Positions 1-64,000 are shown, counted from the stretch's first letter. The stretch: 64,000 nucleotides of DNA from an uncultured virus (IMG/VR IMGVR_UViG_3300003690_000004) (IMGVR_UViG_3300003690_000004); one strand, 5' to 3'. Program-made: numbers and translations. Notes: generated by a model from the letters alone, not told the origin.

Positions 1-32
1 CACTTATCAATAAATCCGGATTGTGGAAAACC

Positions 33-357
33 GCTTGACTGCGAGCCTGCGCGAGCCTGCGAAAATAAAAAGGGCGATTCCAGCCTAATTAGGGGGGTCG
101 AAATCGGGCGAAATCGTCCGAAAATGACCGAATATCGGTCAAAAAGGCTTGACTGCTCGTCCGCTCCGTCCCGATTGCGAAAAAGGCCTAAATTCTGCAT
201 AATTGCTGGGAGAAACTCGGAAATTAGGCGTTTGCTCCGGATTCCGGTTTCGATGTACTGCGAGCCTGTTGAGAGTTACAATCGGGGCACTGCGAGCCTG
301 TCGGGCGAAAAAAGCGTTATACTGCTAAGCGATTCGGGTTACAATAGGGGCGCAGTG
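33..357. repeat. Cluster of short direct repeats (ACTGCGAGCCTG boxes; GTTACAAT[C/A]GGGGC) in the non-coding left end
   Basis: ACTGCGAGCCTG at 38-49, 257-268 and 289-300; partial copy CGCGAGCCTG at 50-59; GTTACAATCGGGGC near 275 and GTTACAATAGGGGC near 338. Confidence 0.75.
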
Positions 358-383
358 GCACGGTTTCGTAAATCGGTGGGTTT

Positions 384-1769
384 ATGGCCTCGCGTGGGCG
401 ACATTTACTTGTGAGATTGAAAGAAGACCACACAACGGGAGCCGGTGCCCCGCGAAACGCACCGGGGGAGTCGCCTGCGCTTGACTCCCTGCTTGCTAAC
501 AATTGCCCGCCGGGTGCCGTCGTGGCCCCGCTCGGGTCCGTAACGGAGAATCTGCTTGCGGTCCTAATCGGACTGTACGGCATGATTGACGCCGTGATTG
601 GGACCTTCACCGTGAAGTCGTTGAAGGTACTCGTTCGCACCCTGCGCCGCATGGGGTTCTCAGCAACGGTGCTCACGGGACGCAAGGCCGACATCGCCGA
701 CAGCATCCGCCGCGTTTGCATGGGTCATCTCGTTACACTCAGGCTGACGGAGGGAGCGCATCCGCCCCTCATGGACCACCTAGTCAGAATGTGGGGACAC
801 TACGGCGTTCTAGGACCGGTGCCCGGAGCCCGGGTTATCGTGACCGCCGCCGATGGAGCCCGTCGGTTGGTTTGGGATGAGGGAGCCATCCTTCAATCCG
901 GATTGACGCCGACCGCTCTCGATGAAAGAGAATGGGTCAACACAGGGTACGACGCCACGCTTGAAGCCACGAGGGGAGCAAGGCACACCGTCGGCCGGGG
1001 CGTCATGGTCGTTGGAGAGCGGTACACTTGCGACTTGAACCGTGATTTCAGGGACGGAGAGGCGAAGACCCCGGGATGTGCTACGGCGACGGGCATCCCG
1101 TCATGTGCCCCGGGTCAAGGCTCTGATGGTCACTGCCCGGACATCAGGCCGGGAGTCTGCCCAACCTGCGGCGGACCGGCGACCGTGCCGACCCTGCGTC
1201 ATGGAATCTCGACGCTGAATGGAACCTTCGCTCATGCCATTATCATTCGGCCTGACGGGTCTATCCCGACTAAGGTTCATCGGTTCCCCCTCTCGGGAAA
1301 TGTGGACGCGCTGAGACATCCTATCATGGCGAAGGACTGCCGCCGCGATGGACCGTCAACCGTATGGGCTCGGGTTGCCTACGGGCCCCGTGCATGGGAT
1401 TACGAAGATATGGCCGTAGGGGAGTGGATTGGGCCGGCACTGCGCCCGGTCCACATCCAGAAAGTCGGCGGCCGTCATGCGATGAAGGTCAACGGTCGGA
1501 CGCAGTGGGTGAGCGGGTCCTTCGTTCGCATCATCTACCCCTCAGAGTCGTTCGGCGACTTGCTCGTTTGGGCGTTCGTGTGCAACAGCGACCCGCTCGA
1601 CCGAACGAGGCACCCAGCATACAACCCAGCCCGCCTCAATCGGGCCGCGTTGGCTGTTGCTAGGGCCGGCGTCCGCGCCGGCCTGCATGGTGCCCCCGCC
1701 GTGCTTGAGGGACTAGAGGCAGAATGGGACAGTCAGAAGGCCGCCCGCCGCTCCGGGGGTGCTATCTGA
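384..1769 (+). CDS. Hypothetical protein, GC-rich, with a CPTCGG Zn-binding-like motif (true start may be ATG 582)
   Basis: 461-codon ORF; stop overlaps the next ATG (TGATG); no family recognised. Confidence 0.55.
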   Translation: MASRGRHLLVRLKEDHTTGAGAPRNAPGESPALDSLLANNCPPGAVVAPLGSVTENLLAVLIGLYGMIDAVIGTFTVKSLKVLVRTLRRMGFSATVLTGRKADIADSIRRVCMGHLVTLRLTEGAHPPLMDHLVRMWGHYGVLGPVPGARVIVTAADGARRLVWDEGAILQSGLTPTALDEREWVNTGYDATLEATRGARHTVGRGVMVVGERYTCDLNRDFRDGEAKTPGCATATGIPSCAPGQGSDGHCPDIRPGVCPTCGGPATVPTLRHGISTLNGTFAHAIIIRPDGSIPTKVHRFPLSGNVDALRHPIMAKDCRRDGPSTVWARVAYGPRAWDYEDMAVGEWIGPALRPVHIQKVGGRHAMKVNGRTQWVSGSFVRIIYPSESFGDLLVWAFVCNSDPLDRTRHPAYNPARLNRAALAVARAGVRAGLHGAPAVLEGLEAEWDSQKAARRSGGAI

Positions 1770-2281
1770 TGATTGAGTCAATTGCCCTCGTGGTCGCGGT
1801 GGTCGTCTGCATGACCCGCCGCGTCCGCAGGGTTGACCGGTTCGGCCGGGTCCGCTGGGTGCGGTCCCGCCCGGGCCGCCCCACTATCCGCCGAGACTGC
1901 GGTTGCCCGACCCGTCAACACCGCTCTGACTGCATCCACGCCGGGCACAGTGGCCGGGTGGATGTCGGCGCCACTGCCATGCGTCGCGCTGTGAAGAAGG
2001 CGAAGAAGGCCGCCCGCCGTGTGGCCATGCTCCGCCGGCGGAAGGTCGCCGCTCTGAGTGGTGAGTCGTGGCTACTGTCGGCCGTGGCAGAGAAGGCGTA
2101 CCATGTCGGCGGGCGCTCCCTTCCGATGGTGCCCTTCATGTGGCACCGGTTGACCTCTGCCTGTGCCGTCTGCGATGACGCCACGACCCACACCGTCAGC
2201 GTGTCCGACCTTGACGCCGGGGCCGATGAAGTACGGTGCCTCTGCCGACCGTGTGCCCTCGCTGTCGAGCGGCACCACTGA
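1769..2281 (+). CDS. Hypothetical Arg-rich, Cys-rich protein with N-terminal hydrophobic segment
   Basis: ATG 1769 coupled to upstream stop; MIESIALVVAVVVC hydrophobic stretch; CGC, CAVC and CLCRPC motifs. Confidence 0.45.
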   Translation: MIESIALVVAVVVCMTRRVRRVDRFGRVRWVRSRPGRPTIRRDCGCPTRQHRSDCIHAGHSGRVDVGATAMRRAVKKAKKAARRVAMLRRRKVAALSGESWLLSAVAEKAYHVGGRSLPMVPFMWHRLTSACAVCDDATTHTVSVSDLDAGADEVRCLCRPCALAVERHH

Positions 2282-2742
2282 GACACCCGGGCGGCTGAGG
2301 CTAGAGCCTCAGTCGCCCACCGGGCCGACCCTCTCGTGGTCGGTCCACATCTGCGACTCTGAGGGCCGGCAGGCTCTCAGTACCACGGTTTCACCCCCGG
2401 GGGCTGAAAATCAAGATTGGGTCCCCTCAGACTTGACCGTGACCGGCTGAGGAAATGCCGTTTCCGAGCGTTGGGTGGTACCATAGAGGCCGTTGGCATG
2501 AATACAGGCACATGGGGGGCCCTTGATATTGAAGTGCCTCAGAACGCCGGCAAATGGTCAAATTTGGCATTTTAGGATTTGGTACCCTCTGCGCCTCTCC
2601 CCTCTAGCCGCCAAAAGCCATCCGCACCCCTCCACCGTGCTACGGCTACCACCTTACGGAATTTTCCATAAAATTTCTCAAATGAAGTTTATATTCCACA
2701 CATTCAAACACCACTAACTCACCCTGCATTTCGCGGCGTTCA

Positions 2743-3075
2743 TCATTGGGCGGAGGCTTTGTCCTCGGTCGTTACCCCCGACGGCTCCGCACTTCTCCAA
2801 AAATTTATGTTCTCCCCACCAAACTTGACTTCAAGGCCATATTCTTTCTGATAGCGGCGCATCATAGCACCGGCAGAACGGGAATCAACCTGCGTCCAAT
2901 AGTCTGAGAGGCCCTTGCTAATCTCAGCACCAATCTCAAAAGCCGTTCTCCACTCATCGAAGAAATCACTCTCCAATAACTGAACCATCAAGTCGGAGAT
3001 AACATCTCGTCGCCTCTTTGGACCGTGCCTCCGAACGGAGGTGTCCTGTTTATTGAATCTCTTCTTGGGGCTCAA
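2743..3075 (-). CDS. Small basic protein, probable winged-helix DNA-binding protein
   Basis: Overlaps the terL stop; WRTAFEIG...SAGAMMRR...FWR resembles a wHTH. Confidence 0.5.
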   Translation of the reverse strand: MSPKKRFNKQDTSVRRHGPKRRRDVISDLMVQLLESDFFDEWRTAFEIGAEISKGLSDYWTQVDSRSAGAMMRRYQKEYGLEVKFGGENINFWRSAEPSGVTTEDKASAQ

Positions 3076-4574
3076 TCGAACGGCCTCCGAGTAATGGCCT
3101 TTCCAGCCAACCCTTTAGGATTACGAGAAATGGTCCTTGAGCCTCCCGTCCACTCGCCCTTCCTCGCACTTTTCATCACAACGGGATAATCGGGGTGTTT
3201 GAGTGTGAATTGGTCAATGGCGTGAGCCATCGCCATTACACAGTCATTATGCTTGCCTAAGTCCACAATAAGTCCCTCCTTCCAACCGTGAGTTTCCAAT
3301 TCTTCAAGTAGAGTATTGACCATAGAGCGCGTTTCATGGTCGCCGTATGGAATCATCACCAATTCACGCTCAAACCACACACGAAGCCTATTGAGAAGAC
3401 CTTGCTTGAGAGTACGATTACTAACCTTCGATTCTCTGTAATCAATCACTCCCCCTTTCTGTTGAAGGAGGGTTTCGTACATCTGTTGGAACCCCACAGA
3501 CTCAATAGCGAAGGCAGGAGTACCGTAGCGCGTATTCCACTCCAAAATCATATCGGCCTGCTTATCCGGTGGGAAATCATTACGCCTCCACATATTGACG
3601 AAGTGGATGAAGCCATCAGAGTCTTGACGAAGCACAATCATAACGGAAAAATCCTGTCCCACGCCATGAGAGGGGTCAAATCCAATGGAATATTTCGATT
3701 CGTGAATTTTGTCCTTCTCCAATATGGAATCCATATCCAAATTCTTACGAGTTAGGTTACGGGGATAAACCGCGGCATCATCATCAATGACCCTGCATAG
3801 GTACTCCTGCACGAAAGACAATTCTCCCATAGCCTCTTTCTGTTCAAGGAGGAAAGCGAGAGGGCGAAATTCCGGCCATAATTCCTGCGGTAAAATTGTT
3901 GGGTCGCTTTTATATTCATCCCAATTCACAATTGCAGACCAAGTACCGGATTTCCAAGTCGAATTTTCTAACATCTCCGTGTGATAAAGGTCAAGCATAC
4001 TCAAAGGCGTCCCAATCACATAAATGGAGGTACCCGGACTCAACATAGGAGTTATTTTCTTGCGAAACCATTCAGAGATAGTTTTCATGTTCATATCCCC
4101 CAAATCATCGAGAACATCGTCAAAAGCGATGCAGGCTGGATGCTCGCCACGAATTGCGGCCCCAACCGAGGTCGCCCGAATCCATGCGCCGTTCGTAAAT
4201 CGTAACTCCAATTTATTGCCGCGCTTTGGGTCGAGATATCGGGATAATTGAGGATGACTCTTCATGTCGTCCCTAATTTCCTCAAGACGACGCGATGCCA
4301 AGTCCTTGCTTGCTGAGAACAACCAACAAGTGAAGGGCTTATCACGCCACTTATCGAAAAGTGCATGGTGTAGTAACTTGACTCGTAGTGTGGTGGATTT
4401 GCTGTGGTCGCGTGGTGCAATCACACATACGCGGTGAACCTGCACATCTCCCCTCTTGCCGTAAAGTTCCATCCATTGACCGATATGGTCCCCCCATGTG
4501 TAACCAAGCCATCGGTAAAAATAAGAAACATCCGTGCGAGAACGCTCCATAGAAATGTTGATGTCGAGGGACAT
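3072..4574 (-). CDS. terL: Terminase large subunit
   Basis: Walker A-like APRDHSKST, Walker B IAFDD, coupling motif VIGTP, FVQEY, RNase H-like nuclease motifs GFDPS...DFS and HNDCVMA; 500 aa. Confidence 0.93.
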   Translation of the reverse strand: MSLDINISMERSRTDVSYFYRWLGYTWGDHIGQWMELYGKRGDVQVHRVCVIAPRDHSKSTTLRVKLLHHALFDKWRDKPFTCWLFSASKDLASRRLEEIRDDMKSHPQLSRYLDPKRGNKLELRFTNGAWIRATSVGAAIRGEHPACIAFDDVLDDLGDMNMKTISEWFRKKITPMLSPGTSIYVIGTPLSMLDLYHTEMLENSTWKSGTWSAIVNWDEYKSDPTILPQELWPEFRPLAFLLEQKEAMGELSFVQEYLCRVIDDDAAVYPRNLTRKNLDMDSILEKDKIHESKYSIGFDPSHGVGQDFSVMIVLRQDSDGFIHFVNMWRRNDFPPDKQADMILEWNTRYGTPAFAIESVGFQQMYETLLQQKGGVIDYRESKVSNRTLKQGLLNRLRVWFERELVMIPYGDHETRSMVNTLLEELETHGWKEGLIVDLGKHNDCVMAMAHAIDQFTLKHPDYPVVMKSARKGEWTGGSRTISRNPKGLAGKAITRRPFD

Positions 4575-4575
4575 T

Positions 4576-6030
4576 TCAGCACCCCCTTATCACAGAAGCA
4601 TACAAACTCCCTATTATACCCTCTTCTGCGTCTAAAAGGAATGCGAAAATACCGGGTCGGTTCAAGTAGCCGTGTTTGTGATGGTATCGGTCTGTTCCCG
4701 ACAGGGAAGGTAACTGAATAACGAAACAACCTCCTTTTTCTATCATGTGTGTGTGGTGTTTATGGCCTGTGAACCATACACGATTTTTACAGAGGCTCCA
4801 ATCATCACTCTTCTCATTAGCCATAACCACGGGCAAATCAACCCCTTTCACGAAATCACCGTGCGTAAATCCGAGAAGATTATTTTCCCAAGTGAGGTAC
4901 TGCCTATTGCGTGGGGAAACAACAACCTCCACATCATCACAGTTTTCATAGACCGCGTGAAGATAGAGTGCCAATGCGAGTGCGGTGTGCCTATCGTGAT
5001 TACCATTCATAAACACCACCTGTATTGGGGCAACACCCCTTAACATTTCAATATGCTCCCTCGCCAATTCACAACCACCCATCAATATTTCTGCTGGTGA
5101 ACCCGCCAAGTCCTGTGGAGTACCTCTCGTCGTAGTACCCTGCTCGTTATCAACATGGAACCAATCTGACCCCGTGGCAACCACTATTAATTCGGGTCGG
5201 TAGGGCAAACGGGAAATCAGGGTCGCGGTTTTCTCGATTAGGCGTTTTCGTGCCTCATCGAAGTCGTAACTCTCTCCTGTTTCGGTGCCCCATCCATACT
5301 TGCCATAATGAAGGTCCGTGGGAGAAATCACTACTGCATAGGGTTTGCCATCCTCCATCTCCACATGACGGACTTCGTGAGTTAGGTCACGCTCTGCTAT
5401 TATCTCCTTGAAATCATTGAGGAAGGTCGCATCTATTTCACGGTACTTCTTGGCCTCCCTTTGTGTAGCCAACCAATCTCGCTTTTGGGCTTCGACGGCG
5501 ATTTTGCGGCGCCTTTCAAATAGGAACAATTCTGTAAGGTCTTCAATATCGGTAGTCAGGACTTCTTCATCGGTGAAGGGGTCCATAGCGTGACGCCAGC
5601 GGTGCGCTCGCACATATTCAACAATCCAAGATGAAGGCATATCAAATTTGATTGCCATTTCGTCAGAAGTCATCCCTCCCGATACACCCGAATATGCGCG
5701 ACGCATTTCACGGTGTTTTTCACCATTTACTTGAAGAAGGTCGTTCATAGACTCAATCCAAGTCAGATAAATGTCGGCTCCCCTATCGTAGTAAATCCGT
5801 GCGTGACTCACTCCCAAATCTTCGCTTGGCTCAATATAGTCACCCACCCCCTTTCGATAGGTGTTGTTTTTATCGAGTTTCGCCCAGCGCATAATTGCCA
5901 ATCGCCAAGCCTGTACAGAGCGAGAGGGTTCTATCGAATGTAGATATCGTGCAAAGTCCATGCACGAAATGAAGCCCTTCGGTGCGTACTTCTCGATAAG
6001 GTCGGACCCGCCAACGAATCGCTCCCCCAT
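4576..6030 (-). CDS. Calcineurin-like metallophosphoesterase with N-terminal helical/HTH extension (probable start ATG 6030; ORF open to 6228)
   Basis: Complete motif set DLHYG, GSDWFH, GNHD, THGD, GHKHH. Confidence 0.85.
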   Translation of the reverse strand: MGERFVGGSDLIEKYAPKGFISCMDFARYLHSIEPSRSVQAWRLAIMRWAKLDKNNTYRKGVGDYIEPSEDLGVSHARIYYDRGADIYLTWIESMNDLLQVNGEKHREMRRAYSGVSGGMTSDEMAIKFDMPSSWIVEYVRAHRWRHAMDPFTDEEVLTTDIEDLTELFLFERRRKIAVEAQKRDWLATQREAKKYREIDATFLNDFKEIIAERDLTHEVRHVEMEDGKPYAVVISPTDLHYGKYGWGTETGESYDFDEARKRLIEKTATLISRLPYRPELIVVATGSDWFHVDNEQGTTTRGTPQDLAGSPAEILMGGCELAREHIEMLRGVAPIQVVFMNGNHDRHTALALALYLHAVYENCDDVEVVVSPRNRQYLTWENNLLGFTHGDFVKGVDLPVVMANEKSDDWSLCKNRVWFTGHKHHTHMIEKGGCFVIQLPSLSGTDRYHHKHGYLNRPGIFAFLLDAEEGIIGSLYASVIRGC

Positions 6031-6106
6031 TATACCGAGTGCAGGGTCGCTGGTACTTAACCTTTCGTTCATTTCGTACTTTCTGATGACCATAGACAGA
6101 ATTATT

Positions 6107-6197
6107 GGCTCGCAGTATCGCGTTTTCGTTAATTTCTGAATTCCTTCAATAGTATGGTTGGTTAGTCTCTCTAAATCCCTATACCTTTGAAGGAATT
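6107..6197. promoter_or_regulatory. Divergent control region with ACTGCGAGCC box and AATTCCTTCAA...TTGAAGGAATT inverted repeat
   Basis: GGCTCGCAGT at 6107-6116; repeat arms at 6139-6149 and 6187-6197; AT-rich segment between divergent operons. Confidence 0.6.
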
Positions 6198-6318
6198 GAA
6201 CATATTCAGAATCGCCTTTCAGTATCACGATTTAATTATTTTCTCAAACCCCGAAAATATGAAATAAATTCCCGAAAAGGGGCGAATGTTTATGAATCAA
6301 AGGAAATTTAGGAGTATC

Positions 6319-7734
6319 ATGGCTGAGAGGCGTCGTTTCAACATATTTCCGTGGAGAAGCGCGAAAAAGGCGAGGGAACCCCAAATAATCGAGCGAGAGG
6401 CCACCAATAGGCCGTTTCGCGCTGTGGCCGGAATACCCGATATTGTGAGGGACACAGAGAGGCTGAGAAGCGACAGCAAATTCGACAACGAATTCGACTT
6501 GTACGACAGTATGTTGAAATTGGACCCCGAATTGAACGGTGCAGTACGAGCGGTGTCCCTTACTGCCAATAACTACACCATAAATTATTCACGCGGGAAA
6601 AACGCCCGCATACGGGATGAAATACGGGAATTGGTTGAAGCGAACCTCGACTTTGACGATTTCCTAATCAACGCCATGCGTGGCTTGATGGTGTACGGTA
6701 ACGACATTAACAAAATCGTCGGAAAGGAAGGAGAGGGAGTAACCTCCCTAATTTCGCTCCCCGTAAAGCAGGTTACGATAATTGATAAGCGGGGAGCCGC
6801 CGATATTGGATTTGCGGCCGGGGAAAATAACCCAATCGTGAATCCTACCAATTATCTTCTCCGAGAAGGCACAACCGAGGTCCAAGAATTTCCAGCAGAC
6901 GAAATGTTGCACATCAAGATTGATTACCGCTCTAATTGGTTCGTGGATAACAAGGGTCGCACTTCCTATGGGATTTGGGGAGCATCACGCTTCACCTCGT
7001 TGAAACAAGCAATTAGGATGAAGTACAACACGATGAATAACCGATTGTCGCTTGAAGACGCCATGACGAAGCAATACATCACAATTGACCAATCGGCCAT
7101 CGAACATATCCAAGACCCGGCCGAACAGCACGAAAGGCTCGTCTATATCATAGATGAGGTCATTACACTGTTTGAAGGATTGAGAGGCGACCAAATCCCG
7201 GTTTTACCGCATTATGTGTCCCTCCATCATGTTGACTTGGAAAATGCGATGCCCGATAGCATGGGATTCCTCGATGCGGTCAATGCCGACATAGCCGCCG
7301 TCCTTCAAGTACCGAGGGTTGCCTCCGGGCAGGAACGGGGCTCGACTTTCGCCGCCACCTTCAATGCGAACCTATGGGCCGTTCAAGCCATCAGTAGAAT
7401 GCACCGAATATTGCATGATGCCTGCACCGGTCTATTTTCGCTACATTTGGACCTGTTGGGAATTCCACACCGCAAACAAGACCTTCCCACGCTGGTTTTC
7501 GATACGATGGACACCGAAAGCCCACTCAATCTCATGCAACGGGTATCACTAGGATATACGAGCGGAATTATGACTCTTAATCAAGCGTTGGAAGAATTGA
7601 ACCTTCCACCGGCCAAAGACGGCGGAGAGGACCGAGTTAGCGATAATGAAGAAGTCCCGCAAGAAGGAGAAGGGTACCCCGATAACGAATTACCCCGTGA
7701 GAATAGTCAACCGGGAAAGGGCGCGGGAAATTGA
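6319..7734 (+). CDS. Portal protein
   Basis: About 470 aa; first gene of head module; LMVYGN, EMLHIK, WGAS and GIMTLNQALEELNLPP are portal-like; AGGAG ribosome-binding site before ATG 6319. Confidence 0.85.
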   Translation: MAERRRFNIFPWRSAKKAREPQIIEREATNRPFRAVAGIPDIVRDTERLRSDSKFDNEFDLYDSMLKLDPELNGAVRAVSLTANNYTINYSRGKNARIRDEIRELVEANLDFDDFLINAMRGLMVYGNDINKIVGKEGEGVTSLISLPVKQVTIIDKRGAADIGFAAGENNPIVNPTNYLLREGTTEVQEFPADEMLHIKIDYRSNWFVDNKGRTSYGIWGASRFTSLKQAIRMKYNTMNNRLSLEDAMTKQYITIDQSAIEHIQDPAEQHERLVYIIDEVITLFEGLRGDQIPVLPHYVSLHHVDLENAMPDSMGFLDAVNADIAAVLQVPRVASGQERGSTFAATFNANLWAVQAISRMHRILHDACTGLFSLHLDLLGIPHRKQDLPTLVFDTMDTESPLNLMQRVSLGYTSGIMTLNQALEELNLPPAKDGGEDRVSDNEEVPQEGEGYPDNELPRENSQPGKGAGN

Positions 7735-7897
7735 TATGAAGCCCTGTTGCGATTTCAGAAAGGGCCCCCCGCATTTGTGGTGTATTCAATGCCGGTGTAT
7801 GTTCGGGAATAACGCTTGGGCGTCACATTGGGGCCCCGTATAAGAAAAACAGCCGTGGAAAACATTGACCAATCACTAACTCTTTCTGTAATTTGGA

Positions 7898-8161
7898 ATG
7901 GGATATTCGTTAGAAAACGGGTTTGAGTGGTTGTTAAATGGTAATGATTTACTGATATGCTACACAGAGAGTCAAAACGGCGGAGAATTCAAGGAACCCA
8001 TCTGTTTTGACTTAACAGGGACCGATTATATCGCTATTTTAAGCACCCCCGAAGTCCTCATTCCACTTCTAGTTATTGGAGTAATGGTTTATGCGACACT
8101 CAAGTTTTGGGTAGATTACAGGAGCGTAGCCGATGCCGAGTCCAAGAGAAGGAGAAAGTAA
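7898..8161 (+). CDS. Small membrane protein
   Basis: Single hydrophobic helix VLIPLLVIGVMVYATLKFWV followed by a basic C-terminus. Confidence 0.5.
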   Translation: MGYSLENGFEWLLNGNDLLICYTESQNGGEFKEPICFDLTGTDYIAILSTPEVLIPLLVIGVMVYATLKFWVDYRSVADAESKRRRK

Positions 8162-9605
8162 GAGTGCCTTCGTTTCTCGATGTATGGGCGACGGAGAGAT
8201 GAATAGTGAGTTTCCCGATGAGAAGCAACGCTATGCAGTATGCAATAAATATTTCACAAACCCCCCGAAAGCAGAGATTGATAAGTCGCTTGAATCCTCG
8301 GGTATAGCGATGTCGTGCGAATGCGGGGGCTCATGTTGTAGTGGGGAAGGAGATTTTGGGTCAACCGGCAGACTCGCTGGCGAGCCTCCCAAAAAGGAAG
8401 GAGAAGCAGACACCGATGCTGGCTACCCCCCAAACTGTAATGATGGGTTCAAAACTAACGATGCTGGAACAACCTGCGTACCCGTGGCTGTTACAATAGA
8501 GATGGATATTTCGGACTTCAAAATTATAGCAGGAGAGAAAAATTACCATATCGAAATTACAGGGGTCGCATTCCATGAGGGGATGAACAAGAATAATTGG
8601 TCACTCACGCGCGATGGTGCGATTGCAGTTATGGAGCAAATGGTGGGAGCCGACATAACTCTGAATCATCCCGACGCCCATGAACACGGGGTCGGTTTCG
8701 ACCGAAATATGGATGGAGGCGTTGAGCAAGCCCCCGTTGGTTACATCACGAAAGCCAACCTCTACGATATCCTCGGTGGAGGCTGGGAGGTACGCTATGT
8801 GGCGAAAATCGTTCGCGCAGAATTGTTTGAGGCGCTTGAATCGGGTCTATGGTCCCGGCAGGATTACGGAGTTTCCATTGGAGGGTCCGGTATTCCCATT
8901 GAAGCAACCGACGAGGGGATAACCTTTGGAGAGGATTTCTCCTTTGACCACATGGCTATTGTGCATAAACCGGCCTACTCACGCGCGAATATAGAAACAG
9001 TCCGCAAAGTGTTAATTGCAGGAGGTGAGATGAAAGCCACAAAAACCGACGCTACATTTATAGGTCATTCGATTCCTGCTGTGGCTAACGAACCGGAAGG
9101 GACTGCTATGAGTGACGACAATATTACTGAGCCTGATAGCCTTCCTGACTCTCACAGAGAGGAAATGGAGAGCATTAAGGCAGATTTGATTCTATCCCAA
9201 GCACGGGTACAGGAATTTGAGGATGCTGATAACGCCCGCATCGAGTCTGAGAGACAGGAACTTGTTGATGAGGCTTCCGAACTTGGAATGTCCGGTCACG
9301 ATGACCTTTCCTCAGATACCCTAACTACTCTAATTGCATCATGGAGAGAGGCACACCCCGAGCCGGAGCCTGTCGAATTGAAGCCCGTTGAAGAATCATC
9401 CACCGTTGTTGAGGCTTCTGAGTCCACTTCCGAGAGTCGCCCCGTCGTCGCCAACTTCCTAAATGGAGTGCTTGTCGAGTCTGACGAGGAAATCTATGAG
9501 CGATGTTGGAATTCATGGGCTAAGGCATGGAATGGTACTCTCGCACACGAAGAGAAGTCCACGATGCGAGCCCCACTGTATCAAGATGCAAAGGAGATGA
9601 TTTGA
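8133..9605 (+). CDS. Prohead protease-scaffold fusion
   Basis: Between portal and capsid genes; GMNKNNW, LNHP, GVSIGG and AIVHKPAY are protease-like motifs; acidic coiled-coil C-terminal third. Confidence 0.8.
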   Translation: MPSPREGESKSAFVSRCMGDGEMNSEFPDEKQRYAVCNKYFTNPPKAEIDKSLESSGIAMSCECGGSCCSGEGDFGSTGRLAGEPPKKEGEADTDAGYPPNCNDGFKTNDAGTTCVPVAVTIEMDISDFKIIAGEKNYHIEITGVAFHEGMNKNNWSLTRDGAIAVMEQMVGADITLNHPDAHEHGVGFDRNMDGGVEQAPVGYITKANLYDILGGGWEVRYVAKIVRAELFEALESGLWSRQDYGVSIGGSGIPIEATDEGITFGEDFSFDHMAIVHKPAYSRANIETVRKVLIAGGEMKATKTDATFIGHSIPAVANEPEGTAMSDDNITEPDSLPDSHREEMESIKADLILSQARVQEFEDADNARIESERQELVDEASELGMSGHDDLSSDTLTTLIASWREAHPEPEPVELKPVEESSTVVEASESTSESRPVVANFLNGVLVESDEEIYERCWNSWAKAWNGTLAHEEKSTMRAPLYQDAKEMI

Positions 9606-9606
9606 G

Positions 9607-10062
9607 ATGGCATACGGAGAAGGAGCAGACCCCCGCAACGCAACCCTCAAGACGGGAACAATCGTTTATGGTCCCGGCAAGATTATGACTATGGATTCCA
9701 CTAATAATACGCTGGACCTAACAGCCACCACTGAGATTGGGCTTGGTATCAGCGCCGGAGATTCAAGCCGTACAGCATTGAAGGTCCTACAAACCGCCGC
9801 AGGTGCCACAGTTTCCTATTATCCGCTCGGCGGAATGCTGATGGTTCAGTCCGAGGCCGCAGTAACCTACACCACAGGACTTACAGTCTATGTCGGTGGT
9901 TCGGGACTTGCTACCGCTACGGCGGGCTCCAACAAGAAACTCGGCCTCTATGTGGGCGAGGGAGAAACCACGGACACACTTGCCGATAACGGGGCTGGTG
10001 ATTCTACTGCTACTGAGGGAACAATGATTCCCGTTGCTACGGCGGGAGCCGAGATTGCTTGA
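9607..10062 (+). CDS. Head decoration/cement-like protein
   Basis: 151 aa, Gly/Ala/Thr-rich, immediately upstream of the major capsid gene. Confidence 0.6.
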   Translation: MAYGEGADPRNATLKTGTIVYGPGKIMTMDSTNNTLDLTATTEIGLGISAGDSSRTALKVLQTAAGATVSYYPLGGMLMVQSEAAVTYTTGLTVYVGGSGLATATAGSNKKLGLYVGEGETTDTLADNGAGDSTATEGTMIPVATAGAEIA

Positions 10063-10073
10063 GGTGATGATGA

Positions 10074-10985
10074 ATGGTACAACAAACTTTGGAACAGATT
10101 CTTAATGTGGAGGCGGCTTCGGGCCCCTTCTCTACCGGTGATGCAGTCTTGGAGCAGACCCTCCGTGACTTCATTCAACTACAATCCACCACGATTGCGA
10201 TTGGAACGAAGGTTATCGGTACTCGCACTGTACCGTGGCTTGACTTCAAGTGGTACACCGGAGTTCAGGGTACTTTCTCGTACCCCCTCGATGATAACGC
10301 CATCGTTGACCCGACCAAGATTGGTACTGCGAGTTACACCACAAAACTCAACAAGGGACAGGGACGAGTGACCTTCCTCGATTCAGTCAGACTACGAGGC
10401 GAGTCGTGGGAGAACATTGACCGACAGCAGATGGGAGTCATACGCGCTCGCGCTGATTCAATAGACAACAAGATTCTAACCGACCTCTACGCAGGCGCAG
10501 GTCAAACACAGGCCGCAACTGCGATTTGGGGCACGGCTACTGCTGATGAAGAGTCCGACATCCTCGTGTCTATGGACCTAATCTTCGCTAACGCTCGTGT
10601 GTCGGGTGACGAGCCATTGGCTCTAATCCTCCCCGCAGACAAGAGAAGCGCCATGCTCAACACACAACTCTTCGGAAATGTGGTGGAGTCGCTACAAGCC
10701 CACTTGGGCCGCGTGGCAAGCCTAACGATTTACTACACCCGCGACTACGGGACCTCAAGTGCGCTCGGTGACGATGCACTGCTTCTAATCCCGGGTTCGG
10801 AAACTGCCGAGTTCTTCCAATACAACGGCCCCGGCTTCCAAGAAACGGAATTGACTCGACTACCGGGTGTTGGTTGGGATTGGCTTCTGACCTCCTACTT
10901 CGGTTCAGTTATCCATGAGATGCAGGACGGAGCGAGTAGCGGAACCAATAACCGCATCGTGAAGATTACCGGTGTGCGCTCGTGA
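10074..10985 (+). CDS. Major capsid protein (HK97 fold)
   Basis: 303 aa; synteny after protease and decoration genes; GAGGTGA ribosome-binding site; RARADSIDNKIL backbone-helix-like segment, ALLL and C-terminal IVKITGV pattern. Confidence 0.82.
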   Translation: MVQQTLEQILNVEAASGPFSTGDAVLEQTLRDFIQLQSTTIAIGTKVIGTRTVPWLDFKWYTGVQGTFSYPLDDNAIVDPTKIGTASYTTKLNKGQGRVTFLDSVRLRGESWENIDRQQMGVIRARADSIDNKILTDLYAGAGQTQAATAIWGTATADEESDILVSMDLIFANARVSGDEPLALILPADKRSAMLNTQLFGNVVESLQAHLGRVASLTIYYTRDYGTSSALGDDALLLIPGSETAEFFQYNGPGFQETELTRLPGVGWDWLLTSYFGSVIHEMQDGASSGTNNRIVKITGVRS

Positions 10986-11014
10986 TTACTGAATTGAAAT
11001 AGGAGAGGAAAACA

Positions 11015-11440
11015 ATGTCGCTAACTCAGAATAGGAAGTTTCAGGATTTCACCCGTGGAACATATACCTCGCTTTCTACTGATGGTGGAACAGGTGGAGC
11101 AGTCCCCCTTCTCTATCAGATGACGACTGTTGCTGGGGCTACCGGCAGTGTTACAATCACACTCGATAGGGCCTTTAGCGTTGTTGACGCTTGGGCTGTC
11201 GTCACCGGAGGCGCAGGAACCACTAGCGACACTTATCAACTCTTCAACAATGTGACGGCTATCAGTGACGCAGTTTCTATTGCATCTGCTGGTGATACCG
11301 ACATTGTTAGAATCGGTGAAATCAATGATGCAGTCTATCAGTTTTCCGCCGGGGGTACTTTGAAGGTAACTGTAACTGACGGCGGGGGTTCTGATATACC
11401 CGCGTTGCTCGTTTATGTCCTCGGCTATGCTAACCCCTGA
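11015..11440 (+). CDS. Virion structural protein (beta-rich, capsid-associated)
   Basis: Directly after capsid gene; AGGAGAGG ribosome-binding site; Thr/Gly/Val-rich. Confidence 0.55.
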   Translation: MSLTQNRKFQDFTRGTYTSLSTDGGTGGAVPLLYQMTTVAGATGSVTITLDRAFSVVDAWAVVTGGAGTTSDTYQLFNNVTAISDAVSIASAGDTDIVRIGEINDAVYQFSAGGTLKVTVTDGGGSDIPALLVYVLGYANP

Positions 11441-11453
11441 GTCGGGTGAATAA

Positions 11454-11819
11454 ATGGCAAAGCCGACCAAATCCTCAATTGCGTCCAAACTCAAGAGGGC
11501 GGGTATTCCCGTTCCTCAATCTGCTACTGTGACGGAAATGCAACATAGACTCAATCATTGGCTTCCCGGTGATGGTTGGCTTGTTAGATTGCTTCGCGCT
11601 TCTTCTCGGATGCCCGAACACCCTATCTCGTTACTCCCAAGCAAGGGCGAGATGTATTGGCTACCTAACAGCAAAATGGCACAGAAAATAATTGGTTCTC
11701 GCCTCGTTCTTGTGGTAGCCCGTACAGACAAACCTTCAAACGACGCAACCTTCGTTGATGTGCCAATAGATTACGCGGAGCGTTGGGAAAATGGCAGTAA
11801 CGACAAGTCAAATTCGTGA
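11454..11819 (+). CDS. Hypothetical basic protein
   Basis: 121-aa ORF in operon, GGTGA ribosome-binding site. Confidence 0.55.
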   Translation: MAKPTKSSIASKLKRAGIPVPQSATVTEMQHRLNHWLPGDGWLVRLLRASSRMPEHPISLLPSKGEMYWLPNSKMAQKIIGSRLVLVVARTDKPSNDATFVDVPIDYAERWENGSNDKSNS

Positions 11820-12225
11820 TATGCTGAATAGACCGAGAGGTCTGAATGAAGGCACTATCAGCGAATACCTCACAATTAGAGAGGCAGAAATCGCCAAGAT
11901 AAAGCGACAGGCCGATTATGTCGGAGTAACCTCAGCGAATGCTCCCTCAGATACTCTCGTTGATAACGCAGTCAAATTTATGGTCTGCGTGGATTGTCTG
12001 CGAATATTGATAGACACAATTCCAACATGGGTTCCCGAGAAGGAACAGGGTGTACAGGATATAAGATATCAACGGCAGTTATTGTCGTTTCAAGCGGCCT
12101 CAGATAAGGTCCTTGATGAAATAGCGGAGAAAGGCGGGACGGCTTTCATGGTCAAGGCTACCCCATCGAGAGTGGGCGCTACGCCAAGCGGAAGCCGACT
12201 TGCCGGTTCGTTAGACACAGATTGA
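11791..12225 (+). CDS. Putative head-tail adaptor-like protein
   Basis: Helical 144 aa; VTTSQIRDML N-terminus and position after the capsid gene resemble gp6/gp15-type adaptors. Confidence 0.45.
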   Translation: MAVTTSQIRDMLNRPRGLNEGTISEYLTIREAEIAKIKRQADYVGVTSANAPSDTLVDNAVKFMVCVDCLRILIDTIPTWVPEKEQGVQDIRYQRQLLSFQAASDKVLDEIAEKGGTAFMVKATPSRVGATPSGSRLAGSLDTD

Positions 12226-12245
12226 TACGAATTGAGTGAGAGAGT

Positions 12246-13643
12246 ATGGGTATAGTATATTGGAGTGGGGCCCTCACTACGGACCCCGATACCGCTGGAA
12301 ATTGGAGTGGGGGAGTACCAACCTCTTCTGATGATGTGGTTTTCGACTCCACATCTGATGGGAATAGAGATTGCGACCTTGAATTGGCTACCGTTCAATC
12401 AATCTCTTGGTTGAGTATGACCGTTGAAGATGACTTCGGAGAAGAGGTTAATTTCGGAGCCAGCACCGTTCTAACATTGACGGCCGGTGGATTAACTGCA
12501 AAGAAGGCAGGATGGTTAAGTGCCACAGACGAGGGAGCGAAAATATCCTTCACGGGTACGGCTCCCTTCACGGACAAGTTATCCGACGGTACGAATGGCT
12601 CCCTTTCGTACTATGTGAAATTCGTGGGGGGTGACGACGGCGATACGGAGTTAGATAATTCCCAAAATGAGAGCGGAATATTCGGGGGGGCTCCGATTAG
12701 CCCCGAGGATAACAGTCAAGTTAATAACCTTACAGAACGAGGTCGCTTCGTATTTGAGTACACACCCCAGCCCTCTGCCAAATTGGTCTTCGTGAATGGT
12801 GTTTATCCCGATATTTCAATTGTGAATCCCTCAAGCGGTACTGCGACGCTTTCGCCTACATTTTTCTACGCTACTTATGATGCAACCGAGATTGAAAGCA
12901 GGACTCACGACACTAACTACCCGAAGGTTCGTTTTCGTGATTTCTCAATCAATTCTAATGTTACAGTATCTCCCGATACAAAGTCATTCTTAGACTTCAA
13001 CACATGGTATGAAATTGCTGGGACACTAACTTTGAGCAGTGATACCTTCGATTGGGGCTATTCCACCCTTGAATTAATTCCTGCCCTCAGTGTTACATAT
13101 TTTCCCGCTAATGGAGAGGCACACTATGGGGGGTCAGACAATAAATTCAATGCCTCCTATCACAATCTCGTTATTTCCCCGGGCCCACAGGAAAATTTCG
13201 CCTTCTATCTCAAAGATGGAATGGTAATTGCGTGTAATTCATTGAGAATTGATGGAAAACTGTATGCGGTGGCTGTGTACGGCAGTACATCGTCGGCAGA
13301 AATTCATACCATAGAGCGTCCGGATATAAACGGCGATTGGAACTATCAACAAATCGCTGATGGGATATACCGAGCGAGAGGCACCCACCCCAAAGCGGGG
13401 GTACCCTCGGGAGGGACAGGACAAGAATTCGTTGAGGAATCAAGTCTGCTTTACGGGGACGGTCATAATGCGTTGGCGAAACTACCCATCGGCTCCGAGG
13501 GACAAGTGTTAACCGTCAGTAGTACAGCATTTCCGGAATGGGGGGAAGGTACAAGCGGTTCAGGGTGTGGGTTACTCGATATTGGCTCACTTTTGAATGA
13601 CCAAGATGTAACAATACACATGGGAAATCTGATATGCAGTTAG
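12246..13643 (+). CDS. Virion fibre/spike-like beta-rich protein
   Basis: AGNWSGGVPTSSDDVVFD motif; C-terminal GGTGQ...LLYGDG...LPIGSEGQVLTV fibre motif. Confidence 0.6.
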   Translation: MGIVYWSGALTTDPDTAGNWSGGVPTSSDDVVFDSTSDGNRDCDLELATVQSISWLSMTVEDDFGEEVNFGASTVLTLTAGGLTAKKAGWLSATDEGAKISFTGTAPFTDKLSDGTNGSLSYYVKFVGGDDGDTELDNSQNESGIFGGAPISPEDNSQVNNLTERGRFVFEYTPQPSAKLVFVNGVYPDISIVNPSSGTATLSPTFFYATYDATEIESRTHDTNYPKVRFRDFSINSNVTVSPDTKSFLDFNTWYEIAGTLTLSSDTFDWGYSTLELIPALSVTYFPANGEAHYGGSDNKFNASYHNLVISPGPQENFAFYLKDGMVIACNSLRIDGKLYAVAVYGSTSSAEIHTIERPDINGDWNYQQIADGIYRARGTHPKAGVPSGGTGQEFVEESSLLYGDGHNALAKLPIGSEGQVLTVSSTAFPEWGEGTSGSGCGLLDIGSLLNDQDVTIHMGNLICS

Positions 13644-13648
13644 GATAG

Positions 13649-14506
13649 GTGAAAATGTTGAATCAAGAGGAAGCGGAGTCAATAATTGAGGTAATCAATG
13701 AACGGGCCACAGAATTACGCTCCCTTATCATCACTGTGGGTTCTATCATCGCTATACTGATGCCAGCCGTCGAAATGGTGGGTATTCTCGATATTACACC
13801 TTACGGCCGGGGTGACGATGAGTGGATAACAGATGATGATTGGGAATATGAATCCGACTTTGAGTGTGGGGATGGTAACACCATTCAAGCCTCTTTGGTA
13901 AATGATGGCTACAAGAATTGTAGAGATGGGAGCGACGAGCCCGAGGAAGAGGCCGAGGAAGAGAACAACACAGTGATTCGACCCCCCGAAGGATGCACCG
14001 ACCCAAACGCAGACAACTATAATGAATCAGCCGAGGAAGATGATGGCTCCTGTGAATATGCAGGCGACCAAACCTCCTACGGTTGCACAGATGAGAACGC
14101 CTCAAACTATGATGAGTGGGCCGAAGAAGACGATGGCTCGTGTGAATATGACGCAACGATACATATAGATTGTGGTTGTCGTCCGGAGATGTGGGATGCG
14201 TTTTGGACCTATGATAACCAAACCGACAATATGACTCTTACTTGGGATGCTGATTTAACCTGTGATGTTCCACATAATCTAACCGTGATTTGGACTTTCT
14301 ACTACAACAATACTACCACCAATGAAACGGGAGAGTGGGCCGGGATTCAAGAAACGATGACCTATGAAACTATCTACCAAGATTGGGATTATGTTAATCT
14401 CTCGATTGAGGGTCTTGCTCCCGGCAGATACGACATATTCTCTACCTTTGAATTAGACGATAATTACTATCGAGGGACCGATTGGTATAATGTACAGGTG
14501 GGATGA
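13649..14506 (+). CDS. Membrane-anchored acidic surface protein with LDLa-like module and two GCTD repeats
   Basis: N-terminal hydrophobic helix; CGDG..I....VNDGYKNCRDGSDE; GCTDPNADNYNESAEEDDGSC and GCTDENASNYDEWAEEDDGSC. Confidence 0.75.
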   Translation: MKMLNQEEAESIIEVINERATELRSLIITVGSIIAILMPAVEMVGILDITPYGRGDDEWITDDDWEYESDFECGDGNTIQASLVNDGYKNCRDGSDEPEEEAEEENNTVIRPPEGCTDPNADNYNESAEEDDGSCEYAGDQTSYGCTDENASNYDEWAEEDDGSCEYDATIHIDCGCRPEMWDAFWTYDNQTDNMTLTWDADLTCDVPHNLTVIWTFYYNNTTTNETGEWAGIQETMTYETIYQDWDYVNLSIEGLAPGRYDIFSTFELDDNYYRGTDWYNVQVG

Positions 14507-14617
14507 TTAAGAATGACCCTACGCTATCAGATGCAACGATTCATCGCTTTTCTCTATAACATAATCCCCCTATGGTGGTTCAAGAGGTGGTATTGGGACA
14601 TTTGGAGGCATAAGTGA

Positions 14618-24492
<9,875 letters not shown>

Positions 24493-24496
24493 TTGA

Positions 24497-25048
24497 ATGG
24501 TGATGCCGGGAGTTATTGGGTGTATCGCACAACAAGAGGCGGCGGCCACGGGTCCTACGGGAGTATCGGTAGCCACTTCTGCGTCGGGTAACTACGACGA
24601 GGCTTTTCTATGCTATCGAGTGGGAACCGTAGCACAGGTCTTTGAAACAGGGTCTAATTTCTCAAGTGGTTCAGCCTCCGCAACTATCCCATATTCGGAT
24701 TTTCAATCAGACCGAGATAGGTCTATCGCGTTTGGGTGTTACTGCCGGGCCACCACATCGGGAGGAACTATGACCTATGATTGGGATATCGCGGAGTATA
24801 GTGCCTTCGCTACGGGCTCCCTTCAAACTTCTGTCTCCTACAACAACCAGCAAGATAATATCGTCGTTGATGTTCCTTCTCCACCTACCGGACAACCCGA
24901 TACTACCACAGGAATAGGACCCTTCATTCTATTCGGGTCGGCCCCCTCATTATCAGATGCGGGAACATTCATAATCTCGTGTGAAGTAACCGATAACAAC
25001 GGAACGGTGAAATCAAATGAATTAGATGTCGTAATGACCTTTGGATGA
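24497..25048 (+). CDS. Putative fibre-tip/adhesin partner protein
   Basis: Follows fibre gene; N-terminal MPGVIGCIAQQ anchor-like peptide, short ATGPTG remnant, beta-rich body. Confidence 0.5.
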   Translation: MVMPGVIGCIAQQEAAATGPTGVSVATSASGNYDEAFLCYRVGTVAQVFETGSNFSSGSASATIPYSDFQSDRDRSIAFGCYCRATTSGGTMTYDWDIAEYSAFATGSLQTSVSYNNQQDNIVVDVPSPPTGQPDTTTGIGPFILFGSAPSLSDAGTFIISCEVTDNNGTVKSNELDVVMTFG

Positions 25049-25229
25049 TACTATGCCTCAAACTATTAATTATCTCAAATCGTATTGGTCCCGTCGTTGG
25101 GGCCATATAATAGACAGCGATATTATCACCGATGTTGAATGCTCCACTTGCGGGACCGTCTTCTCTCCCCACACATACGCGCAGGCTAAAGCATTTGATT
25201 CAGCGGTCTATGATTGCGATTGCTTATAG
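25041..25229 (+). CDS. Small Cys-rich (Zn-ribbon) protein
   Basis: CSTC...CDC; overlaps upstream stop. Confidence 0.45.
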   Translation: MDDTMPQTINYLKSYWSRRWGHIIDSDIITDVECSTCGTVFSPHTYAQAKAFDSAVYDCDCL

Positions 25230-25252
25230 CACTGAGGAAAGGGGGGAAAATC

Positions 25253-26845
25253 ATGGTGAGTGAAACGGGTGTATGGACCCTCGATGAAGCCAAAGAGATG
25301 CACGGCGACAGCGAAAGACTCGCTCATAGATTAGCGTCATTTTTTCCTCGTGGAATTCCTGTTATAGATGCCGGATGCGGAACAGGAAACTACGCGCGAA
25401 TTCTTGAGGAACAGGGCTTTGTTGTAACAGGTATAGAAGGCACAGTGGGAATTGAGGAAATTGCCGTTTGTTCTATCATACACGAACAGGACCTTACTCT
25501 TCCATTGAATTATCCTCCATCCTCCGTTTTATGCCTTGAGGTTGGAGAACACATTCCTCTAAAGCACGAGCAACAATTCTTGGAAAATCTCAACAATCTG
25601 TGTGACCGACGCCTCATTCTATCATGGGCGATACCGGGACAGGGCGGACATTATCATGTGAATGAGAGGACCAATGAGTACATCATCAAGAGAATGGAGG
25701 GTTTTGGACTTTATCTGCATCATGCTGATACGGCTACACTAAGAGAGGATATTGAAGTTGACTTTTGGTGGTTCAAACATAGCCTCATGGTCTTCGATAG
25801 GGGCCCCAAAATAGGATTAGCCATGATTGTGAAGGACGAATCGAAGACTATTGAGAGGTCGGTTTCTTCTGCTCTGCCCTTCGTTGACTGTGCGGTTATC
25901 AATTACTCAGGAACAATTGATGATACCGTGGAGATAGGAAGAGCGGTTTTCGGGGATGTCCCTAATGAGTGGATAGAGCCGGAATGGAAGGGAGCCGCAG
26001 ATGCCTACAATTTGTGCATCAATAGACTTCGTGAATTGGGGTGCCATTGGATTATCAGATTGGATGCAGACCAAGAAATCGGTGGTGAATTACCACAGTT
26101 TGAAAATTTCTGTGATGTGGAGGGAATTAGCATTCCTGTGCTGGATGAAGAAGGAGGTTTCACCTGCTCACGACCGTTCATTTTCAGACCTACATCACAA
26201 TATAGAGGGGTTAGGCACGAGGGCCTGTGGTGTAATGGAATATGGAACGACGACTCCTTAACAATCGTGCATCACGACGATAGCGGAGCAAGACCCCGAA
26301 CCACAGCCACCTATCTATCTGATTTTGACGCCATGAAACAGGAGTACCCTTCTGAATTGGATAACCCTCTATCTCGACGCTACACATTCTACATGGCACA
26401 ATCACTCAAGGATGGTGAAAATATGGAGGAAGCGGTGTTATGGTACAGGGCGAGAACATTGATGGGAGGCTTCAAAGAGGAAGTGGCGATTTCATACAAG
26501 GAGATAGCATACATTCTCAACACGATAGAGGCTTGGATTAATGCACTAAGAAGGGCGACTCACAGACCCGATGTGTCTTTCGGAGCATTGAAGTTTGCTC
26601 TTTCCGAGAGTCCCACCAATCAACGACTCATTCTCAACCACATTGACTGCACGAAATGGGAAGCACGACTCATGTTCCAAGACGACGCATTCCATTGGAA
26701 GGCTCTTGATATGCTCGCTATAATCCACCAGCGAATCGGTGAAGAAGAAGAAGCGAGAAAAATATGGAGAGGGCTCACGACATGGACCGAAATACCGGTT
26801 GAAGACCTTGAGAGAATCGGAGTATCATTGAAGGAGAGTTTGTGA
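25253..26845 (+). CDS. SAM-dependent methyltransferase-GT2 glycosyltransferase-TPR fusion
   Basis: DAGCGTG motif I and CLEVGEH; GT-A fold MIVKDESKTIERSV, DAD motif (RLDADQ), GVRHE; helical C-terminus beginning RYTFYMAQSLKD. Confidence 0.85.
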   Translation: MVSETGVWTLDEAKEMHGDSERLAHRLASFFPRGIPVIDAGCGTGNYARILEEQGFVVTGIEGTVGIEEIAVCSIIHEQDLTLPLNYPPSSVLCLEVGEHIPLKHEQQFLENLNNLCDRRLILSWAIPGQGGHYHVNERTNEYIIKRMEGFGLYLHHADTATLREDIEVDFWWFKHSLMVFDRGPKIGLAMIVKDESKTIERSVSSALPFVDCAVINYSGTIDDTVEIGRAVFGDVPNEWIEPEWKGAADAYNLCINRLRELGCHWIIRLDADQEIGGELPQFENFCDVEGISIPVLDEEGGFTCSRPFIFRPTSQYRGVRHEGLWCNGIWNDDSLTIVHHDDSGARPRTTATYLSDFDAMKQEYPSELDNPLSRRYTFYMAQSLKDGENMEEAVLWYRARTLMGGFKEEVAISYKEIAYILNTIEAWINALRRATHRPDVSFGALKFALSESPTNQRLILNHIDCTKWEARLMFQDDAFHWKALDMLAIIHQRIGEEEEARKIWRGLTTWTEIPVEDLERIGVSLKESL

Positions 26846-27399
26846 TGTTGGAACACCCCCAATGGCTCCTATACGCTAACGCTCTCTCCGATGAAGAGTG
26901 TGACGATTGGTTGGCATTAGGAAGAACCGTAGATTCTCAAGACGCGACGACATTTGGAGGGCACGGTGAGAGCATACGCAAGACGAAGGTTAGGTGGTTA
27001 CAAGACATACCCCCCTTTCGTGAAATTCACACCAAATTAAGAGAGATAGTACACGAAGCCAACAAGCACTTCAATGTTAATCTCAGTCACCTCCCCCCCC
27101 TCCAATTCACTGAGTATGCAGATGTGGGGCACCACTATGGGGCCCACCAAGACATTGATTGGGCCCGTCAAGACGAGTTTCACAGGAAGTTAAGTATTAC
27201 TGTGCAGTTAAGCGACTCAGATGATTACACAGGGGGAGATTTCACCTTTGGTCATCACCAAAACCCGTCTGCTGAAATGACCCGACAACGAGGGACCATT
27301 CTCGTGTTTCTCTCCTATCAAGAGCATTCTGTTTCACCAATTCTAAGCGGTTCTCGCACTTCAATAGTGGGGTGGTATGAAGGTCCACGATGGCAATAA
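26842..27399 (+). CDS. 2OG-Fe(II) oxygenase (PKHD/prolyl-hydroxylase-like)
   Basis: HQD (HxD), RKLSITVQLSD..DYTGGDF, H-S-V-S-P...G-S-R, WYEGP. Confidence 0.92.
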   Translation: MMLEHPQWLLYANALSDEECDDWLALGRTVDSQDATTFGGHGESIRKTKVRWLQDIPPFREIHTKLREIVHEANKHFNVNLSHLPPLQFTEYADVGHHYGAHQDIDWARQDEFHRKLSITVQLSDSDDYTGGDFTFGHHQNPSAEMTRQRGTILVFLSYQEHSVSPILSGSRTSIVGWYEGPRWQ

Positions 27400-27432
27400 T
27401 TTATCAGACAGTAATTCACCCCTGAAATCGTT

Positions 27433-27783
27433 ATGGGCGAATCGCTTAAGGATATACTCATAATGCTCTGTATTTGTGTATTGTTACCAATGACTACCAT
27501 AGGTCCGGCAATTTCAGTGGGTATAATAAATCCAACAGAATGTTACACAACGGAGGGAGAGATAATAGGGAAGGACATTGAAGGTGGTGCGTTGGTCCTG
27601 TATGTGAAATTAGACTACGATTCAGAGGATTTAGGGTATCGTGTTTATGTAACTCCGGAAACCTACGCAGAATATGAGGTGGGGTACACCTTCTCTGAAC
27701 GGACCTGTGACCTTATCGAATACCAAGAAATCAGAGAGATACTTGAAGACCTGTTATCATGGGGAATAGTGGAGGAAGTATAA
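27433..27783 (+). CDS. Membrane-anchored or secreted small protein
   Basis: N-terminal hydrophobic segment ILIMLCICVLLPM; TTTATC box upstream near 27400. Confidence 0.55.
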   Translation: MGESLKDILIMLCICVLLPMTTIGPAISVGIINPTECYTTEGEIIGKDIEGGALVLYVKLDYDSEDLGYRVYVTPETYAEYEVGYTFSERTCDLIEYQEIREILEDLLSWGIVEEV

Positions 27784-27956
27784 TGCGTGGCGGAAAAATT
27801 GTGTATCAACCACCCGAAAAGTCCTACACCAACATAAACATTGAAGAAACACCCCACGGGTACATGATTTATCGAAAGGGAGCCGACAGACCCTTTACAG
27901 TCATTCCACACTCAGCCATGAAGCAAATAATTTACGATAGGGAGGATGAGAGATAA
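27783..27956 (+). CDS. Small hypothetical protein
   Basis: TAATG coupling at both ends. Confidence 0.5.
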   Translation: MRGGKIVYQPPEKSYTNINIEETPHGYMIYRKGADRPFTVIPHSAMKQIIYDREDER

Positions 27957-28219
27957 TGGAGATACAGGGAGTTGAATTAGAGATATGGCTTGGGTTATTG
28001 ACGGCAGTTTTGGCGTTTGGTATATGGGCGTTGAGGCGATATCAAGCAGTACAGGCTGATGGCAAAATCACTCTTGACGAGGTGATTGATACCATAGACG
28101 AATCCGAAGAATTGATTGACGAAATCGTTAATGAAGTCGAAAAAGTAGTAACTGCTCGGAAATGTAGTATCTGTGGCGAAACGGGGCATGACCGGAGGAA
28201 GTGTCCTCAGAATGAGTGA
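27956..28219 (+). CDS. Small membrane protein with C-terminal CCHC zinc knuckle
   Basis: Hydrophobic helix IWLGLLTAVLAFGIWAL; DGKITLDE; CSICGETGHDRRKC. Confidence 0.7.
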   Translation: MEIQGVELEIWLGLLTAVLAFGIWALRRYQAVQADGKITLDEVIDTIDESEELIDEIVNEVEKVVTARKCSICGETGHDRRKCPQNE

Positions 28220-28463
28220 TTTAGCCGTAGTGAGTATTAGGCTCGATAGTGTCGAGTCTAAGGTTGATAAGCACGAAGAGATTCTTCAACGGTTGGCGGA
28301 CCAACACAACGATATGCAGATTGGGATTGCAGAGGTCGCCACGGAGGTTCGCATGACTAATGAGTTATTGGAGAGGTTTATGACTTCACAGCAGAAAATA
28401 GTCATGGCGCTAATTGGGCTTGTTGGTGCTGTTGTGGTGGGGGCTAACTATGTCGTTGGGTGA
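28212..28463 (+). CDS. Coiled-coil protein with C-terminal membrane helix
   Basis: Heptad pattern followed by IVMALIGLVGAVVVGA. Confidence 0.6.
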   Translation: MSDLAVVSIRLDSVESKVDKHEEILQRLADQHNDMQIGIAEVATEVRMTNELLERFMTSQQKIVMALIGLVGAVVVGANYVVG

Positions 28464-28681
28464 GCCTCGTGCCGAGTGTTGATGACCGATTGTATGATAT
28501 CGCCCTCCGACTTCATCGTGTGGAAAACCGATTGAAAACAGCAGAATGGTTGGACCTTGACCGTCCGAACCTTGAAAAGACGCTCGATGCCTTGAAGAAA
28601 CGACAGGAGCGGATGCTATTACTATGGTTCGGTATTTTCATGGCGGTGTTGAAAGATGACCTACTACTGTTCTTCGGCTGA
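28460..28681 (+). CDS. Coiled-coil protein with C-terminal membrane helix
   Basis: GTGA overlap with upstream stop; MLLLWFGIFMAVL. Confidence 0.5.
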   Translation: MSLVPSVDDRLYDIALRLHRVENRLKTAEWLDLDRPNLEKTLDALKKRQERMLLLWFGIFMAVLKDDLLLFFG

Positions 28682-29192
28682 TGTTGGAATGCGTCTTGGG
28701 CTAAATAGCGCCCAGCGTGATGCGGCCTCCACACGACTTACATCTGCAATTTTGAGAGCCGCTATCGAGATTGACCAAACCTTCCGAGATTACGGCCGCG
28801 ACACCCCCTCCAAGAGTATAGCAGAAACGACGCTGAACGGCTCCATTTCTGCCGGTGCTACCACGATAACCCTAACCGACGGTTCGGCCTTCAATAGCGC
28901 CGCAAATGGTGATATAGACGGTGATTCGTTCGCATGGACGGCGAGAAGTACCAATGACCTCACAGGATGCACCGGAATTAGCGCAGACCACGCTACGGGA
29001 GTAACCGTTTCAGAGGGTGAAATGGCTCATATTCTGAGGCAGGTTTGTGCTGATTTAGCAGGGGCGATTTACTATGAGGACGAATCCACCTTTCAAACAG
29101 GGGTACCCGTAGGAGGAATGAGAGGAACAATGCTTCGGGAGAAAGGGACCCAACACCTCCTTCGGTTAGCCCATCTTGGTTCGGTTGATTGA
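28656..29192 (+). CDS. Head-tail connector (gp6/gp15-like) with inserted beta domain
   Basis: YCSSADV N-terminus, A..EID, LRQVCADLA; central TTLNGSISAGATTITL...LTGCTG...H insertion. Confidence 0.65.
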   Translation: MTYYCSSADVGMRLGLNSAQRDAASTRLTSAILRAAIEIDQTFRDYGRDTPSKSIAETTLNGSISAGATTITLTDGSAFNSAANGDIDGDSFAWTARSTNDLTGCTGISADHATGVTVSEGEMAHILRQVCADLAGAIYYEDESTFQTGVPVGGMRGTMLREKGTQHLLRLAHLGSVD

Positions 29193-29926
29193 GGGATTCT
29201 ATGGTCAAATGGATTTATGCTAAGCGCCCCCGGGAAGTACCAACCCCGAAAAAGGCGTCCACTACTCCCACAATTTCATTTCTTACCTATCCCGATATGG
29301 GAAAAACAGTCGAGTTTATGGCTAAGGAATTGGGCGATGAAGTGGTTAAAATAATTCAGCGTGTATTCATGGAAGAAGGAGAGGCCGAGAAGAAGCGCAC
29401 TCAGGCCCGTTTGATGACTGCCTCCAATTATGCAGACGACATTTATCAGCGGGTCAAGGATAATGTGCATTATGCGATTTTTGAGGGTGCAGATAGTGGG
29501 GGGCGTAGTGGCGCAGACACTTTCACCCTCCGTTTTGGGTATGGAGAGGACTTTGAGGGATTCATGTCTGAATCTCGTGACCCGGGAGAGAATATCGCCA
29601 AAATATTCCATCTTGGTAAAAATAAAGCGAGGGAGAGTAAGGCCCTCAAAGCCGATATGTTCGTAAAGGGACAGGCAGGAGCCACGCACTACTTCGGAAA
29701 TCAGTGGTCCCCCGGGTTCTCATTCAAGAGCGCACGAAACATTAAACTCAAGGCTGGCTTCGTCAGTCCGGAGATGCCAGCGAGGCCACGCTTCTTGGAG
29801 AGAGCGATGTCTAATTTGGAGGAACGGATTGGACCCCGAATCCGTAACGAAATCAAGATTGCCTACACAGACACGATTGGGCCCGTGATTGAGCCACAGG
29901 GAGGCATGAAGGAGGTGTCGCCGTAA
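29189..29926 (+). CDS. Putative neck/tail-completion protein (HK97 gp10-like)
   Basis: Synteny; PEMPARPRFLERA motif near the C-terminus. Confidence 0.55.
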   Translation: MRDSMVKWIYAKRPREVPTPKKASTTPTISFLTYPDMGKTVEFMAKELGDEVVKIIQRVFMEEGEAEKKRTQARLMTASNYADDIYQRVKDNVHYAIFEGADSGGRSGADTFTLRFGYGEDFEGFMSESRDPGENIAKIFHLGKNKARESKALKADMFVKGQAGATHYFGNQWSPGFSFKSARNIKLKAGFVSPEMPARPRFLERAMSNLEERIGPRIRNEIKIAYTDTIGPVIEPQGGMKEVSP

Positions 29927-31005
29927 TGGGAATAGCAACCACGACGCAGTATTGGTCCTCACGCATGAATGGGACCGACCCAACAGACCTACCGGGCTCA
30001 TTCAATGCAGATTTCACCCTCACAGGGAGCGCGGGGTCCGCAAGTGGCGACTATTGGCTGATTGATAACACCGCTCGATATTACATCACCCCCGATGCGT
30101 CAGATAATGACTATACGATGGTAACTTCCTTCACTTTCTCAGATGGCGCCGATGTTCCGACTGCTGGCACCACGCTAATGAGCCTCGACAACGGAACATA
30201 CCATGTCGAAGTCCAATCGAAGGGTACCAATACACAATTAGACCTCGTGGGCGCAACAACAGTCACAACACATGATTTAGACCTCAATGTGGACGACGAT
30301 TTCGCCGTCCCTATTGTTCTTAGGCTTACTTTGAGTGCAACCGGCACTGCCAACCTGTATATGCGTGAATTGATAGAGGACGATGACGGAAATCAACACT
30401 ACCTCTCCGTTACAGGGGCGAGCAGTGCCTCCAAAAAGATAGAATGGGGCAACGCTACCGGTACAGTCACTTGGGGGTCGGTCTATTACAGCAAATTCGG
30501 TGCCTTTTCGCCCACAGAATTGATGACTTCGGGCTTTGCACAGGATGTTCTGTCGAGGATGGGGCTTTCTATCGTGGAAAATCTAAGGAATAGCAAGCGA
30601 CTCTATTTGAAAACCCAAGTAGTAGATTCATCCATCATCTACGGTTACGATTTGTCGTCTGATATGCTGAATCGAATCAATCCACCCACCATTCATGTTC
30701 TCATGGAAGGTTTGCGGTCCCCCACTTTTGAGGCATTAGCAGGAGCGAAGATTAGGCAGGATTATGATGTGATGATATTTATAACCACACGCGGTACGAA
30801 TTATGAGAGTGCGTATAGGGATTGTTTGAATATCACAGGTGAAGTTTTCGATGAATTGTACACGACTACGGGACTATTGGGGACCACAGATAGTCTTATC
30901 TCGTATGAAGCCGAATTGGATGTGAAATTAGATGCGGGCGATACAGTTTGTACCCACAGATTGAGAATGGCGTATGAAAGGCTCATTGATATGCGACACA
31001 GATGA
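29926..31005 (+). CDS. Putative tail terminator fused to an N-terminal beta-sandwich domain
   Basis: Immediately before tail tube; C-terminal about 150 aa has PTIHV...YDVMIFITT pattern. Confidence 0.5.
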   Translation: MGIATTTQYWSSRMNGTDPTDLPGSFNADFTLTGSAGSASGDYWLIDNTARYYITPDASDNDYTMVTSFTFSDGADVPTAGTTLMSLDNGTYHVEVQSKGTNTQLDLVGATTVTTHDLDLNVDDDFAVPIVLRLTLSATGTANLYMRELIEDDDGNQHYLSVTGASSASKKIEWGNATGTVTWGSVYYSKFGAFSPTELMTSGFAQDVLSRMGLSIVENLRNSKRLYLKTQVVDSSIIYGYDLSSDMLNRINPPTIHVLMEGLRSPTFEALAGAKIRQDYDVMIFITTRGTNYESAYRDCLNITGEVFDELYTTTGLLGTTDSLISYEAELDVKLDAGDTVCTHRLRMAYERLIDMRHR

Positions 31006-31065
31006 GCCTTGAGATAACCTTTAAGTGTCGCACGGTATGTGGGGAAACCATTAGGAGCGGTAGGA

Positions 31066-32091
31066 ATGGCTGATGACTTCTTGAATCGTTATGTCGGAAT
31101 TGTAAAAGAGGTTACTTACGGGACCGACCCCGGAAGCGGCTACATCTACGGGGAGGTTGATGATGAGTCTCTTCAACACCGCTTCGACCTCTTGGTCAGA
31201 GAGGATATTAGTCGCCCGATTTCCTCCAAAGCCGTCACAGGCAAGGAGTATTCTGAGGGCGATATCAATATGGCCGTCCAAATTGACGATTTCATAGGTA
31301 ATCTGTTCTATGCGTTTTTCCCCGACGATACTCAAAGCACAAGTGGCGACTATGAGATTCATACTATGGAAGAGCCTACCTCCACCTCTGATGAATGGCC
31401 TTCATGGACTATTCAAGTCGGACGCGAATCCAAAATGCACACATACACAGGAATGACCGCCGACAGCCTCAATATCAGTGCGAATCTTGGAGAATATGTG
31501 ATGCTCTCAGTCGGATTTATGGGGAAGGCCGAGGGTTCAACCGCCGCTCTTGTTACACCTACATTTGATGGTGACGCACTTAACTCACTCTACTTTTCAG
31601 AGGCCACTGTTTATTTCGCTGGTGGTTCTGCCGCCGCGACTGTGAAGTCTATCTCTGTGGATATCACCCTTAATAGGGATATGGATAACTCCTACGCTCT
31701 TGGAAGTAGTTCCTGTGTGAGAATGCCTCCTGCACAGCGAAGAGAAATTACAGGGTCTATTGAATTTAACGAGGTCATATACACGGCCGATGATGGGGAG
31801 CCTACATACGAGGAATTAATTGCGGCTGATGGTGACGATTCAAACCCTGCTAGCACTACGGCGGCAATTGGTCTATTATTCTCGGACCAAACAGATGCGG
31901 CTACCTATCTTAATATAGACCTATTTCATGTCTTCTTTGGGGCCCCCACCGCGAATGTAAGTGGTCGGGACACAAATACCATGACTTGTGATTTCACCGC
32001 ACTATACGATGCTCAAGCCTCCGGTGCAGACAAGGCTATGCAAGTGGTTCTCAAAGGCAAGGAATTATCCGCCACTGCATATAACGCATGA
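31066..32091 (+). CDS. Major tail tube protein
   Basis: GIVKEVTYGT, PSWTIQVG, YTGMTADSLNIS, RREITGSIE; acidic; upstream of chaperone and tape measure genes. Confidence 0.85.
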   Translation: MADDFLNRYVGIVKEVTYGTDPGSGYIYGEVDDESLQHRFDLLVREDISRPISSKAVTGKEYSEGDINMAVQIDDFIGNLFYAFFPDDTQSTSGDYEIHTMEEPTSTSDEWPSWTIQVGRESKMHTYTGMTADSLNISANLGEYVMLSVGFMGKAEGSTAALVTPTFDGDALNSLYFSEATVYFAGGSAAATVKSISVDITLNRDMDNSYALGSSSCVRMPPAQRREITGSIEFNEVIYTADDGEPTYEELIAADGDDSNPASTTAAIGLLFSDQTDAATYLNIDLFHVFFGAPTANVSGRDTNTMTCDFTALYDAQASGADKAMQVVLKGKELSATAYNA

Positions 32092-32100
32092 GGTTAGAGT

Positions 32101-32292
32101 ATGGGACACACAATAGTTAACCCCGCCAAGTTAACAGTCACAGAAATTTCTACCGACTTAGCAGGGATGGATGCGGCAGTACAAACCTCACTCCGTACAC
32201 TTCTCGCAGGCGATATCATCATAGAGATTAAGTACGAGCGACAGAAGGATTCAAACGACATAGTAGTCAACATCATTTGGGAAGACCAATGA
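32101..32292 (+). CDS. Small hypothetical tail-module protein
   Basis: GAGGT ribosome-binding site; 63 aa. Confidence 0.55.
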   Translation: MGHTIVNPAKLTVTEISTDLAGMDAAVQTSLRTLLAGDIIIEIKYERQKDSNDIVVNIIWEDQ

Positions 32293-32305
32293 AGCGAGTG
32301 ATTAA

Positions 32306-32467
32306 ATGAGTGAAACCTACGAAGACGAGCATGGGTTATGGGAAATCCGCCAAATGGGCGGTCGCACCGTTACGGTGTTAATTGAGGCTAAGGAAAAGCC
32401 CGTCCCACAGAAGAAGAGAGCGAAGAAGGGGGCCAAGAAGAGTGCCGGTAAGAAAAGCAGAGATTGA
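32306..32467 (+). CDS. 53-aa protein with Lys-rich C-terminus (not in ORF track)
   Basis: MSETYEDEHGLWEIRQMGGRTVTVLIEAKEKPVPQKKRAKKGAKKSAGKKSRD; fills the gap; GAGTGA upstream. Confidence 0.55.
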   Translation: MSETYEDEHGLWEIRQMGGRTVTVLIEAKEKPVPQKKRAKKGAKKSAGKKSRD

Positions 32468-32801
32468 ATTAGACGATGGCTCAAAGGTTCTTGTTCGGCA
32501 GGCGTCCGGACGGGAGAAAATCGCTATCGAAACCCGACAGGCCCGAGTATTTCGTGCATTTCGACATTATGGGGACCCGATGGAATGGAGCGTCGAGCAG
32601 AATGAGGAATTCGCCGCCGCAGTGGACGAAGCGGGCGCGGGCATTGATGCACAAGTCGGAGCGTGGCTTCCCGTTTGTGTTCTAACGGAGAATTTCGACA
32701 TAGATACTTTGACGAGTCTTGAAATGTACGAAATCTTAAGATTCATTCGTGGAGATGAAGATGAGGAAGGTGCCGTCCCTTTGGAACCTTCTTCCGAGTA
32801 G
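32442..32801 (+). CDS. Tail assembly chaperone (gpG-like)
   Basis: Between tail tube and tape measure genes; probable GTG start at 32442; slippery heptamer near its 3' end. Confidence 0.7.
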   Translation: MPVRKAEIELDDGSKVLVRQASGREKIAIETRQARVFRAFRHYGDPMEWSVEQNEEFAAAVDEAGAGIDAQVGAWLPVCVLTENFDIDTLTSLEMYEILRFIRGDEDEEGAVPLEPSSE

Positions 32802-33106
32802 CACCATCGCTCTGTATGTCGTTCAAAGGGACGACGCCGGCTGATTTTTACGAGCGGTATAACTGTGAAGGAGGTCAGTGGGCCTTAGAGATGGACCTGT
32901 TGGTGGCTTCCGAAATAGCAGAGCGAGTAAGTGAGCAGACCGATAAAGTCACGCAAGCAGATAGGGGAAAGGGGGCTGTGGCTCGTAAAAATCAGCGACG
33001 AGAGCATCGCAAACAATTATCAGACAATGAGTCCTTGTTCGGGGCATTGAGAGATAGCGGGGTACCCATCCGAGGTACCAAGAGTGGAGAGAATATGAAT
33101 GATTGA
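32777..33106 (+). CDS. Tail assembly chaperone -1 frameshift extension (gpT-like)
   Basis: C CCT TTG at 32777-32783; -1 frame reads PFGTFFRVAPSLC directly into MSFKGTTP (ORF 32816-33106). Confidence 0.75.
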   Translation, partial: PFGTFFRVAPSLCMSFKGTTPADFYERYNCEGGQWALEMDLLVASEIAERVSEQTDKVTQADRGKGAVARKNQRREHRKQLSDNESLFGALRDSGVPIRGTKSGENMND

Positions 33107-35942
33107 AATTTTTCTACTAAATTTCACTCCCTTAATTCTGTTATCCTGTGCGGTAGCCATGATTGTGCTACGGGCTGGCGCCTCAATGGTCTTCTTCGAC
33201 ATTGTGGGGACTTTCCAAGCAGGGCGTCTGATTAAGGATGCAGGCGCCGCTATGACTGCCTTTGAAGGGCTTATGCTTGATGGGCTCAGTAATATTGAAG
33301 ATGCAGTATTGGAGGTTTTCAAACCTCTCGATGATTTGCGAAACGCTACAATGCCGATTGCGGAGGATGTCGAGTTAGCACGAATTGAATTTGAGAAGTT
33401 CGTGAGGGAAACTAATCAAGCGGCGTTGGGACAGGAAATAACAGAGATAGGAAATGCCTTTGGTTATACAGCAGAGCAATCCTATCAAGCGGGCGCCCGC
33501 ATGGCACAGTTAGCATCGGTGATGGGAGAAGCGGCCCTACCAGCCGCCGTGAAAACGAGCCTTGCCTTCGGGCTTATCGGTGAAATGGAGGCTCGTGAAG
33601 CGCAGGAAAAGATGATTTCCTTAATGCAACAGACCCAATTCGTTTTCCAAGATGTGACCCGAGAGGAATACGCCTTGATGAGCGCACAACAACAACGCAT
33701 TCATGTTACGAAGGAAATGTCGAATACAATCAACGCTCTCAACAGCATAGAGGATAACAGCGCCGCGATTATGCCTCAAATAGTATCAGCCATGAATGAA
33801 TTCGCTGGGGCCGCTACTCTTGCTGGGGACTCAATTGAATTCATGGCCGCCATGTCTGCCATGCTAATTGAAAGAGGGGTAACTGCACAGAAGGCAGGAA
33901 CCTCTCTAAGAATGGCCTATGCTAGATTGGGTGCCAATATTAATGGGGCCGCAGATGCCGTCCAAGCATACGGAGTACAGGTCAAAGATTCAGAGGGGAA
34001 TATGCGTGGGTTGGAAACCATTCTCAATGAGTTAGCCCCTGTGTATGCTCAATTGGAGCAAGGGCAAAGGATGGCACTTGCACAGGCTATCGCCGGAAAC
34101 AGGCATTACGCCCGCTTCGTCTTCCTCATGGAAGACCTAACACGAGTCAATCAGTTGGCGATGGAAGGCTACATCCAATCGAAACCGGTGATGGATGAAG
34201 CAGGAAACGCCATTGAATATCTTGCAGACCGTTTGGAAACTCAACACCACCAATTGAAGGTTGCGAGAGCAGAATTGGATAAGTGGCAGGGCGCTTTGGG
34301 TGAGGGTTTCATACCTGCTACCACATTAGCAACACAGCGCCAAGCGGATTTCTACCGTGAATTTGTTCTAACTACAAGGGCTCTAACTGAGCAATACCCC
34401 ATATTGGGACAGGTTGCTGGTCGCCTCATGGCTATGCAACAGGTCGCAGAGAAGATGTATGCGCCGTTCTTGGCCGCTCTACTCAACATCAAGCAGTTAC
34501 AGGTTGCTCTGATGACCTTCCATGCTATTCAGAGAGCAGTGGCGGGTCAGCGTATCGCATACTTCGATAATGAGTCGAGAGGGTACGGGATGATGAATAC
34601 GGGTCAATATTCCCTCAATAGACTCGTTGGAATATACAATCAGGGGCTATTCAATACCGTCGAATTGAAGCACGAGGCAATTCGTGTAGAGCAATTACTC
34701 GCCCAGCAAAGTGCAAAAACCCACCTCGCAAATTGGATGGCTTTGAAGGCGCAAAGAGATATCGCTATCGTATTGTTACGGATAGGAAATGCGGATGCCT
34801 TACAGGCTCAAGATATCGTATTCATGGAGCAGGAGAGGGTTAAACTCATGGCGAAAAAGGCCGCATTCGCCATAGCACACGCCGCCGCCCTGAAAATGAA
34901 GGACCCTGCAACGAGAGCCCGAGAACTCAACCGATTAACCAGCGTAAAATACAGATTGAACATAGAGGAAGCCGAATTTAACAAACTTACGGAGAAGAGC
35001 CTCCCCCTCCTTGATGCAAGAATGCAGAAAATAGACGCCCTCTATCAGGTAGAGGCTAAGAGGATGAAAACCCTCATTGGTACAGACAGCGTTATTCGAC
35101 AATCGAAGGGCGCTCTGCATCTCTATGATGAGTCTATGGATAGTGCCAATCAATCAACAGGTGAAATGAATTGGCAATTGTCTAACCTTCAAATCAATTT
35201 GATGCAAGCCAGCATGGGTGCGATGGCCGCAACGGGGTTCATTTCCCTATTCGGAGATATGCTATTTAAGTCTGCTGATGGAGGAAGGGCCGCGCGTATT
35301 CAGATGATAGCGATGGCACTTTCCGGTGCAATTATGATGGTTCAGATGGGACAAGCGATGACTTCTATGGGGGGTGCCGCAATCCAAGCAGGGAACCTTG
35401 CCAAAGCCAACAATGCGGCCGCGGTTAGTTTCAACAATATGGCGGCGGCGGCGGGCTCCGCGAAGGTCGCGCTTGATGGTGTAGAAACGACAGTGGCAAG
35501 CACAATTACGGGGGTCCTAAAGTGGATGGCTATTATCACTATTATTTCATACCTTCTTGAGAAAATTGGAAGTGTCCTCGGTCTTTGGAGGAAGGAAACA
35601 GATTTAGTAGGGGATTACGACTACGATTGGTTCAATAGACAGTCACAAGCGAATTACTTCGACACTTCTGCTATAACAGATTTTACCAGCGCACTGTCGG
35701 ATGCAGAGGATGAAATGTACTCATTCGGTAATGCTCGTGAGGAATTGTTCTTTGGGTTCAAGGCAGGTAATGTTTCGGGTGCATTAATCAAGCAGATAGA
35801 GCAGAGAGGCATTGAGAATTTCGTGGCGAATACTGAGGTAATTCAGACCAACAATTTCAACGGTCTAACGACAGACCAAGTAGCGAATGTGATTTTGGAT
35901 GCTATCGAAGAAGAAGGGAGAGCAAGAGGGATAGTGTTCTGA
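33099..35942 (+). CDS. Tail tape measure protein
   Basis: 947 aa, Ala/Met-rich helical; TP901-type core AQKAGTSLRMAYARL...GVQVKDSEGNMRGL; hydrophobic segments in C-terminal part. Confidence 0.9.
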   Translation: MIEIFLLNFTPLILLSCAVAMIVLRAGASMVFFDIVGTFQAGRLIKDAGAAMTAFEGLMLDGLSNIEDAVLEVFKPLDDLRNATMPIAEDVELARIEFEKFVRETNQAALGQEITEIGNAFGYTAEQSYQAGARMAQLASVMGEAALPAAVKTSLAFGLIGEMEAREAQEKMISLMQQTQFVFQDVTREEYALMSAQQQRIHVTKEMSNTINALNSIEDNSAAIMPQIVSAMNEFAGAATLAGDSIEFMAAMSAMLIERGVTAQKAGTSLRMAYARLGANINGAADAVQAYGVQVKDSEGNMRGLETILNELAPVYAQLEQGQRMALAQAIAGNRHYARFVFLMEDLTRVNQLAMEGYIQSKPVMDEAGNAIEYLADRLETQHHQLKVARAELDKWQGALGEGFIPATTLATQRQADFYREFVLTTRALTEQYPILGQVAGRLMAMQQVAEKMYAPFLAALLNIKQLQVALMTFHAIQRAVAGQRIAYFDNESRGYGMMNTGQYSLNRLVGIYNQGLFNTVELKHEAIRVEQLLAQQSAKTHLANWMALKAQRDIAIVLLRIGNADALQAQDIVFMEQERVKLMAKKAAFAIAHAAALKMKDPATRARELNRLTSVKYRLNIEEAEFNKLTEKSLPLLDARMQKIDALYQVEAKRMKTLIGTDSVIRQSKGALHLYDESMDSANQSTGEMNWQLSNLQINLMQASMGAMAATGFISLFGDMLFKSADGGRAARIQMIAMALSGAIMMVQMGQAMTSMGGAAIQAGNLAKANNAAAVSFNNMAAAAGSAKVALDGVETTVASTITGVLKWMAIITIISYLLEKIGSVLGLWRKETDLVGDYDYDWFNRQSQANYFDTSAITDFTSALSDAEDEMYSFGNAREELFFGFKAGNVSGALIKQIEQRGIENFVANTEVIQTNNFNGLTTDQVANVILDAIEEEGRARGIVF

Positions 35943-38900
35943 ATGGTTCGCACGGTGGAAAGTAAGTACGGGTTTTGGCTCGCGGGATATTACGACGACT
36001 TCTCGGGAGCGAGAAGCATACCCAGCGACACGAATGAGCCTTCGGCCACAGACGCATTCGTACACACAAAATCCCACTATGGAAATCCTATGAATGGGGA
36101 GGCAACCCTCAGTCCCCGTTATCGTTGGTCCTATGTCGAACGGGCTAAGGCCAATAATTACGATTCCACACTGACGGGAACAGGAGATGTAACACAGAGA
36201 TTATCCAACACGGGTTCATTCAATTGGCTCGGTTGCGATGTGATAAGGCAGAGTCCGAGCAATTGGGAGGGAAAGGCGCAGTTACAGTACCCCGACGGAC
36301 ACATCGGGAATAAATATCGCTACAACAACGCCGCAGGGGCCTCATATCTCCTTCTCGTGAACGGACACGATACTCTCGGTCGTTACATCATTCCCCTCGG
36401 TGAAAATGATGCAACATTTGGACGCACACTTAACAAAAACTACACAGTTACGAATTACGAGAACAAAAACGCTGGTGGAAAGGATGTTACACAGGCCGGG
36501 GACTTCATTCAGAGGGCCCATTTGGCCGGAGTATGGCTGGGGGAAATGACTGAGTTTGACCACAAGGACGGAGGTACAATAGAGAGTCCCCGTGTGGTTT
36601 TTCAGCCCGTTCGCTCTCCCTCGGGCAAACCCATTCTCTGTATTCAGTCTTTCCATAATGACCCCACCGCCCACGGTACAAAATCTGCGGTGATTTATGA
36701 TGGTTCAATAAATTCGGTCAAGGACGGTGATATTTTCACCGTGCGTTTTGCGATTCGCTCATTCAACGGTAGAGCGTCCTCAGATAATGGCAAGGTCCCC
36801 CCTATCATCAAACTCAGTGTTGGATATGATTCTACACCCACCGGCAATCTTGATAATGGACTGACCGGTACACCCGAAATCGTGTGGTCAATGAATTTCG
36901 ACACGGGAAATGGTTTGAAGGGTACTACCTATGATTACTACGGAGCCCTGTATGATAATAGCACGAGTGCTTCCTCCTACACCAAGTATGATGCGTGGAT
37001 TGACCTTGACTTCGTGATAGACTACACCACCGGGAAATTCAAGGTTTATCACGACGGGACCGAGATTACCACCACCAACGACTCTGCGGGTACTTACAGC
37101 ACCGGGTATAGCATGGCCGGGGGACCGGGCGTAGTGGCAGAAGATATGTACGGTTGGGATATGCAGGCATATCCCGTAACGGATATGGAATATGGTCATA
37201 GGTATGATTATGCCTCTATGACCTTGATGATGGATAGAGCGGCACTGTATCGTCCTCTTACAGACCATCCAGCAGGTGATGACCTTCCTCAAGTGAGCGA
37301 TATGAGGATGAAAAGCCCTGTGAATGGTTTTTCAAATATCACACTCGGTCTTACTGATGACCCTTCTTTGACCGGTGATAAAATCGGAGAGAATGTTTCC
37401 GATTACACCACTCAATTAACCACTCTCTTCTCAGATAATTCAATCAGGGATTGGCTTCTTCTCATGTTCACGAACCCCACCGGAGGATATAGAGAAACGA
37501 CGAACAGAATTGATAGGCCCACATGGAAGGGAGTCTGTACAAGGATGAATATTATTCAAAATCTGAGAAGTAGAAAATTATTAATCAAAGCAGAAGATTT
37601 GATGTCCCTATTGGATAGACAGGTCCCTCTTTGGGAGATTGGTCAAAAGGGACTGAATACCTCTGAATCAAATACTCCCTATTGGCTCTTTGATGCTCAA
37701 GGATTCAACACTCTCATGTACACAGGAGCATCCCCCCTCCTTAATCTAAAACCCACCGTTGGTTTCGATATTGACGATGACTACTTGGAGAGGATAGACC
37801 AGCGGACCCAATTGAATGCAGGAAATCCAATTCAGATGTACAATAACGAAAACAGCGAATATGGACCTAACTCCATCGAGAAGCAGTATGAGGGTGTGGG
37901 TATAATCGGTTTCGGACAAGAGGACACCACCATTGATTCAGTTACGGCCATTTATTCGTATGTTGACTTGAGAGGAAATCCGGGTTTCACGACTTCTTCG
38001 GTAGTCAGCATTCTAAATTCTGAAACTGCGGGAGGGGTGGCTGTATCTGCGAATAATATCGTGGATAAGAGCCCCGTTCAAGTCACGACCCTTTCCAATG
38101 GAAATCAGAGGCTACATTTCGCAATAGCCGACCTTCCATTCACACCGGATAGTGCGAGTACAATTGCATACGCTGGCAAATACACGAATTTGCGCTTGGT
38201 ATTTTCAGATTTTAGCGGAAGGGAGGGTGGTGATATTATCACGGGAATAACTAGCGACAACCTTCATTACTTCTACGGACGAAGTTTCAACAATTTGCGC
38301 TTGGTACATCCCAATATTAATGACCCCACCGATGAAAGTCACTACACATTTTGGTTCGATGGCGACCCGGGGTTATTCCCGGGTGATTCCTTCACAGTCC
38401 CGGCCGAGAGTACCGCCGATGGAGATTCTTACCCCACAATTGCGGGAACGCATACCTGCATATCAATTGAAAAGGTCTTGAATTACCATGAGGGATTCGG
38501 TAGGTACGATTACGAAGACGATACCCCCTACATGAGCGGGGGGGACCCCCTCTACTATTGGATTGTAACGACAGATACCCCCTATCATATCAATGCTGAA
38601 AGCACTTTGGGACCGCAGAGTCAAGGTGGGTCTGTGGCAGAAGGCTCTTTTGAAATTTCGGTGATTGATTCTTCCAATTTCAGAAGTGGGTCTTATTTCG
38701 GAGAAATATGGGTTCAGACAGCGAGTATCAATGGGACCCCAATCATCTACAAGGAGTTAGACGATGATTTGGGAGGTACACAAAACTTGTCCGGCGTTTT
38801 ATCCTATGCTGAATTGAATGATGGTCTTATTCCCATTCCTCCAAACAACACCTCGTTCTGCCACGGGCTCGCACAGACTATTTCAGCCTACGATTTAGAC

Positions 38901-41900
38901 GATGTGGTGGTTAAACAGGGAACAGAGATTGGTCTTTATTGGGACAAGGATGCTCGTTATATGGAACAATGGTGGGTTGACCATCCCCCCGGCATATACT
39001 CGGGCCTGCATGGCTGTAACACTGCATTATTGAAGGGAGATGCACAAGTCTATGTGAGTACGGCCCGCGGGCAAATGATTCCTATTCCCACGGCCGCCGA
39101 TAAAAACATAGGAAGCAAGGCGGTTCATGCCCGATGGATGAGGGACCTCCCTCTATCTCTATGGTTCAGGTATCACTTCGGAAATATCAGAAAAACGCCA
39201 CTTGTTTCCTACAAGTTAACCAGCCCTCAGAATATTTATTCGGTGGATGAAGTTATTGAGGTGAATGCTGGCGTATATTCGGCATTAGCAACAGTGTACA
39301 GTGGATTGGGAGAAATCGTGGATGCGAACGGTTCAGCAGATACCTTCATTTGGAGAGGAAGGGTGTCTTCCGGTGGAAGTTACTACCTCATCGGGTGTGA
39401 ATATATCAGCAAGAGCCATCTTGGAACAGCCATTGAAAATATCTATCCCAAAATCAATATCTTGGACTTGGGACCGAGTTATAAGCATCTGTGGTTACTG
39501 TGGTCCGATATGAGGAACAACGGTAGAGCAGACGCGGCGGGAGGATTCAGGAAAGAGAAATTCGGACTGATGTACCCCACCGCAGAAAACTATGATGTTG
39601 GACTATGGTACACCGACCAAGACGAAAACATGGATGGTATCATGGATAAATTTACCGACCTAAAACTTGGAGAAGACTATGAAATGTGGGACATAGACGC
39701 GACTAACGACCCCTCAACCGATGGAGCATGGTCGAAACCCGCGGACTACTCCCTCGGTGCGCTTGTAACTTCGGTGTCTGATAATGGCTCAGGTAAAATG
39801 CGACTGAATGGTTTTGACTCTACAACAAATTTTACAGTCGAGAGTTACGCTCACATTTATAATTCTGTTGCCATAAATGGGATGTATGAAGTAACTGCCA
39901 TCAATGGGGCCTACTTGGATATAGACACGGCCTATGTAGCCGATAGTGGAAACACGGGTGGAATTCATGTAGCACCGGCTGGTGGAACAGAGATTGATTA
40001 TATTAGAACGGATTCCTCCGTCTATCGAAATTGGGAAGACAAGGGAGGGTCCTTCCTCGTAATTGACTCTGCGAAATTTTTCAATCTGAATACCACGATA
40101 AATAATGGCAAGAGCGGGCAAACTGCTGGCGGCGCCACGGACCTTGAGGATTATATCGCCACAATTGCTGGGGACCCCGTGTTGATAGATGCCTATTGGA
40201 GGGAGGCCGTGGCTTCATATTTCAATGTGGGTCCACCCTACAATGCACACCCCCACGAATCATCGTTGGTGACTGATTATACCATCCTAGAAGATGATGT
40301 GCCAAGAGGAAGGGATTATCTCTTACCAACCGACATTTCTATCTTTGATACCACGGGTTATGCACGAGTCACGGGAATTAAGGAGGCTGAGGCTGGTAAT
40401 ACCAATCCAACACTCTCTGAATATTTCGCATTATGGAGAGGGAAGAACGCAACAGAAAGGACCGGTACTCTGACGGCGCGTAGTTATGACGCGAGCGGGG
40501 TAGTCACTCTCCACGACACCAGCGCCACTTTTGAAACCGATGGAGTCAAGGCTGGAATGTACATTAAGAATGATACAAACCCCATTTCTGCATCGGCTCT
40601 CAATGTGCAAGGTGCAGAGTATTATTGGAGGATTAGGTCTGTGGAGTCTGAAACCGAAATCACTGTTAATTTGATGGGGTACATCTTCGATGGGGCCATT
40701 CTAACAATGCGACAAATCGCGGAAGCAAATCTCTATGGGGACTCATGGGGACTTCAATCCGTCAAGTTTATCCCCACTGTGTATCGCTTGTGGGAAATTG
40801 CTGACGACTACACAATTCCGATACAGTTATATGGGGTCTTTGGGACTAGCACCACGAATATTAGTGGTTCGGCTTCCAATACCCCCGTAGTAAATCAGAG
40901 AAAACTGAATAGAGCCATGCACAGTGCGGGCGACCGCTTTCAATATTTCAACGGTGAATTACTACAAGGGGCCTATGATACTATTCAGATATCGAATAGC
41001 ATCTCCCCCTCATATATTCTCAGATTAATGATGCACTTAGAGGGTTTCACACGCAACGAAAATAGCGGTACATTTTTCGATAGTGATAAATTCAGGGCAA
41101 TTTGGAACGCTGGTATCATGGAAACATGGCTACCGAAAACTCGCCTTTCATGTATGTTCGATATCAATAATATTCCAAACACGAGAACCATGACCACTTA
41201 CAACACTACTTCAACCAACGATTCCTACGGCTCAGTGTTTGATACACGCACGAAGACCATTTGGGCGAGCATTCAAGGAATTCAACAAGCGTCAGGGATA
41301 GGGACCACGAATGGGTACACCACTAACTTCTCTTATCTGATGGGACGAGATGGGAGAATGGAATATCGTCCAAAGTACAATAGCGGACATGACCTTTCTC
41401 GTGATAATCTGATAATCAGCGACTTGAAGACCGATGTTACCGACAGGATTACCCATGTTCGTGTGTATTACCGTAACGGACAGGCGTTTGTTGACTATCC
41501 CGACCCTGATATTACTGATGCTACACGATGGAAAGTTATAGAATTGGATAATATTTTCTCTGATGAAGAGGCCCTTGCCATAGGGAAAAAGGAGTACAAT
41601 TCTCTGAAAAACTCTCGGCTCTCTATCACAGCAGACCCTATCAAAGATATCACCACCGAAGACAAGATGCTATCGCACGGTAAATTTGGTTACATAGCAG
41701 ACCCACAACGCGCCATGCAAGGCTATGATGATGATACCAACCAAGCGAAATATTGGAGTATTCTCGGTACGGGAGGTGTTTTATTCCCCGGCATGACTAA
41801 TGCGATGGATGGGAATATGTACACTGCTACAACCGGTGCTGACGGGAACCCCGACATATACGATAGGTGGGGACAAAGTGCCTCGATAGATTCAGTCTCA

Positions 41901-43568
41901 GTGAGTATTGATTGGGACGAGAATTACTTTTGGTACGGCTCAAATAGCGTCAATTACGCAGTCCAATTAGTTCATGTTCCCGCCAAGTGTCCTGTCGTGA
42001 GTGATACATCGGGCGAGGAATTGAGGGTAGGGATATGGTTGAAGACAGGACAGACAGGGACCGACATAGACAACGCAGAATTCACCATTGGATTCCTTGA
42101 CTATTCGTACATCACTACTTCATCCGCTAAAGGGGGAGGGGCACCCACCCTTGATGTTGATAGCCTAGAAGGGTTTGCGACTAAGTATGTGAAGGACAGT
42201 GGATTCTATGAAATTGATGTGCCCGCCTCCTATTCATCCACCCTAAATTCGGCAGGTGCCACCTTCGTTATCTCTTTCAACGCAGAATATTGCAGGGCGT
42301 TATTGCGTCATAGATGTGGGAACCCGGCTGGTGCCTCTATTCTCCTTAACGCTCACGATATTTCCGGTGGGTCCATCATTGGGAGTTACAATACGGACAG
42401 CATCTTTCCTTTGGGAATCCGAGTCTATGAAGAAATGTCTTCCTATGCAGACGATAGGACAGAATGGTATGCCCCAAGAGTCTATGTGACCGATGACTAT
42501 TCTTACATCCCGGGAACCTATGTGAAATACACAGACGCGGGACTCAATCTCTCAAATGAAACTATGGTAATTCAGCAGGTGGATTGGTCGGTGAATGATA
42601 GGACAACCGAAAATGTAACACTGAAAATGGAGCGCGACGAATCGTTAGGAGCAGGGGGCATCATTTCCTATCTCTTTCCGACTATCAGTGTTGGAAGACA
42701 AGGACCGACAATCTACGGAGGGGCGAGTGGGGGAGGTTCTGCATCCAATATTCTTAACGGGTGGGAGGACAGTCAAGACCAGCAAATACCCTATCAACCG
42801 ACCTCTGCCTATGGCTTCGGTATCTTCGGTGAAGACCCATCACCACAAATACCGGAGGGTGGAAACAGTCAACCCGGACGACACGGGGGAGGGACAAACA
42901 TGAGTCCTTCTTTTACCAGCAACAGGATTTCGGGCTCCTTTATGAATCGGGTGAAAGAGAAAATGGCGCTCAATGATATGACTATCGAGGGGGGATTCAG
43001 CATTTTAGGACAGAAAAAGCCGAAACTATCTCCCTCTCTGATGCGTGGAGCCTCCGCATCTTCCAATGTGGATATTCGACCCTCCGGTGGGGCGGCGTTC
43101 TCTGCTGGGAACGGCTTGGTATTGCCCGTTGGTGGAACCACCGGGGAGGGCTTTACAGACACAAGCGCCGTGGTGTCTTCTCTCTCGGGCAGAATCACTA
43201 TGCCGAAGGATATTACCACCAGCGAAATATCCCTATCTTCCACCGTATCAATGACCGGCTCTGCTCATAGTGGGGCGGCTGTTATCCGAGTGAGGGCAAC
43301 CTGTCTGAACAACAACGAATCAGTCACGGGATTCTGCCCGATAAATGGCTCCCTCTCCCGTGCCTTAACCGAAATACTCCCCCTCAGTAATCTTGAGGGT
43401 GTGGAAACCCCCGGGAACATTATTCAGATTGATATTTTCAGAGAGGCTGGCTTTGGTGGGGACACCTCTCCAAACGCCATCGTCATTAGTGATGTATCAG
43501 TCAATCTCCGACGCGGTGCCGTAGCGGCCCCCGCACCATCCGATAGTTTCAAGCCTCAGACTTCGTAG
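35943..43568 (+). CDS. Giant tail-tip/baseplate hub-like protein
   Basis: 2541 aa, directly after tape measure; beta-rich; hub-like segments LLIKAEDLMSLLD and GRMEYRPK...ITHVRVYY. Confidence 0.7.
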   Translation: MVRTVESKYGFWLAGYYDDFSGARSIPSDTNEPSATDAFVHTKSHYGNPMNGEATLSPRYRWSYVERAKANNYDSTLTGTGDVTQRLSNTGSFNWLGCDVIRQSPSNWEGKAQLQYPDGHIGNKYRYNNAAGASYLLLVNGHDTLGRYIIPLGENDATFGRTLNKNYTVTNYENKNAGGKDVTQAGDFIQRAHLAGVWLGEMTEFDHKDGGTIESPRVVFQPVRSPSGKPILCIQSFHNDPTAHGTKSAVIYDGSINSVKDGDIFTVRFAIRSFNGRASSDNGKVPPIIKLSVGYDSTPTGNLDNGLTGTPEIVWSMNFDTGNGLKGTTYDYYGALYDNSTSASSYTKYDAWIDLDFVIDYTTGKFKVYHDGTEITTTNDSAGTYSTGYSMAGGPGVVAEDMYGWDMQAYPVTDMEYGHRYDYASMTLMMDRAALYRPLTDHPAGDDLPQVSDMRMKSPVNGFSNITLGLTDDPSLTGDKIGENVSDYTTQLTTLFSDNSIRDWLLLMFTNPTGGYRETTNRIDRPTWKGVCTRMNIIQNLRSRKLLIKAEDLMSLLDRQVPLWEIGQKGLNTSESNTPYWLFDAQGFNTLMYTGASPLLNLKPTVGFDIDDDYLERIDQRTQLNAGNPIQMYNNENSEYGPNSIEKQYEGVGIIGFGQEDTTIDSVTAIYSYVDLRGNPGFTTSSVVSILNSETAGGVAVSANNIVDKSPVQVTTLSNGNQRLHFAIADLPFTPDSASTIAYAGKYTNLRLVFSDFSGREGGDIITGITSDNLHYFYGRSFNNLRLVHPNINDPTDESHYTFWFDGDPGLFPGDSFTVPAESTADGDSYPTIAGTHTCISIEKVLNYHEGFGRYDYEDDTPYMSGGDPLYYWIVTTDTPYHINAESTLGPQSQGGSVAEGSFEISVIDSSNFRSGSYFGEIWVQTASINGTPIIYKELDDDLGGTQNLSGVLSYAELNDGLIPIPPNNTSFCHGLAQTISAYDLDDVVVKQGTEIGLYWDKDARYMEQWWVDHPPGIYSGLHGCNTALLKGDAQVYVSTARGQMIPIPTAADKNIGSKAVHARWMRDLPLSLWFRYHFGNIRKTPLVSYKLTSPQNIYSVDEVIEVNAGVYSALATVYSGLGEIVDANGSADTFIWRGRVSSGGSYYLIGCEYISKSHLGTAIENIYPKINILDLGPSYKHLWLLWSDMRNNGRADAAGGFRKEKFGLMYPTAENYDVGLWYTDQDENMDGIMDKFTDLKLGEDYEMWDIDATNDPSTDGAWSKPADYSLGALVTSVSDNGSGKMRLNGFDSTTNFTVESYAHIYNSVAINGMYEVTAINGAYLDIDTAYVADSGNTGGIHVAPAGGTEIDYIRTDSSVYRNWEDKGGSFLVIDSAKFFNLNTTINNGKSGQTAGGATDLEDYIATIAGDPVLIDAYWREAVASYFNVGPPYNAHPHESSLVTDYTILEDDVPRGRDYLLPTDISIFDTTGYARVTGIKEAEAGNTNPTLSEYFALWRGKNATERTGTLTARSYDASGVVTLHDTSATFETDGVKAGMYIKNDTNPISASALNVQGAEYYWRIRSVESETEITVNLMGYIFDGAILTMRQIAEANLYGDSWGLQSVKFIPTVYRLWEIADDYTIPIQLYGVFGTSTTNISGSASNTPVVNQRKLNRAMHSAGDRFQYFNGELLQGAYDTIQISNSISPSYILRLMMHLEGFTRNENSGTFFDSDKFRAIWNAGIMETWLPKTRLSCMFDINNIPNTRTMTTYNTTSTNDSYGSVFDTRTKTIWASIQGIQQASGIGTTNGYTTNFSYLMGRDGRMEYRPKYNSGHDLSRDNLIISDLKTDVTDRITHVRVYYRNGQAFVDYPDPDITDATRWKVIELDNIFSDEEALAIGKKEYNSLKNSRLSITADPIKDITTEDKMLSHGKFGYIADPQRAMQGYDDDTNQAKYWSILGTGGVLFPGMTNAMDGNMYTATTGADGNPDIYDRWGQSASIDSVSVSIDWDENYFWYGSNSVNYAVQLVHVPAKCPVVSDTSGEELRVGIWLKTGQTGTDIDNAEFTIGFLDYSYITTSSAKGGGAPTLDVDSLEGFATKYVKDSGFYEIDVPASYSSTLNSAGATFVISFNAEYCRALLRHRCGNPAGASILLNAHDISGGSIIGSYNTDSIFPLGIRVYEEMSSYADDRTEWYAPRVYVTDDYSYIPGTYVKYTDAGLNLSNETMVIQQVDWSVNDRTTENVTLKMERDESLGAGGIISYLFPTISVGRQGPTIYGGASGGGSASNILNGWEDSQDQQIPYQPTSAYGFGIFGEDPSPQIPEGGNSQPGRHGGGTNMSPSFTSNRISGSFMNRVKEKMALNDMTIEGGFSILGQKKPKLSPSLMRGASASSNVDIRPSGGAAFSAGNGLVLPVGGTTGEGFTDTSAVVSSLSGRITMPKDITTSEISLSSTVSMTGSAHSGAAVIRVRATCLNNNESVTGFCPINGSLSRALTEILPLSNLEGVETPGNIIQIDIFREAGFGGDTSPNAIVISDVSVNLRRGAVAAPAPSDSFKPQTS

Positions 43569-44248
43569 AGATTACGGAGTGCGAGAATTTCCCTTGCTCG
43601 CTTCCTCCCTATGCCATTAATCTCCATCAGAGATTTTTGCGTGGTTCTTTGAGCGAGAATCTTTGGGATGCTACCGAATTTCTCTAAGAGGGCTTTGGCA
43701 GTCTTTGGGCTTATTCCTTGAAGGCTGGAAAGGACAGCCACCCGTGGGTCCAATGCGCCCATCGGTATTATGCTCGCAGTTTTTTCACTCTCTTTAGCGG
43801 CTCCCACTATGTACATCTGCGTGTGATTTGTTACGAGCCAATCAACGAATTCATCCATTGATTTCACCTCCATGTACCGTATTTTCGGGAACCGGTGGTA
43901 AAAGGTGTGTTTGAAATGCCGGATAACAGACTCCATGCGTTCGCGCTCTCGTGCTATCGCTTGGGGGTCATGTCTTCCTCTGATGTATGGCTTGAGAACG
44001 GTCCCATACACTACCAGCATTGGATTAGCGAAACTCTCTTGAAGGTCAACCAATTGGGAAATGACGGTGCGCGTTCTGCCGAACCCCATGATGGAACGGT
44101 AAAGGTCGTTGATTTCTTTTGCCTCTACTCCACAATCTCCGATAATGTAATCGCCCACTGTTAATCGCTTGACCGTAGCGTTTTCATCGAGCCTTCTCTT
44201 GACCCGTTCGATGACTTTATTGTTCTCTCTGTCGTCAATGACGAGCAT
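43556..44248 (-). CDS. ERCC4/XPF (Hef-like) structure-specific nuclease with tandem HhH
   Basis: IDDRE, GDY, VEAKEINDL; HhH motifs LQGISPKTAKALL and INGIGRKRA. Confidence 0.9.
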   Translation of the reverse strand: MLVIDDRENNKVIERVKRRLDENATVKRLTVGDYIIGDCGVEAKEINDLYRSIMGFGRTRTVISQLVDLQESFANPMLVVYGTVLKPYIRGRHDPQAIARERERMESVIRHFKHTFYHRFPKIRYMEVKSMDEFVDWLVTNHTQMYIVGAAKESEKTASIIPMGALDPRVAVLSSLQGISPKTAKALLEKFGSIPKILAQRTTQKSLMEINGIGRKRAREILALRNLYEV

Positions 44249-44282
44249 AGAGAAGCCTTACTGAGAGGCTATTTGAAGCGTA

Positions 44283-44411
44283 TCATCCACAGAATCCGTC
44301 ACCACAACAGCCTGAAATCTTCTGCTGGCAGATAACGCAGGTAATGGACCCGTGCAGGTCCATGTACCCCTTGAGGCTTCCACAGAAGGGACAGGGTGAT
44401 GGCACCATCAA
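44283..44411 (-). CDS. Small Zn-ribbon protein
   Basis: CPFC...CVIC...CCG motif; start uncertain. Confidence 0.5.
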   Translation of the reverse strand: MMVPSPCPFCGSLKGYMDLHGSITCVICQQKISGCCGDGFCG

Positions 44412-45421
44412 TTCATACCCCCACAATACCAACAAGAGCCGTCGCAGTACCCTCTCGATATGTACCAATGGGGGGACGGAGCATGGTCATAATTATTGAC
44501 GATATGCCGGACTTGTTGAAAGGTTATCGCTGGAACATAATCACGCCAGCCAAGCGTCGATATGTACCCAGCAATTTGCTCAGTGATTTGGTCCCGATTC
44601 TCCCTGCTAACAGAATCGAGTGGAGAAAACAACCGGAGATGTTCAGAGAGATGTTGCACGAGAGCCACACGAATTTCGTGACGGGGGTTGCCCGCTTTCG
44701 CGGCCCGCTCAAGACAAGAAGGGAGAGGAACGCTTAGGGCCTCCCCGACTTGGAAGTCCTTAACCGGGGAAAAGACGCGCCGTTCCACGGCTGGGTTGTC
44801 TGCTATCCACCTCACAATGTTCAAGCCACCTCGGACATTTTCACCTCTGAATGGGTCACGGTACAGTAGAGTTTTGGAGGGTACTCGTGGAATTTCATAA
44901 CCCACAAAATCAGACATGAATGCTTCAACATCTATGTTCACAGCCCATCGTCCACGGGTCGGATTGAAGGTGTCGGGAATCCTTGTTAATTTCTGAGGGT
45001 GTCCTACGCCGTCGAGGGTTGGAAGGCCACGCGCCATCCTTCTCTGATAGCGGTCTATGTGCCTTGCTATTGCCAATCCCATGACTGCCTCGTTGAATAA
45101 TTCATGCACATGAAATCCTCTTCCCGTGGCTACGACTCTAATATCCCCACTTAGGCGAGAAATCAGTGTGTGAACATCACTTCGTACTGCATCCATTCCC
45201 TTATTTTCGGTGGTGTCGAAATCCCACCACGCACGGTCAATTACTACCGATGCCGGGTCCGTCTTCCATGACCTCTCGGGGTGCATTCTGTTAAAGCAGT
45301 AGAGAGAGGTATAACATGACGCCTTCCCATTGAGAGTGTGAATGTATGAGTCGAAATCTTCGCGGCTGTTACACAATTGACGACGCAAGCCTATTTCACG
45401 GGGGAAGCCAAGCAGAGTCAT
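44408..45421 (-). CDS. priS: Archaeo-eukaryotic primase, PriS catalytic domain fused to a PriL-like C-terminal domain (start ATG 45421)
   Basis: WWDFD (DxD), TGRGFHVH, RIPDTFN; C-terminal PSCL...HEIRVAL...CDGSCWYC. Confidence 0.85.
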   Translation of the reverse strand: MTLLGFPREIGLRRQLCNSREDFDSYIHTLNGKASCYTSLYCFNRMHPERSWKTDPASVVIDRAWWDFDTTENKGMDAVRSDVHTLISRLSGDIRVVATGRGFHVHELFNEAVMGLAIARHIDRYQRRMARGLPTLDGVGHPQKLTRIPDTFNPTRGRWAVNIDVEAFMSDFVGYEIPRVPSKTLLYRDPFRGENVRGGLNIVRWIADNPAVERRVFSPVKDFQVGEALSVPLPSCLERAAKAGNPRHEIRVALVQHLSEHLRLFSPLDSVSRENRDQITEQIAGYISTLGWRDYVPAITFQQVRHIVNNYDHAPSPHWYISRGYCDGSCWYCGGMN

Positions 45422-45600
45422 AGTATCACTCCACTTGCTTGTGTCCGCAGACCCTACACTTGGATATAGTAGTTTTGGTGGGTAAATTTTTAAGTTTAAT
45501 TTCTGAGGGCGCCATAGAGCCATCATCATCACATTCCGGACAGTTTGCCATAATATCACTCTATCTGTTGGTGTCCGCAGACCCTACACTTGGCTATAGT
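45419..45600. repeat. About 52-bp imperfect direct repeat, 130 bp period
   Basis: Core GTGTCCGCAGACCCTACACTTGG[A/C]TATAGT at 45441-45470 and 45571-45600; similarity extends to 45419 and 45549. Confidence 0.9.
45426..45551 (-). CDS. 41-aa Zn-ribbon microprotein (not in ORF track)
   Basis: MANCPECDDDGSMAPSEIKLKNLPTKTTISKCRVCGHKQVE. Confidence 0.6.
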   Translation of the reverse strand: MANCPECDDDGSMAPSEIKLKNLPTKTTISKCRVCGHKQVE

Positions 45601-45702
45601 AATTTCCTCATTGACGCCACCCTCTTGTCCCGTCACTCTTCTCATCCTCTCGTAATTGTACCAATCATCACATCCACACTCAGTACAAATCACCACTTTC
45701 AT
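45556..45702 (-). CDS. 48-aa Zn-ribbon microprotein (not in ORF track)
   Basis: MKVVICTECGCDDWYNYERMRRVTGQEGGVNEEITIAKCRVCGHQQIE; ATGA overlap with upstream gene. Confidence 0.65.
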   Translation of the reverse strand: MKVVICTECGCDDWYNYERMRRVTGQEGGVNEEITIAKCRVCGHQQIE

Positions 45703-46571
45703 TGAAACATCTCCGGTCCTAATCCTGTTAATTCGGCTTCACATGACGAGCAAAAATCACACCAAACGGGGCAGAAATACTCGTTCCAATTCATCACCCA
45801 CTCTTCGGAAATTAGTGAGGCGATAGTGGCTGATAAGACTTTCTCCAAAGCATTGATAGACCGCACCGATACTCGCTCTAATATTGCCAAACCCGAATCT
45901 TCTCCGAGCCAAACCTGCTTCCCCTTCTTGGTACCCTCTAACAACAATTTATCAGTGGTACCGGAAGAGTCAATCTCAAAATCAGGGGTGATGTACAGAA
46001 AGTGGGTAACTTCATCATATCCCAATTTCGATAGCATCCGTAGATAGAAAGCCAATTCCCTGCGAGTACGGCTCAGTTTTCCCATGTTCATGTTCCCCGT
46101 CTTCAATTCCACGAGTATTAATCCACCATCAGGATGACGCAAAATCCCGTCCATCATTCCAACCCACACTATTTCGACCGTAACATCTGAAAGAGGCAGG
46201 TATTCGTGAACCTCGTGTTTGACCTCAGATTCGACCACATTGAGCCCCCCGAAGTGGTCTGCGATTTGATGTATCAACGATAGTAGAGCGACAATAGAGG
46301 GGTCGGCCTCAACCCCCTCTTCCTTCGCAACCTCCATGATAACTTCGGGACCTCTCAACAAGCCTGCCGATTGTACTTCGTGAATGGCACTACCACGGAG
46401 CATAGCCTCTGAGGGAGGGGGACTTGGAATACCACTTACATATCTCCACCAAAATTGGCGGGGACACAGTAACATGGTCATAAACGAGGATTTGCTGACT
46501 CTCAAAATCCCTTCTCCCGGGATGTATGAGGATTTCGCTGACTGTTCTTCACTCGCTTTCATCAGTACCAC
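45699..46571 (-). CDS. Cas4-like PD-(D/E)XK exonuclease (solo, Fe-S type)
   Basis: SKSS...CPRQF, GSAIH, GMMD, VELKTG, ELAFY, C-terminal CPVWCDFCSSC. Confidence 0.85.
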   Translation of the reverse strand: MVLMKASEEQSAKSSYIPGEGILRVSKSSFMTMLLCPRQFWWRYVSGIPSPPPSEAMLRGSAIHEVQSAGLLRGPEVIMEVAKEEGVEADPSIVALLSLIHQIADHFGGLNVVESEVKHEVHEYLPLSDVTVEIVWVGMMDGILRHPDGGLILVELKTGNMNMGKLSRTRRELAFYLRMLSKLGYDEVTHFLYITPDFEIDSSGTTDKLLLEGTKKGKQVWLGEDSGLAILERVSVRSINALEKVLSATIASLISEEWVMNWNEYFCPVWCDFCSSCEAELTGLGPEMFQ

Positions 46572-46857
46572 CCTCAGTAGAGGGGGTGAACGAACGCGGC
46601 ATGGCCTTTCGCACTTTGTCCCAGCCTCCCATCTCGGCGATGTCTTCCGCTCCGATTAGATGCTTGGCAATTACTCTCCCCCGAAGGAGCCCGTGGTCCA
46701 TCCCTTCCTTCTCCCGAGAAAAGGAGGCATACCACCACACTTCGGAGGGGTCGTGAAGTCCCAAAGCGGCAGACAATACTCCGATATCATCATTCACGAC
46801 AAGCACACGCATACTCTTCTCTACCTCCTGTTGGTTAATCAATCTATTCCTCTTCAT
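46549..46857 (-). CDS. Hypothetical protein
   Basis: 102-aa ORF overlapping both neighbours in the operon. Confidence 0.5.
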   Translation of the reverse strand: MKRNRLINQQEVEKSMRVLVVNDDIGVLSAALGLHDPSEVWWYASFSREKEGMDHGLLRGRVIAKHLIGAEDIAEMGGWDKVRKAMPRSFTPSTEGGTDESE

Positions 46858-47158
46858 TACCGAAGTCCTCTATGGAAGACTGCCCTTCATCGAAGTCAAA
46901 ACCACACTCCGGACAGGTGTTTTTATGGGGGGGTAGATTTTTGAGTTTGGGGCGCAAGATAGAACCCTCATCGTCACATTCAGGACAGTTTAATTCGTCC
47001 ACCAAGTCAAGGTCCTGTAACAGAGAGAATAGTATGGTGTTGAGGCGGTTAATTTGGCTCATCAAGTTGCCTATCGCATTCATATTCTGTTGGCGAAAAT
47101 CCAGCATTTCAGCATACATCTGCCTAACGGCAGGGGGCTCTTCAAAGGGGTCCACCAT
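46844..47158 (-). CDS. Coiled-coil plus Zn-ribbon protein with C-terminal PIP-like motif
   Basis: CPEC...CPEC; QSSIEDFG; GGTTATAA box upstream. Confidence 0.6.
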   Translation of the reverse strand: MVDPFEEPPAVRQMYAEMLDFRQQNMNAIGNLMSQINRLNTILFSLLQDLDLVDELNCPECDDEGSILRPKLKNLPPHKNTCPECGFDFDEGQSSIEDFGNEEE

Positions 47159-47192
47159 ATTATATCCCCTGTGCGCCTGCTTATAACCCTGC

Positions 47193-49397
47193 CTACAACC
47201 AAAATGAGCCACTAACGCCGTTCAAAGCATTCTCGATTGGTTGGAGGGACCACCCCATCATCTCGTAATAGGGAGCGATTTTTTTCACTATAAACCGCTC
47301 TGCAAGGATGCGATATCCAATGGTCTGAATCCCGCGAATCTCAGAGGGTTTATCAAAGGCGATGTACTTCCCGTTGTCGTTGATAGTCGAGAGGAAGTAG
47401 GACCCCTTTCGATATCCTTTCCCGAGATTTTCGTTGGCCCACGCCGCCCCCGCGTTCGGGCCGGAGAGGACCTTGTACTTGTCGAGGTCCCGCTTCAAGT
47501 GTCCCTTGATGCACAGGTCTTCGGCGTCTATGTCGCCATTAACGACAGACTCTACCAAGAGAGATATTTCCTCAGTCACCTCTTCCTCGTCATCTCCCCT
47601 TAACACAGATTCAATCACCTTCTTCATCACGCTCTTCATCACCTCGGGCATTCGACTCTGTTTCAATTCTATGCCCTTGATGTAGATATGAGGTTCGGGC
47701 CACACCACGGAGGCGGCATAGCGGTTCTTCTCTTTCAACAGCAGACGCTCACACCACTTCTCAAACCGAACCTCAATTGGAGCAAGACGCTCATTGATTT
47801 TCTTCACGAGAGCCTGCCCTTCTTCGGGTGAACCAATCCGACAGAAACATGAATCAGTATGCCCGTAGATAACCTCGCACCCCTCGGACTCTGATATCTC
47901 CTTCAATAAATTCAGAGTTTGTCTGCTTGTGTAGGTGATGGCGGCGGCTACTGCGGGATGATACAGGGAATACTTGGAATCTCCCGCTACACCGTACATA
48001 GAAGCCACCAGCGATTTACAGGCGTACTGCAAGGTGTCCCACCTATCCCTGTTTTCAGCGTCCGTTCTCATCTTCTCCTTGTAGTAGTCACGAAGAGAGG
48101 TCATTCGGTCCATCTGTCTAACGAGAAGACCCCTTTCATTTTGAGAAAAACAGGTTCCGTTTCCACAGTCCTTGCCGTTGGGGTCGAGCGTAGTCCAGCA
48201 AATGTTATGACGCGCGGCGTTACTATGATACATCGCCTTGATATCAAGAATTCCGATTCCATCATGTACACCCACGATGGGGTCCATTACTTCGGCCCCG
48301 TTGTACTCCACCTTATCGAATTGTGCTTTGGTTGGAATTTGGCGGTCGAAATGCTTATCACGCATACAGAGAATGCTGAATAATTTTGTTACAAATGGGG
48401 TGGCTCGGAAGTCGCATTGAACGAGGTGTTGTATCGCCAAGAGGTAATCAATCGCATTCACGAGAGCATCAAGACGGGGAAGAAGGTGCGTGTCCTGCAA
48501 ACAGTAATCAAGATAGAGAGGGAAGTCCGTGTAGTATGTATCGTGACCGTCCTTCAATTCAACCTTACTATCTCCCAAGCAGTGCTTCGACACATCACCG
48601 AGGCCATATCCGGCTAATTTTCCGTTCTTCAATTCCCACAGTTTAGAGAAGGCGAGCATGAGGTCAATGCAAAGGCGCCCGACTATTGGTTGGGCCCAAT
48701 CTCCATACTCATAGCGCAGGCGACGCATGGGGGAAAGATGAGTAGCGTTGAGGCCATTGACCGTGCATCTTTCAATGATGGTTTTCACATCAGCCTGTGT
48801 AACATACCAACCGGTGATTATATCAGGGTCCTGCTCCTTCATCTCGGTGATGAAGGAAATCAGCATCTCCTTCTCAGTATCGAAAAATCGGACTGATTGG
48901 CCCTTGATGGTGTGCGTTCCCGCCTTGTAGTCCTTATGCACAGCCCACAGATAGTCTTCTTCTGTGTAATTATCGTGGACCGAAATTATCCGCATAGAAT
49001 TGGTGTCGGGGTGCCACTCGCAATCTATGTACCAAATACGGTGGTCATAATTTCTGATAATGCGTCCTGTGTCCTTGAACCTGTCGCACAAGACCCTATT
49101 CACGAAGGGGATATTCGCCTCCCAAGTTTGGCCCGCCTTAGCGATTTGACCCACATGGTACGGTTGACTCGTGATGACCTTTGTTAATCGCTCCCCGTAT
49201 AATCCGGTATAACCACGCTCAGTCTTCAAGACCCCGTAGTCCTGCTTGTAACCGTACCCATCAAAGAGGGTTTCGCCCTCCGTTTCTTGTACGAAGCAGT
49301 AAGGAAAATAACTGCTGATTGATAGCATTTGGCGCTCGCGGTTATCGTCGCGGTATCTCACCATAACTTGTCGGCCACGGCCGCGCTCAACAATCAT
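47193..49397 (-). CDS. polB: Family B DNA polymerase
   Basis: Exonuclease motifs DCE and YCLQD; polymerase motifs DIKAMYHS, KSLVASMYG, YGHTDS, KNRY, KGIE; 734 aa, no intein. Confidence 0.93.
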   Translation of the reverse strand: MIVERGRGRQVMVRYRDDNRERQMLSISSYFPYCFVQETEGETLFDGYGYKQDYGVLKTERGYTGLYGERLTKVITSQPYHVGQIAKAGQTWEANIPFVNRVLCDRFKDTGRIIRNYDHRIWYIDCEWHPDTNSMRIISVHDNYTEEDYLWAVHKDYKAGTHTIKGQSVRFFDTEKEMLISFITEMKEQDPDIITGWYVTQADVKTIIERCTVNGLNATHLSPMRRLRYEYGDWAQPIVGRLCIDLMLAFSKLWELKNGKLAGYGLGDVSKHCLGDSKVELKDGHDTYYTDFPLYLDYCLQDTHLLPRLDALVNAIDYLLAIQHLVQCDFRATPFVTKLFSILCMRDKHFDRQIPTKAQFDKVEYNGAEVMDPIVGVHDGIGILDIKAMYHSNAARHNICWTTLDPNGKDCGNGTCFSQNERGLLVRQMDRMTSLRDYYKEKMRTDAENRDRWDTLQYACKSLVASMYGVAGDSKYSLYHPAVAAAITYTSRQTLNLLKEISESEGCEVIYGHTDSCFCRIGSPEEGQALVKKINERLAPIEVRFEKWCERLLLKEKNRYAASVVWPEPHIYIKGIELKQSRMPEVMKSVMKKVIESVLRGDDEEEVTEEISLLVESVVNGDIDAEDLCIKGHLKRDLDKYKVLSGPNAGAAWANENLGKGYRKGSYFLSTINDNGKYIAFDKPSEIRGIQTIGYRILAERFIVKKIAPYYEMMGWSLQPIENALNGVSGSFWL

Positions 49398-49401
49398 GCT
49401 C

Positions 49402-49758
49402 TCACGACTTGCCGAATCGGCTCGCCTTGCTGAATCGCCCGCGTGGTCGAGTCGGTATGTCGTGCTTTCGTAGCCAATTGTGAATGCTCATGGCGCTAAC
49501 GCCGTTCTCATCCCCTATGTCTTGGCAGGAGCGGTGGTTCCCGATGTATTCCGTCACCAAGTAGTCCTTCTTTCGATAGGGAGGGGTTGGAGGCTTCAAT
49601 CGAATGAGAACATCACAGAGAATGGTGCCTCCATCCTCACTTCTCCACGAGAAGCGGGATTTACCGAAGCGTGGGACTTCTAAATCCAATTTCCAACCCC
49701 CGGAAGTCGCATGGATGTCGGGGTCCATCGAAATGTGCTTCGTCCGACTATCACGCAT
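49402..49758 (-). CDS. HTH DNA-binding protein
   Basis: YRKKDYL...SCQDIGDENGVSAMSIHNWLRKHDIPTR. Confidence 0.7.
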   Translation of the reverse strand: MRDSRTKHISMDPDIHATSGGWKLDLEVPRFGKSRFSWRSEDGGTILCDVLIRLKPPTPPYRKKDYLVTEYIGNHRSCQDIGDENGVSAMSIHNWLRKHDIPTRPRGRFSKASRFGKS

Positions 49759-50569
49759 CTACAATCCCCGCTTGGTATATGAAGTCCCGTTCGCCATGAG
49801 TTATAAGCATGGCTATACCTTGATTGAAACTGCGGAAGTCCAAGAAATTCAGAGTCAGACTCCCGTTGAGGTGTTGAAGGACATGGTTCAATCCCCCGTT
49901 ATAAGCGACCTCAAATCCCTCATCAGTGAGGGGGATATCATCACGAAGAACGGTGGTAGTAGTCCCTTTCAGGTCCCCTCCCACAGTGAGGCTCAGAACG
50001 CGGCCATTGAGCGTGAAGGTAAAGGCGTTGCTCTTCTGAGAATTCATGTTCACACAACGAACGGCCTCAAACAATTCGACAGCATCCATTTCCGCACTGA
50101 GCATGGGGCTTATTTTGGTGCCATCTCGCATGGTGTAAATCGCTGTGCGAGCATCTATTGATGCGGCCCGCTCCATTGAGCGTGTTTCCCATTCCATGAG
50201 GCTGTGCGGACTATGAGGGAATGCCTTCGCATTCTCGCTGGCTAAGAGTGTCGTTGATTTGTTGCCGGATTTCAGCCGTAGTTTCCCATCAAAATTGATG
50301 TTGAGTAACCCGCCGTGAAATTTCAGCGCCCCTTTGATGCGCTCGATGTCGGGAATGGGTATAGCGCATCCCGTGGGACTGTCTGCATCACAGGAGAAGC
50401 GGGATAGAGAAGTCACGCCATCCCTCACGAGCGAAACTATGCTCGCACTTCCTTGACCGTCACCCCGTAGCATACAGGCTATGACTTGTGGATTGGTGGA
50501 GCCCGCAACGGTCTGCTTACGCTGAGTCCTCTCCAACAATCTTTGAAGTGCGGCGGTCTGTACTTTCAT
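49751..50569 (-). CDS. Sliding clamp (PCNA-like), divergent
   Basis: About 270 aa, two-domain alpha/beta pattern, located between polB and RFC genes; low sequence conservation. Confidence 0.6.
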   Translation of the reverse strand: MKVQTAALQRLLERTQRKQTVAGSTNPQVIACMLRGDGQGSASIVSLVRDGVTSLSRFSCDADSPTGCAIPIPDIERIKGALKFHGGLLNINFDGKLRLKSGNKSTTLLASENAKAFPHSPHSLMEWETRSMERAASIDARTAIYTMRDGTKISPMLSAEMDAVELFEAVRCVNMNSQKSNAFTFTLNGRVLSLTVGGDLKGTTTTVLRDDIPLTDEGFEVAYNGGLNHVLQHLNGSLTLNFLDFRSFNQGIAMLITHGERDFIYQAGIVDA

Positions 50570-50570
50570 C

Positions 50571-50969
50571 TCAATGACTCCAATGGATTGCCGCATTCAT
50601 CATGTTGATGTGCTTATCCATGATTGCATCTTCCTCACTATCAAAGCACTCGTCTTCTTCTTGAATCCTTCGGAGAGTGAACCACTCCCTCCCCCAATGC
50701 CACCACTTCTCGTAGTATCGCTGTAATTGGTCGGTGGTAAAGCCCATGTATGTTGAGAAGATAGAGCCCAAACCGACAATTTGGTCATAGGCCCCATCCC
50801 ACTTCTCGTTGTATTCCACCCACTCCAACCAATCTTGAAAGTGGGGTTCGTCACCCGTGATGATGTCGTGAACGAGTTTTTCAGCGTGTGTTTCTCCTGC
50901 TATAACATTGAAAAGAGATGGATATTTCAGATGTTTTTCAGCGTGTGTTCCTTCAAGCCACCCCTTCAT
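50571..50969 (-). CDS. Hypothetical acidic/aromatic protein
   Basis: 132 aa; internal repeat THAEK twice. Confidence 0.55.
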   Translation of the reverse strand: MKGWLEGTHAEKHLKYPSLFNVIAGETHAEKLVHDIITGDEPHFQDWLEWVEYNEKWDGAYDQIVGLGSIFSTYMGFTTDQLQRYYEKWWHWGREWFTLRRIQEEDECFDSEEDAIMDKHINMMNAAIHWSH

Positions 50970-51121
50970 AGTGTATCACCCGGAGAAGGAAAGCCTGCAT
51001 CACACAGGCGGTTGAAGCAGAGGGAACAGTAGTTACCCGTGCCGTCACCGTGGCACCCTTGATAACAATAGTGCCGACGACATCTCGGGGTGTCGCAGAC
51101 GGGAGAGTCAGCCCTCTTCAT
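50966..51121 (-). CDS. 51-aa Cys-rich microprotein (not in ORF track)
   Basis: MKRADSPVCDTPRCRRHYCYQGCHGDGTGNYCSLCFNRLCDAGFPSPGDTL; fills the gap and its stop overlaps the next ATG. Confidence 0.55.
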   Translation of the reverse strand: MKRADSPVCDTPRCRRHYCYQGCHGDGTGNYCSLCFNRLCDAGFPSPGDTL

Positions 51122-52166
51122 TGTCGGGCTCCCCCTCGGTTGTAGCGGGTTCGTCCACAGTGGGCTCGGGCTCCGGCTCGTCTTCGTCCCATGTTAGGAA
51201 GGGGAGGCCATTCCATTTAACCTTGCCGTTCTTGATGGATAGAATCGTGTGTGTAGTCCCCAAGTATTCCATGTTGCGTCCCTTCATTTCCTCAATCTCA
51301 CCCTTAATGGCCCATTCGCCCTCAGCGAGAGATTTGTCGGGCTTCACGCCCGCCGCAGGGTCGGGGTTCCTCATGTAGCGAGTTAGGAATACCTGCTGTG
51401 AAAAGAGCCTCATGGTTCCCTTCTCCCACTCGGGGCGCTCTCCTATCGTCATCAGCACCTTCTTTCCCGTGCCGTCATTGACGAATTCCTTGATTTCCTT
51501 CAAGTGGAAGGTGAAGAAGACCTTCGGGATAGGCAGACCGTGAATGCGGTTGACTGTATCGCGGAATAACTGATTGCGAATCCTCCACTCGGCTTGGTTG
51601 AATTTGTCCCCGTTCGCCGGGTCCACAGGATTTTTACTTCTGTTTTGTAAAACATAGGTCATAGAGTGTTCACACCACTTTAGGAAGGTGGAGCCACCAT
51701 CAAAGATAATGGCGCCGTACTCATCGGGGTCCTCCTTGACTTTCTGCGCGAGTATGTTGACGAACCAATTGACCTTATCCACAAGGGCGACATAATTCGT
51801 GGTGTTATCGTCGTTGAATATGGAATCATCGGTTTCATCATAGATGGGAAGAACCTCAATGTTAGGGGTGTCGGGGAAGACGAAATCCACCGTAGCCTTC
51901 GCGCTGTTATCAATGTCGAAGATGATGACCTTCTTCCCTGCCTTAATCGCGCCTTCGCAGAGGGACACAGCGAGTCCGGTCTTGGCCGTGTTCTCGCGTC
52001 CAACAAGAGCCATGCGAACATCAACGACTTGAGCGCGAGTGTTCTCAAACAAGTTACGATAGTAAGCACCGTCATAAACGGGTGCAGGGGGCGCCTTTGT
52101 AGCAGTGGTTTTACCACCACTCTTTGCTCCCCATCCCTTTTGGGCGGCCGTCGTCACTCGTCCCAC
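51108..52166 (-). CDS. RecA-superfamily ATPase (Sak4/AAA_24- or RadA-like recombinase)
   Basis: P-loop GRENTAKT, IIFDID, IIFDGGS, W..RN, VFFTFH. Confidence 0.7.
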   Translation of the reverse strand: MGRVTTAAQKGWGAKSGGKTTATKAPPAPVYDGAYYRNLFENTRAQVVDVRMALVGRENTAKTGLAVSLCEGAIKAGKKVIIFDIDNSAKATVDFVFPDTPNIEVLPIYDETDDSIFNDDNTTNYVALVDKVNWFVNILAQKVKEDPDEYGAIIFDGGSTFLKWCEHSMTYVLQNRSKNPVDPANGDKFNQAEWRIRNQLFRDTVNRIHGLPIPKVFFTFHLKEIKEFVNDGTGKKVLMTIGERPEWEKGTMRLFSQQVFLTRYMRNPDPAAGVKPDKSLAEGEWAIKGEIEEMKGRNMEYLGTTHTILSIKNGKVKWNGLPFLTWDEDEPEPEPTVDEPATTEGEPDNEEG

Positions 52167-53362
52167 CCCTCATCATCAAGCGTTACATCATCACCATTAG
52201 CCACAGGGATTACATCGTGAGCGTACCATCCATTTACGGTCAAGCGGATATCGCCCTCGCGGGTACGCCATACCTGTCCGAACAGTAGGACCTTCGTACC
52301 GATGGCGAATTCAACCTTGTCCGCATGGACGCCGGACACGAATACCTCCTGTGGGGGAGCGAGTGAAGTGATATCCAAATCACTCACGATTAGGACACAG
52401 CCGCCGTTGTCGCGTGGGTCCATGTGAATGACTTCACCAACCACGGCGATATTACGGTCATACCAACCATCAGTGCCTTGATTATCATTGAGGAAGGGTT
52501 CTAGCGCGTCGAAGTTATCGAGGAAGTCAACACCGAGTAATTCCGTTATCAAATCCAAAGGCGGAGCGGAAAATATCTCCTGCTTGGTTTCATCCGCATT
52601 GAAGACAGACAGACCGTTGCGAACCGCATAAGCAACGGCTGGGTTGCGTCCGGTCTTGAGAGCGATTGTGCCCGCAACAAAGGTGGGAGGATAAAGTTTG
52701 TCTGCCGCCTTTCCCTCAGCCTTGACCTTGAGAAGAGTCGGGGTATCGTTGGTGCCCTCCCTTCGTCCCAAGAATAGACAGGTTCGCTCGCGTTCATCCT
52801 GTGGTCGGGCCTTCCCGTACTTGAAATTGGGGTCCCCGGAAGGATATGTGGGGTTGTTCTTATCCCACACGACATAGAAGGAGGTCAAGCCGTCACTCAG
52901 CGTAACAGTGTGACGAGGCAATTCCGAAACCGTGGCTTCGTCTATGCCTTCCCCGCCGTTGAAGAAGGCTCCGCTCCCGCGGCGTTGATATGTTCCATCT
53001 CCGTTTGAATTGAATATAACGACCGAACCTTCACTGACGAGGTTTTCCGTGGCTTGGGCCGGCAGACTCTCCAATTGATTTCTCATCTTGTTATAGAGGA
53101 TTTTACCCCACTCCTTCGGGCGCGGGACACTGATGAACATTCCCTCAAAGCGGGTCGCCCCGGAGCGGGCCATTTGTGCGTTCTCCCGTCCAATCATCTG
53201 CGCGGCTACGCGCACGGACAGTATCTTGCAGGCGTCCTCATCGTGTCCGGCGCGCTCCCAATCAGCACCCTTCTCAGAGAGGATATGAGAGGCAACCTCC
53301 GATAGATTTTCGGGGGTTGTGTTGAGGCTCGTTGCCAAGTTAGTAATCATATCATCTGCCAT
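52154..53362 (-). CDS. OB-fold single-stranded DNA-binding protein (RPA-like)
   Basis: C-terminal OB-like VVGEV...VSDLD...GTKVLLFGQV; acidic tail DDEGWDE; next to recombinase; GGAGG ribosome-binding site. Confidence 0.55.
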   Translation of the reverse strand: MADDMITNLATSLNTTPENLSEVASHILSEKGADWERAGHDEDACKILSVRVAAQMIGRENAQMARSGATRFEGMFISVPRPKEWGKILYNKMRNQLESLPAQATENLVSEGSVVIFNSNGDGTYQRRGSGAFFNGGEGIDEATVSELPRHTVTLSDGLTSFYVVWDKNNPTYPSGDPNFKYGKARPQDERERTCLFLGRREGTNDTPTLLKVKAEGKAADKLYPPTFVAGTIALKTGRNPAVAYAVRNGLSVFNADETKQEIFSAPPLDLITELLGVDFLDNFDALEPFLNDNQGTDGWYDRNIAVVGEVIHMDPRDNGGCVLIVSDLDITSLAPPQEVFVSGVHADKVEFAIGTKVLLFGQVWRTREGDIRLTVNGWYAHDVIPVANGDDVTLDDEGWDE

Positions 53363-53412
53363 AGTAGTCCTCCCCTCCGGGTATTCCTGCCGACCTTGCG
53401 TTCGCTTATAAC

Positions 53413-54315
53413 CTAACCGGTCACACACATACGGACGAAGTTTGCTCTCACAACATCGTGGGATATTCCCAAGTAGAGGTCCCTTTCAGCCGTGATGGCG
53501 GCTTCAATAACCCGCATCTTGGATGTATTCTTGGCGTTAGTCTGCACAGCGTAATTGAACACCTCCCGAATTCCTTCACGGGTAGCGTAAGGGGATAGGA
53601 GAGCGAGTGAGGCGTCATAGTCTTGGTCCTTGAAAGACAGACGGAGAAAAGTAGAGGCATCGGGAACCGCCGTTACGAAGGAATTGATGAATACTGTCCG
53701 TTCTTCGGGGGAAGCCACGGAATAATATTGGAGTGCGTTAATAGCATTCCGAAGGTCCCCATCGTGATGCTTCACGATGGCCGCGAGATGTGTGTCGGAT
53801 ATCTCCACTGCTTCGCGCCCAGCGATATAGGAGAGGCGCCCCGTCATGGAGTCGTCGTCTATGGGATAGAATTCTATCAGACGACAGCGTGAAATAAGAT
53901 AGTCGCTGATTTTCCCGAGGTCGTTACAGGTGAGAATGAAATATCCCTGCGCGTTTTCTATCACTCCCTTCAAGGCCGCTTGGGCCGCCGGGGTCAATTG
54001 GTCTGCCTCATCCAATAAGATAATCTGATTCTCATTTCCAATGGTTGTGAGAGGGAGCAGGTCGTCCTGTACGAAGTCAATCCCGCGCTCATGCTTGGTG
54101 CTGGCATTGAAGATGTGAATAGGCCAATCGAGCGCATCGGCGAGGGCGAGAGCATAACTCGTTTTTCCCACACCCGGAGTTACGGAATGAAGGAGGGTGT
54201 GTTGTACCCAGCCATCGTTTCCGAAAACCTCATCCTCCGCCAACATCACCGTCAATTGAGGTTGCCCGACAATTTCAGACAGCGAAGGTCTGTACTTCTG
54301 CGACCACACAGTCAT
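53413..54315 (-). CDS. rfcS: Clamp loader, RFC small subunit
   Basis: WSQKYRP, PGVGKT, NAS, LLDEAD, AQAAL, FILTCN, SRC, GDLRNAINALQ. Confidence 0.93.
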   Translation of the reverse strand: MTVWSQKYRPSLSEIVGQPQLTVMLAEDEVFGNDGWVQHTLLHSVTPGVGKTSYALALADALDWPIHIFNASTKHERGIDFVQDDLLPLTTIGNENQIILLDEADQLTPAAQAALKGVIENAQGYFILTCNDLGKISDYLISRCRLIEFYPIDDDSMTGRLSYIAGREAVEISDTHLAAIVKHHDGDLRNAINALQYYSVASPEERTVFINSFVTAVPDASTFLRLSFKDQDYDASLALLSPYATREGIREVFNYAVQTNAKNTSKMRVIEAAITAERDLYLGISHDVVRANFVRMCVTG

Positions 54316-54686
54316 GTTTCAATCGACCTTTCAATGAGAATTGATTGGACCGCTTCGTACAGTGGTACCATCTCTCGGTGCATCCTCCCCACGAGAGGGG
54401 TAGTCGCGCCTCTGATATCAGCCTCAAGAGCCGTGGCTATACCCAACGCCATACCGCGAAGGAATTCGCTGTCTATTTCATCACTATCTGAATAGGCATC
54501 TCCCCACGGACCCTCAAGTTCCTCAAAGTCAGGGTCGGTCATAACCGCCAATCGGTTCCTCATATCATGGATGAAGTGGAGGTTATCATCGGTCATTATA
54601 CGCCCCAACCCCTTGTATATGGGGACATTGTTCTCCATTGAGCCTGCGAGAACATTCATCATCTGACTTAACCACCGTTCATCCAT
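54312..54686 (-). CDS. Hypothetical protein
   Basis: 124-aa ORF overlapping neighbours. Confidence 0.55.
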   Translation of the reverse strand: MDERWLSQMMNVLAGSMENNVPIYKGLGRIMTDDNLHFIHDMRNRLAVMTDPDFEELEGPWGDAYSDSDEIDSEFLRGMALGIATALEADIRGATTPLVGRMHREMVPLYEAVQSILIERSIET

Positions 54687-55038
54687 GAATCAAGTACGAC
54701 AATAGCGTTAATTGAGGCTTTCCATCAGATGAGCCATTTTCGGGAGATTTGGACCCCATTCTCTCCAATACAGGGCGTGGTTTTTCGGCCCCGTCAGTTA
54801 ACGATTTCCCTTGTCGGGTTTCCTTCGCCTTAGCCATTCTACGCAAGGTTCGCTTGGAAAATTTGGAGCGCACACAGGGCATACACCATACCGTGAAGAC
54901 CCCGTACTCGATGACGGGGTTCGGCATCATGTTTCCACAGAGTTTGCACTTCACCTTGTCGGGTGCGTCCGGAAATAACTCGCGTCGAACCACGGCTTGA
55001 AAGACTTCACTCTCCATCCACACACTCCCCGTTCGCAT
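54679..55038 (-). CDS. Zn-finger protein with C-terminal PIP-like motif
   Basis: CKLC...CMPC; QLTLLSYL. Confidence 0.55.
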   Translation of the reverse strand: MRTGSVWMESEVFQAVVRRELFPDAPDKVKCKLCGNMMPNPVIEYGVFTVWCMPCVRSKFSKRTLRRMAKAKETRQGKSLTDGAEKPRPVLERMGSKSPENGSSDGKPQLTLLSYLIHG

Positions 55039-55294
55039 TTCTTCTCAATCTCCATGTGTGACCCGGTTTGCCTCGGGCTTCATGTACCTCAGCCCATCTT
55101 GATTTTGCCAAGATACCGGCGACTTGGCGCGGGCTAAGGGACAGTGAGGTTTGACTCACGCGGCGCCCGTTCTTGAATCTCATGTTAGCCAAAATCTCAT
55201 GCGTGGAACAGGGTTCATGTTCCTCAAGGTATCGCTTCATGGCCTTGAGTACATTGGAGGTCTTCATCTTGCGTGTCCGATATCCCATACTCAA
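55007..55294 (-). CDS. Basic winged-helix protein
   Basis: PCSTHEIL...SPRQVAGILAKS...TWRL. Confidence 0.6.
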   Translation of the reverse strand: MSMGYRTRKMKTSNVLKAMKRYLEEHEPCSTHEILANMRFKNGRRVSQTSLSLSPRQVAGILAKSRWAEVHEARGKPGHTWRLRRNANGECVDGE

Positions 55295-55524
55295 TTCTCC
55301 TTCTCCTTGAAATCTCGATGCGCTGTCGGCAGACGGTGTTGTCGTCGGACGGCGAGATTGTTCACAAGGTTGGCAACATTGGTCGCGCCCGTATCGAATC
55401 GCTTCGCGGCCACATCATCTCCCTCGGGTACCATGCGGTCACGAAGGGCACTCAATTCAATGCACTCAGTAACGAGTTTCAGTATCTCGTACTCCGCGTG
55501 TATGACCGTCTTTGCTCTCGCTAT
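55291..55524 (-). CDS. 77-aa protein with apparent ATA start (not in ORF track)
   Basis: (I/M)ARAKTVIHAEYEILKLVTECIELSALRDRMVPEGDD...FKEKEN; GGAGG upstream; in-frame TAA further upstream. Confidence 0.55.
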   Translation of the reverse strand: MARAKTVIHAEYEILKLVTECIELSALRDRMVPEGDDVAAKRFDTGATNVANLVNNLAVRRQHRLPTAHRDFKEKEN

Positions 55525-55582
55525 ACCATCGCCTCCGTATTACCCTGTATGCAATCGCGTATAAACGCACCGGTGCCGGGAT

Positions 55583-56020
55583 TTATAACCCTCGGACACA
55601 GTGAAGGCACTTGGAATCCCCATGACGGAAAACCCGAATTCGACCACACCCACACTTACGCGCCTCCCGCTTCTGCTTCGGACTCATTATGGTCGGCGAA
55701 CGGCTATAAACTGCTTCCTCGGATTTCTGAATCAGTTGTCTATTCACATCATACAGGAGGTGCTTGGATTTAGTACCTGCCAAATTCTCTACAAACTCGG
55801 AGCCAACGGAAATAATCTGTGTGTTCTTGCACAGGAGAGAAGACAGGCTGTGCGGAGAGGGAACAGTACGGATGGATTTCTTCGTGGCAAGAATTTCAGC
55901 GACTCCTTCCTTCGTGAGTGGTCCGTATTCCAACAGGATTTCCACGATGATTCTTCTAACTCTCGTGTTGTTTGCACTCATTAAAAAACGCTGGTGGAGG
56001 GTACCTATGAAGCGTTTCAA
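55583..56020 (-). CDS. Winged-helix protein with C-terminal Zn ribbon
   Basis: EILLEYGPLTKEGVA...SLSSLL; CGCGR...CLHC. Confidence 0.65.
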   Translation of the reverse strand: MKRFIGTLHQRFLMSANNTRVRRIIVEILLEYGPLTKEGVAEILATKKSIRTVPSPHSLSSLLCKNTQIISVGSEFVENLAGTKSKHLLYDVNRQLIQKSEEAVYSRSPTIMSPKQKREARKCGCGRIRVFRHGDSKCLHCVRGL

Positions 56021-56202
56021 TCATCATCCATAGAAAGAAACATCGCTGAGTCAATAAACGAGGCATCTCCCCCCTGCTGGTTGACGCCTCGTGAAATGAT
56101 GGGAGGACCGTACATTTTCGTGAGAACCCATACGATGATTCCCACCACTATAAATGGAGAAGCCATACAGAGGCCGACTGCTAATGCCTCACTCACACCC
56201 AT
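56017..56202 (-). CDS. Small membrane protein
   Basis: PFIVVGIIVWVL hydrophobic helix. Confidence 0.5.
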   Translation of the reverse strand: MGVSEALAVGLCMASPFIVVGIIVWVLTKMYGPPIISRGVNQQGGDASFIDSAMFLSMDDD

Positions 56203-56597
56203 TCACTCACTGCCTCCTTCCGTTTCTTGATACCCTTCGGTATTGTGTCTGCCTGTTCCCTTATCTGATTGGCAACGCGCGGCTCCCTTTCAGTAATTTC
56301 ACGCCAATATTCATCTCGTGCAGTGAACGGTAGTGGAGGTGGGTCGCTCCCCGGTTTCTTCGGGAAGATAACTTCCTCCTGCATCGGTTTAATCCCGAAT
56401 GCGAGAGCAGAGCGAACAAAATCAGCAGGTATAGTGTACGGGTTGTTCACAATAAGCCTCAATAAGTTCAAATCCTCGGGACGGTTCGCTTGAGTGAAAG
56501 AAATCAGAAGGGGAATTGGGACACACGAAATCTGATGAAAGACTCGTTGCCTGTCCTTCCAAAGGAAAACAGATTTCAATGCCTGTGCAAACTTCAT
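56193..56597 (-). CDS. Hypothetical protein
   Basis: 134 aa, ATGA-coupled to upstream gene. Confidence 0.55.
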   Translation of the reverse strand: MKFAQALKSVFLWKDRQRVFHQISCVPIPLLISFTQANRPEDLNLLRLIVNNPYTIPADFVRSALAFGIKPMQEEVIFPKKPGSDPPPLPFTARDEYWREITEREPRVANQIREQADTIPKGIKKRKEAVSEWV

Positions 56598-56839
56598 TCA
56601 CTCACCAACACATAATCCACCAAGCGCCGGTACTGATGGGGCGTTAGACCCCACACTTCACGGACTATCTTCGGGGCTATCCGATACTCACCGAGAAACC
56701 ACGCGACCCCAGCACTCTCCAACACCGTACTCAATCCGTCCTCCGCCATAGCCTGAAACAGAACCGGGAAGTCCTTCTCGTAGATAGGCTGAGTGTAGAT
56801 TCCGCGCCCCCGCTTGCGCCATATTTTCCCACGACTCAT
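56594..56839 (-). CDS. Hypothetical protein
   Basis: 81 aa, ATGA-coupled. Confidence 0.55.
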   Translation of the reverse strand: MSRGKIWRKRGRGIYTQPIYEKDFPVLFQAMAEDGLSTVLESAGVAWFLGEYRIAPKIVREVWGLTPHQYRRLVDYVLVSE

Positions 56840-56957
56840 AAACTACGCACCGCATTTCTCATCCATCTAGCGCCGCAAGCATCCCACTCACGAAATCCTC
56901 GGTGAATCCTATCACAGAAAGGACACGCCTCATTCCAAATGATTTCATGGAAAGTGG

Positions 56958-57200
56958 TCATAGACCCCGAGCCCCCTCCGGCCAATCCATCCCTCGGGTT
57001 CGCATCAATTTCCATCCGCAATAAACATCTGACTTGTGGTTTCGTCGCCACAGCGCACCCTTGATTATTTGGTTGTTGAAAAACTGAACAGCGCCGTTCT
57101 CGCCGGGGAAAAATCGTGGGGTGATTCTCGCAAGTTCCCACTCCGCATTGTCGTGGTCGTAGCGTCCGTTACGGATAAGGCCGGTGACTTTGTACTCCAT
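56958..57200 (-). CDS. Hypothetical protein
   Basis: 80 aa, TAATG-coupled to upstream gene. Confidence 0.5.
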   Translation of the reverse strand: MEYKVTGLIRNGRYDHDNAEWELARITPRFFPGENGAVQFFNNQIIKGALWRRNHKSDVYCGWKLMRTRGMDWPEGARGL

Positions 57201-57832
57201 TAGTTATCACTCTCCTTGAATTCCACATCAATGACCGGCGCTCTCAGTGCGGACATTCTCAATTCAACCTCGTCCAATAACTCGGGATGGGGGCGCAAGA
57301 TATCCACGAGCAATTGACTCATTTGGGTCATACGCGCTTCCTGCAACAGCAATTGACTATCAACCCCTATCTCCTTCTTCAATTGACCAATCATACGGAG
57401 GGAGGTGTTCGCCTGTCCCATGAGTTTAGTTACATCGGCGACCCACTCAGAAGATATGCCCCCTTGTGCCTGCTTCTGTTCCTCCAATTCATCCATCCAC
57501 ACAATCAGTCGGCCGAACAGATGATTAGCCATGTCGAGCGTATCAATGGATTGGGTTCGCATTTGCTCCACATGACGCGCCTCCGCGGGGTCATACTCGA
57601 TGTGGTTCTCCGTGTGGTTCATCACGGTGCCATCGGGCCACCCATGTTTGTTCTCAAGATAAACGGGACTGTATTCCTCATTCCGCAGACCCATTTCGTA
57701 CTCCTTCCGGTCCTTATGCTCACAGAAGGTACAGCCTCCATCAAGGACCCAACGCAGGACCTCGATAGCGAAGGCATCATTCTCAGCCGCCAAACGCTTC
57801 TGAATTTCACTCTTGGATTTCATGTACCCCAC
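57200..57832 (-). CDS. Zn/HTH plus coiled-coil protein, candidate terminase small subunit
   Basis: CTFCEH...HTENH followed by helical oligomerisation-like region and C-terminal PVIDVEF. Confidence 0.45.
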   Translation of the reverse strand: MGYMKSKSEIQKRLAAENDAFAIEVLRWVLDGGCTFCEHKDRKEYEMGLRNEEYSPVYLENKHGWPDGTVMNHTENHIEYDPAEARHVEQMRTQSIDTLDMANHLFGRLIVWMDELEEQKQAQGGISSEWVADVTKLMGQANTSLRMIGQLKKEIGVDSQLLLQEARMTQMSQLLVDILRPHPELLDEVELRMSALRAPVIDVEFKESDN

Positions 57833-59142
57833 CTCTTGAAATCGCTCTTGTTATTCTGCAACCCGATACGACAGACGACACCCTTTCGCCCGCGCCTTGT
57901 AACCTCCGGCTCGTACTCATCATAAAAGTCCTGTCCCTCCAAGTTTTCGATAATCCACCGCTTCGCGGACTGATAATCACCGCTCGTTATCATGCGGGAA
58001 ACCTCCTTCACCAATTGGGACTTAGCAAGGTCCCGCATCCAAAATGTGCTTCTGATTAATTCAAGGTCCGCGTCCATGACTCGGCGACGCATAGCGAGGG
58101 AGTCATCGAGCAATTTCCTCAGTTTATCATCGAGTGTGACGATTAGGGGGGACCCTCCGTGATACTCGCTACTCATCATGTGATAGCCTATGCACAGACG
58201 GCGAAACAGGTCGGCTTCATAGGAGCGCACACTTGGTTGGTCAATCCATTCGGCCACATCGTCATCGAAGATAACACCCGTGGGAGGATTAGACACGGCT
58301 TCAAGCATCCGGTCACGAAACCACTTCTTAATCCCGAGGCTCTTATCGGCGAGGACGACCCGTTCCTCCCTCGACATATTGGCCTGCGCGTGTTGTGCCG
58401 ACTTGTACTGTGCCTCCTTCTCGGGGGTCATCTCGATATCAATTATGAAAAATCGCCGGTCAAGTCCTGAATCCAATTCAAAGCGGGCAGGCTGAGTCCC
58501 GGCCCATAGGGTCGCGCGTGTAGTGTACTTCACCCATCCCGCCTTCATAGCCTTCTGTACCCTCCCGTTATCGAGAGCGGTCAGCAATTGGTTCTTCATG
58601 TCGAGGCTGTGGTCCTTCTTGGAGGCATCAGACATCGAAGAAAATTCTTCAAAACCAAGAAAACCACCACAGACTTCACGAACAAGCGGGCGCCCCATGA
58701 TGTCCCCGAATTCATCCACAGAGCCGAACATTCCTGCCTCTGTTACACTGTTGGGTCCCATCATGGTCAAGTAACCCTCTCCCATGTCCGCGTTCTGATT
58801 GTGAAGGAATCCTGTCCCTTCCGCGAGGAACATGAGAATGAGAATGGACTTCCCGCTCCCCTTCGGACCACGCAGAAGGATATGAATGCGCGTGTCGGGT
58901 AACTGCATCATGGGAGTGTAGAAGGGTGGGTTAGGGTGCCTCAAGGGGCAGTGAGGAATCACGAAGTCCCCGCCTTCTTCATCAACGAAGGGGCTAAGGG
59001 GGTCGAAGTCACACCGAGAGCATTTATTGAGGGTGTTGAACAGATGACCCCCGATGCTACATACGAAGATATCAATTTTGTCCTGTACATCCACGAAATG
59101 ACTTCTATCGGTGAATTTCAATATTTCATCGAATATATTCAA
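57820..59142 (-). CDS. MCM-like AAA+ ATPase lacking the MCM N-terminal domain
   Basis: IHILLRGPKGSGKS, SVTEAGMFGSV, GGFLGFEEF, LLTALDNG, LDRRF. Confidence 0.78.
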   Translation of the reverse strand: MNIFDEILKFTDRSHFVDVQDKIDIFVCSIGGHLFNTLNKCSRCDFDPLSPFVDEEGGDFVIPHCPLRHPNPPFYTPMMQLPDTRIHILLRGPKGSGKSILILMFLAEGTGFLHNQNADMGEGYLTMMGPNSVTEAGMFGSVDEFGDIMGRPLVREVCGGFLGFEEFSSMSDASKKDHSLDMKNQLLTALDNGRVQKAMKAGWVKYTTRATLWAGTQPARFELDSGLDRRFFIIDIEMTPEKEAQYKSAQHAQANMSREERVVLADKSLGIKKWFRDRMLEAVSNPPTGVIFDDDVAEWIDQPSVRSYEADLFRRLCIGYHMMSSEYHGGSPLIVTLDDKLRKLLDDSLAMRRRVMDADLELIRSTFWMRDLAKSQLVKEVSRMITSGDYQSAKRWIIENLEGQDFYDEYEPEVTRRGRKGVVCRIGLQNNKSDFKRWGT

Positions 59143-59975
59143 CCGAACATACCCCCCTCTTCTTCCCCGAAGCCGGAGGCCATAAACCTGTCGAGCGAAA
59201 GGTCATCTCCCATCCCTTCCAGCGTGGAGAGACTGTCTATTGCATTGAAGAATGCGCTCTCACTGTACGATAGACCCAACACCCCATCGGCATAATCTAA
59301 GAGCCCATCCATACCATCTCGGTCTAAGAAATTTTCGGGGCATTGTGTGAACACTATCCACACCCCCCTATCTTCATTCATGCAGAAATTCTTGAAGACA
59401 CACGACCACATCCACGCGGGCGGGGTACACACGATATCTCCCTCCACGGGAATACCGGCCAACGATAGAGGCTCTTCCTCTGTATTCATGTAGTCAAATA
59501 CTGCCAAGCCGGTCAAGTCATGGGTAGTGTGGGGGGTGAAGATGCTCATAGTATCGCTCGTGAAAAATGTGGACTGATGAACGCCACATTCGTTCAGTGA
59601 TAGGGTAATGTCGCGCAGGATTGGGTAACAATACAGCCACACATAATTGTTGGCGGCAGGGTCGGCATCTATCATAGTGGGAGCAAAGTGGATAATTCTG
59701 AGGATGAATACCCGCTCTCCCTCGTCGCTTTTTCGCTCGTACAAACGCCACTCGGGGAAAAGAGGGTCAGGTATCTCGTTGAATGCCGGAACAGCGAACA
59801 GTTTTGAGAAGATTCTCGCAATCGGTTTTTCATCCCCGATTAGACCCATGCCCGCACCGAACGAGGCAAACCCCTGCTCCCCTTGATTGAAGATGAGAAT
59901 ATGGGTGGGCTCCCTTTCGGGCTTCCCGTCAATCCACACTATCTCAGTGTCCTTCATGTCTTCAATGAATTTCAT
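59139..59975 (-). CDS. PAC2 (proteasome assembly chaperone, PbaA/PbaB)-like protein
   Basis: 278 aa; PIARIFSKLF, RLYE...FILR, YPILRDITLSLNECGVHQSTFF, DGMDGLLDYADGVLGL; acidic tail ending MFG; remote similarity judged by eye. Confidence 0.45.
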   Translation of the reverse strand: MKFIEDMKDTEIVWIDGKPEREPTHILIFNQGEQGFASFGAGMGLIGDEKPIARIFSKLFAVPAFNEIPDPLFPEWRLYERKSDEGERVFILRIIHFAPTMIDADPAANNYVWLYCYPILRDITLSLNECGVHQSTFFTSDTMSIFTPHTTHDLTGLAVFDYMNTEEEPLSLAGIPVEGDIVCTPPAWMWSCVFKNFCMNEDRGVWIVFTQCPENFLDRDGMDGLLDYADGVLGLSYSESAFFNAIDSLSTLEGMGDDLSLDRFMASGFGEEEGGMFG

Positions 59976-60409
59976 GTTGACTCCTGTTGTTGGTACTCTT
60001 CTAACGCATCACGAAGGAATTTTGGGTGTGATTTCACCGCAGTTCTAACATGAGTCTTGGACGCCAAAGACCTCACCACTTCCCCCAACGGGTGAATGAA
60101 CCACAGTGGGTTCCGTCGCTCCCGCTTTCCGTCGGGACGCAAGTACGGGTCACACTCAGGGTCGGGATAGAAGAGCGGGCTCCGATAGAGAAACTGTACT
60201 ACCTGCGCGGGGGACCAAGTGTGCTTGAGGCGAGCCCCGGACACGGTTTCCCGACTGTTGATGTGGCCGGAAATTTCTTTGGCCGTCATGGGACCCCCTT
60301 CCAAGATGAGCCGCCACGCCAATTTGCATACGGTTCTGCTTCCTGTATCGGCACCCATGCTCCGTCGTGCCTGCAAACGCATATAACCTTCATTGATTCG
60401 ACCCGCCAC
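59972..60409 (-). CDS. Winged-helix DNA-binding protein
   Basis: LILEGGPMTAKEISGHI...SPAQVVQFL. Confidence 0.6.
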   Translation of the reverse strand: MAGRINEGYMRLQARRSMGADTGSRTVCKLAWRLILEGGPMTAKEISGHINSRETVSGARLKHTWSPAQVVQFLYRSPLFYPDPECDPYLRPDGKRERRNPLWFIHPLGEVVRSLASKTHVRTAVKSHPKFLRDALEEYQQQEST

Positions 60410-60422
60410 AGAATAATTGATT

Positions 60423-60543
60423 CGTGGTACTGCGTCCCAATATCCTTTTTCGTCAATTCCTTCAAAGATATGTAAGAGTCAGTTATCAATATACCTCTTT
60501 GAAGGAATTCACAAAATAAGGAAACCGTGGGACTGCGAGCCTG
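60423..60543. promoter_or_regulatory. Intergenic element: 14-bp perfect inverted repeat flanked by CGTGGNACTGCG boxes (candidate origin or operator)
   Basis: AATTCCTTCAAAGA at 60455-60468 and TCTTTGAAGGAATT at 60496-60509; CGTGGTACTGCG near 60423; CGTGGGACTGCGAGCCTG at about 60526-60543. Confidence 0.65.
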
Positions 60544-60575
60544 TTATTTATTCGGTGGGGGTAATCAAAACAAAA

Positions 60576-61448
60576 TTAATTACTTATTTCTAGCCAGCGT
60601 TCGTGTTCAAGACGATTTCTGTCCTTGAAAGGAAGGGTGCCTGTGAGGGGAGCGTAATCAAACTTGTTGGGGTCGTTTTGTTCCAACCAATAACAGACCT
60701 TGTTTGCCTCGTACAATGCCTCGATACATGAGGTCAATAAATCCACCAGCGTTTCTCCGGAGAGGGTAGCGACAGAACCCTTCATTTCGACAGCCTTCAT
60801 CGGTTGGACGATGTGGCTTGTGTGATAGTATCGCGTACAGACCACAAACTTCACCTTGAAATCCTTAATCTCGATTTCCTTTCGACCCCATGTGAAGAGG
60901 GAGGTATCGTTGTTGAAGAATCTCGCTGTAACTGTGGGCTCAATCCAAGAGAAGGTGTCGGAGTAGTCCGTGACCACACCTTGAACGAGAGCCCGTATTT
61001 CTTCAAAGTTAGGGAGAACAGTGAGATATTTTTCGACGCCTGTTGCTATCCATTCATCGTGGGTGTTCTGTTGGGCTTTTATTGAGATGGTGTGCGATGA
61101 TTCTGAAACTATTGCCTGAAAAAACTCAAGGGGCAGAAACATTTCTATTATTCCCTTGAAATCTGTGAACGAATACCTCTCCGGATAAATCACAGCGTTC
61201 GTGAATCTCCATAGGGTTCCGATATCCAAGAAACTTAGTCGGTGTTTTCCCGCTTGAATAATCACGGTGGGTTTCCATTGAATATTGTAATCTTCGGAGG
61301 GCCCTGCGACTCTGCTAACCCGCCGAAAGGTGTCCGCGTGGAGTACCGTGATATCCTCGATGCTGGTTTCAAATACACGCCACGGGATGCCTTCTTTGAG
61401 TGGGTGGTCGGAGCCTGTGGGGTCGTGGAGGTTCGATACAGCGGTCAT
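60576..61448 (-). CDS. Hypothetical protein
   Basis: 290-aa ORF, GGTGG ribosome-binding site. Confidence 0.65.
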   Translation of the reverse strand: MTAVSNLHDPTGSDHPLKEGIPWRVFETSIEDITVLHADTFRRVSRVAGPSEDYNIQWKPTVIIQAGKHRLSFLDIGTLWRFTNAVIYPERYSFTDFKGIIEMFLPLEFFQAIVSESSHTISIKAQQNTHDEWIATGVEKYLTVLPNFEEIRALVQGVVTDYSDTFSWIEPTVTARFFNNDTSLFTWGRKEIEIKDFKVKFVVCTRYYHTSHIVQPMKAVEMKGSVATLSGETLVDLLTSCIEALYEANKVCYWLEQNDPNKFDYAPLTGTLPFKDRNRLEHERWLEISN

Positions 61449-61460
61449 TTTTTTCCCACC

Positions 61461-61799
61461 TTATTCTTCACCTGTGTTTATATTGTTGAATCCTCGGGAG
61501 CCACCGTCATAAACGGGATGAGGCACGACTCTAACGATTAGGACGGTGCCGTAGTTAACGAGAATCCACCCTCCGTTTTCTGAGGCGTCGAGAGCCGCAA
61601 ATTTAGTCTTGTCTTCATCCGACAAATTCAGCATCCCTTTTTCGACATACTCCGCCGATAAAAACTGCCTCTCCATTTCGGTGACTTGAACCTTGACTTC
61701 TCCGCTCTCATCTGTGTGACTCATCTCGATTGGGAAAAAAATATCGTAGATTGCGTTTTCATTAGTGTCGTCATCCATACTCGTCACCTGCTGTTGCAT
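61461..61799 (-). CDS. Hypothetical acidic protein
   Basis: 112-aa ORF in operon. Confidence 0.55.
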   Translation of the reverse strand: MQQQVTSMDDDTNENAIYDIFFPIEMSHTDESGEVKVQVTEMERQFLSAEYVEKGMLNLSDEDKTKFAALDASENGGWILVNYGTVLIVRVVPHPVYDGGSRGFNNINTGEE

Positions 61800-61802
61800 C
61801 TT

Positions 61803-61988
61803 TCAGAGTTTGATGACTCCACCACACTCTGTACAAATCAATTCGTCGTCGGGCGTGACCGCGACGCAATAAAAATTAGACGGCGACATCCGAGCATCCC
61901 GCGGCGTCATCCCTTTCTTAGCGTGGGCCAAACCACAGGCCCCATGTGCGGAAATAATCGCTCGGTAAATCGTCCCCATAAAAATCAC
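61803..61988 (-). CDS. Small Zn-finger protein
   Basis: HGAC...CTECGG. Confidence 0.5.
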   Translation of the reverse strand: MIFMGTIYRAIISAHGACGLAHAKKGMTPRDARMSPSNFYCVAVTPDDELICTECGGVIKL

Positions 61989-62195
61989 CGTCTAACACTA
62001 CAAATCTCATTTCCACAGATGTTACAGAACAGAATCATTCCACCCTGTTCTTCTGAATTTAACCGTAAATCAAGATGGCCGGAGAACCCGGAGGACGCAT
62101 CCATTCTTCCGTTTCTTGATACCATAACACATTCTGAATGGTCTTTCATCAAGGTAGCCCATGATGGAAGACTCATGTTCCACTCGTACTGCATC

Positions 62196-62501
62196 TTAGA
62201 CCCTCCCGTGCCACTTGTTTTCTTTGAGGTGTTTCTCCCCACGCGCCCATGTGATAAAAGCGTCATGGTCCTTCATGCGGTACAGGACGCGCCTTCCCGA
62301 CTTATCCTTATCCACACCCACAGAGCCACGGAGCATATTGGAAATGCTCGTGGGTCCGTTGAGAAGGCGACGACTTCGGCGCCTCTCGCATAGGATATCA
62401 CAAATTTGCTGGGCGCTTAACCATCGAGGGTTTTCAGCGAGTGCTTTACCGATGTACACGCGCGGAGTGTACTTCCGGTTGCTGTGTTTGGCGTTAGTCA
62501 T
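62196..62501 (-). CDS. Basic winged-helix protein (start near 62501)
   Basis: WLSAQQICDIL...TSISNMLR...VLYR. Confidence 0.55.
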   Translation of the reverse strand: MTNAKHSNRKYTPRVYIGKALAENPRWLSAQQICDILCERRRSRRLLNGPTSISNMLRGSVGVDKDKSGRRVLYRMKDHDAFITWARGEKHLKENKWHGRV

Positions 62502-62908
62502 CAGAGGTCCCTCCGTGGGGCGAAGTCTGAGTCCTTTTCTATTGATGGCATACAGTCGGGGGCCCGCGCCTCTTTGCAGTACGGCTGGTCCCATTCACCC
62601 CCGAGAAAGAACATATCGCGGGCGGTTGCCACAGCCCCGCATGATAGACATACGAAGGTTCCGTGGGCGCGACCCTCCAACCATTCCTCCGGGCGATTGT
62701 TTGCGACAATCCCTTGAAAAACACCCATGACTTTCTCAACGAATTCTTCTGAATTATTTTCCATCCACTGTTCGATATCAATTTTGAGGTCTTCGTCCAT
62801 CTCAATATCCTCGTGGATTTCATCTTCACATACGCACAGGATATCCTCTGCGGTGAAAGTCATCTTCCACAGTAGCCACTTGGGGGGTCGGAAGTCGTTT
62901 GGTAGCAT
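62501..62908 (-). CDS. Hypothetical Zn-finger protein
   Basis: CLSC...C...C; start ATG 62908 just after the upstream micro-ORF stop. Confidence 0.55.
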   Translation of the reverse strand: MLPNDFRPPKWLLWKMTFTAEDILCVCEDEIHEDIEMDEDLKIDIEQWMENNSEEFVEKVMGVFQGIVANNRPEEWLEGRAHGTFVCLSCGAVATARDMFFLGGEWDQPYCKEARAPDCMPSIEKDSDFAPRRDL

Positions 62909-62909
62909 T

Positions 62910-63062
62910 CTATTCTTCCTCCTGATTGTGCGGACAGACATGAATTGGGTTTGTCTTATCCAAGTGTTCGCGGCAGGTATGCGTCGGCAATTCGTTACCG
63001 CACTTGCGGCATATTACACCACGGAGTACCGTCATATCAAGGTTTATCATGTCGGTCGCCAT
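62910..63062 (-). CDS. 50-aa Zn-finger microprotein (not in ORF track)
   Basis: MATDMINLDMTVLRGVICRKCGNELPTHTCREHLDKTNPIHVCPHNQEEE; GGAG upstream and TATAAA about 40 nt upstream. Confidence 0.5.
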   Translation of the reverse strand: MATDMINLDMTVLRGVICRKCGNELPTHTCREHLDKTNPIHVCPHNQEEE

Positions 63063-63210
63063 CGCCGCTCTCCGCTAATCTGAACAGACCTTCGGTAGTT
63101 TATAGTCTTAGTGATATTGGCGTTTAACTACCATTGGTAATCAAAAGAAAGGGCTTCGCTATGGTCGGAATTTGTTACGGCCAAAATTTCTGCCTCCGTG
63201 TTTATACAGT

Positions 63211-63543
63211 TTAGGATGACTCTGCGCGCTCAACGGACCAACCCATCTCGGACGCCTTCTCTCCGAGAACCTGTTGGTGGACGCTTGAAGTGCAGTCGTT
63301 GACCCACGCCTCCGCCTCTTTGAGCCACGCCTCCGCCTCCCCCCCGGTGGCCGAGCCCGCGTAGTAGTTAAGGTGGAGGCCGAGGTTTGGAATCTTGATT
63401 CGGACGGCGATATACCGGTTCTTTCCGGGTTCGGGGTTGTCCCAATTCCATAGTCGGATTGTCCCGCACTTGAATGTGTCTAACACACGCGCGAGATTAG
63501 GTAGGTCGCAACGGTGTATGTCGTATTGATTTGTGGTATTCAT
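63211..63543 (-). CDS. Hypothetical protein, stand-alone early-type gene
   Basis: 110 aa; GGAGAG leader; flanked by AT-rich spacers. Confidence 0.6.
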   Translation of the reverse strand: MNTTNQYDIHRCDLPNLARVLDTFKCGTIRLWNWDNPEPGKNRYIAVRIKIPNLGLHLNYYAGSATGGEAEAWLKEAEAWVNDCTSSVHQQVLGEKASEMGWSVERAESS

Positions 63544-63728
63544 CTCTCTCTCTCCGCTCTAATCTGACGATTGAATAACCTCGCTATTAACCTTGCCGGT
63601 CAACCCATTAGTGGTCCACGAGTAGTCCGGGGGATTTTTCTCTTCCGTCATTACTCTGAGCAGAGCGTTGGCGATTTATAATCATATTGATGGCGTGATT
63701 TATTAAAATTGTAACCTCGGTCAACACT

Positions 63729-63745
63729 TAAAAAAAACGGCGGGC
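63729..63745 (-). terminator. Oligo(T) terminator, archaeal type
   Basis: CGCCCGCCGTTTTTTTT on the minus strand downstream of small ORFs. Confidence 0.5.
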
Positions 63746-64000
63746 GTCTTAGTCGTGGTGGTCACTGCTTCGTCCCCCATATCCCACCGTGGCGGTGATG
63801 CTCGATACAGAAGACCTTCGGTAGTTTGTCGGAAGTCGAAAACCATGAGCGAATGCTTTTTCCACAAGTGGCGCACTTCACTCTTTCACCTCTCAATCCA
63901 ACCACCCCATGACCTTCACCAAGATGAGAATAGCAACAAGGAGATTAGCGAAGCCGACGAGCGTTCTCGTCAATTGCATTTGGCCGACATGATGGTTTGA

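Follow-up and report, generated by a model that had tools for sequence, protein, structure and literature searches.

Organization of the locus

The window, by which we mean the whole 64,000-nucleotide stretch of DNA analysed here, comes from an uncultured virus (IMG/VR IMGVR_UViG_3300003690_000004) that we regard as a tailed virus of marine origin, equipped for replication in the archaeal manner. It carries two adjoining genes on the minus strand, named here ORF-A and ORF-B, and the end of ORF-B is overlapped in turn by the next gene, orf210 (Table 1). The C-terminus of ORF-A reads ...LDRFMASGFGEEEGGMFG, with EEEGGMFG as its final residues. An initial annotation of the locus, made from the sequence alone, had described a 278-aa protein with this acidic tail, whose gene overlaps the start of an AAA+ gene, and the ORF listing of the window confirmed all of these points. 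The 3’ end of ORF-A is ...atg ttc ggt tga, and the TTG start codon of ORF-B falls inside the GGT TGA. This start is plausible because the N-terminus that it gives to ORF-B, MNIF..., aligns with the N-termini of independently called homologues. For orf210, neither Pfam nor PHROGs gave a significant match, and the single match of its profile to the PDB (E 0.35) was dismissed as chance.

Table 1 Features of the ORF-A/ORF-B locus and the candidate clamp gene, with positions counted from the first letter of the window.
Feature	Position	Strand	Basis or remark
ORF-A, 278 aa, virus-encoded protein with predicted PAC2 fold (PbaB-like)	59139..59975	-	ATG start; AlphaFold, Foldseek, VIA
ORF-A long C-terminal helix, residues 239-267	59175..59261	-	DSSP; counterpart of PbaB ‘tentacle’ helix alpha6
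ORF-A acidic/Gly tail, residues 268-278, GFGEEEGGMFG	59142..59174	-	Predicted disordered, pLDDT <50
ORF-A terminal tripeptide M-F-G, last three codons	59142-59150	-	Sequence
TTGA overlap, ORF-A stop and ORF-B TTG start	59139..59142	-	4 nt, sequence reading
ORF-B, 440 aa, putative MCM / helix-2-insert type AAA+ ATPase, no N-terminal OB-fold tier	57820..59142	-	TTG start; VIA, Foldseek on poor model
ORF-B Cys/His cluster C28, H33, C41, C44, C65, H69	58936..59061	-	Invariant in alignment
ORF-B Walker A, R91-S99, RGPKGSGKS	58846..58872	-	Invariant in 29 homologues
ORF-B Walker B-like, G159-E166, GGFLGFEE	58645..58668	-	Invariant in 29 homologues
ORF-B candidate arginine finger, R229-R230 in SGLDRRF	58453..58458	-	Invariant in 29 sequences
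ORF-B winged-helix-like C-terminal domain, residues 357-430	57853..58074	-	VIA rows 18-50, Z 5-6, weak
orf210, next gene of the conserved block, overlaps ORF-B end	57200..57832	-	40-80% identity in 31/35 loci
Candidate viral sliding clamp gene	49751-50596		Atlas features 0.92 vs viral gp45-slide_C / PCNA_N clusters, lead only

The predicted fold of ORF-A

The AlphaFold monomer model of ORF-A (pLDDT 91.5, pTM 0.88) was compared with known structures by Foldseek and VIA, and both comparisons pointed to the PAC2 family. The best PDB match in Foldseek was PbaB (3vr0, E 4.6e-9, TM 0.61/0.67), and PAC2-family entries fill nearly all of the best 40 ranks listed. In VIA, rows 1-30 are PAC2 family throughout (PbaB, PbaA, PAC1/PAC2; Z 11.1-19.0), while the next fold class, the nucleoside phosphorylases, reaches a Z of at most 10.4. 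The top-scoring PbaB alignment (Z 19.0, rmsd 4.2) comprises 225 of 248 residues and extends to model residue 262. The model has the three-layer alpha-beta-alpha arrangement of PAC2 proteins, so that the PAC2-like fold, which the initial annotation had proposed on a remote likeness judged by eye, is the one predicted, with PbaB as the closest structure. The tail that had been called flexible, residues 268-278, is likewise predicted to be disordered.

At the sequence level the relationship is faint. When a profile of 57 family members was run against the PDB sequences, 11 matches were obtained, with PbaB (3vr0_A, E 0.029) in the first place and PbaA (3wz2_A) at E 0.54, and both of these align to the C-terminal part only. 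With a threshold of E 0.1, the Pfam PAC2 model PF09754 failed to match any of the 57 members, which counts against a proteasomal role of ORF-A; the nearest virus record (G001) likewise gave no match to it. For ORF-A of the window, neither Pfam (E up to 1) nor phmmer among the PDB sequences gave a match, and Pfam, PHROGs and NCBIfam assigned it to no family. The ORF-A profile, run over one genome per prokaryote species, returned 49 pattern matches and no relative among them. The IBD and HSF clusters suggested for ORF-A by the ESM Atlas, with scores of 0.80-0.85, fall below the lead level of 0.9 and were rejected as chance. On this model, ORF-A belongs to the PAC2 fold class as a strongly diverged viral member, nearest to the archaeal proteasome activator PbaB. 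Its predicted layout is that of PbaB, with an alpha-beta-alpha core followed by a long helix at the C-terminus and then by a loose tail rich in Gly, Asp and Asn.

PbaB of Pyrococcus furiosus (PDB 3VR0) is an ATP-independent activator of the archaeal 20S proteasome. It shares with ORF-A the three-layer fold, a similar size and, in the passages that describe it, a long C-terminal helix followed by a disordered end with an aromatic penultimate residue. The two differ in that ORF-A is only about 14% identical to PbaB, under the Pfam PAC2 threshold, ends in M-F-G (in its family mostly [ML][FW]G) instead of the Gly-Tyr-Leu given for PbaB in those passages, and is a viral protein, known here from its sequence and a monomer model, whose gene lies in a replication operon and is coupled to an AAA+ ATPase gene. 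The same fold is found in PbaA (3WZ2 and 5Y9N, VIA Z 16.8 and 16.3), Ta1441 of Thermoplasma acidophilum (3GAA, Z 14.6), the actinobacterial PAC2 proteins Rv2125 and Rv2714 (Z 15.6-15.7), and the entries of eukaryotic PAC1/PAC2 and Pba1/Pba2 (Z 11.1-15.0); unlike ORF-A, none of these is viral and none is tied to a helicase gene. The eukaryotic PAC1/PAC2 and Pba1/Pba2 proteins are heterodimeric assembly chaperones. According to passages of PMC3605417, PbaA and Ta1441 also bear C-terminal HbYX tips, the C-terminal helix is in both packed against the core, and PbaA failed to bind to the mature 20S.

A possible resemblance of ORF-B to the AAA+ part of MCM helicases

The initial annotation had also called ORF-B a truncated MCM-like ATPase. 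This description is borne out at the level of the fold, on a low-confidence model (pLDDT 64.1, with residues 127-228 below 50), and finds no counterpart among sequence models. In a wide VIA search with this model, MCM subunits occupy the ten best rows (Z 9.9-11.7, 215-260 residues), and the matches fall on the AAA+ parts of the MCMs, for example residues 1-354 of ORF-B on residues 344-661 of 8ouw_6. RavA, BchI and ComM rank after the MCM rows with nearly equal scores (Z 9.0-9.8). The best Foldseek ranks are almost all MCM, with a best E of 8.5e-4 and TM of 0.30 or lower. The AAA+ domains of MCM helicases (archaeal MCM, eukaryotic MCM2-7, MCM8/9) thus give the best alignment of the model, and ORF-B has, as they do, Walker A and Walker B motifs, a candidate arginine finger and a winged-helix-like C-terminal domain. 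The arginine finger is suggested by the invariance of R229-R230 in SGLDRRF, which we take to resemble the SRFD motif of MCM.

ORF-B differs from MCM in its length of 440 aa and in lacking the OB-fold / zinc-finger domain of the N-terminal tier, in place of which the stretch before Walker A holds a short cluster of Cys and His (residues 28-69). This cluster is a possible zinc site, judging from its invariant residues. The Pfam MCM model (PF00493) misses the family: at E up to 10 it has no match in five related genomes, compared with 14/14 control genomes that match, and at E up to 1 it matches 0/29 family members. Within Pfam, ORF-B gives weak P-loop matches only; its phmmer and profile matches in the PDB were rejected as P-loop matches at chance level, tblastn against the GenBank phage collection found no match, and a match to the C-terminal part of P4 primase in NCBIfam is weak (E 0.011; the cut-off is 108.7 bits). 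Overall, ORF-B looks MCM-like on a predicted structure in which the ATPase core is poorly modelled.

Conservation of the ORF-A C-terminus

To judge from the 57 family representatives, the C-terminal tail of ORF-A is conserved beyond chance. An aromatic residue occupies the penultimate position (-2) in 46 of them (W 23, F 17, Y 6), compared with an aromatic background of 11.7% (raw counts, with kinship ignored). Elsewhere within the last ten residues, the aromatic count per position lies between 0 and 9, with 0 at -1 and 9 at -3. Gly is the last residue in 28/57 and M or L stands at -3 in 32/57, so that the commonest form of the tip, and probably the ancestral one, is [ML][FW]G. In a subgroup whose identity to the window protein is only about 17-27%, all 15 aligned sequences share the W-G, and all 19 complete distant loci have [ML]WG-type tips. 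A C-terminal hydrophobic-aromatic-X element, for which the conservation of the tripeptide had been suggested as a check, is therefore kept in homologues down to 17-25% identity. An aromatic residue at a fixed register from the free C-terminus fits selection by a pocket that reads the terminal carboxylate.

The tip is not uniform. It differs among close relatives (MFG, FYA, DYI, EMV, MWG). An aromatic residue at -2 is missing from 11/57 members, which counts against a proteasomal target. One subclade (L009-L014) has lost the tip (EMV, NIQ, QVV, YNV) and kept the ORF-A/ORF-B pair. Tails of the acidic-aromatic-X type are present in 11/57 members and are mostly E-W-[VIL], as in the replication-operon protein orf134.

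The hallmark of HbYX is Tyr. Since Tyr is rare in the ORF-A tail, this is not a canonical HbYX, and strict Hb-Y-X occurs in 4/57 members; the window tip, M-F-G, is not of this form. As worded in passages of PMC3493965, a looser rule (a small or hydrophobic residue, then Phe or Tyr) covers M-F-G, and Trp, found at -2 in 23/57 members, lies outside both the strict and the looser forms. The HbYX tails of PAN, Cdc48/VAT and AMA are, like that of ORF-A, flexible hydrophobic-aromatic-X C-termini; the ORF-A tail differs from them in sitting on a PAC2-fold protein, with Trp commonest at -2 and Gly commonest at the end.

Lineage and host of the virus

Homologues of ORF-A number 77 among 1.84 billion representatives (50% clustering), and the names of their cluster members are every one blank or ‘hypothetical’; the family is a conserved feature of a marine virus lineage of wide distribution. 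Genomes of this lineage measure 61-68 kb. Their gene content and size are compatible with group C magroviruses as these are outlined in passages of the literature, and the hosts proposed there for this group are marine group II archaea (PMC5434244), a setting that speaks for a proteasomal target of ORF-A. An MCM protein is listed for all 26 magrovirus genomes by Philosof et al. in the same passages (PMC5434244). Satyavativiridae, with 87 kb and no replisome, were rejected as the lineage. The sole match of the family in a cellular genome is a 61-kb contig (L035) in a MAG labelled Opitutales, which carries the same ORF-A/ORF-B pair. A proteasome is not expected in a host of the Opitutales type. 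The contig has the size of a whole genome of the lineage, and we tentatively read it as a mis-binned viral one.

Candidate partners of the ORF-A tail

PAC2-family proteins are cellular proteasome chaperones or activators. Judged by its predicted fold and conserved tip, ORF-A probably inserts into a ring-shaped partner, which would be the host proteasome or the virus’s own helicase. We favour the alpha ring of the host 20S as the target, with a rough probability of 0.4, over the MCM-like ring and a sliding clamp. An ORF-A oligomer would, as PbaB does, insert its C-terminal tips into the pockets of the ring-shaped partner, most likely the 20S alpha ring, and the virus may in this way cap the host protease early in infection. 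For PbaB, passages of PMC3605417 attribute both binding and activation of the 20S solely to the C-terminal tripeptide Gly-Tyr-Leu, carried on a disordered stretch that follows a helix likened to a tentacle. Similarly, PAN-A of M. mazei has a natural Phe at the penultimate position that is counted as HbYX, and changing this Phe to Tyr makes it a much stronger activator (passages of PMC3493965), implying that an F/W tip of ORF-A may open the gate poorly. Human 20S accepts Phe or Tyr at P2, as stated in part of PMC8907193, and the portions of the literature on HbYX tips that we consulted held no example of a Trp at this position binding the 20S. With Trp or Phe, in place of Tyr, at the penultimate position in most cases, the ORF-A tip would be expected to bind with weak or no gate opening, and ORF-A would then block or occupy the docking sites of host activators instead of activating degradation.

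The initial annotation had proposed that the virus may gate, redirect or inhibit the host proteasome. This claim is weakened by the rarity of Tyr in the tail (6/57), by the subclade that lost the tip and kept the gene pair, by the similar Trp tips of other replication proteins of the same viruses (see below), and by the host, which is so far a proposed one. The orf134-type acidic tails also count against it, as does the fact that the ORF-A gene is never seen apart from ORF-B, inside a replication operon. Docking on the 20S, if true, would be to our knowledge the first sign of archaeal viruses targeting the proteasome, and it would provide a natural experiment on Trp or Phe replacing Tyr at the HbYX pocket. 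Full-text literature searches found no report of an archaeal or bacterial virus that encodes a PAC2-family protein. Within the portions consulted, the proteasome is unmentioned in the literature on Poseidoniales viruses, PAC2 is unmentioned in part of that literature, and PAC2/PbaB are unmentioned in the ProEnd survey of HbYX.

The organization of the genes points to another partner. ORF-B was found in 34/35 related loci (the remaining locus is truncated where its contig ends), and it directly follows the ORF-A homologue in every locus where the latter was located, the two genes overlapping by 1-4 nt or standing 3-5 nt apart. ORF-A leads a conserved block of genes in the order ORF-A, ORF-B, orf210, orf81, orf134, orf145, RFC, orf424; the replication operon, which is conserved, thus opens with ORF-A, closely linked to the gene of the MCM-like ATPase. 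This arrangement favours a role of ORF-A alongside the helicase, as an accessory subunit, as a loader or as a stand-in for the N-terminal tier, with the proteasome uninvolved. An oligomer of the PAC2-fold protein would then lie on top of the AAA+ ring, with its C-terminal tips plugged into that ring. The restriction of the predicted ORF-B matches to the AAA+ part of MCMs and the survival of the gene pair after loss of the ORF-A tip agree with such a role, which would give the PAC2 fold a new job and explain how an MCM is assembled without its N-terminal tier. We nevertheless consider it rather unlikely. Across the same loci, identity to the window proteins is 21-72% for ORF-A and 55-91% for ORF-B, and so much faster evolution of ORF-A would be unusual for an obligate partner of a constrained ring. 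A search of 1649 longer candidates for a fusion of ORF-A with ORF-B found none, which is weak evidence against this role, and we know of no PAC2-fold protein in replication.

The distribution of W-G elements bears on the same question. In the group with a variable or lost ORF-A tip, most ORF-B proteins have a hydrophobic-W-G element near their C-terminus, and in 16 of the 17 [ML]WG-type loci in which both tails were read, with L032 as the exception, ORF-B has no such element. This complementary pattern hints that ORF-A and ORF-B share one docking task, in support of a helicase partnership; we keep it as a mere hint because few independent changes underlie it.

Other proteins of these viruses end in comparable tips. 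The C-terminus of PolB is x-W-[LVI] and that of orf134 is x-W-[VLIF], each in 6/6 genomes, and the PD-(D/E)XK nuclease and orf424 of the same genomes have acidic stretches with W or F at the C-terminus. Because all four end in Trp/Phe tips, these viruses probably have a hub that recognizes tips of this kind. The virus also probably encodes a clamp-like protein, for which we have a candidate gene as a lead from Atlas features (Table 1), and clamp clients with C-terminal aromatic motifs are known. The ORF-A tail could then be one more clamp-binding or replisome-hub tip, as its 11/57 acidic-aromatic-X forms would suggest, but we regard this as quite improbable. The main ORF-A tip has Gly as the last residue and a hydrophobic residue at -3, whereas the last residue of the PolB and orf134 tips is hydrophobic in 12/12 and Gly in none. 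The profile of the clamp candidate found nothing among the PDB sequences. Moreover, the ORF-A tip varies in genomes where the PolB and orf134 tips are constant, suggesting that its target may be a different one, possibly host-encoded.

As a further alternative, ORF-A could serve viral replication proteins or virion proteins as a holdase or assembly chaperone that needs no ATP, gripping unfolded clients with its helix and tail as the C-terminal segments of PbaB do, and without docking on a ring. This seems very improbable: these PbaB segments suppress aggregation (passages of PMC3605417) and the magrovirus replication cluster contains chaperonin genes (passages of PMC5434244), but a holdase surface would not fix one aromatic residue exactly at the penultimate position family-wide.

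Besides docking of ORF-A on the host 20S by itself, which we prefer, ORF-A and ORF-B might form a single virus-built machine, a long shot in our estimation. A PAC2 ring would replace the N-terminal tier of the MCM-like motor, and the shared [ML]-W/F-G tips would join this motor to the alpha ring of the host 20S as an ATP-driven viral cap. Alternatively, a ‘reverse HbYX’ link would have the PAC2 protein plug into the ATPase ring. The W-G element, whether carried on ORF-A or near the end of ORF-B, would then be the common docking tip.

A predicted PAC2 fold in ORF-A

Searches with the single sequence of ORF-A, the protein encoded directly before the P-loop ATPase ORF-B, found nothing in Pfam, PHROGs, NCBIfam or the PDB sequences. 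Seven close relatives were present in a set of 5.8 billion proteins, and a profile built from these retrieved 77 representatives from a set of 1.84 billion proteins, with E 1e-10 or better for 52. The alignment comprises 57 members: the window protein, six close relatives and 50 of these representatives, the latter picked on length and coverage in the hit table before their C-termini were seen. Fragments and partial matches, together with a single 703-aa protein, make up the 27 that were left out. With this alignment as input, the AlphaFold model of ORF-A (pLDDT 91.5, pTM 0.88) shows an alpha-beta core and a long helix at residues 239-267, and its C-terminal residues 268-278 are disordered. 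In the Foldseek search of the PDB with this model, PAC2-family entries filled almost every one of the top 40 ranks shown, including PbaB (3vr0, E 4.6e-9, TM 0.61/0.67), PbaA, Rv2714, Ta1441, Rv2125, yeast Pba1/Pba2 and human PAC1/PAC2, the human matches coming from structures of proteasome assembly intermediates. VIA-align rows 1-30 were likewise all PAC2 family (PbaB: Z 19.0, 225 aligned, rmsd 4.2), with the next fold class at Z ≤ 10.4, so that the PAC2-like fold proposed in the initial annotation is borne out by the model. The alignment profile gave 11 matches among PDB sequences, with PbaB first (E 0.029) and PbaA listed (E 0.54), and the Pfam PAC2 model matched none of the 57 members. Because the structure searches return the PAC2 fold and the Pfam model is blind to the whole alignment, we place ORF-A, on its predicted structure, in a remote branch of the PAC2 fold, outside the family by the Pfam threshold. 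A comparison of the model with predicted viral structures gave just two matches (E 1e-16 and 1e-15), both unnamed proteins, which are taken as members of the ORF-A family. In full-text searches of the literature that connects PAC2 or PbaB with viruses, we found no PAC2 protein encoded by an archaeal or bacterial virus. The word 'proteasome' is absent from the main text of the Poseidoniales-virus papers covered, as is 'PAC2' where looked up, and their figures and supplements may annotate the gene; the accessible text of the ProEnd HbYX survey has no mention of PAC2 or PbaB.

Conservation of the ORF-A tip and its possible target

The C-terminal tail of ORF-A is conserved, as the initial annotation had suggested checking for the terminal tripeptide. 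An aromatic residue occupies the penultimate position in 46 of the 57 members (W 23, F 17, Y 6) against a family background of 11.7%, counts that ignore kinship among members whose representatives were clustered at 50% identity. Aromatic residues number 0 at position -1, 9 at -3 and 1-6 at each position from -4 to -10, and this confinement to -2 implies that the register of the tip is fixed relative to the free C-terminus. The last residue is Gly in 28/57 and the third-last M or L in 32/57. By class, 28 tips are hydrophobic-aromatic-Gly, 11 acidic-aromatic-X (mostly E-W-[VIL]), six other hydrophobic-aromatic-X and one other; 11 members have no aromatic at -2, and a strict Hb-Tyr-X tip occurs in four. 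Several sequences left out of the alignment also end in MFG, FYA, EWV or MYQ. W-G is invariant in a subgroup about 17-27% identical to the window protein (15/15 aligned sequences, 19/19 complete loci), and the tip is lost in one subclade (L009-L014), which ends in EMV, NIQ, QVV or YNV.

PbaB is described as a homotetramer with tentacle-like C-terminal helices that run out into disordered segments, and its last three residues (Gly-Tyr-Leu) are needed for 20S binding and activation (PMC3605417). In M. mazei PAN-A, Phe is natural at the penultimate position and a Tyr in its place made activation much stronger (PMC3493965). For human 20S, both Phe and Tyr are acceptable at P2 (PMC8907193). In the accessible text on proteasome-docking tails, we saw no case of a penultimate Trp binding 20S. 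From the PbaB tail precedent, the natural but weaker Phe and the lack of precedent for Trp, we infer, with a probability of about 0.4, that ORF-A would be a PbaB-like protein whose tips plug into the host 20S alpha ring, where it would more likely be an occupant or blocker than a strong gate opener.

Gene coupling of ORF-A to a predicted MCM-like ATPase

The ORF coordinates and the four bases common to the ORF-A stop and the ORF-B start (TTGA) confirm the overlap of the two genes noted previously.

Window features, with their strand and C-terminal or start properties
Feature	Position	Strand	Description
ORF-A	59139-59975	-	ATG start; 278 aa; C-terminal end ASGFGEEEGGMFG
ORF-B	57820-59142	-	TTG start; 440 aa
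orf134	56193-56597	-	ends x-W-[VLIF] in 6/6 genomes
orf424	52154-53428	-	acidic end with W or F
Candidate clamp-like protein	49751-50596	-	281 aa; conserved in all five relatives
PolB	47193-49397	-	ends x-W-[LVI] in 6/6 genomes
PD-(D/E)XK nuclease	45699-46571	-	acidic end with W or F
550-aa protein	4576-6228	-	metallophosphatase ('DNA repair exonuclease') domain; adjoins terminase gene

The TTG start of ORF-B is plausible, since independently called homologues start at the same position of its MNIF... N-terminus. ORF-B was found by tblastn in 34 of 35 related loci (L025 ends at a contig edge), and an ORF-A homologue lies directly upstream wherever one was located, with a 1-4 nt overlap or a 3-5 nt gap; the two genes are thus tightly coupled. 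Across the same loci identity is 55-91% for ORF-B versus 21-72% for ORF-A. ORF-A is the first gene of a conserved block (followed by ORF-B, orf210, orf81, orf134, orf145, RFC and orf424), and the genes upstream of it differ among loci. One locus, L035 4169-5597, encodes a 275-aa protein ending GMWG and then an ORF-B homologue on a contig of a MAG labelled Opitutales; that contig, at 61 kb, is as long as a complete genome in this lineage and is probably viral and mis-binned, not a host clue.

Invariant features of ORF-B are a Cys/His cluster, Walker A, the Walker B-like motif GGFLGFEE and SGLDRRF. Sequence libraries gave weak P-loop matches only, and even with E allowed up to 10, Pfam MCM matched none of five related genomes. 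The AlphaFold model is poor (pLDDT 64.1, residues 127-228 below 50), and the all-against-all structural search with it was topped by ten MCM chains (Z 9.9-11.7, 215-260 residues), aligned through their AAA+ parts, with RavA, BchI and ComM next in rank; residues 357-430 matched winged-helix domains, and Foldseek agreed weakly with MCM (best E 8.5e-4). Given weak sequence matches and MCM-topped searches on a poor model, ORF-B as an MCM-like AAA+ protein without the N-terminal tier is supported at the fold level only; the earlier proposal of a truncated MCM-like ATPase is supported to that extent. A rival reading, somewhat less likely than docking on 20S, is that ORF-A would serve the MCM-like ring as an accessory protein or stand in for its N-terminal tier.

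Aromatic tips on other replication proteins

We compared C-terminal tips in six genomes, the window and five near-complete relatives. For two of the proteins in the table the endings are, more closely, EMFQ/EWDV/GEWL and similar (PD-(D/E)XK nuclease) and acidic with GW[DE] (orf424), and the virion-module proteins compared have no conserved aromatic tip of this kind. The conserved Trp/Phe tips of PolB, orf134, orf424 and the PD-(D/E)XK nuclease together resemble a set of tails by which viral replisome proteins would dock on a hub or clamp. The product of 49751-50596 is probably clamp-like: its language-model features (Atlas) resemble viral sliding clamps (gp45-slide_C / PCNA_N clusters, 0.92), which we treat as a lead only, Pfam gave a sub-threshold DUF6948 (E 0.057) and a profile search of the PDB gave nothing. 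Aromatic tips on several replication proteins together with this candidate make a viral hub reading C-terminal Trp tips likely. That ORF-A is itself a clamp or hub client like PolB is improbable; it shares an aromatic tip, but in its main form this tip ends in Gly with a hydrophobic residue at -3, and the tip differs among close relatives (MFG, FYA, DYI, EMV, MWG), whereas the PolB and orf134 tips are constant. Least probable is a holdase acting independently of the conserved tail. ORF-B often has, 1-6 residues before its C-terminus, a hydrophobic-W-G element (in the window KRWGT, 57820-57850 (-); tails read in L001-L034), present in most of the group where the ORF-A tip is variable or lost and absent in 16/17 [ML]WG-type loci with both tails read, a pattern with few independent changes behind it.

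Virus genome and lineage

The window is a tailed-virus genome. Its virion arm encodes terminase, portal, tail tube, tape measure and a 3173-aa collagen-repeat protein, and the replication arm on the opposite strand a family B polymerase, an RFC-like clamp loader, a Sak4/RadA-like ATPase, ERCC4-HhH and PD-(D/E)XK nucleases and a metallophosphatase nuclease adjoining the terminase. Among GenBank phage records, the polymerase is matched best over its full length by tailed haloarchaeal viruses (22-24% identity), and CheckV rates five relatives of 61-68 kb as 92-100% complete. Magroviruses are described as having 65-100 kb and an archaeal-type replisome that is nearly complete and includes an 'MCM protein', with marine group II archaea as proposed host, and their group C as having a PolD-exonuclease-like nuclease inserted at the terminase, without ligase (Philosof et al., PMC5434244); the 550-aa metallophosphatase protein matches this insert. 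From the size, replisome and terminase-side nuclease, the lineage appears to be magrovirus group C-like, which would make marine group II archaea its putative host.

The collagen-repeat ORF (14971-24492 (+); Pfam Collagen, 26 stretches, E 1.3e-168), which is mostly triple-helix repeats with higher GC and a strong AT skew, probably encodes a giant fibre protein. Directly after the tape-measure gene, a 2541-aa ORF (35943-43568 (+)) is 30-37% identical in five relatives and has no match in Pfam or PHROG. GC is 0.62 in window 1-2000 versus about 0.48-0.51 over most of the window, and the ORFs at 384-1769 and 1724-2281, in or near this GC-rich start, have no family match. A 285-aa protein (13649-14506 (+)) carries an LDL-receptor class A module (Pfam E 4.5e-6), unusual for a microbial virus. 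Finally, a conserved 383-aa protein (44408-45559 (-)) has invariant WWDFD and GRGFHxH motifs and a C-terminal Cys cluster, and by its motifs we take it to be presumably an archaeo-eukaryotic primase.
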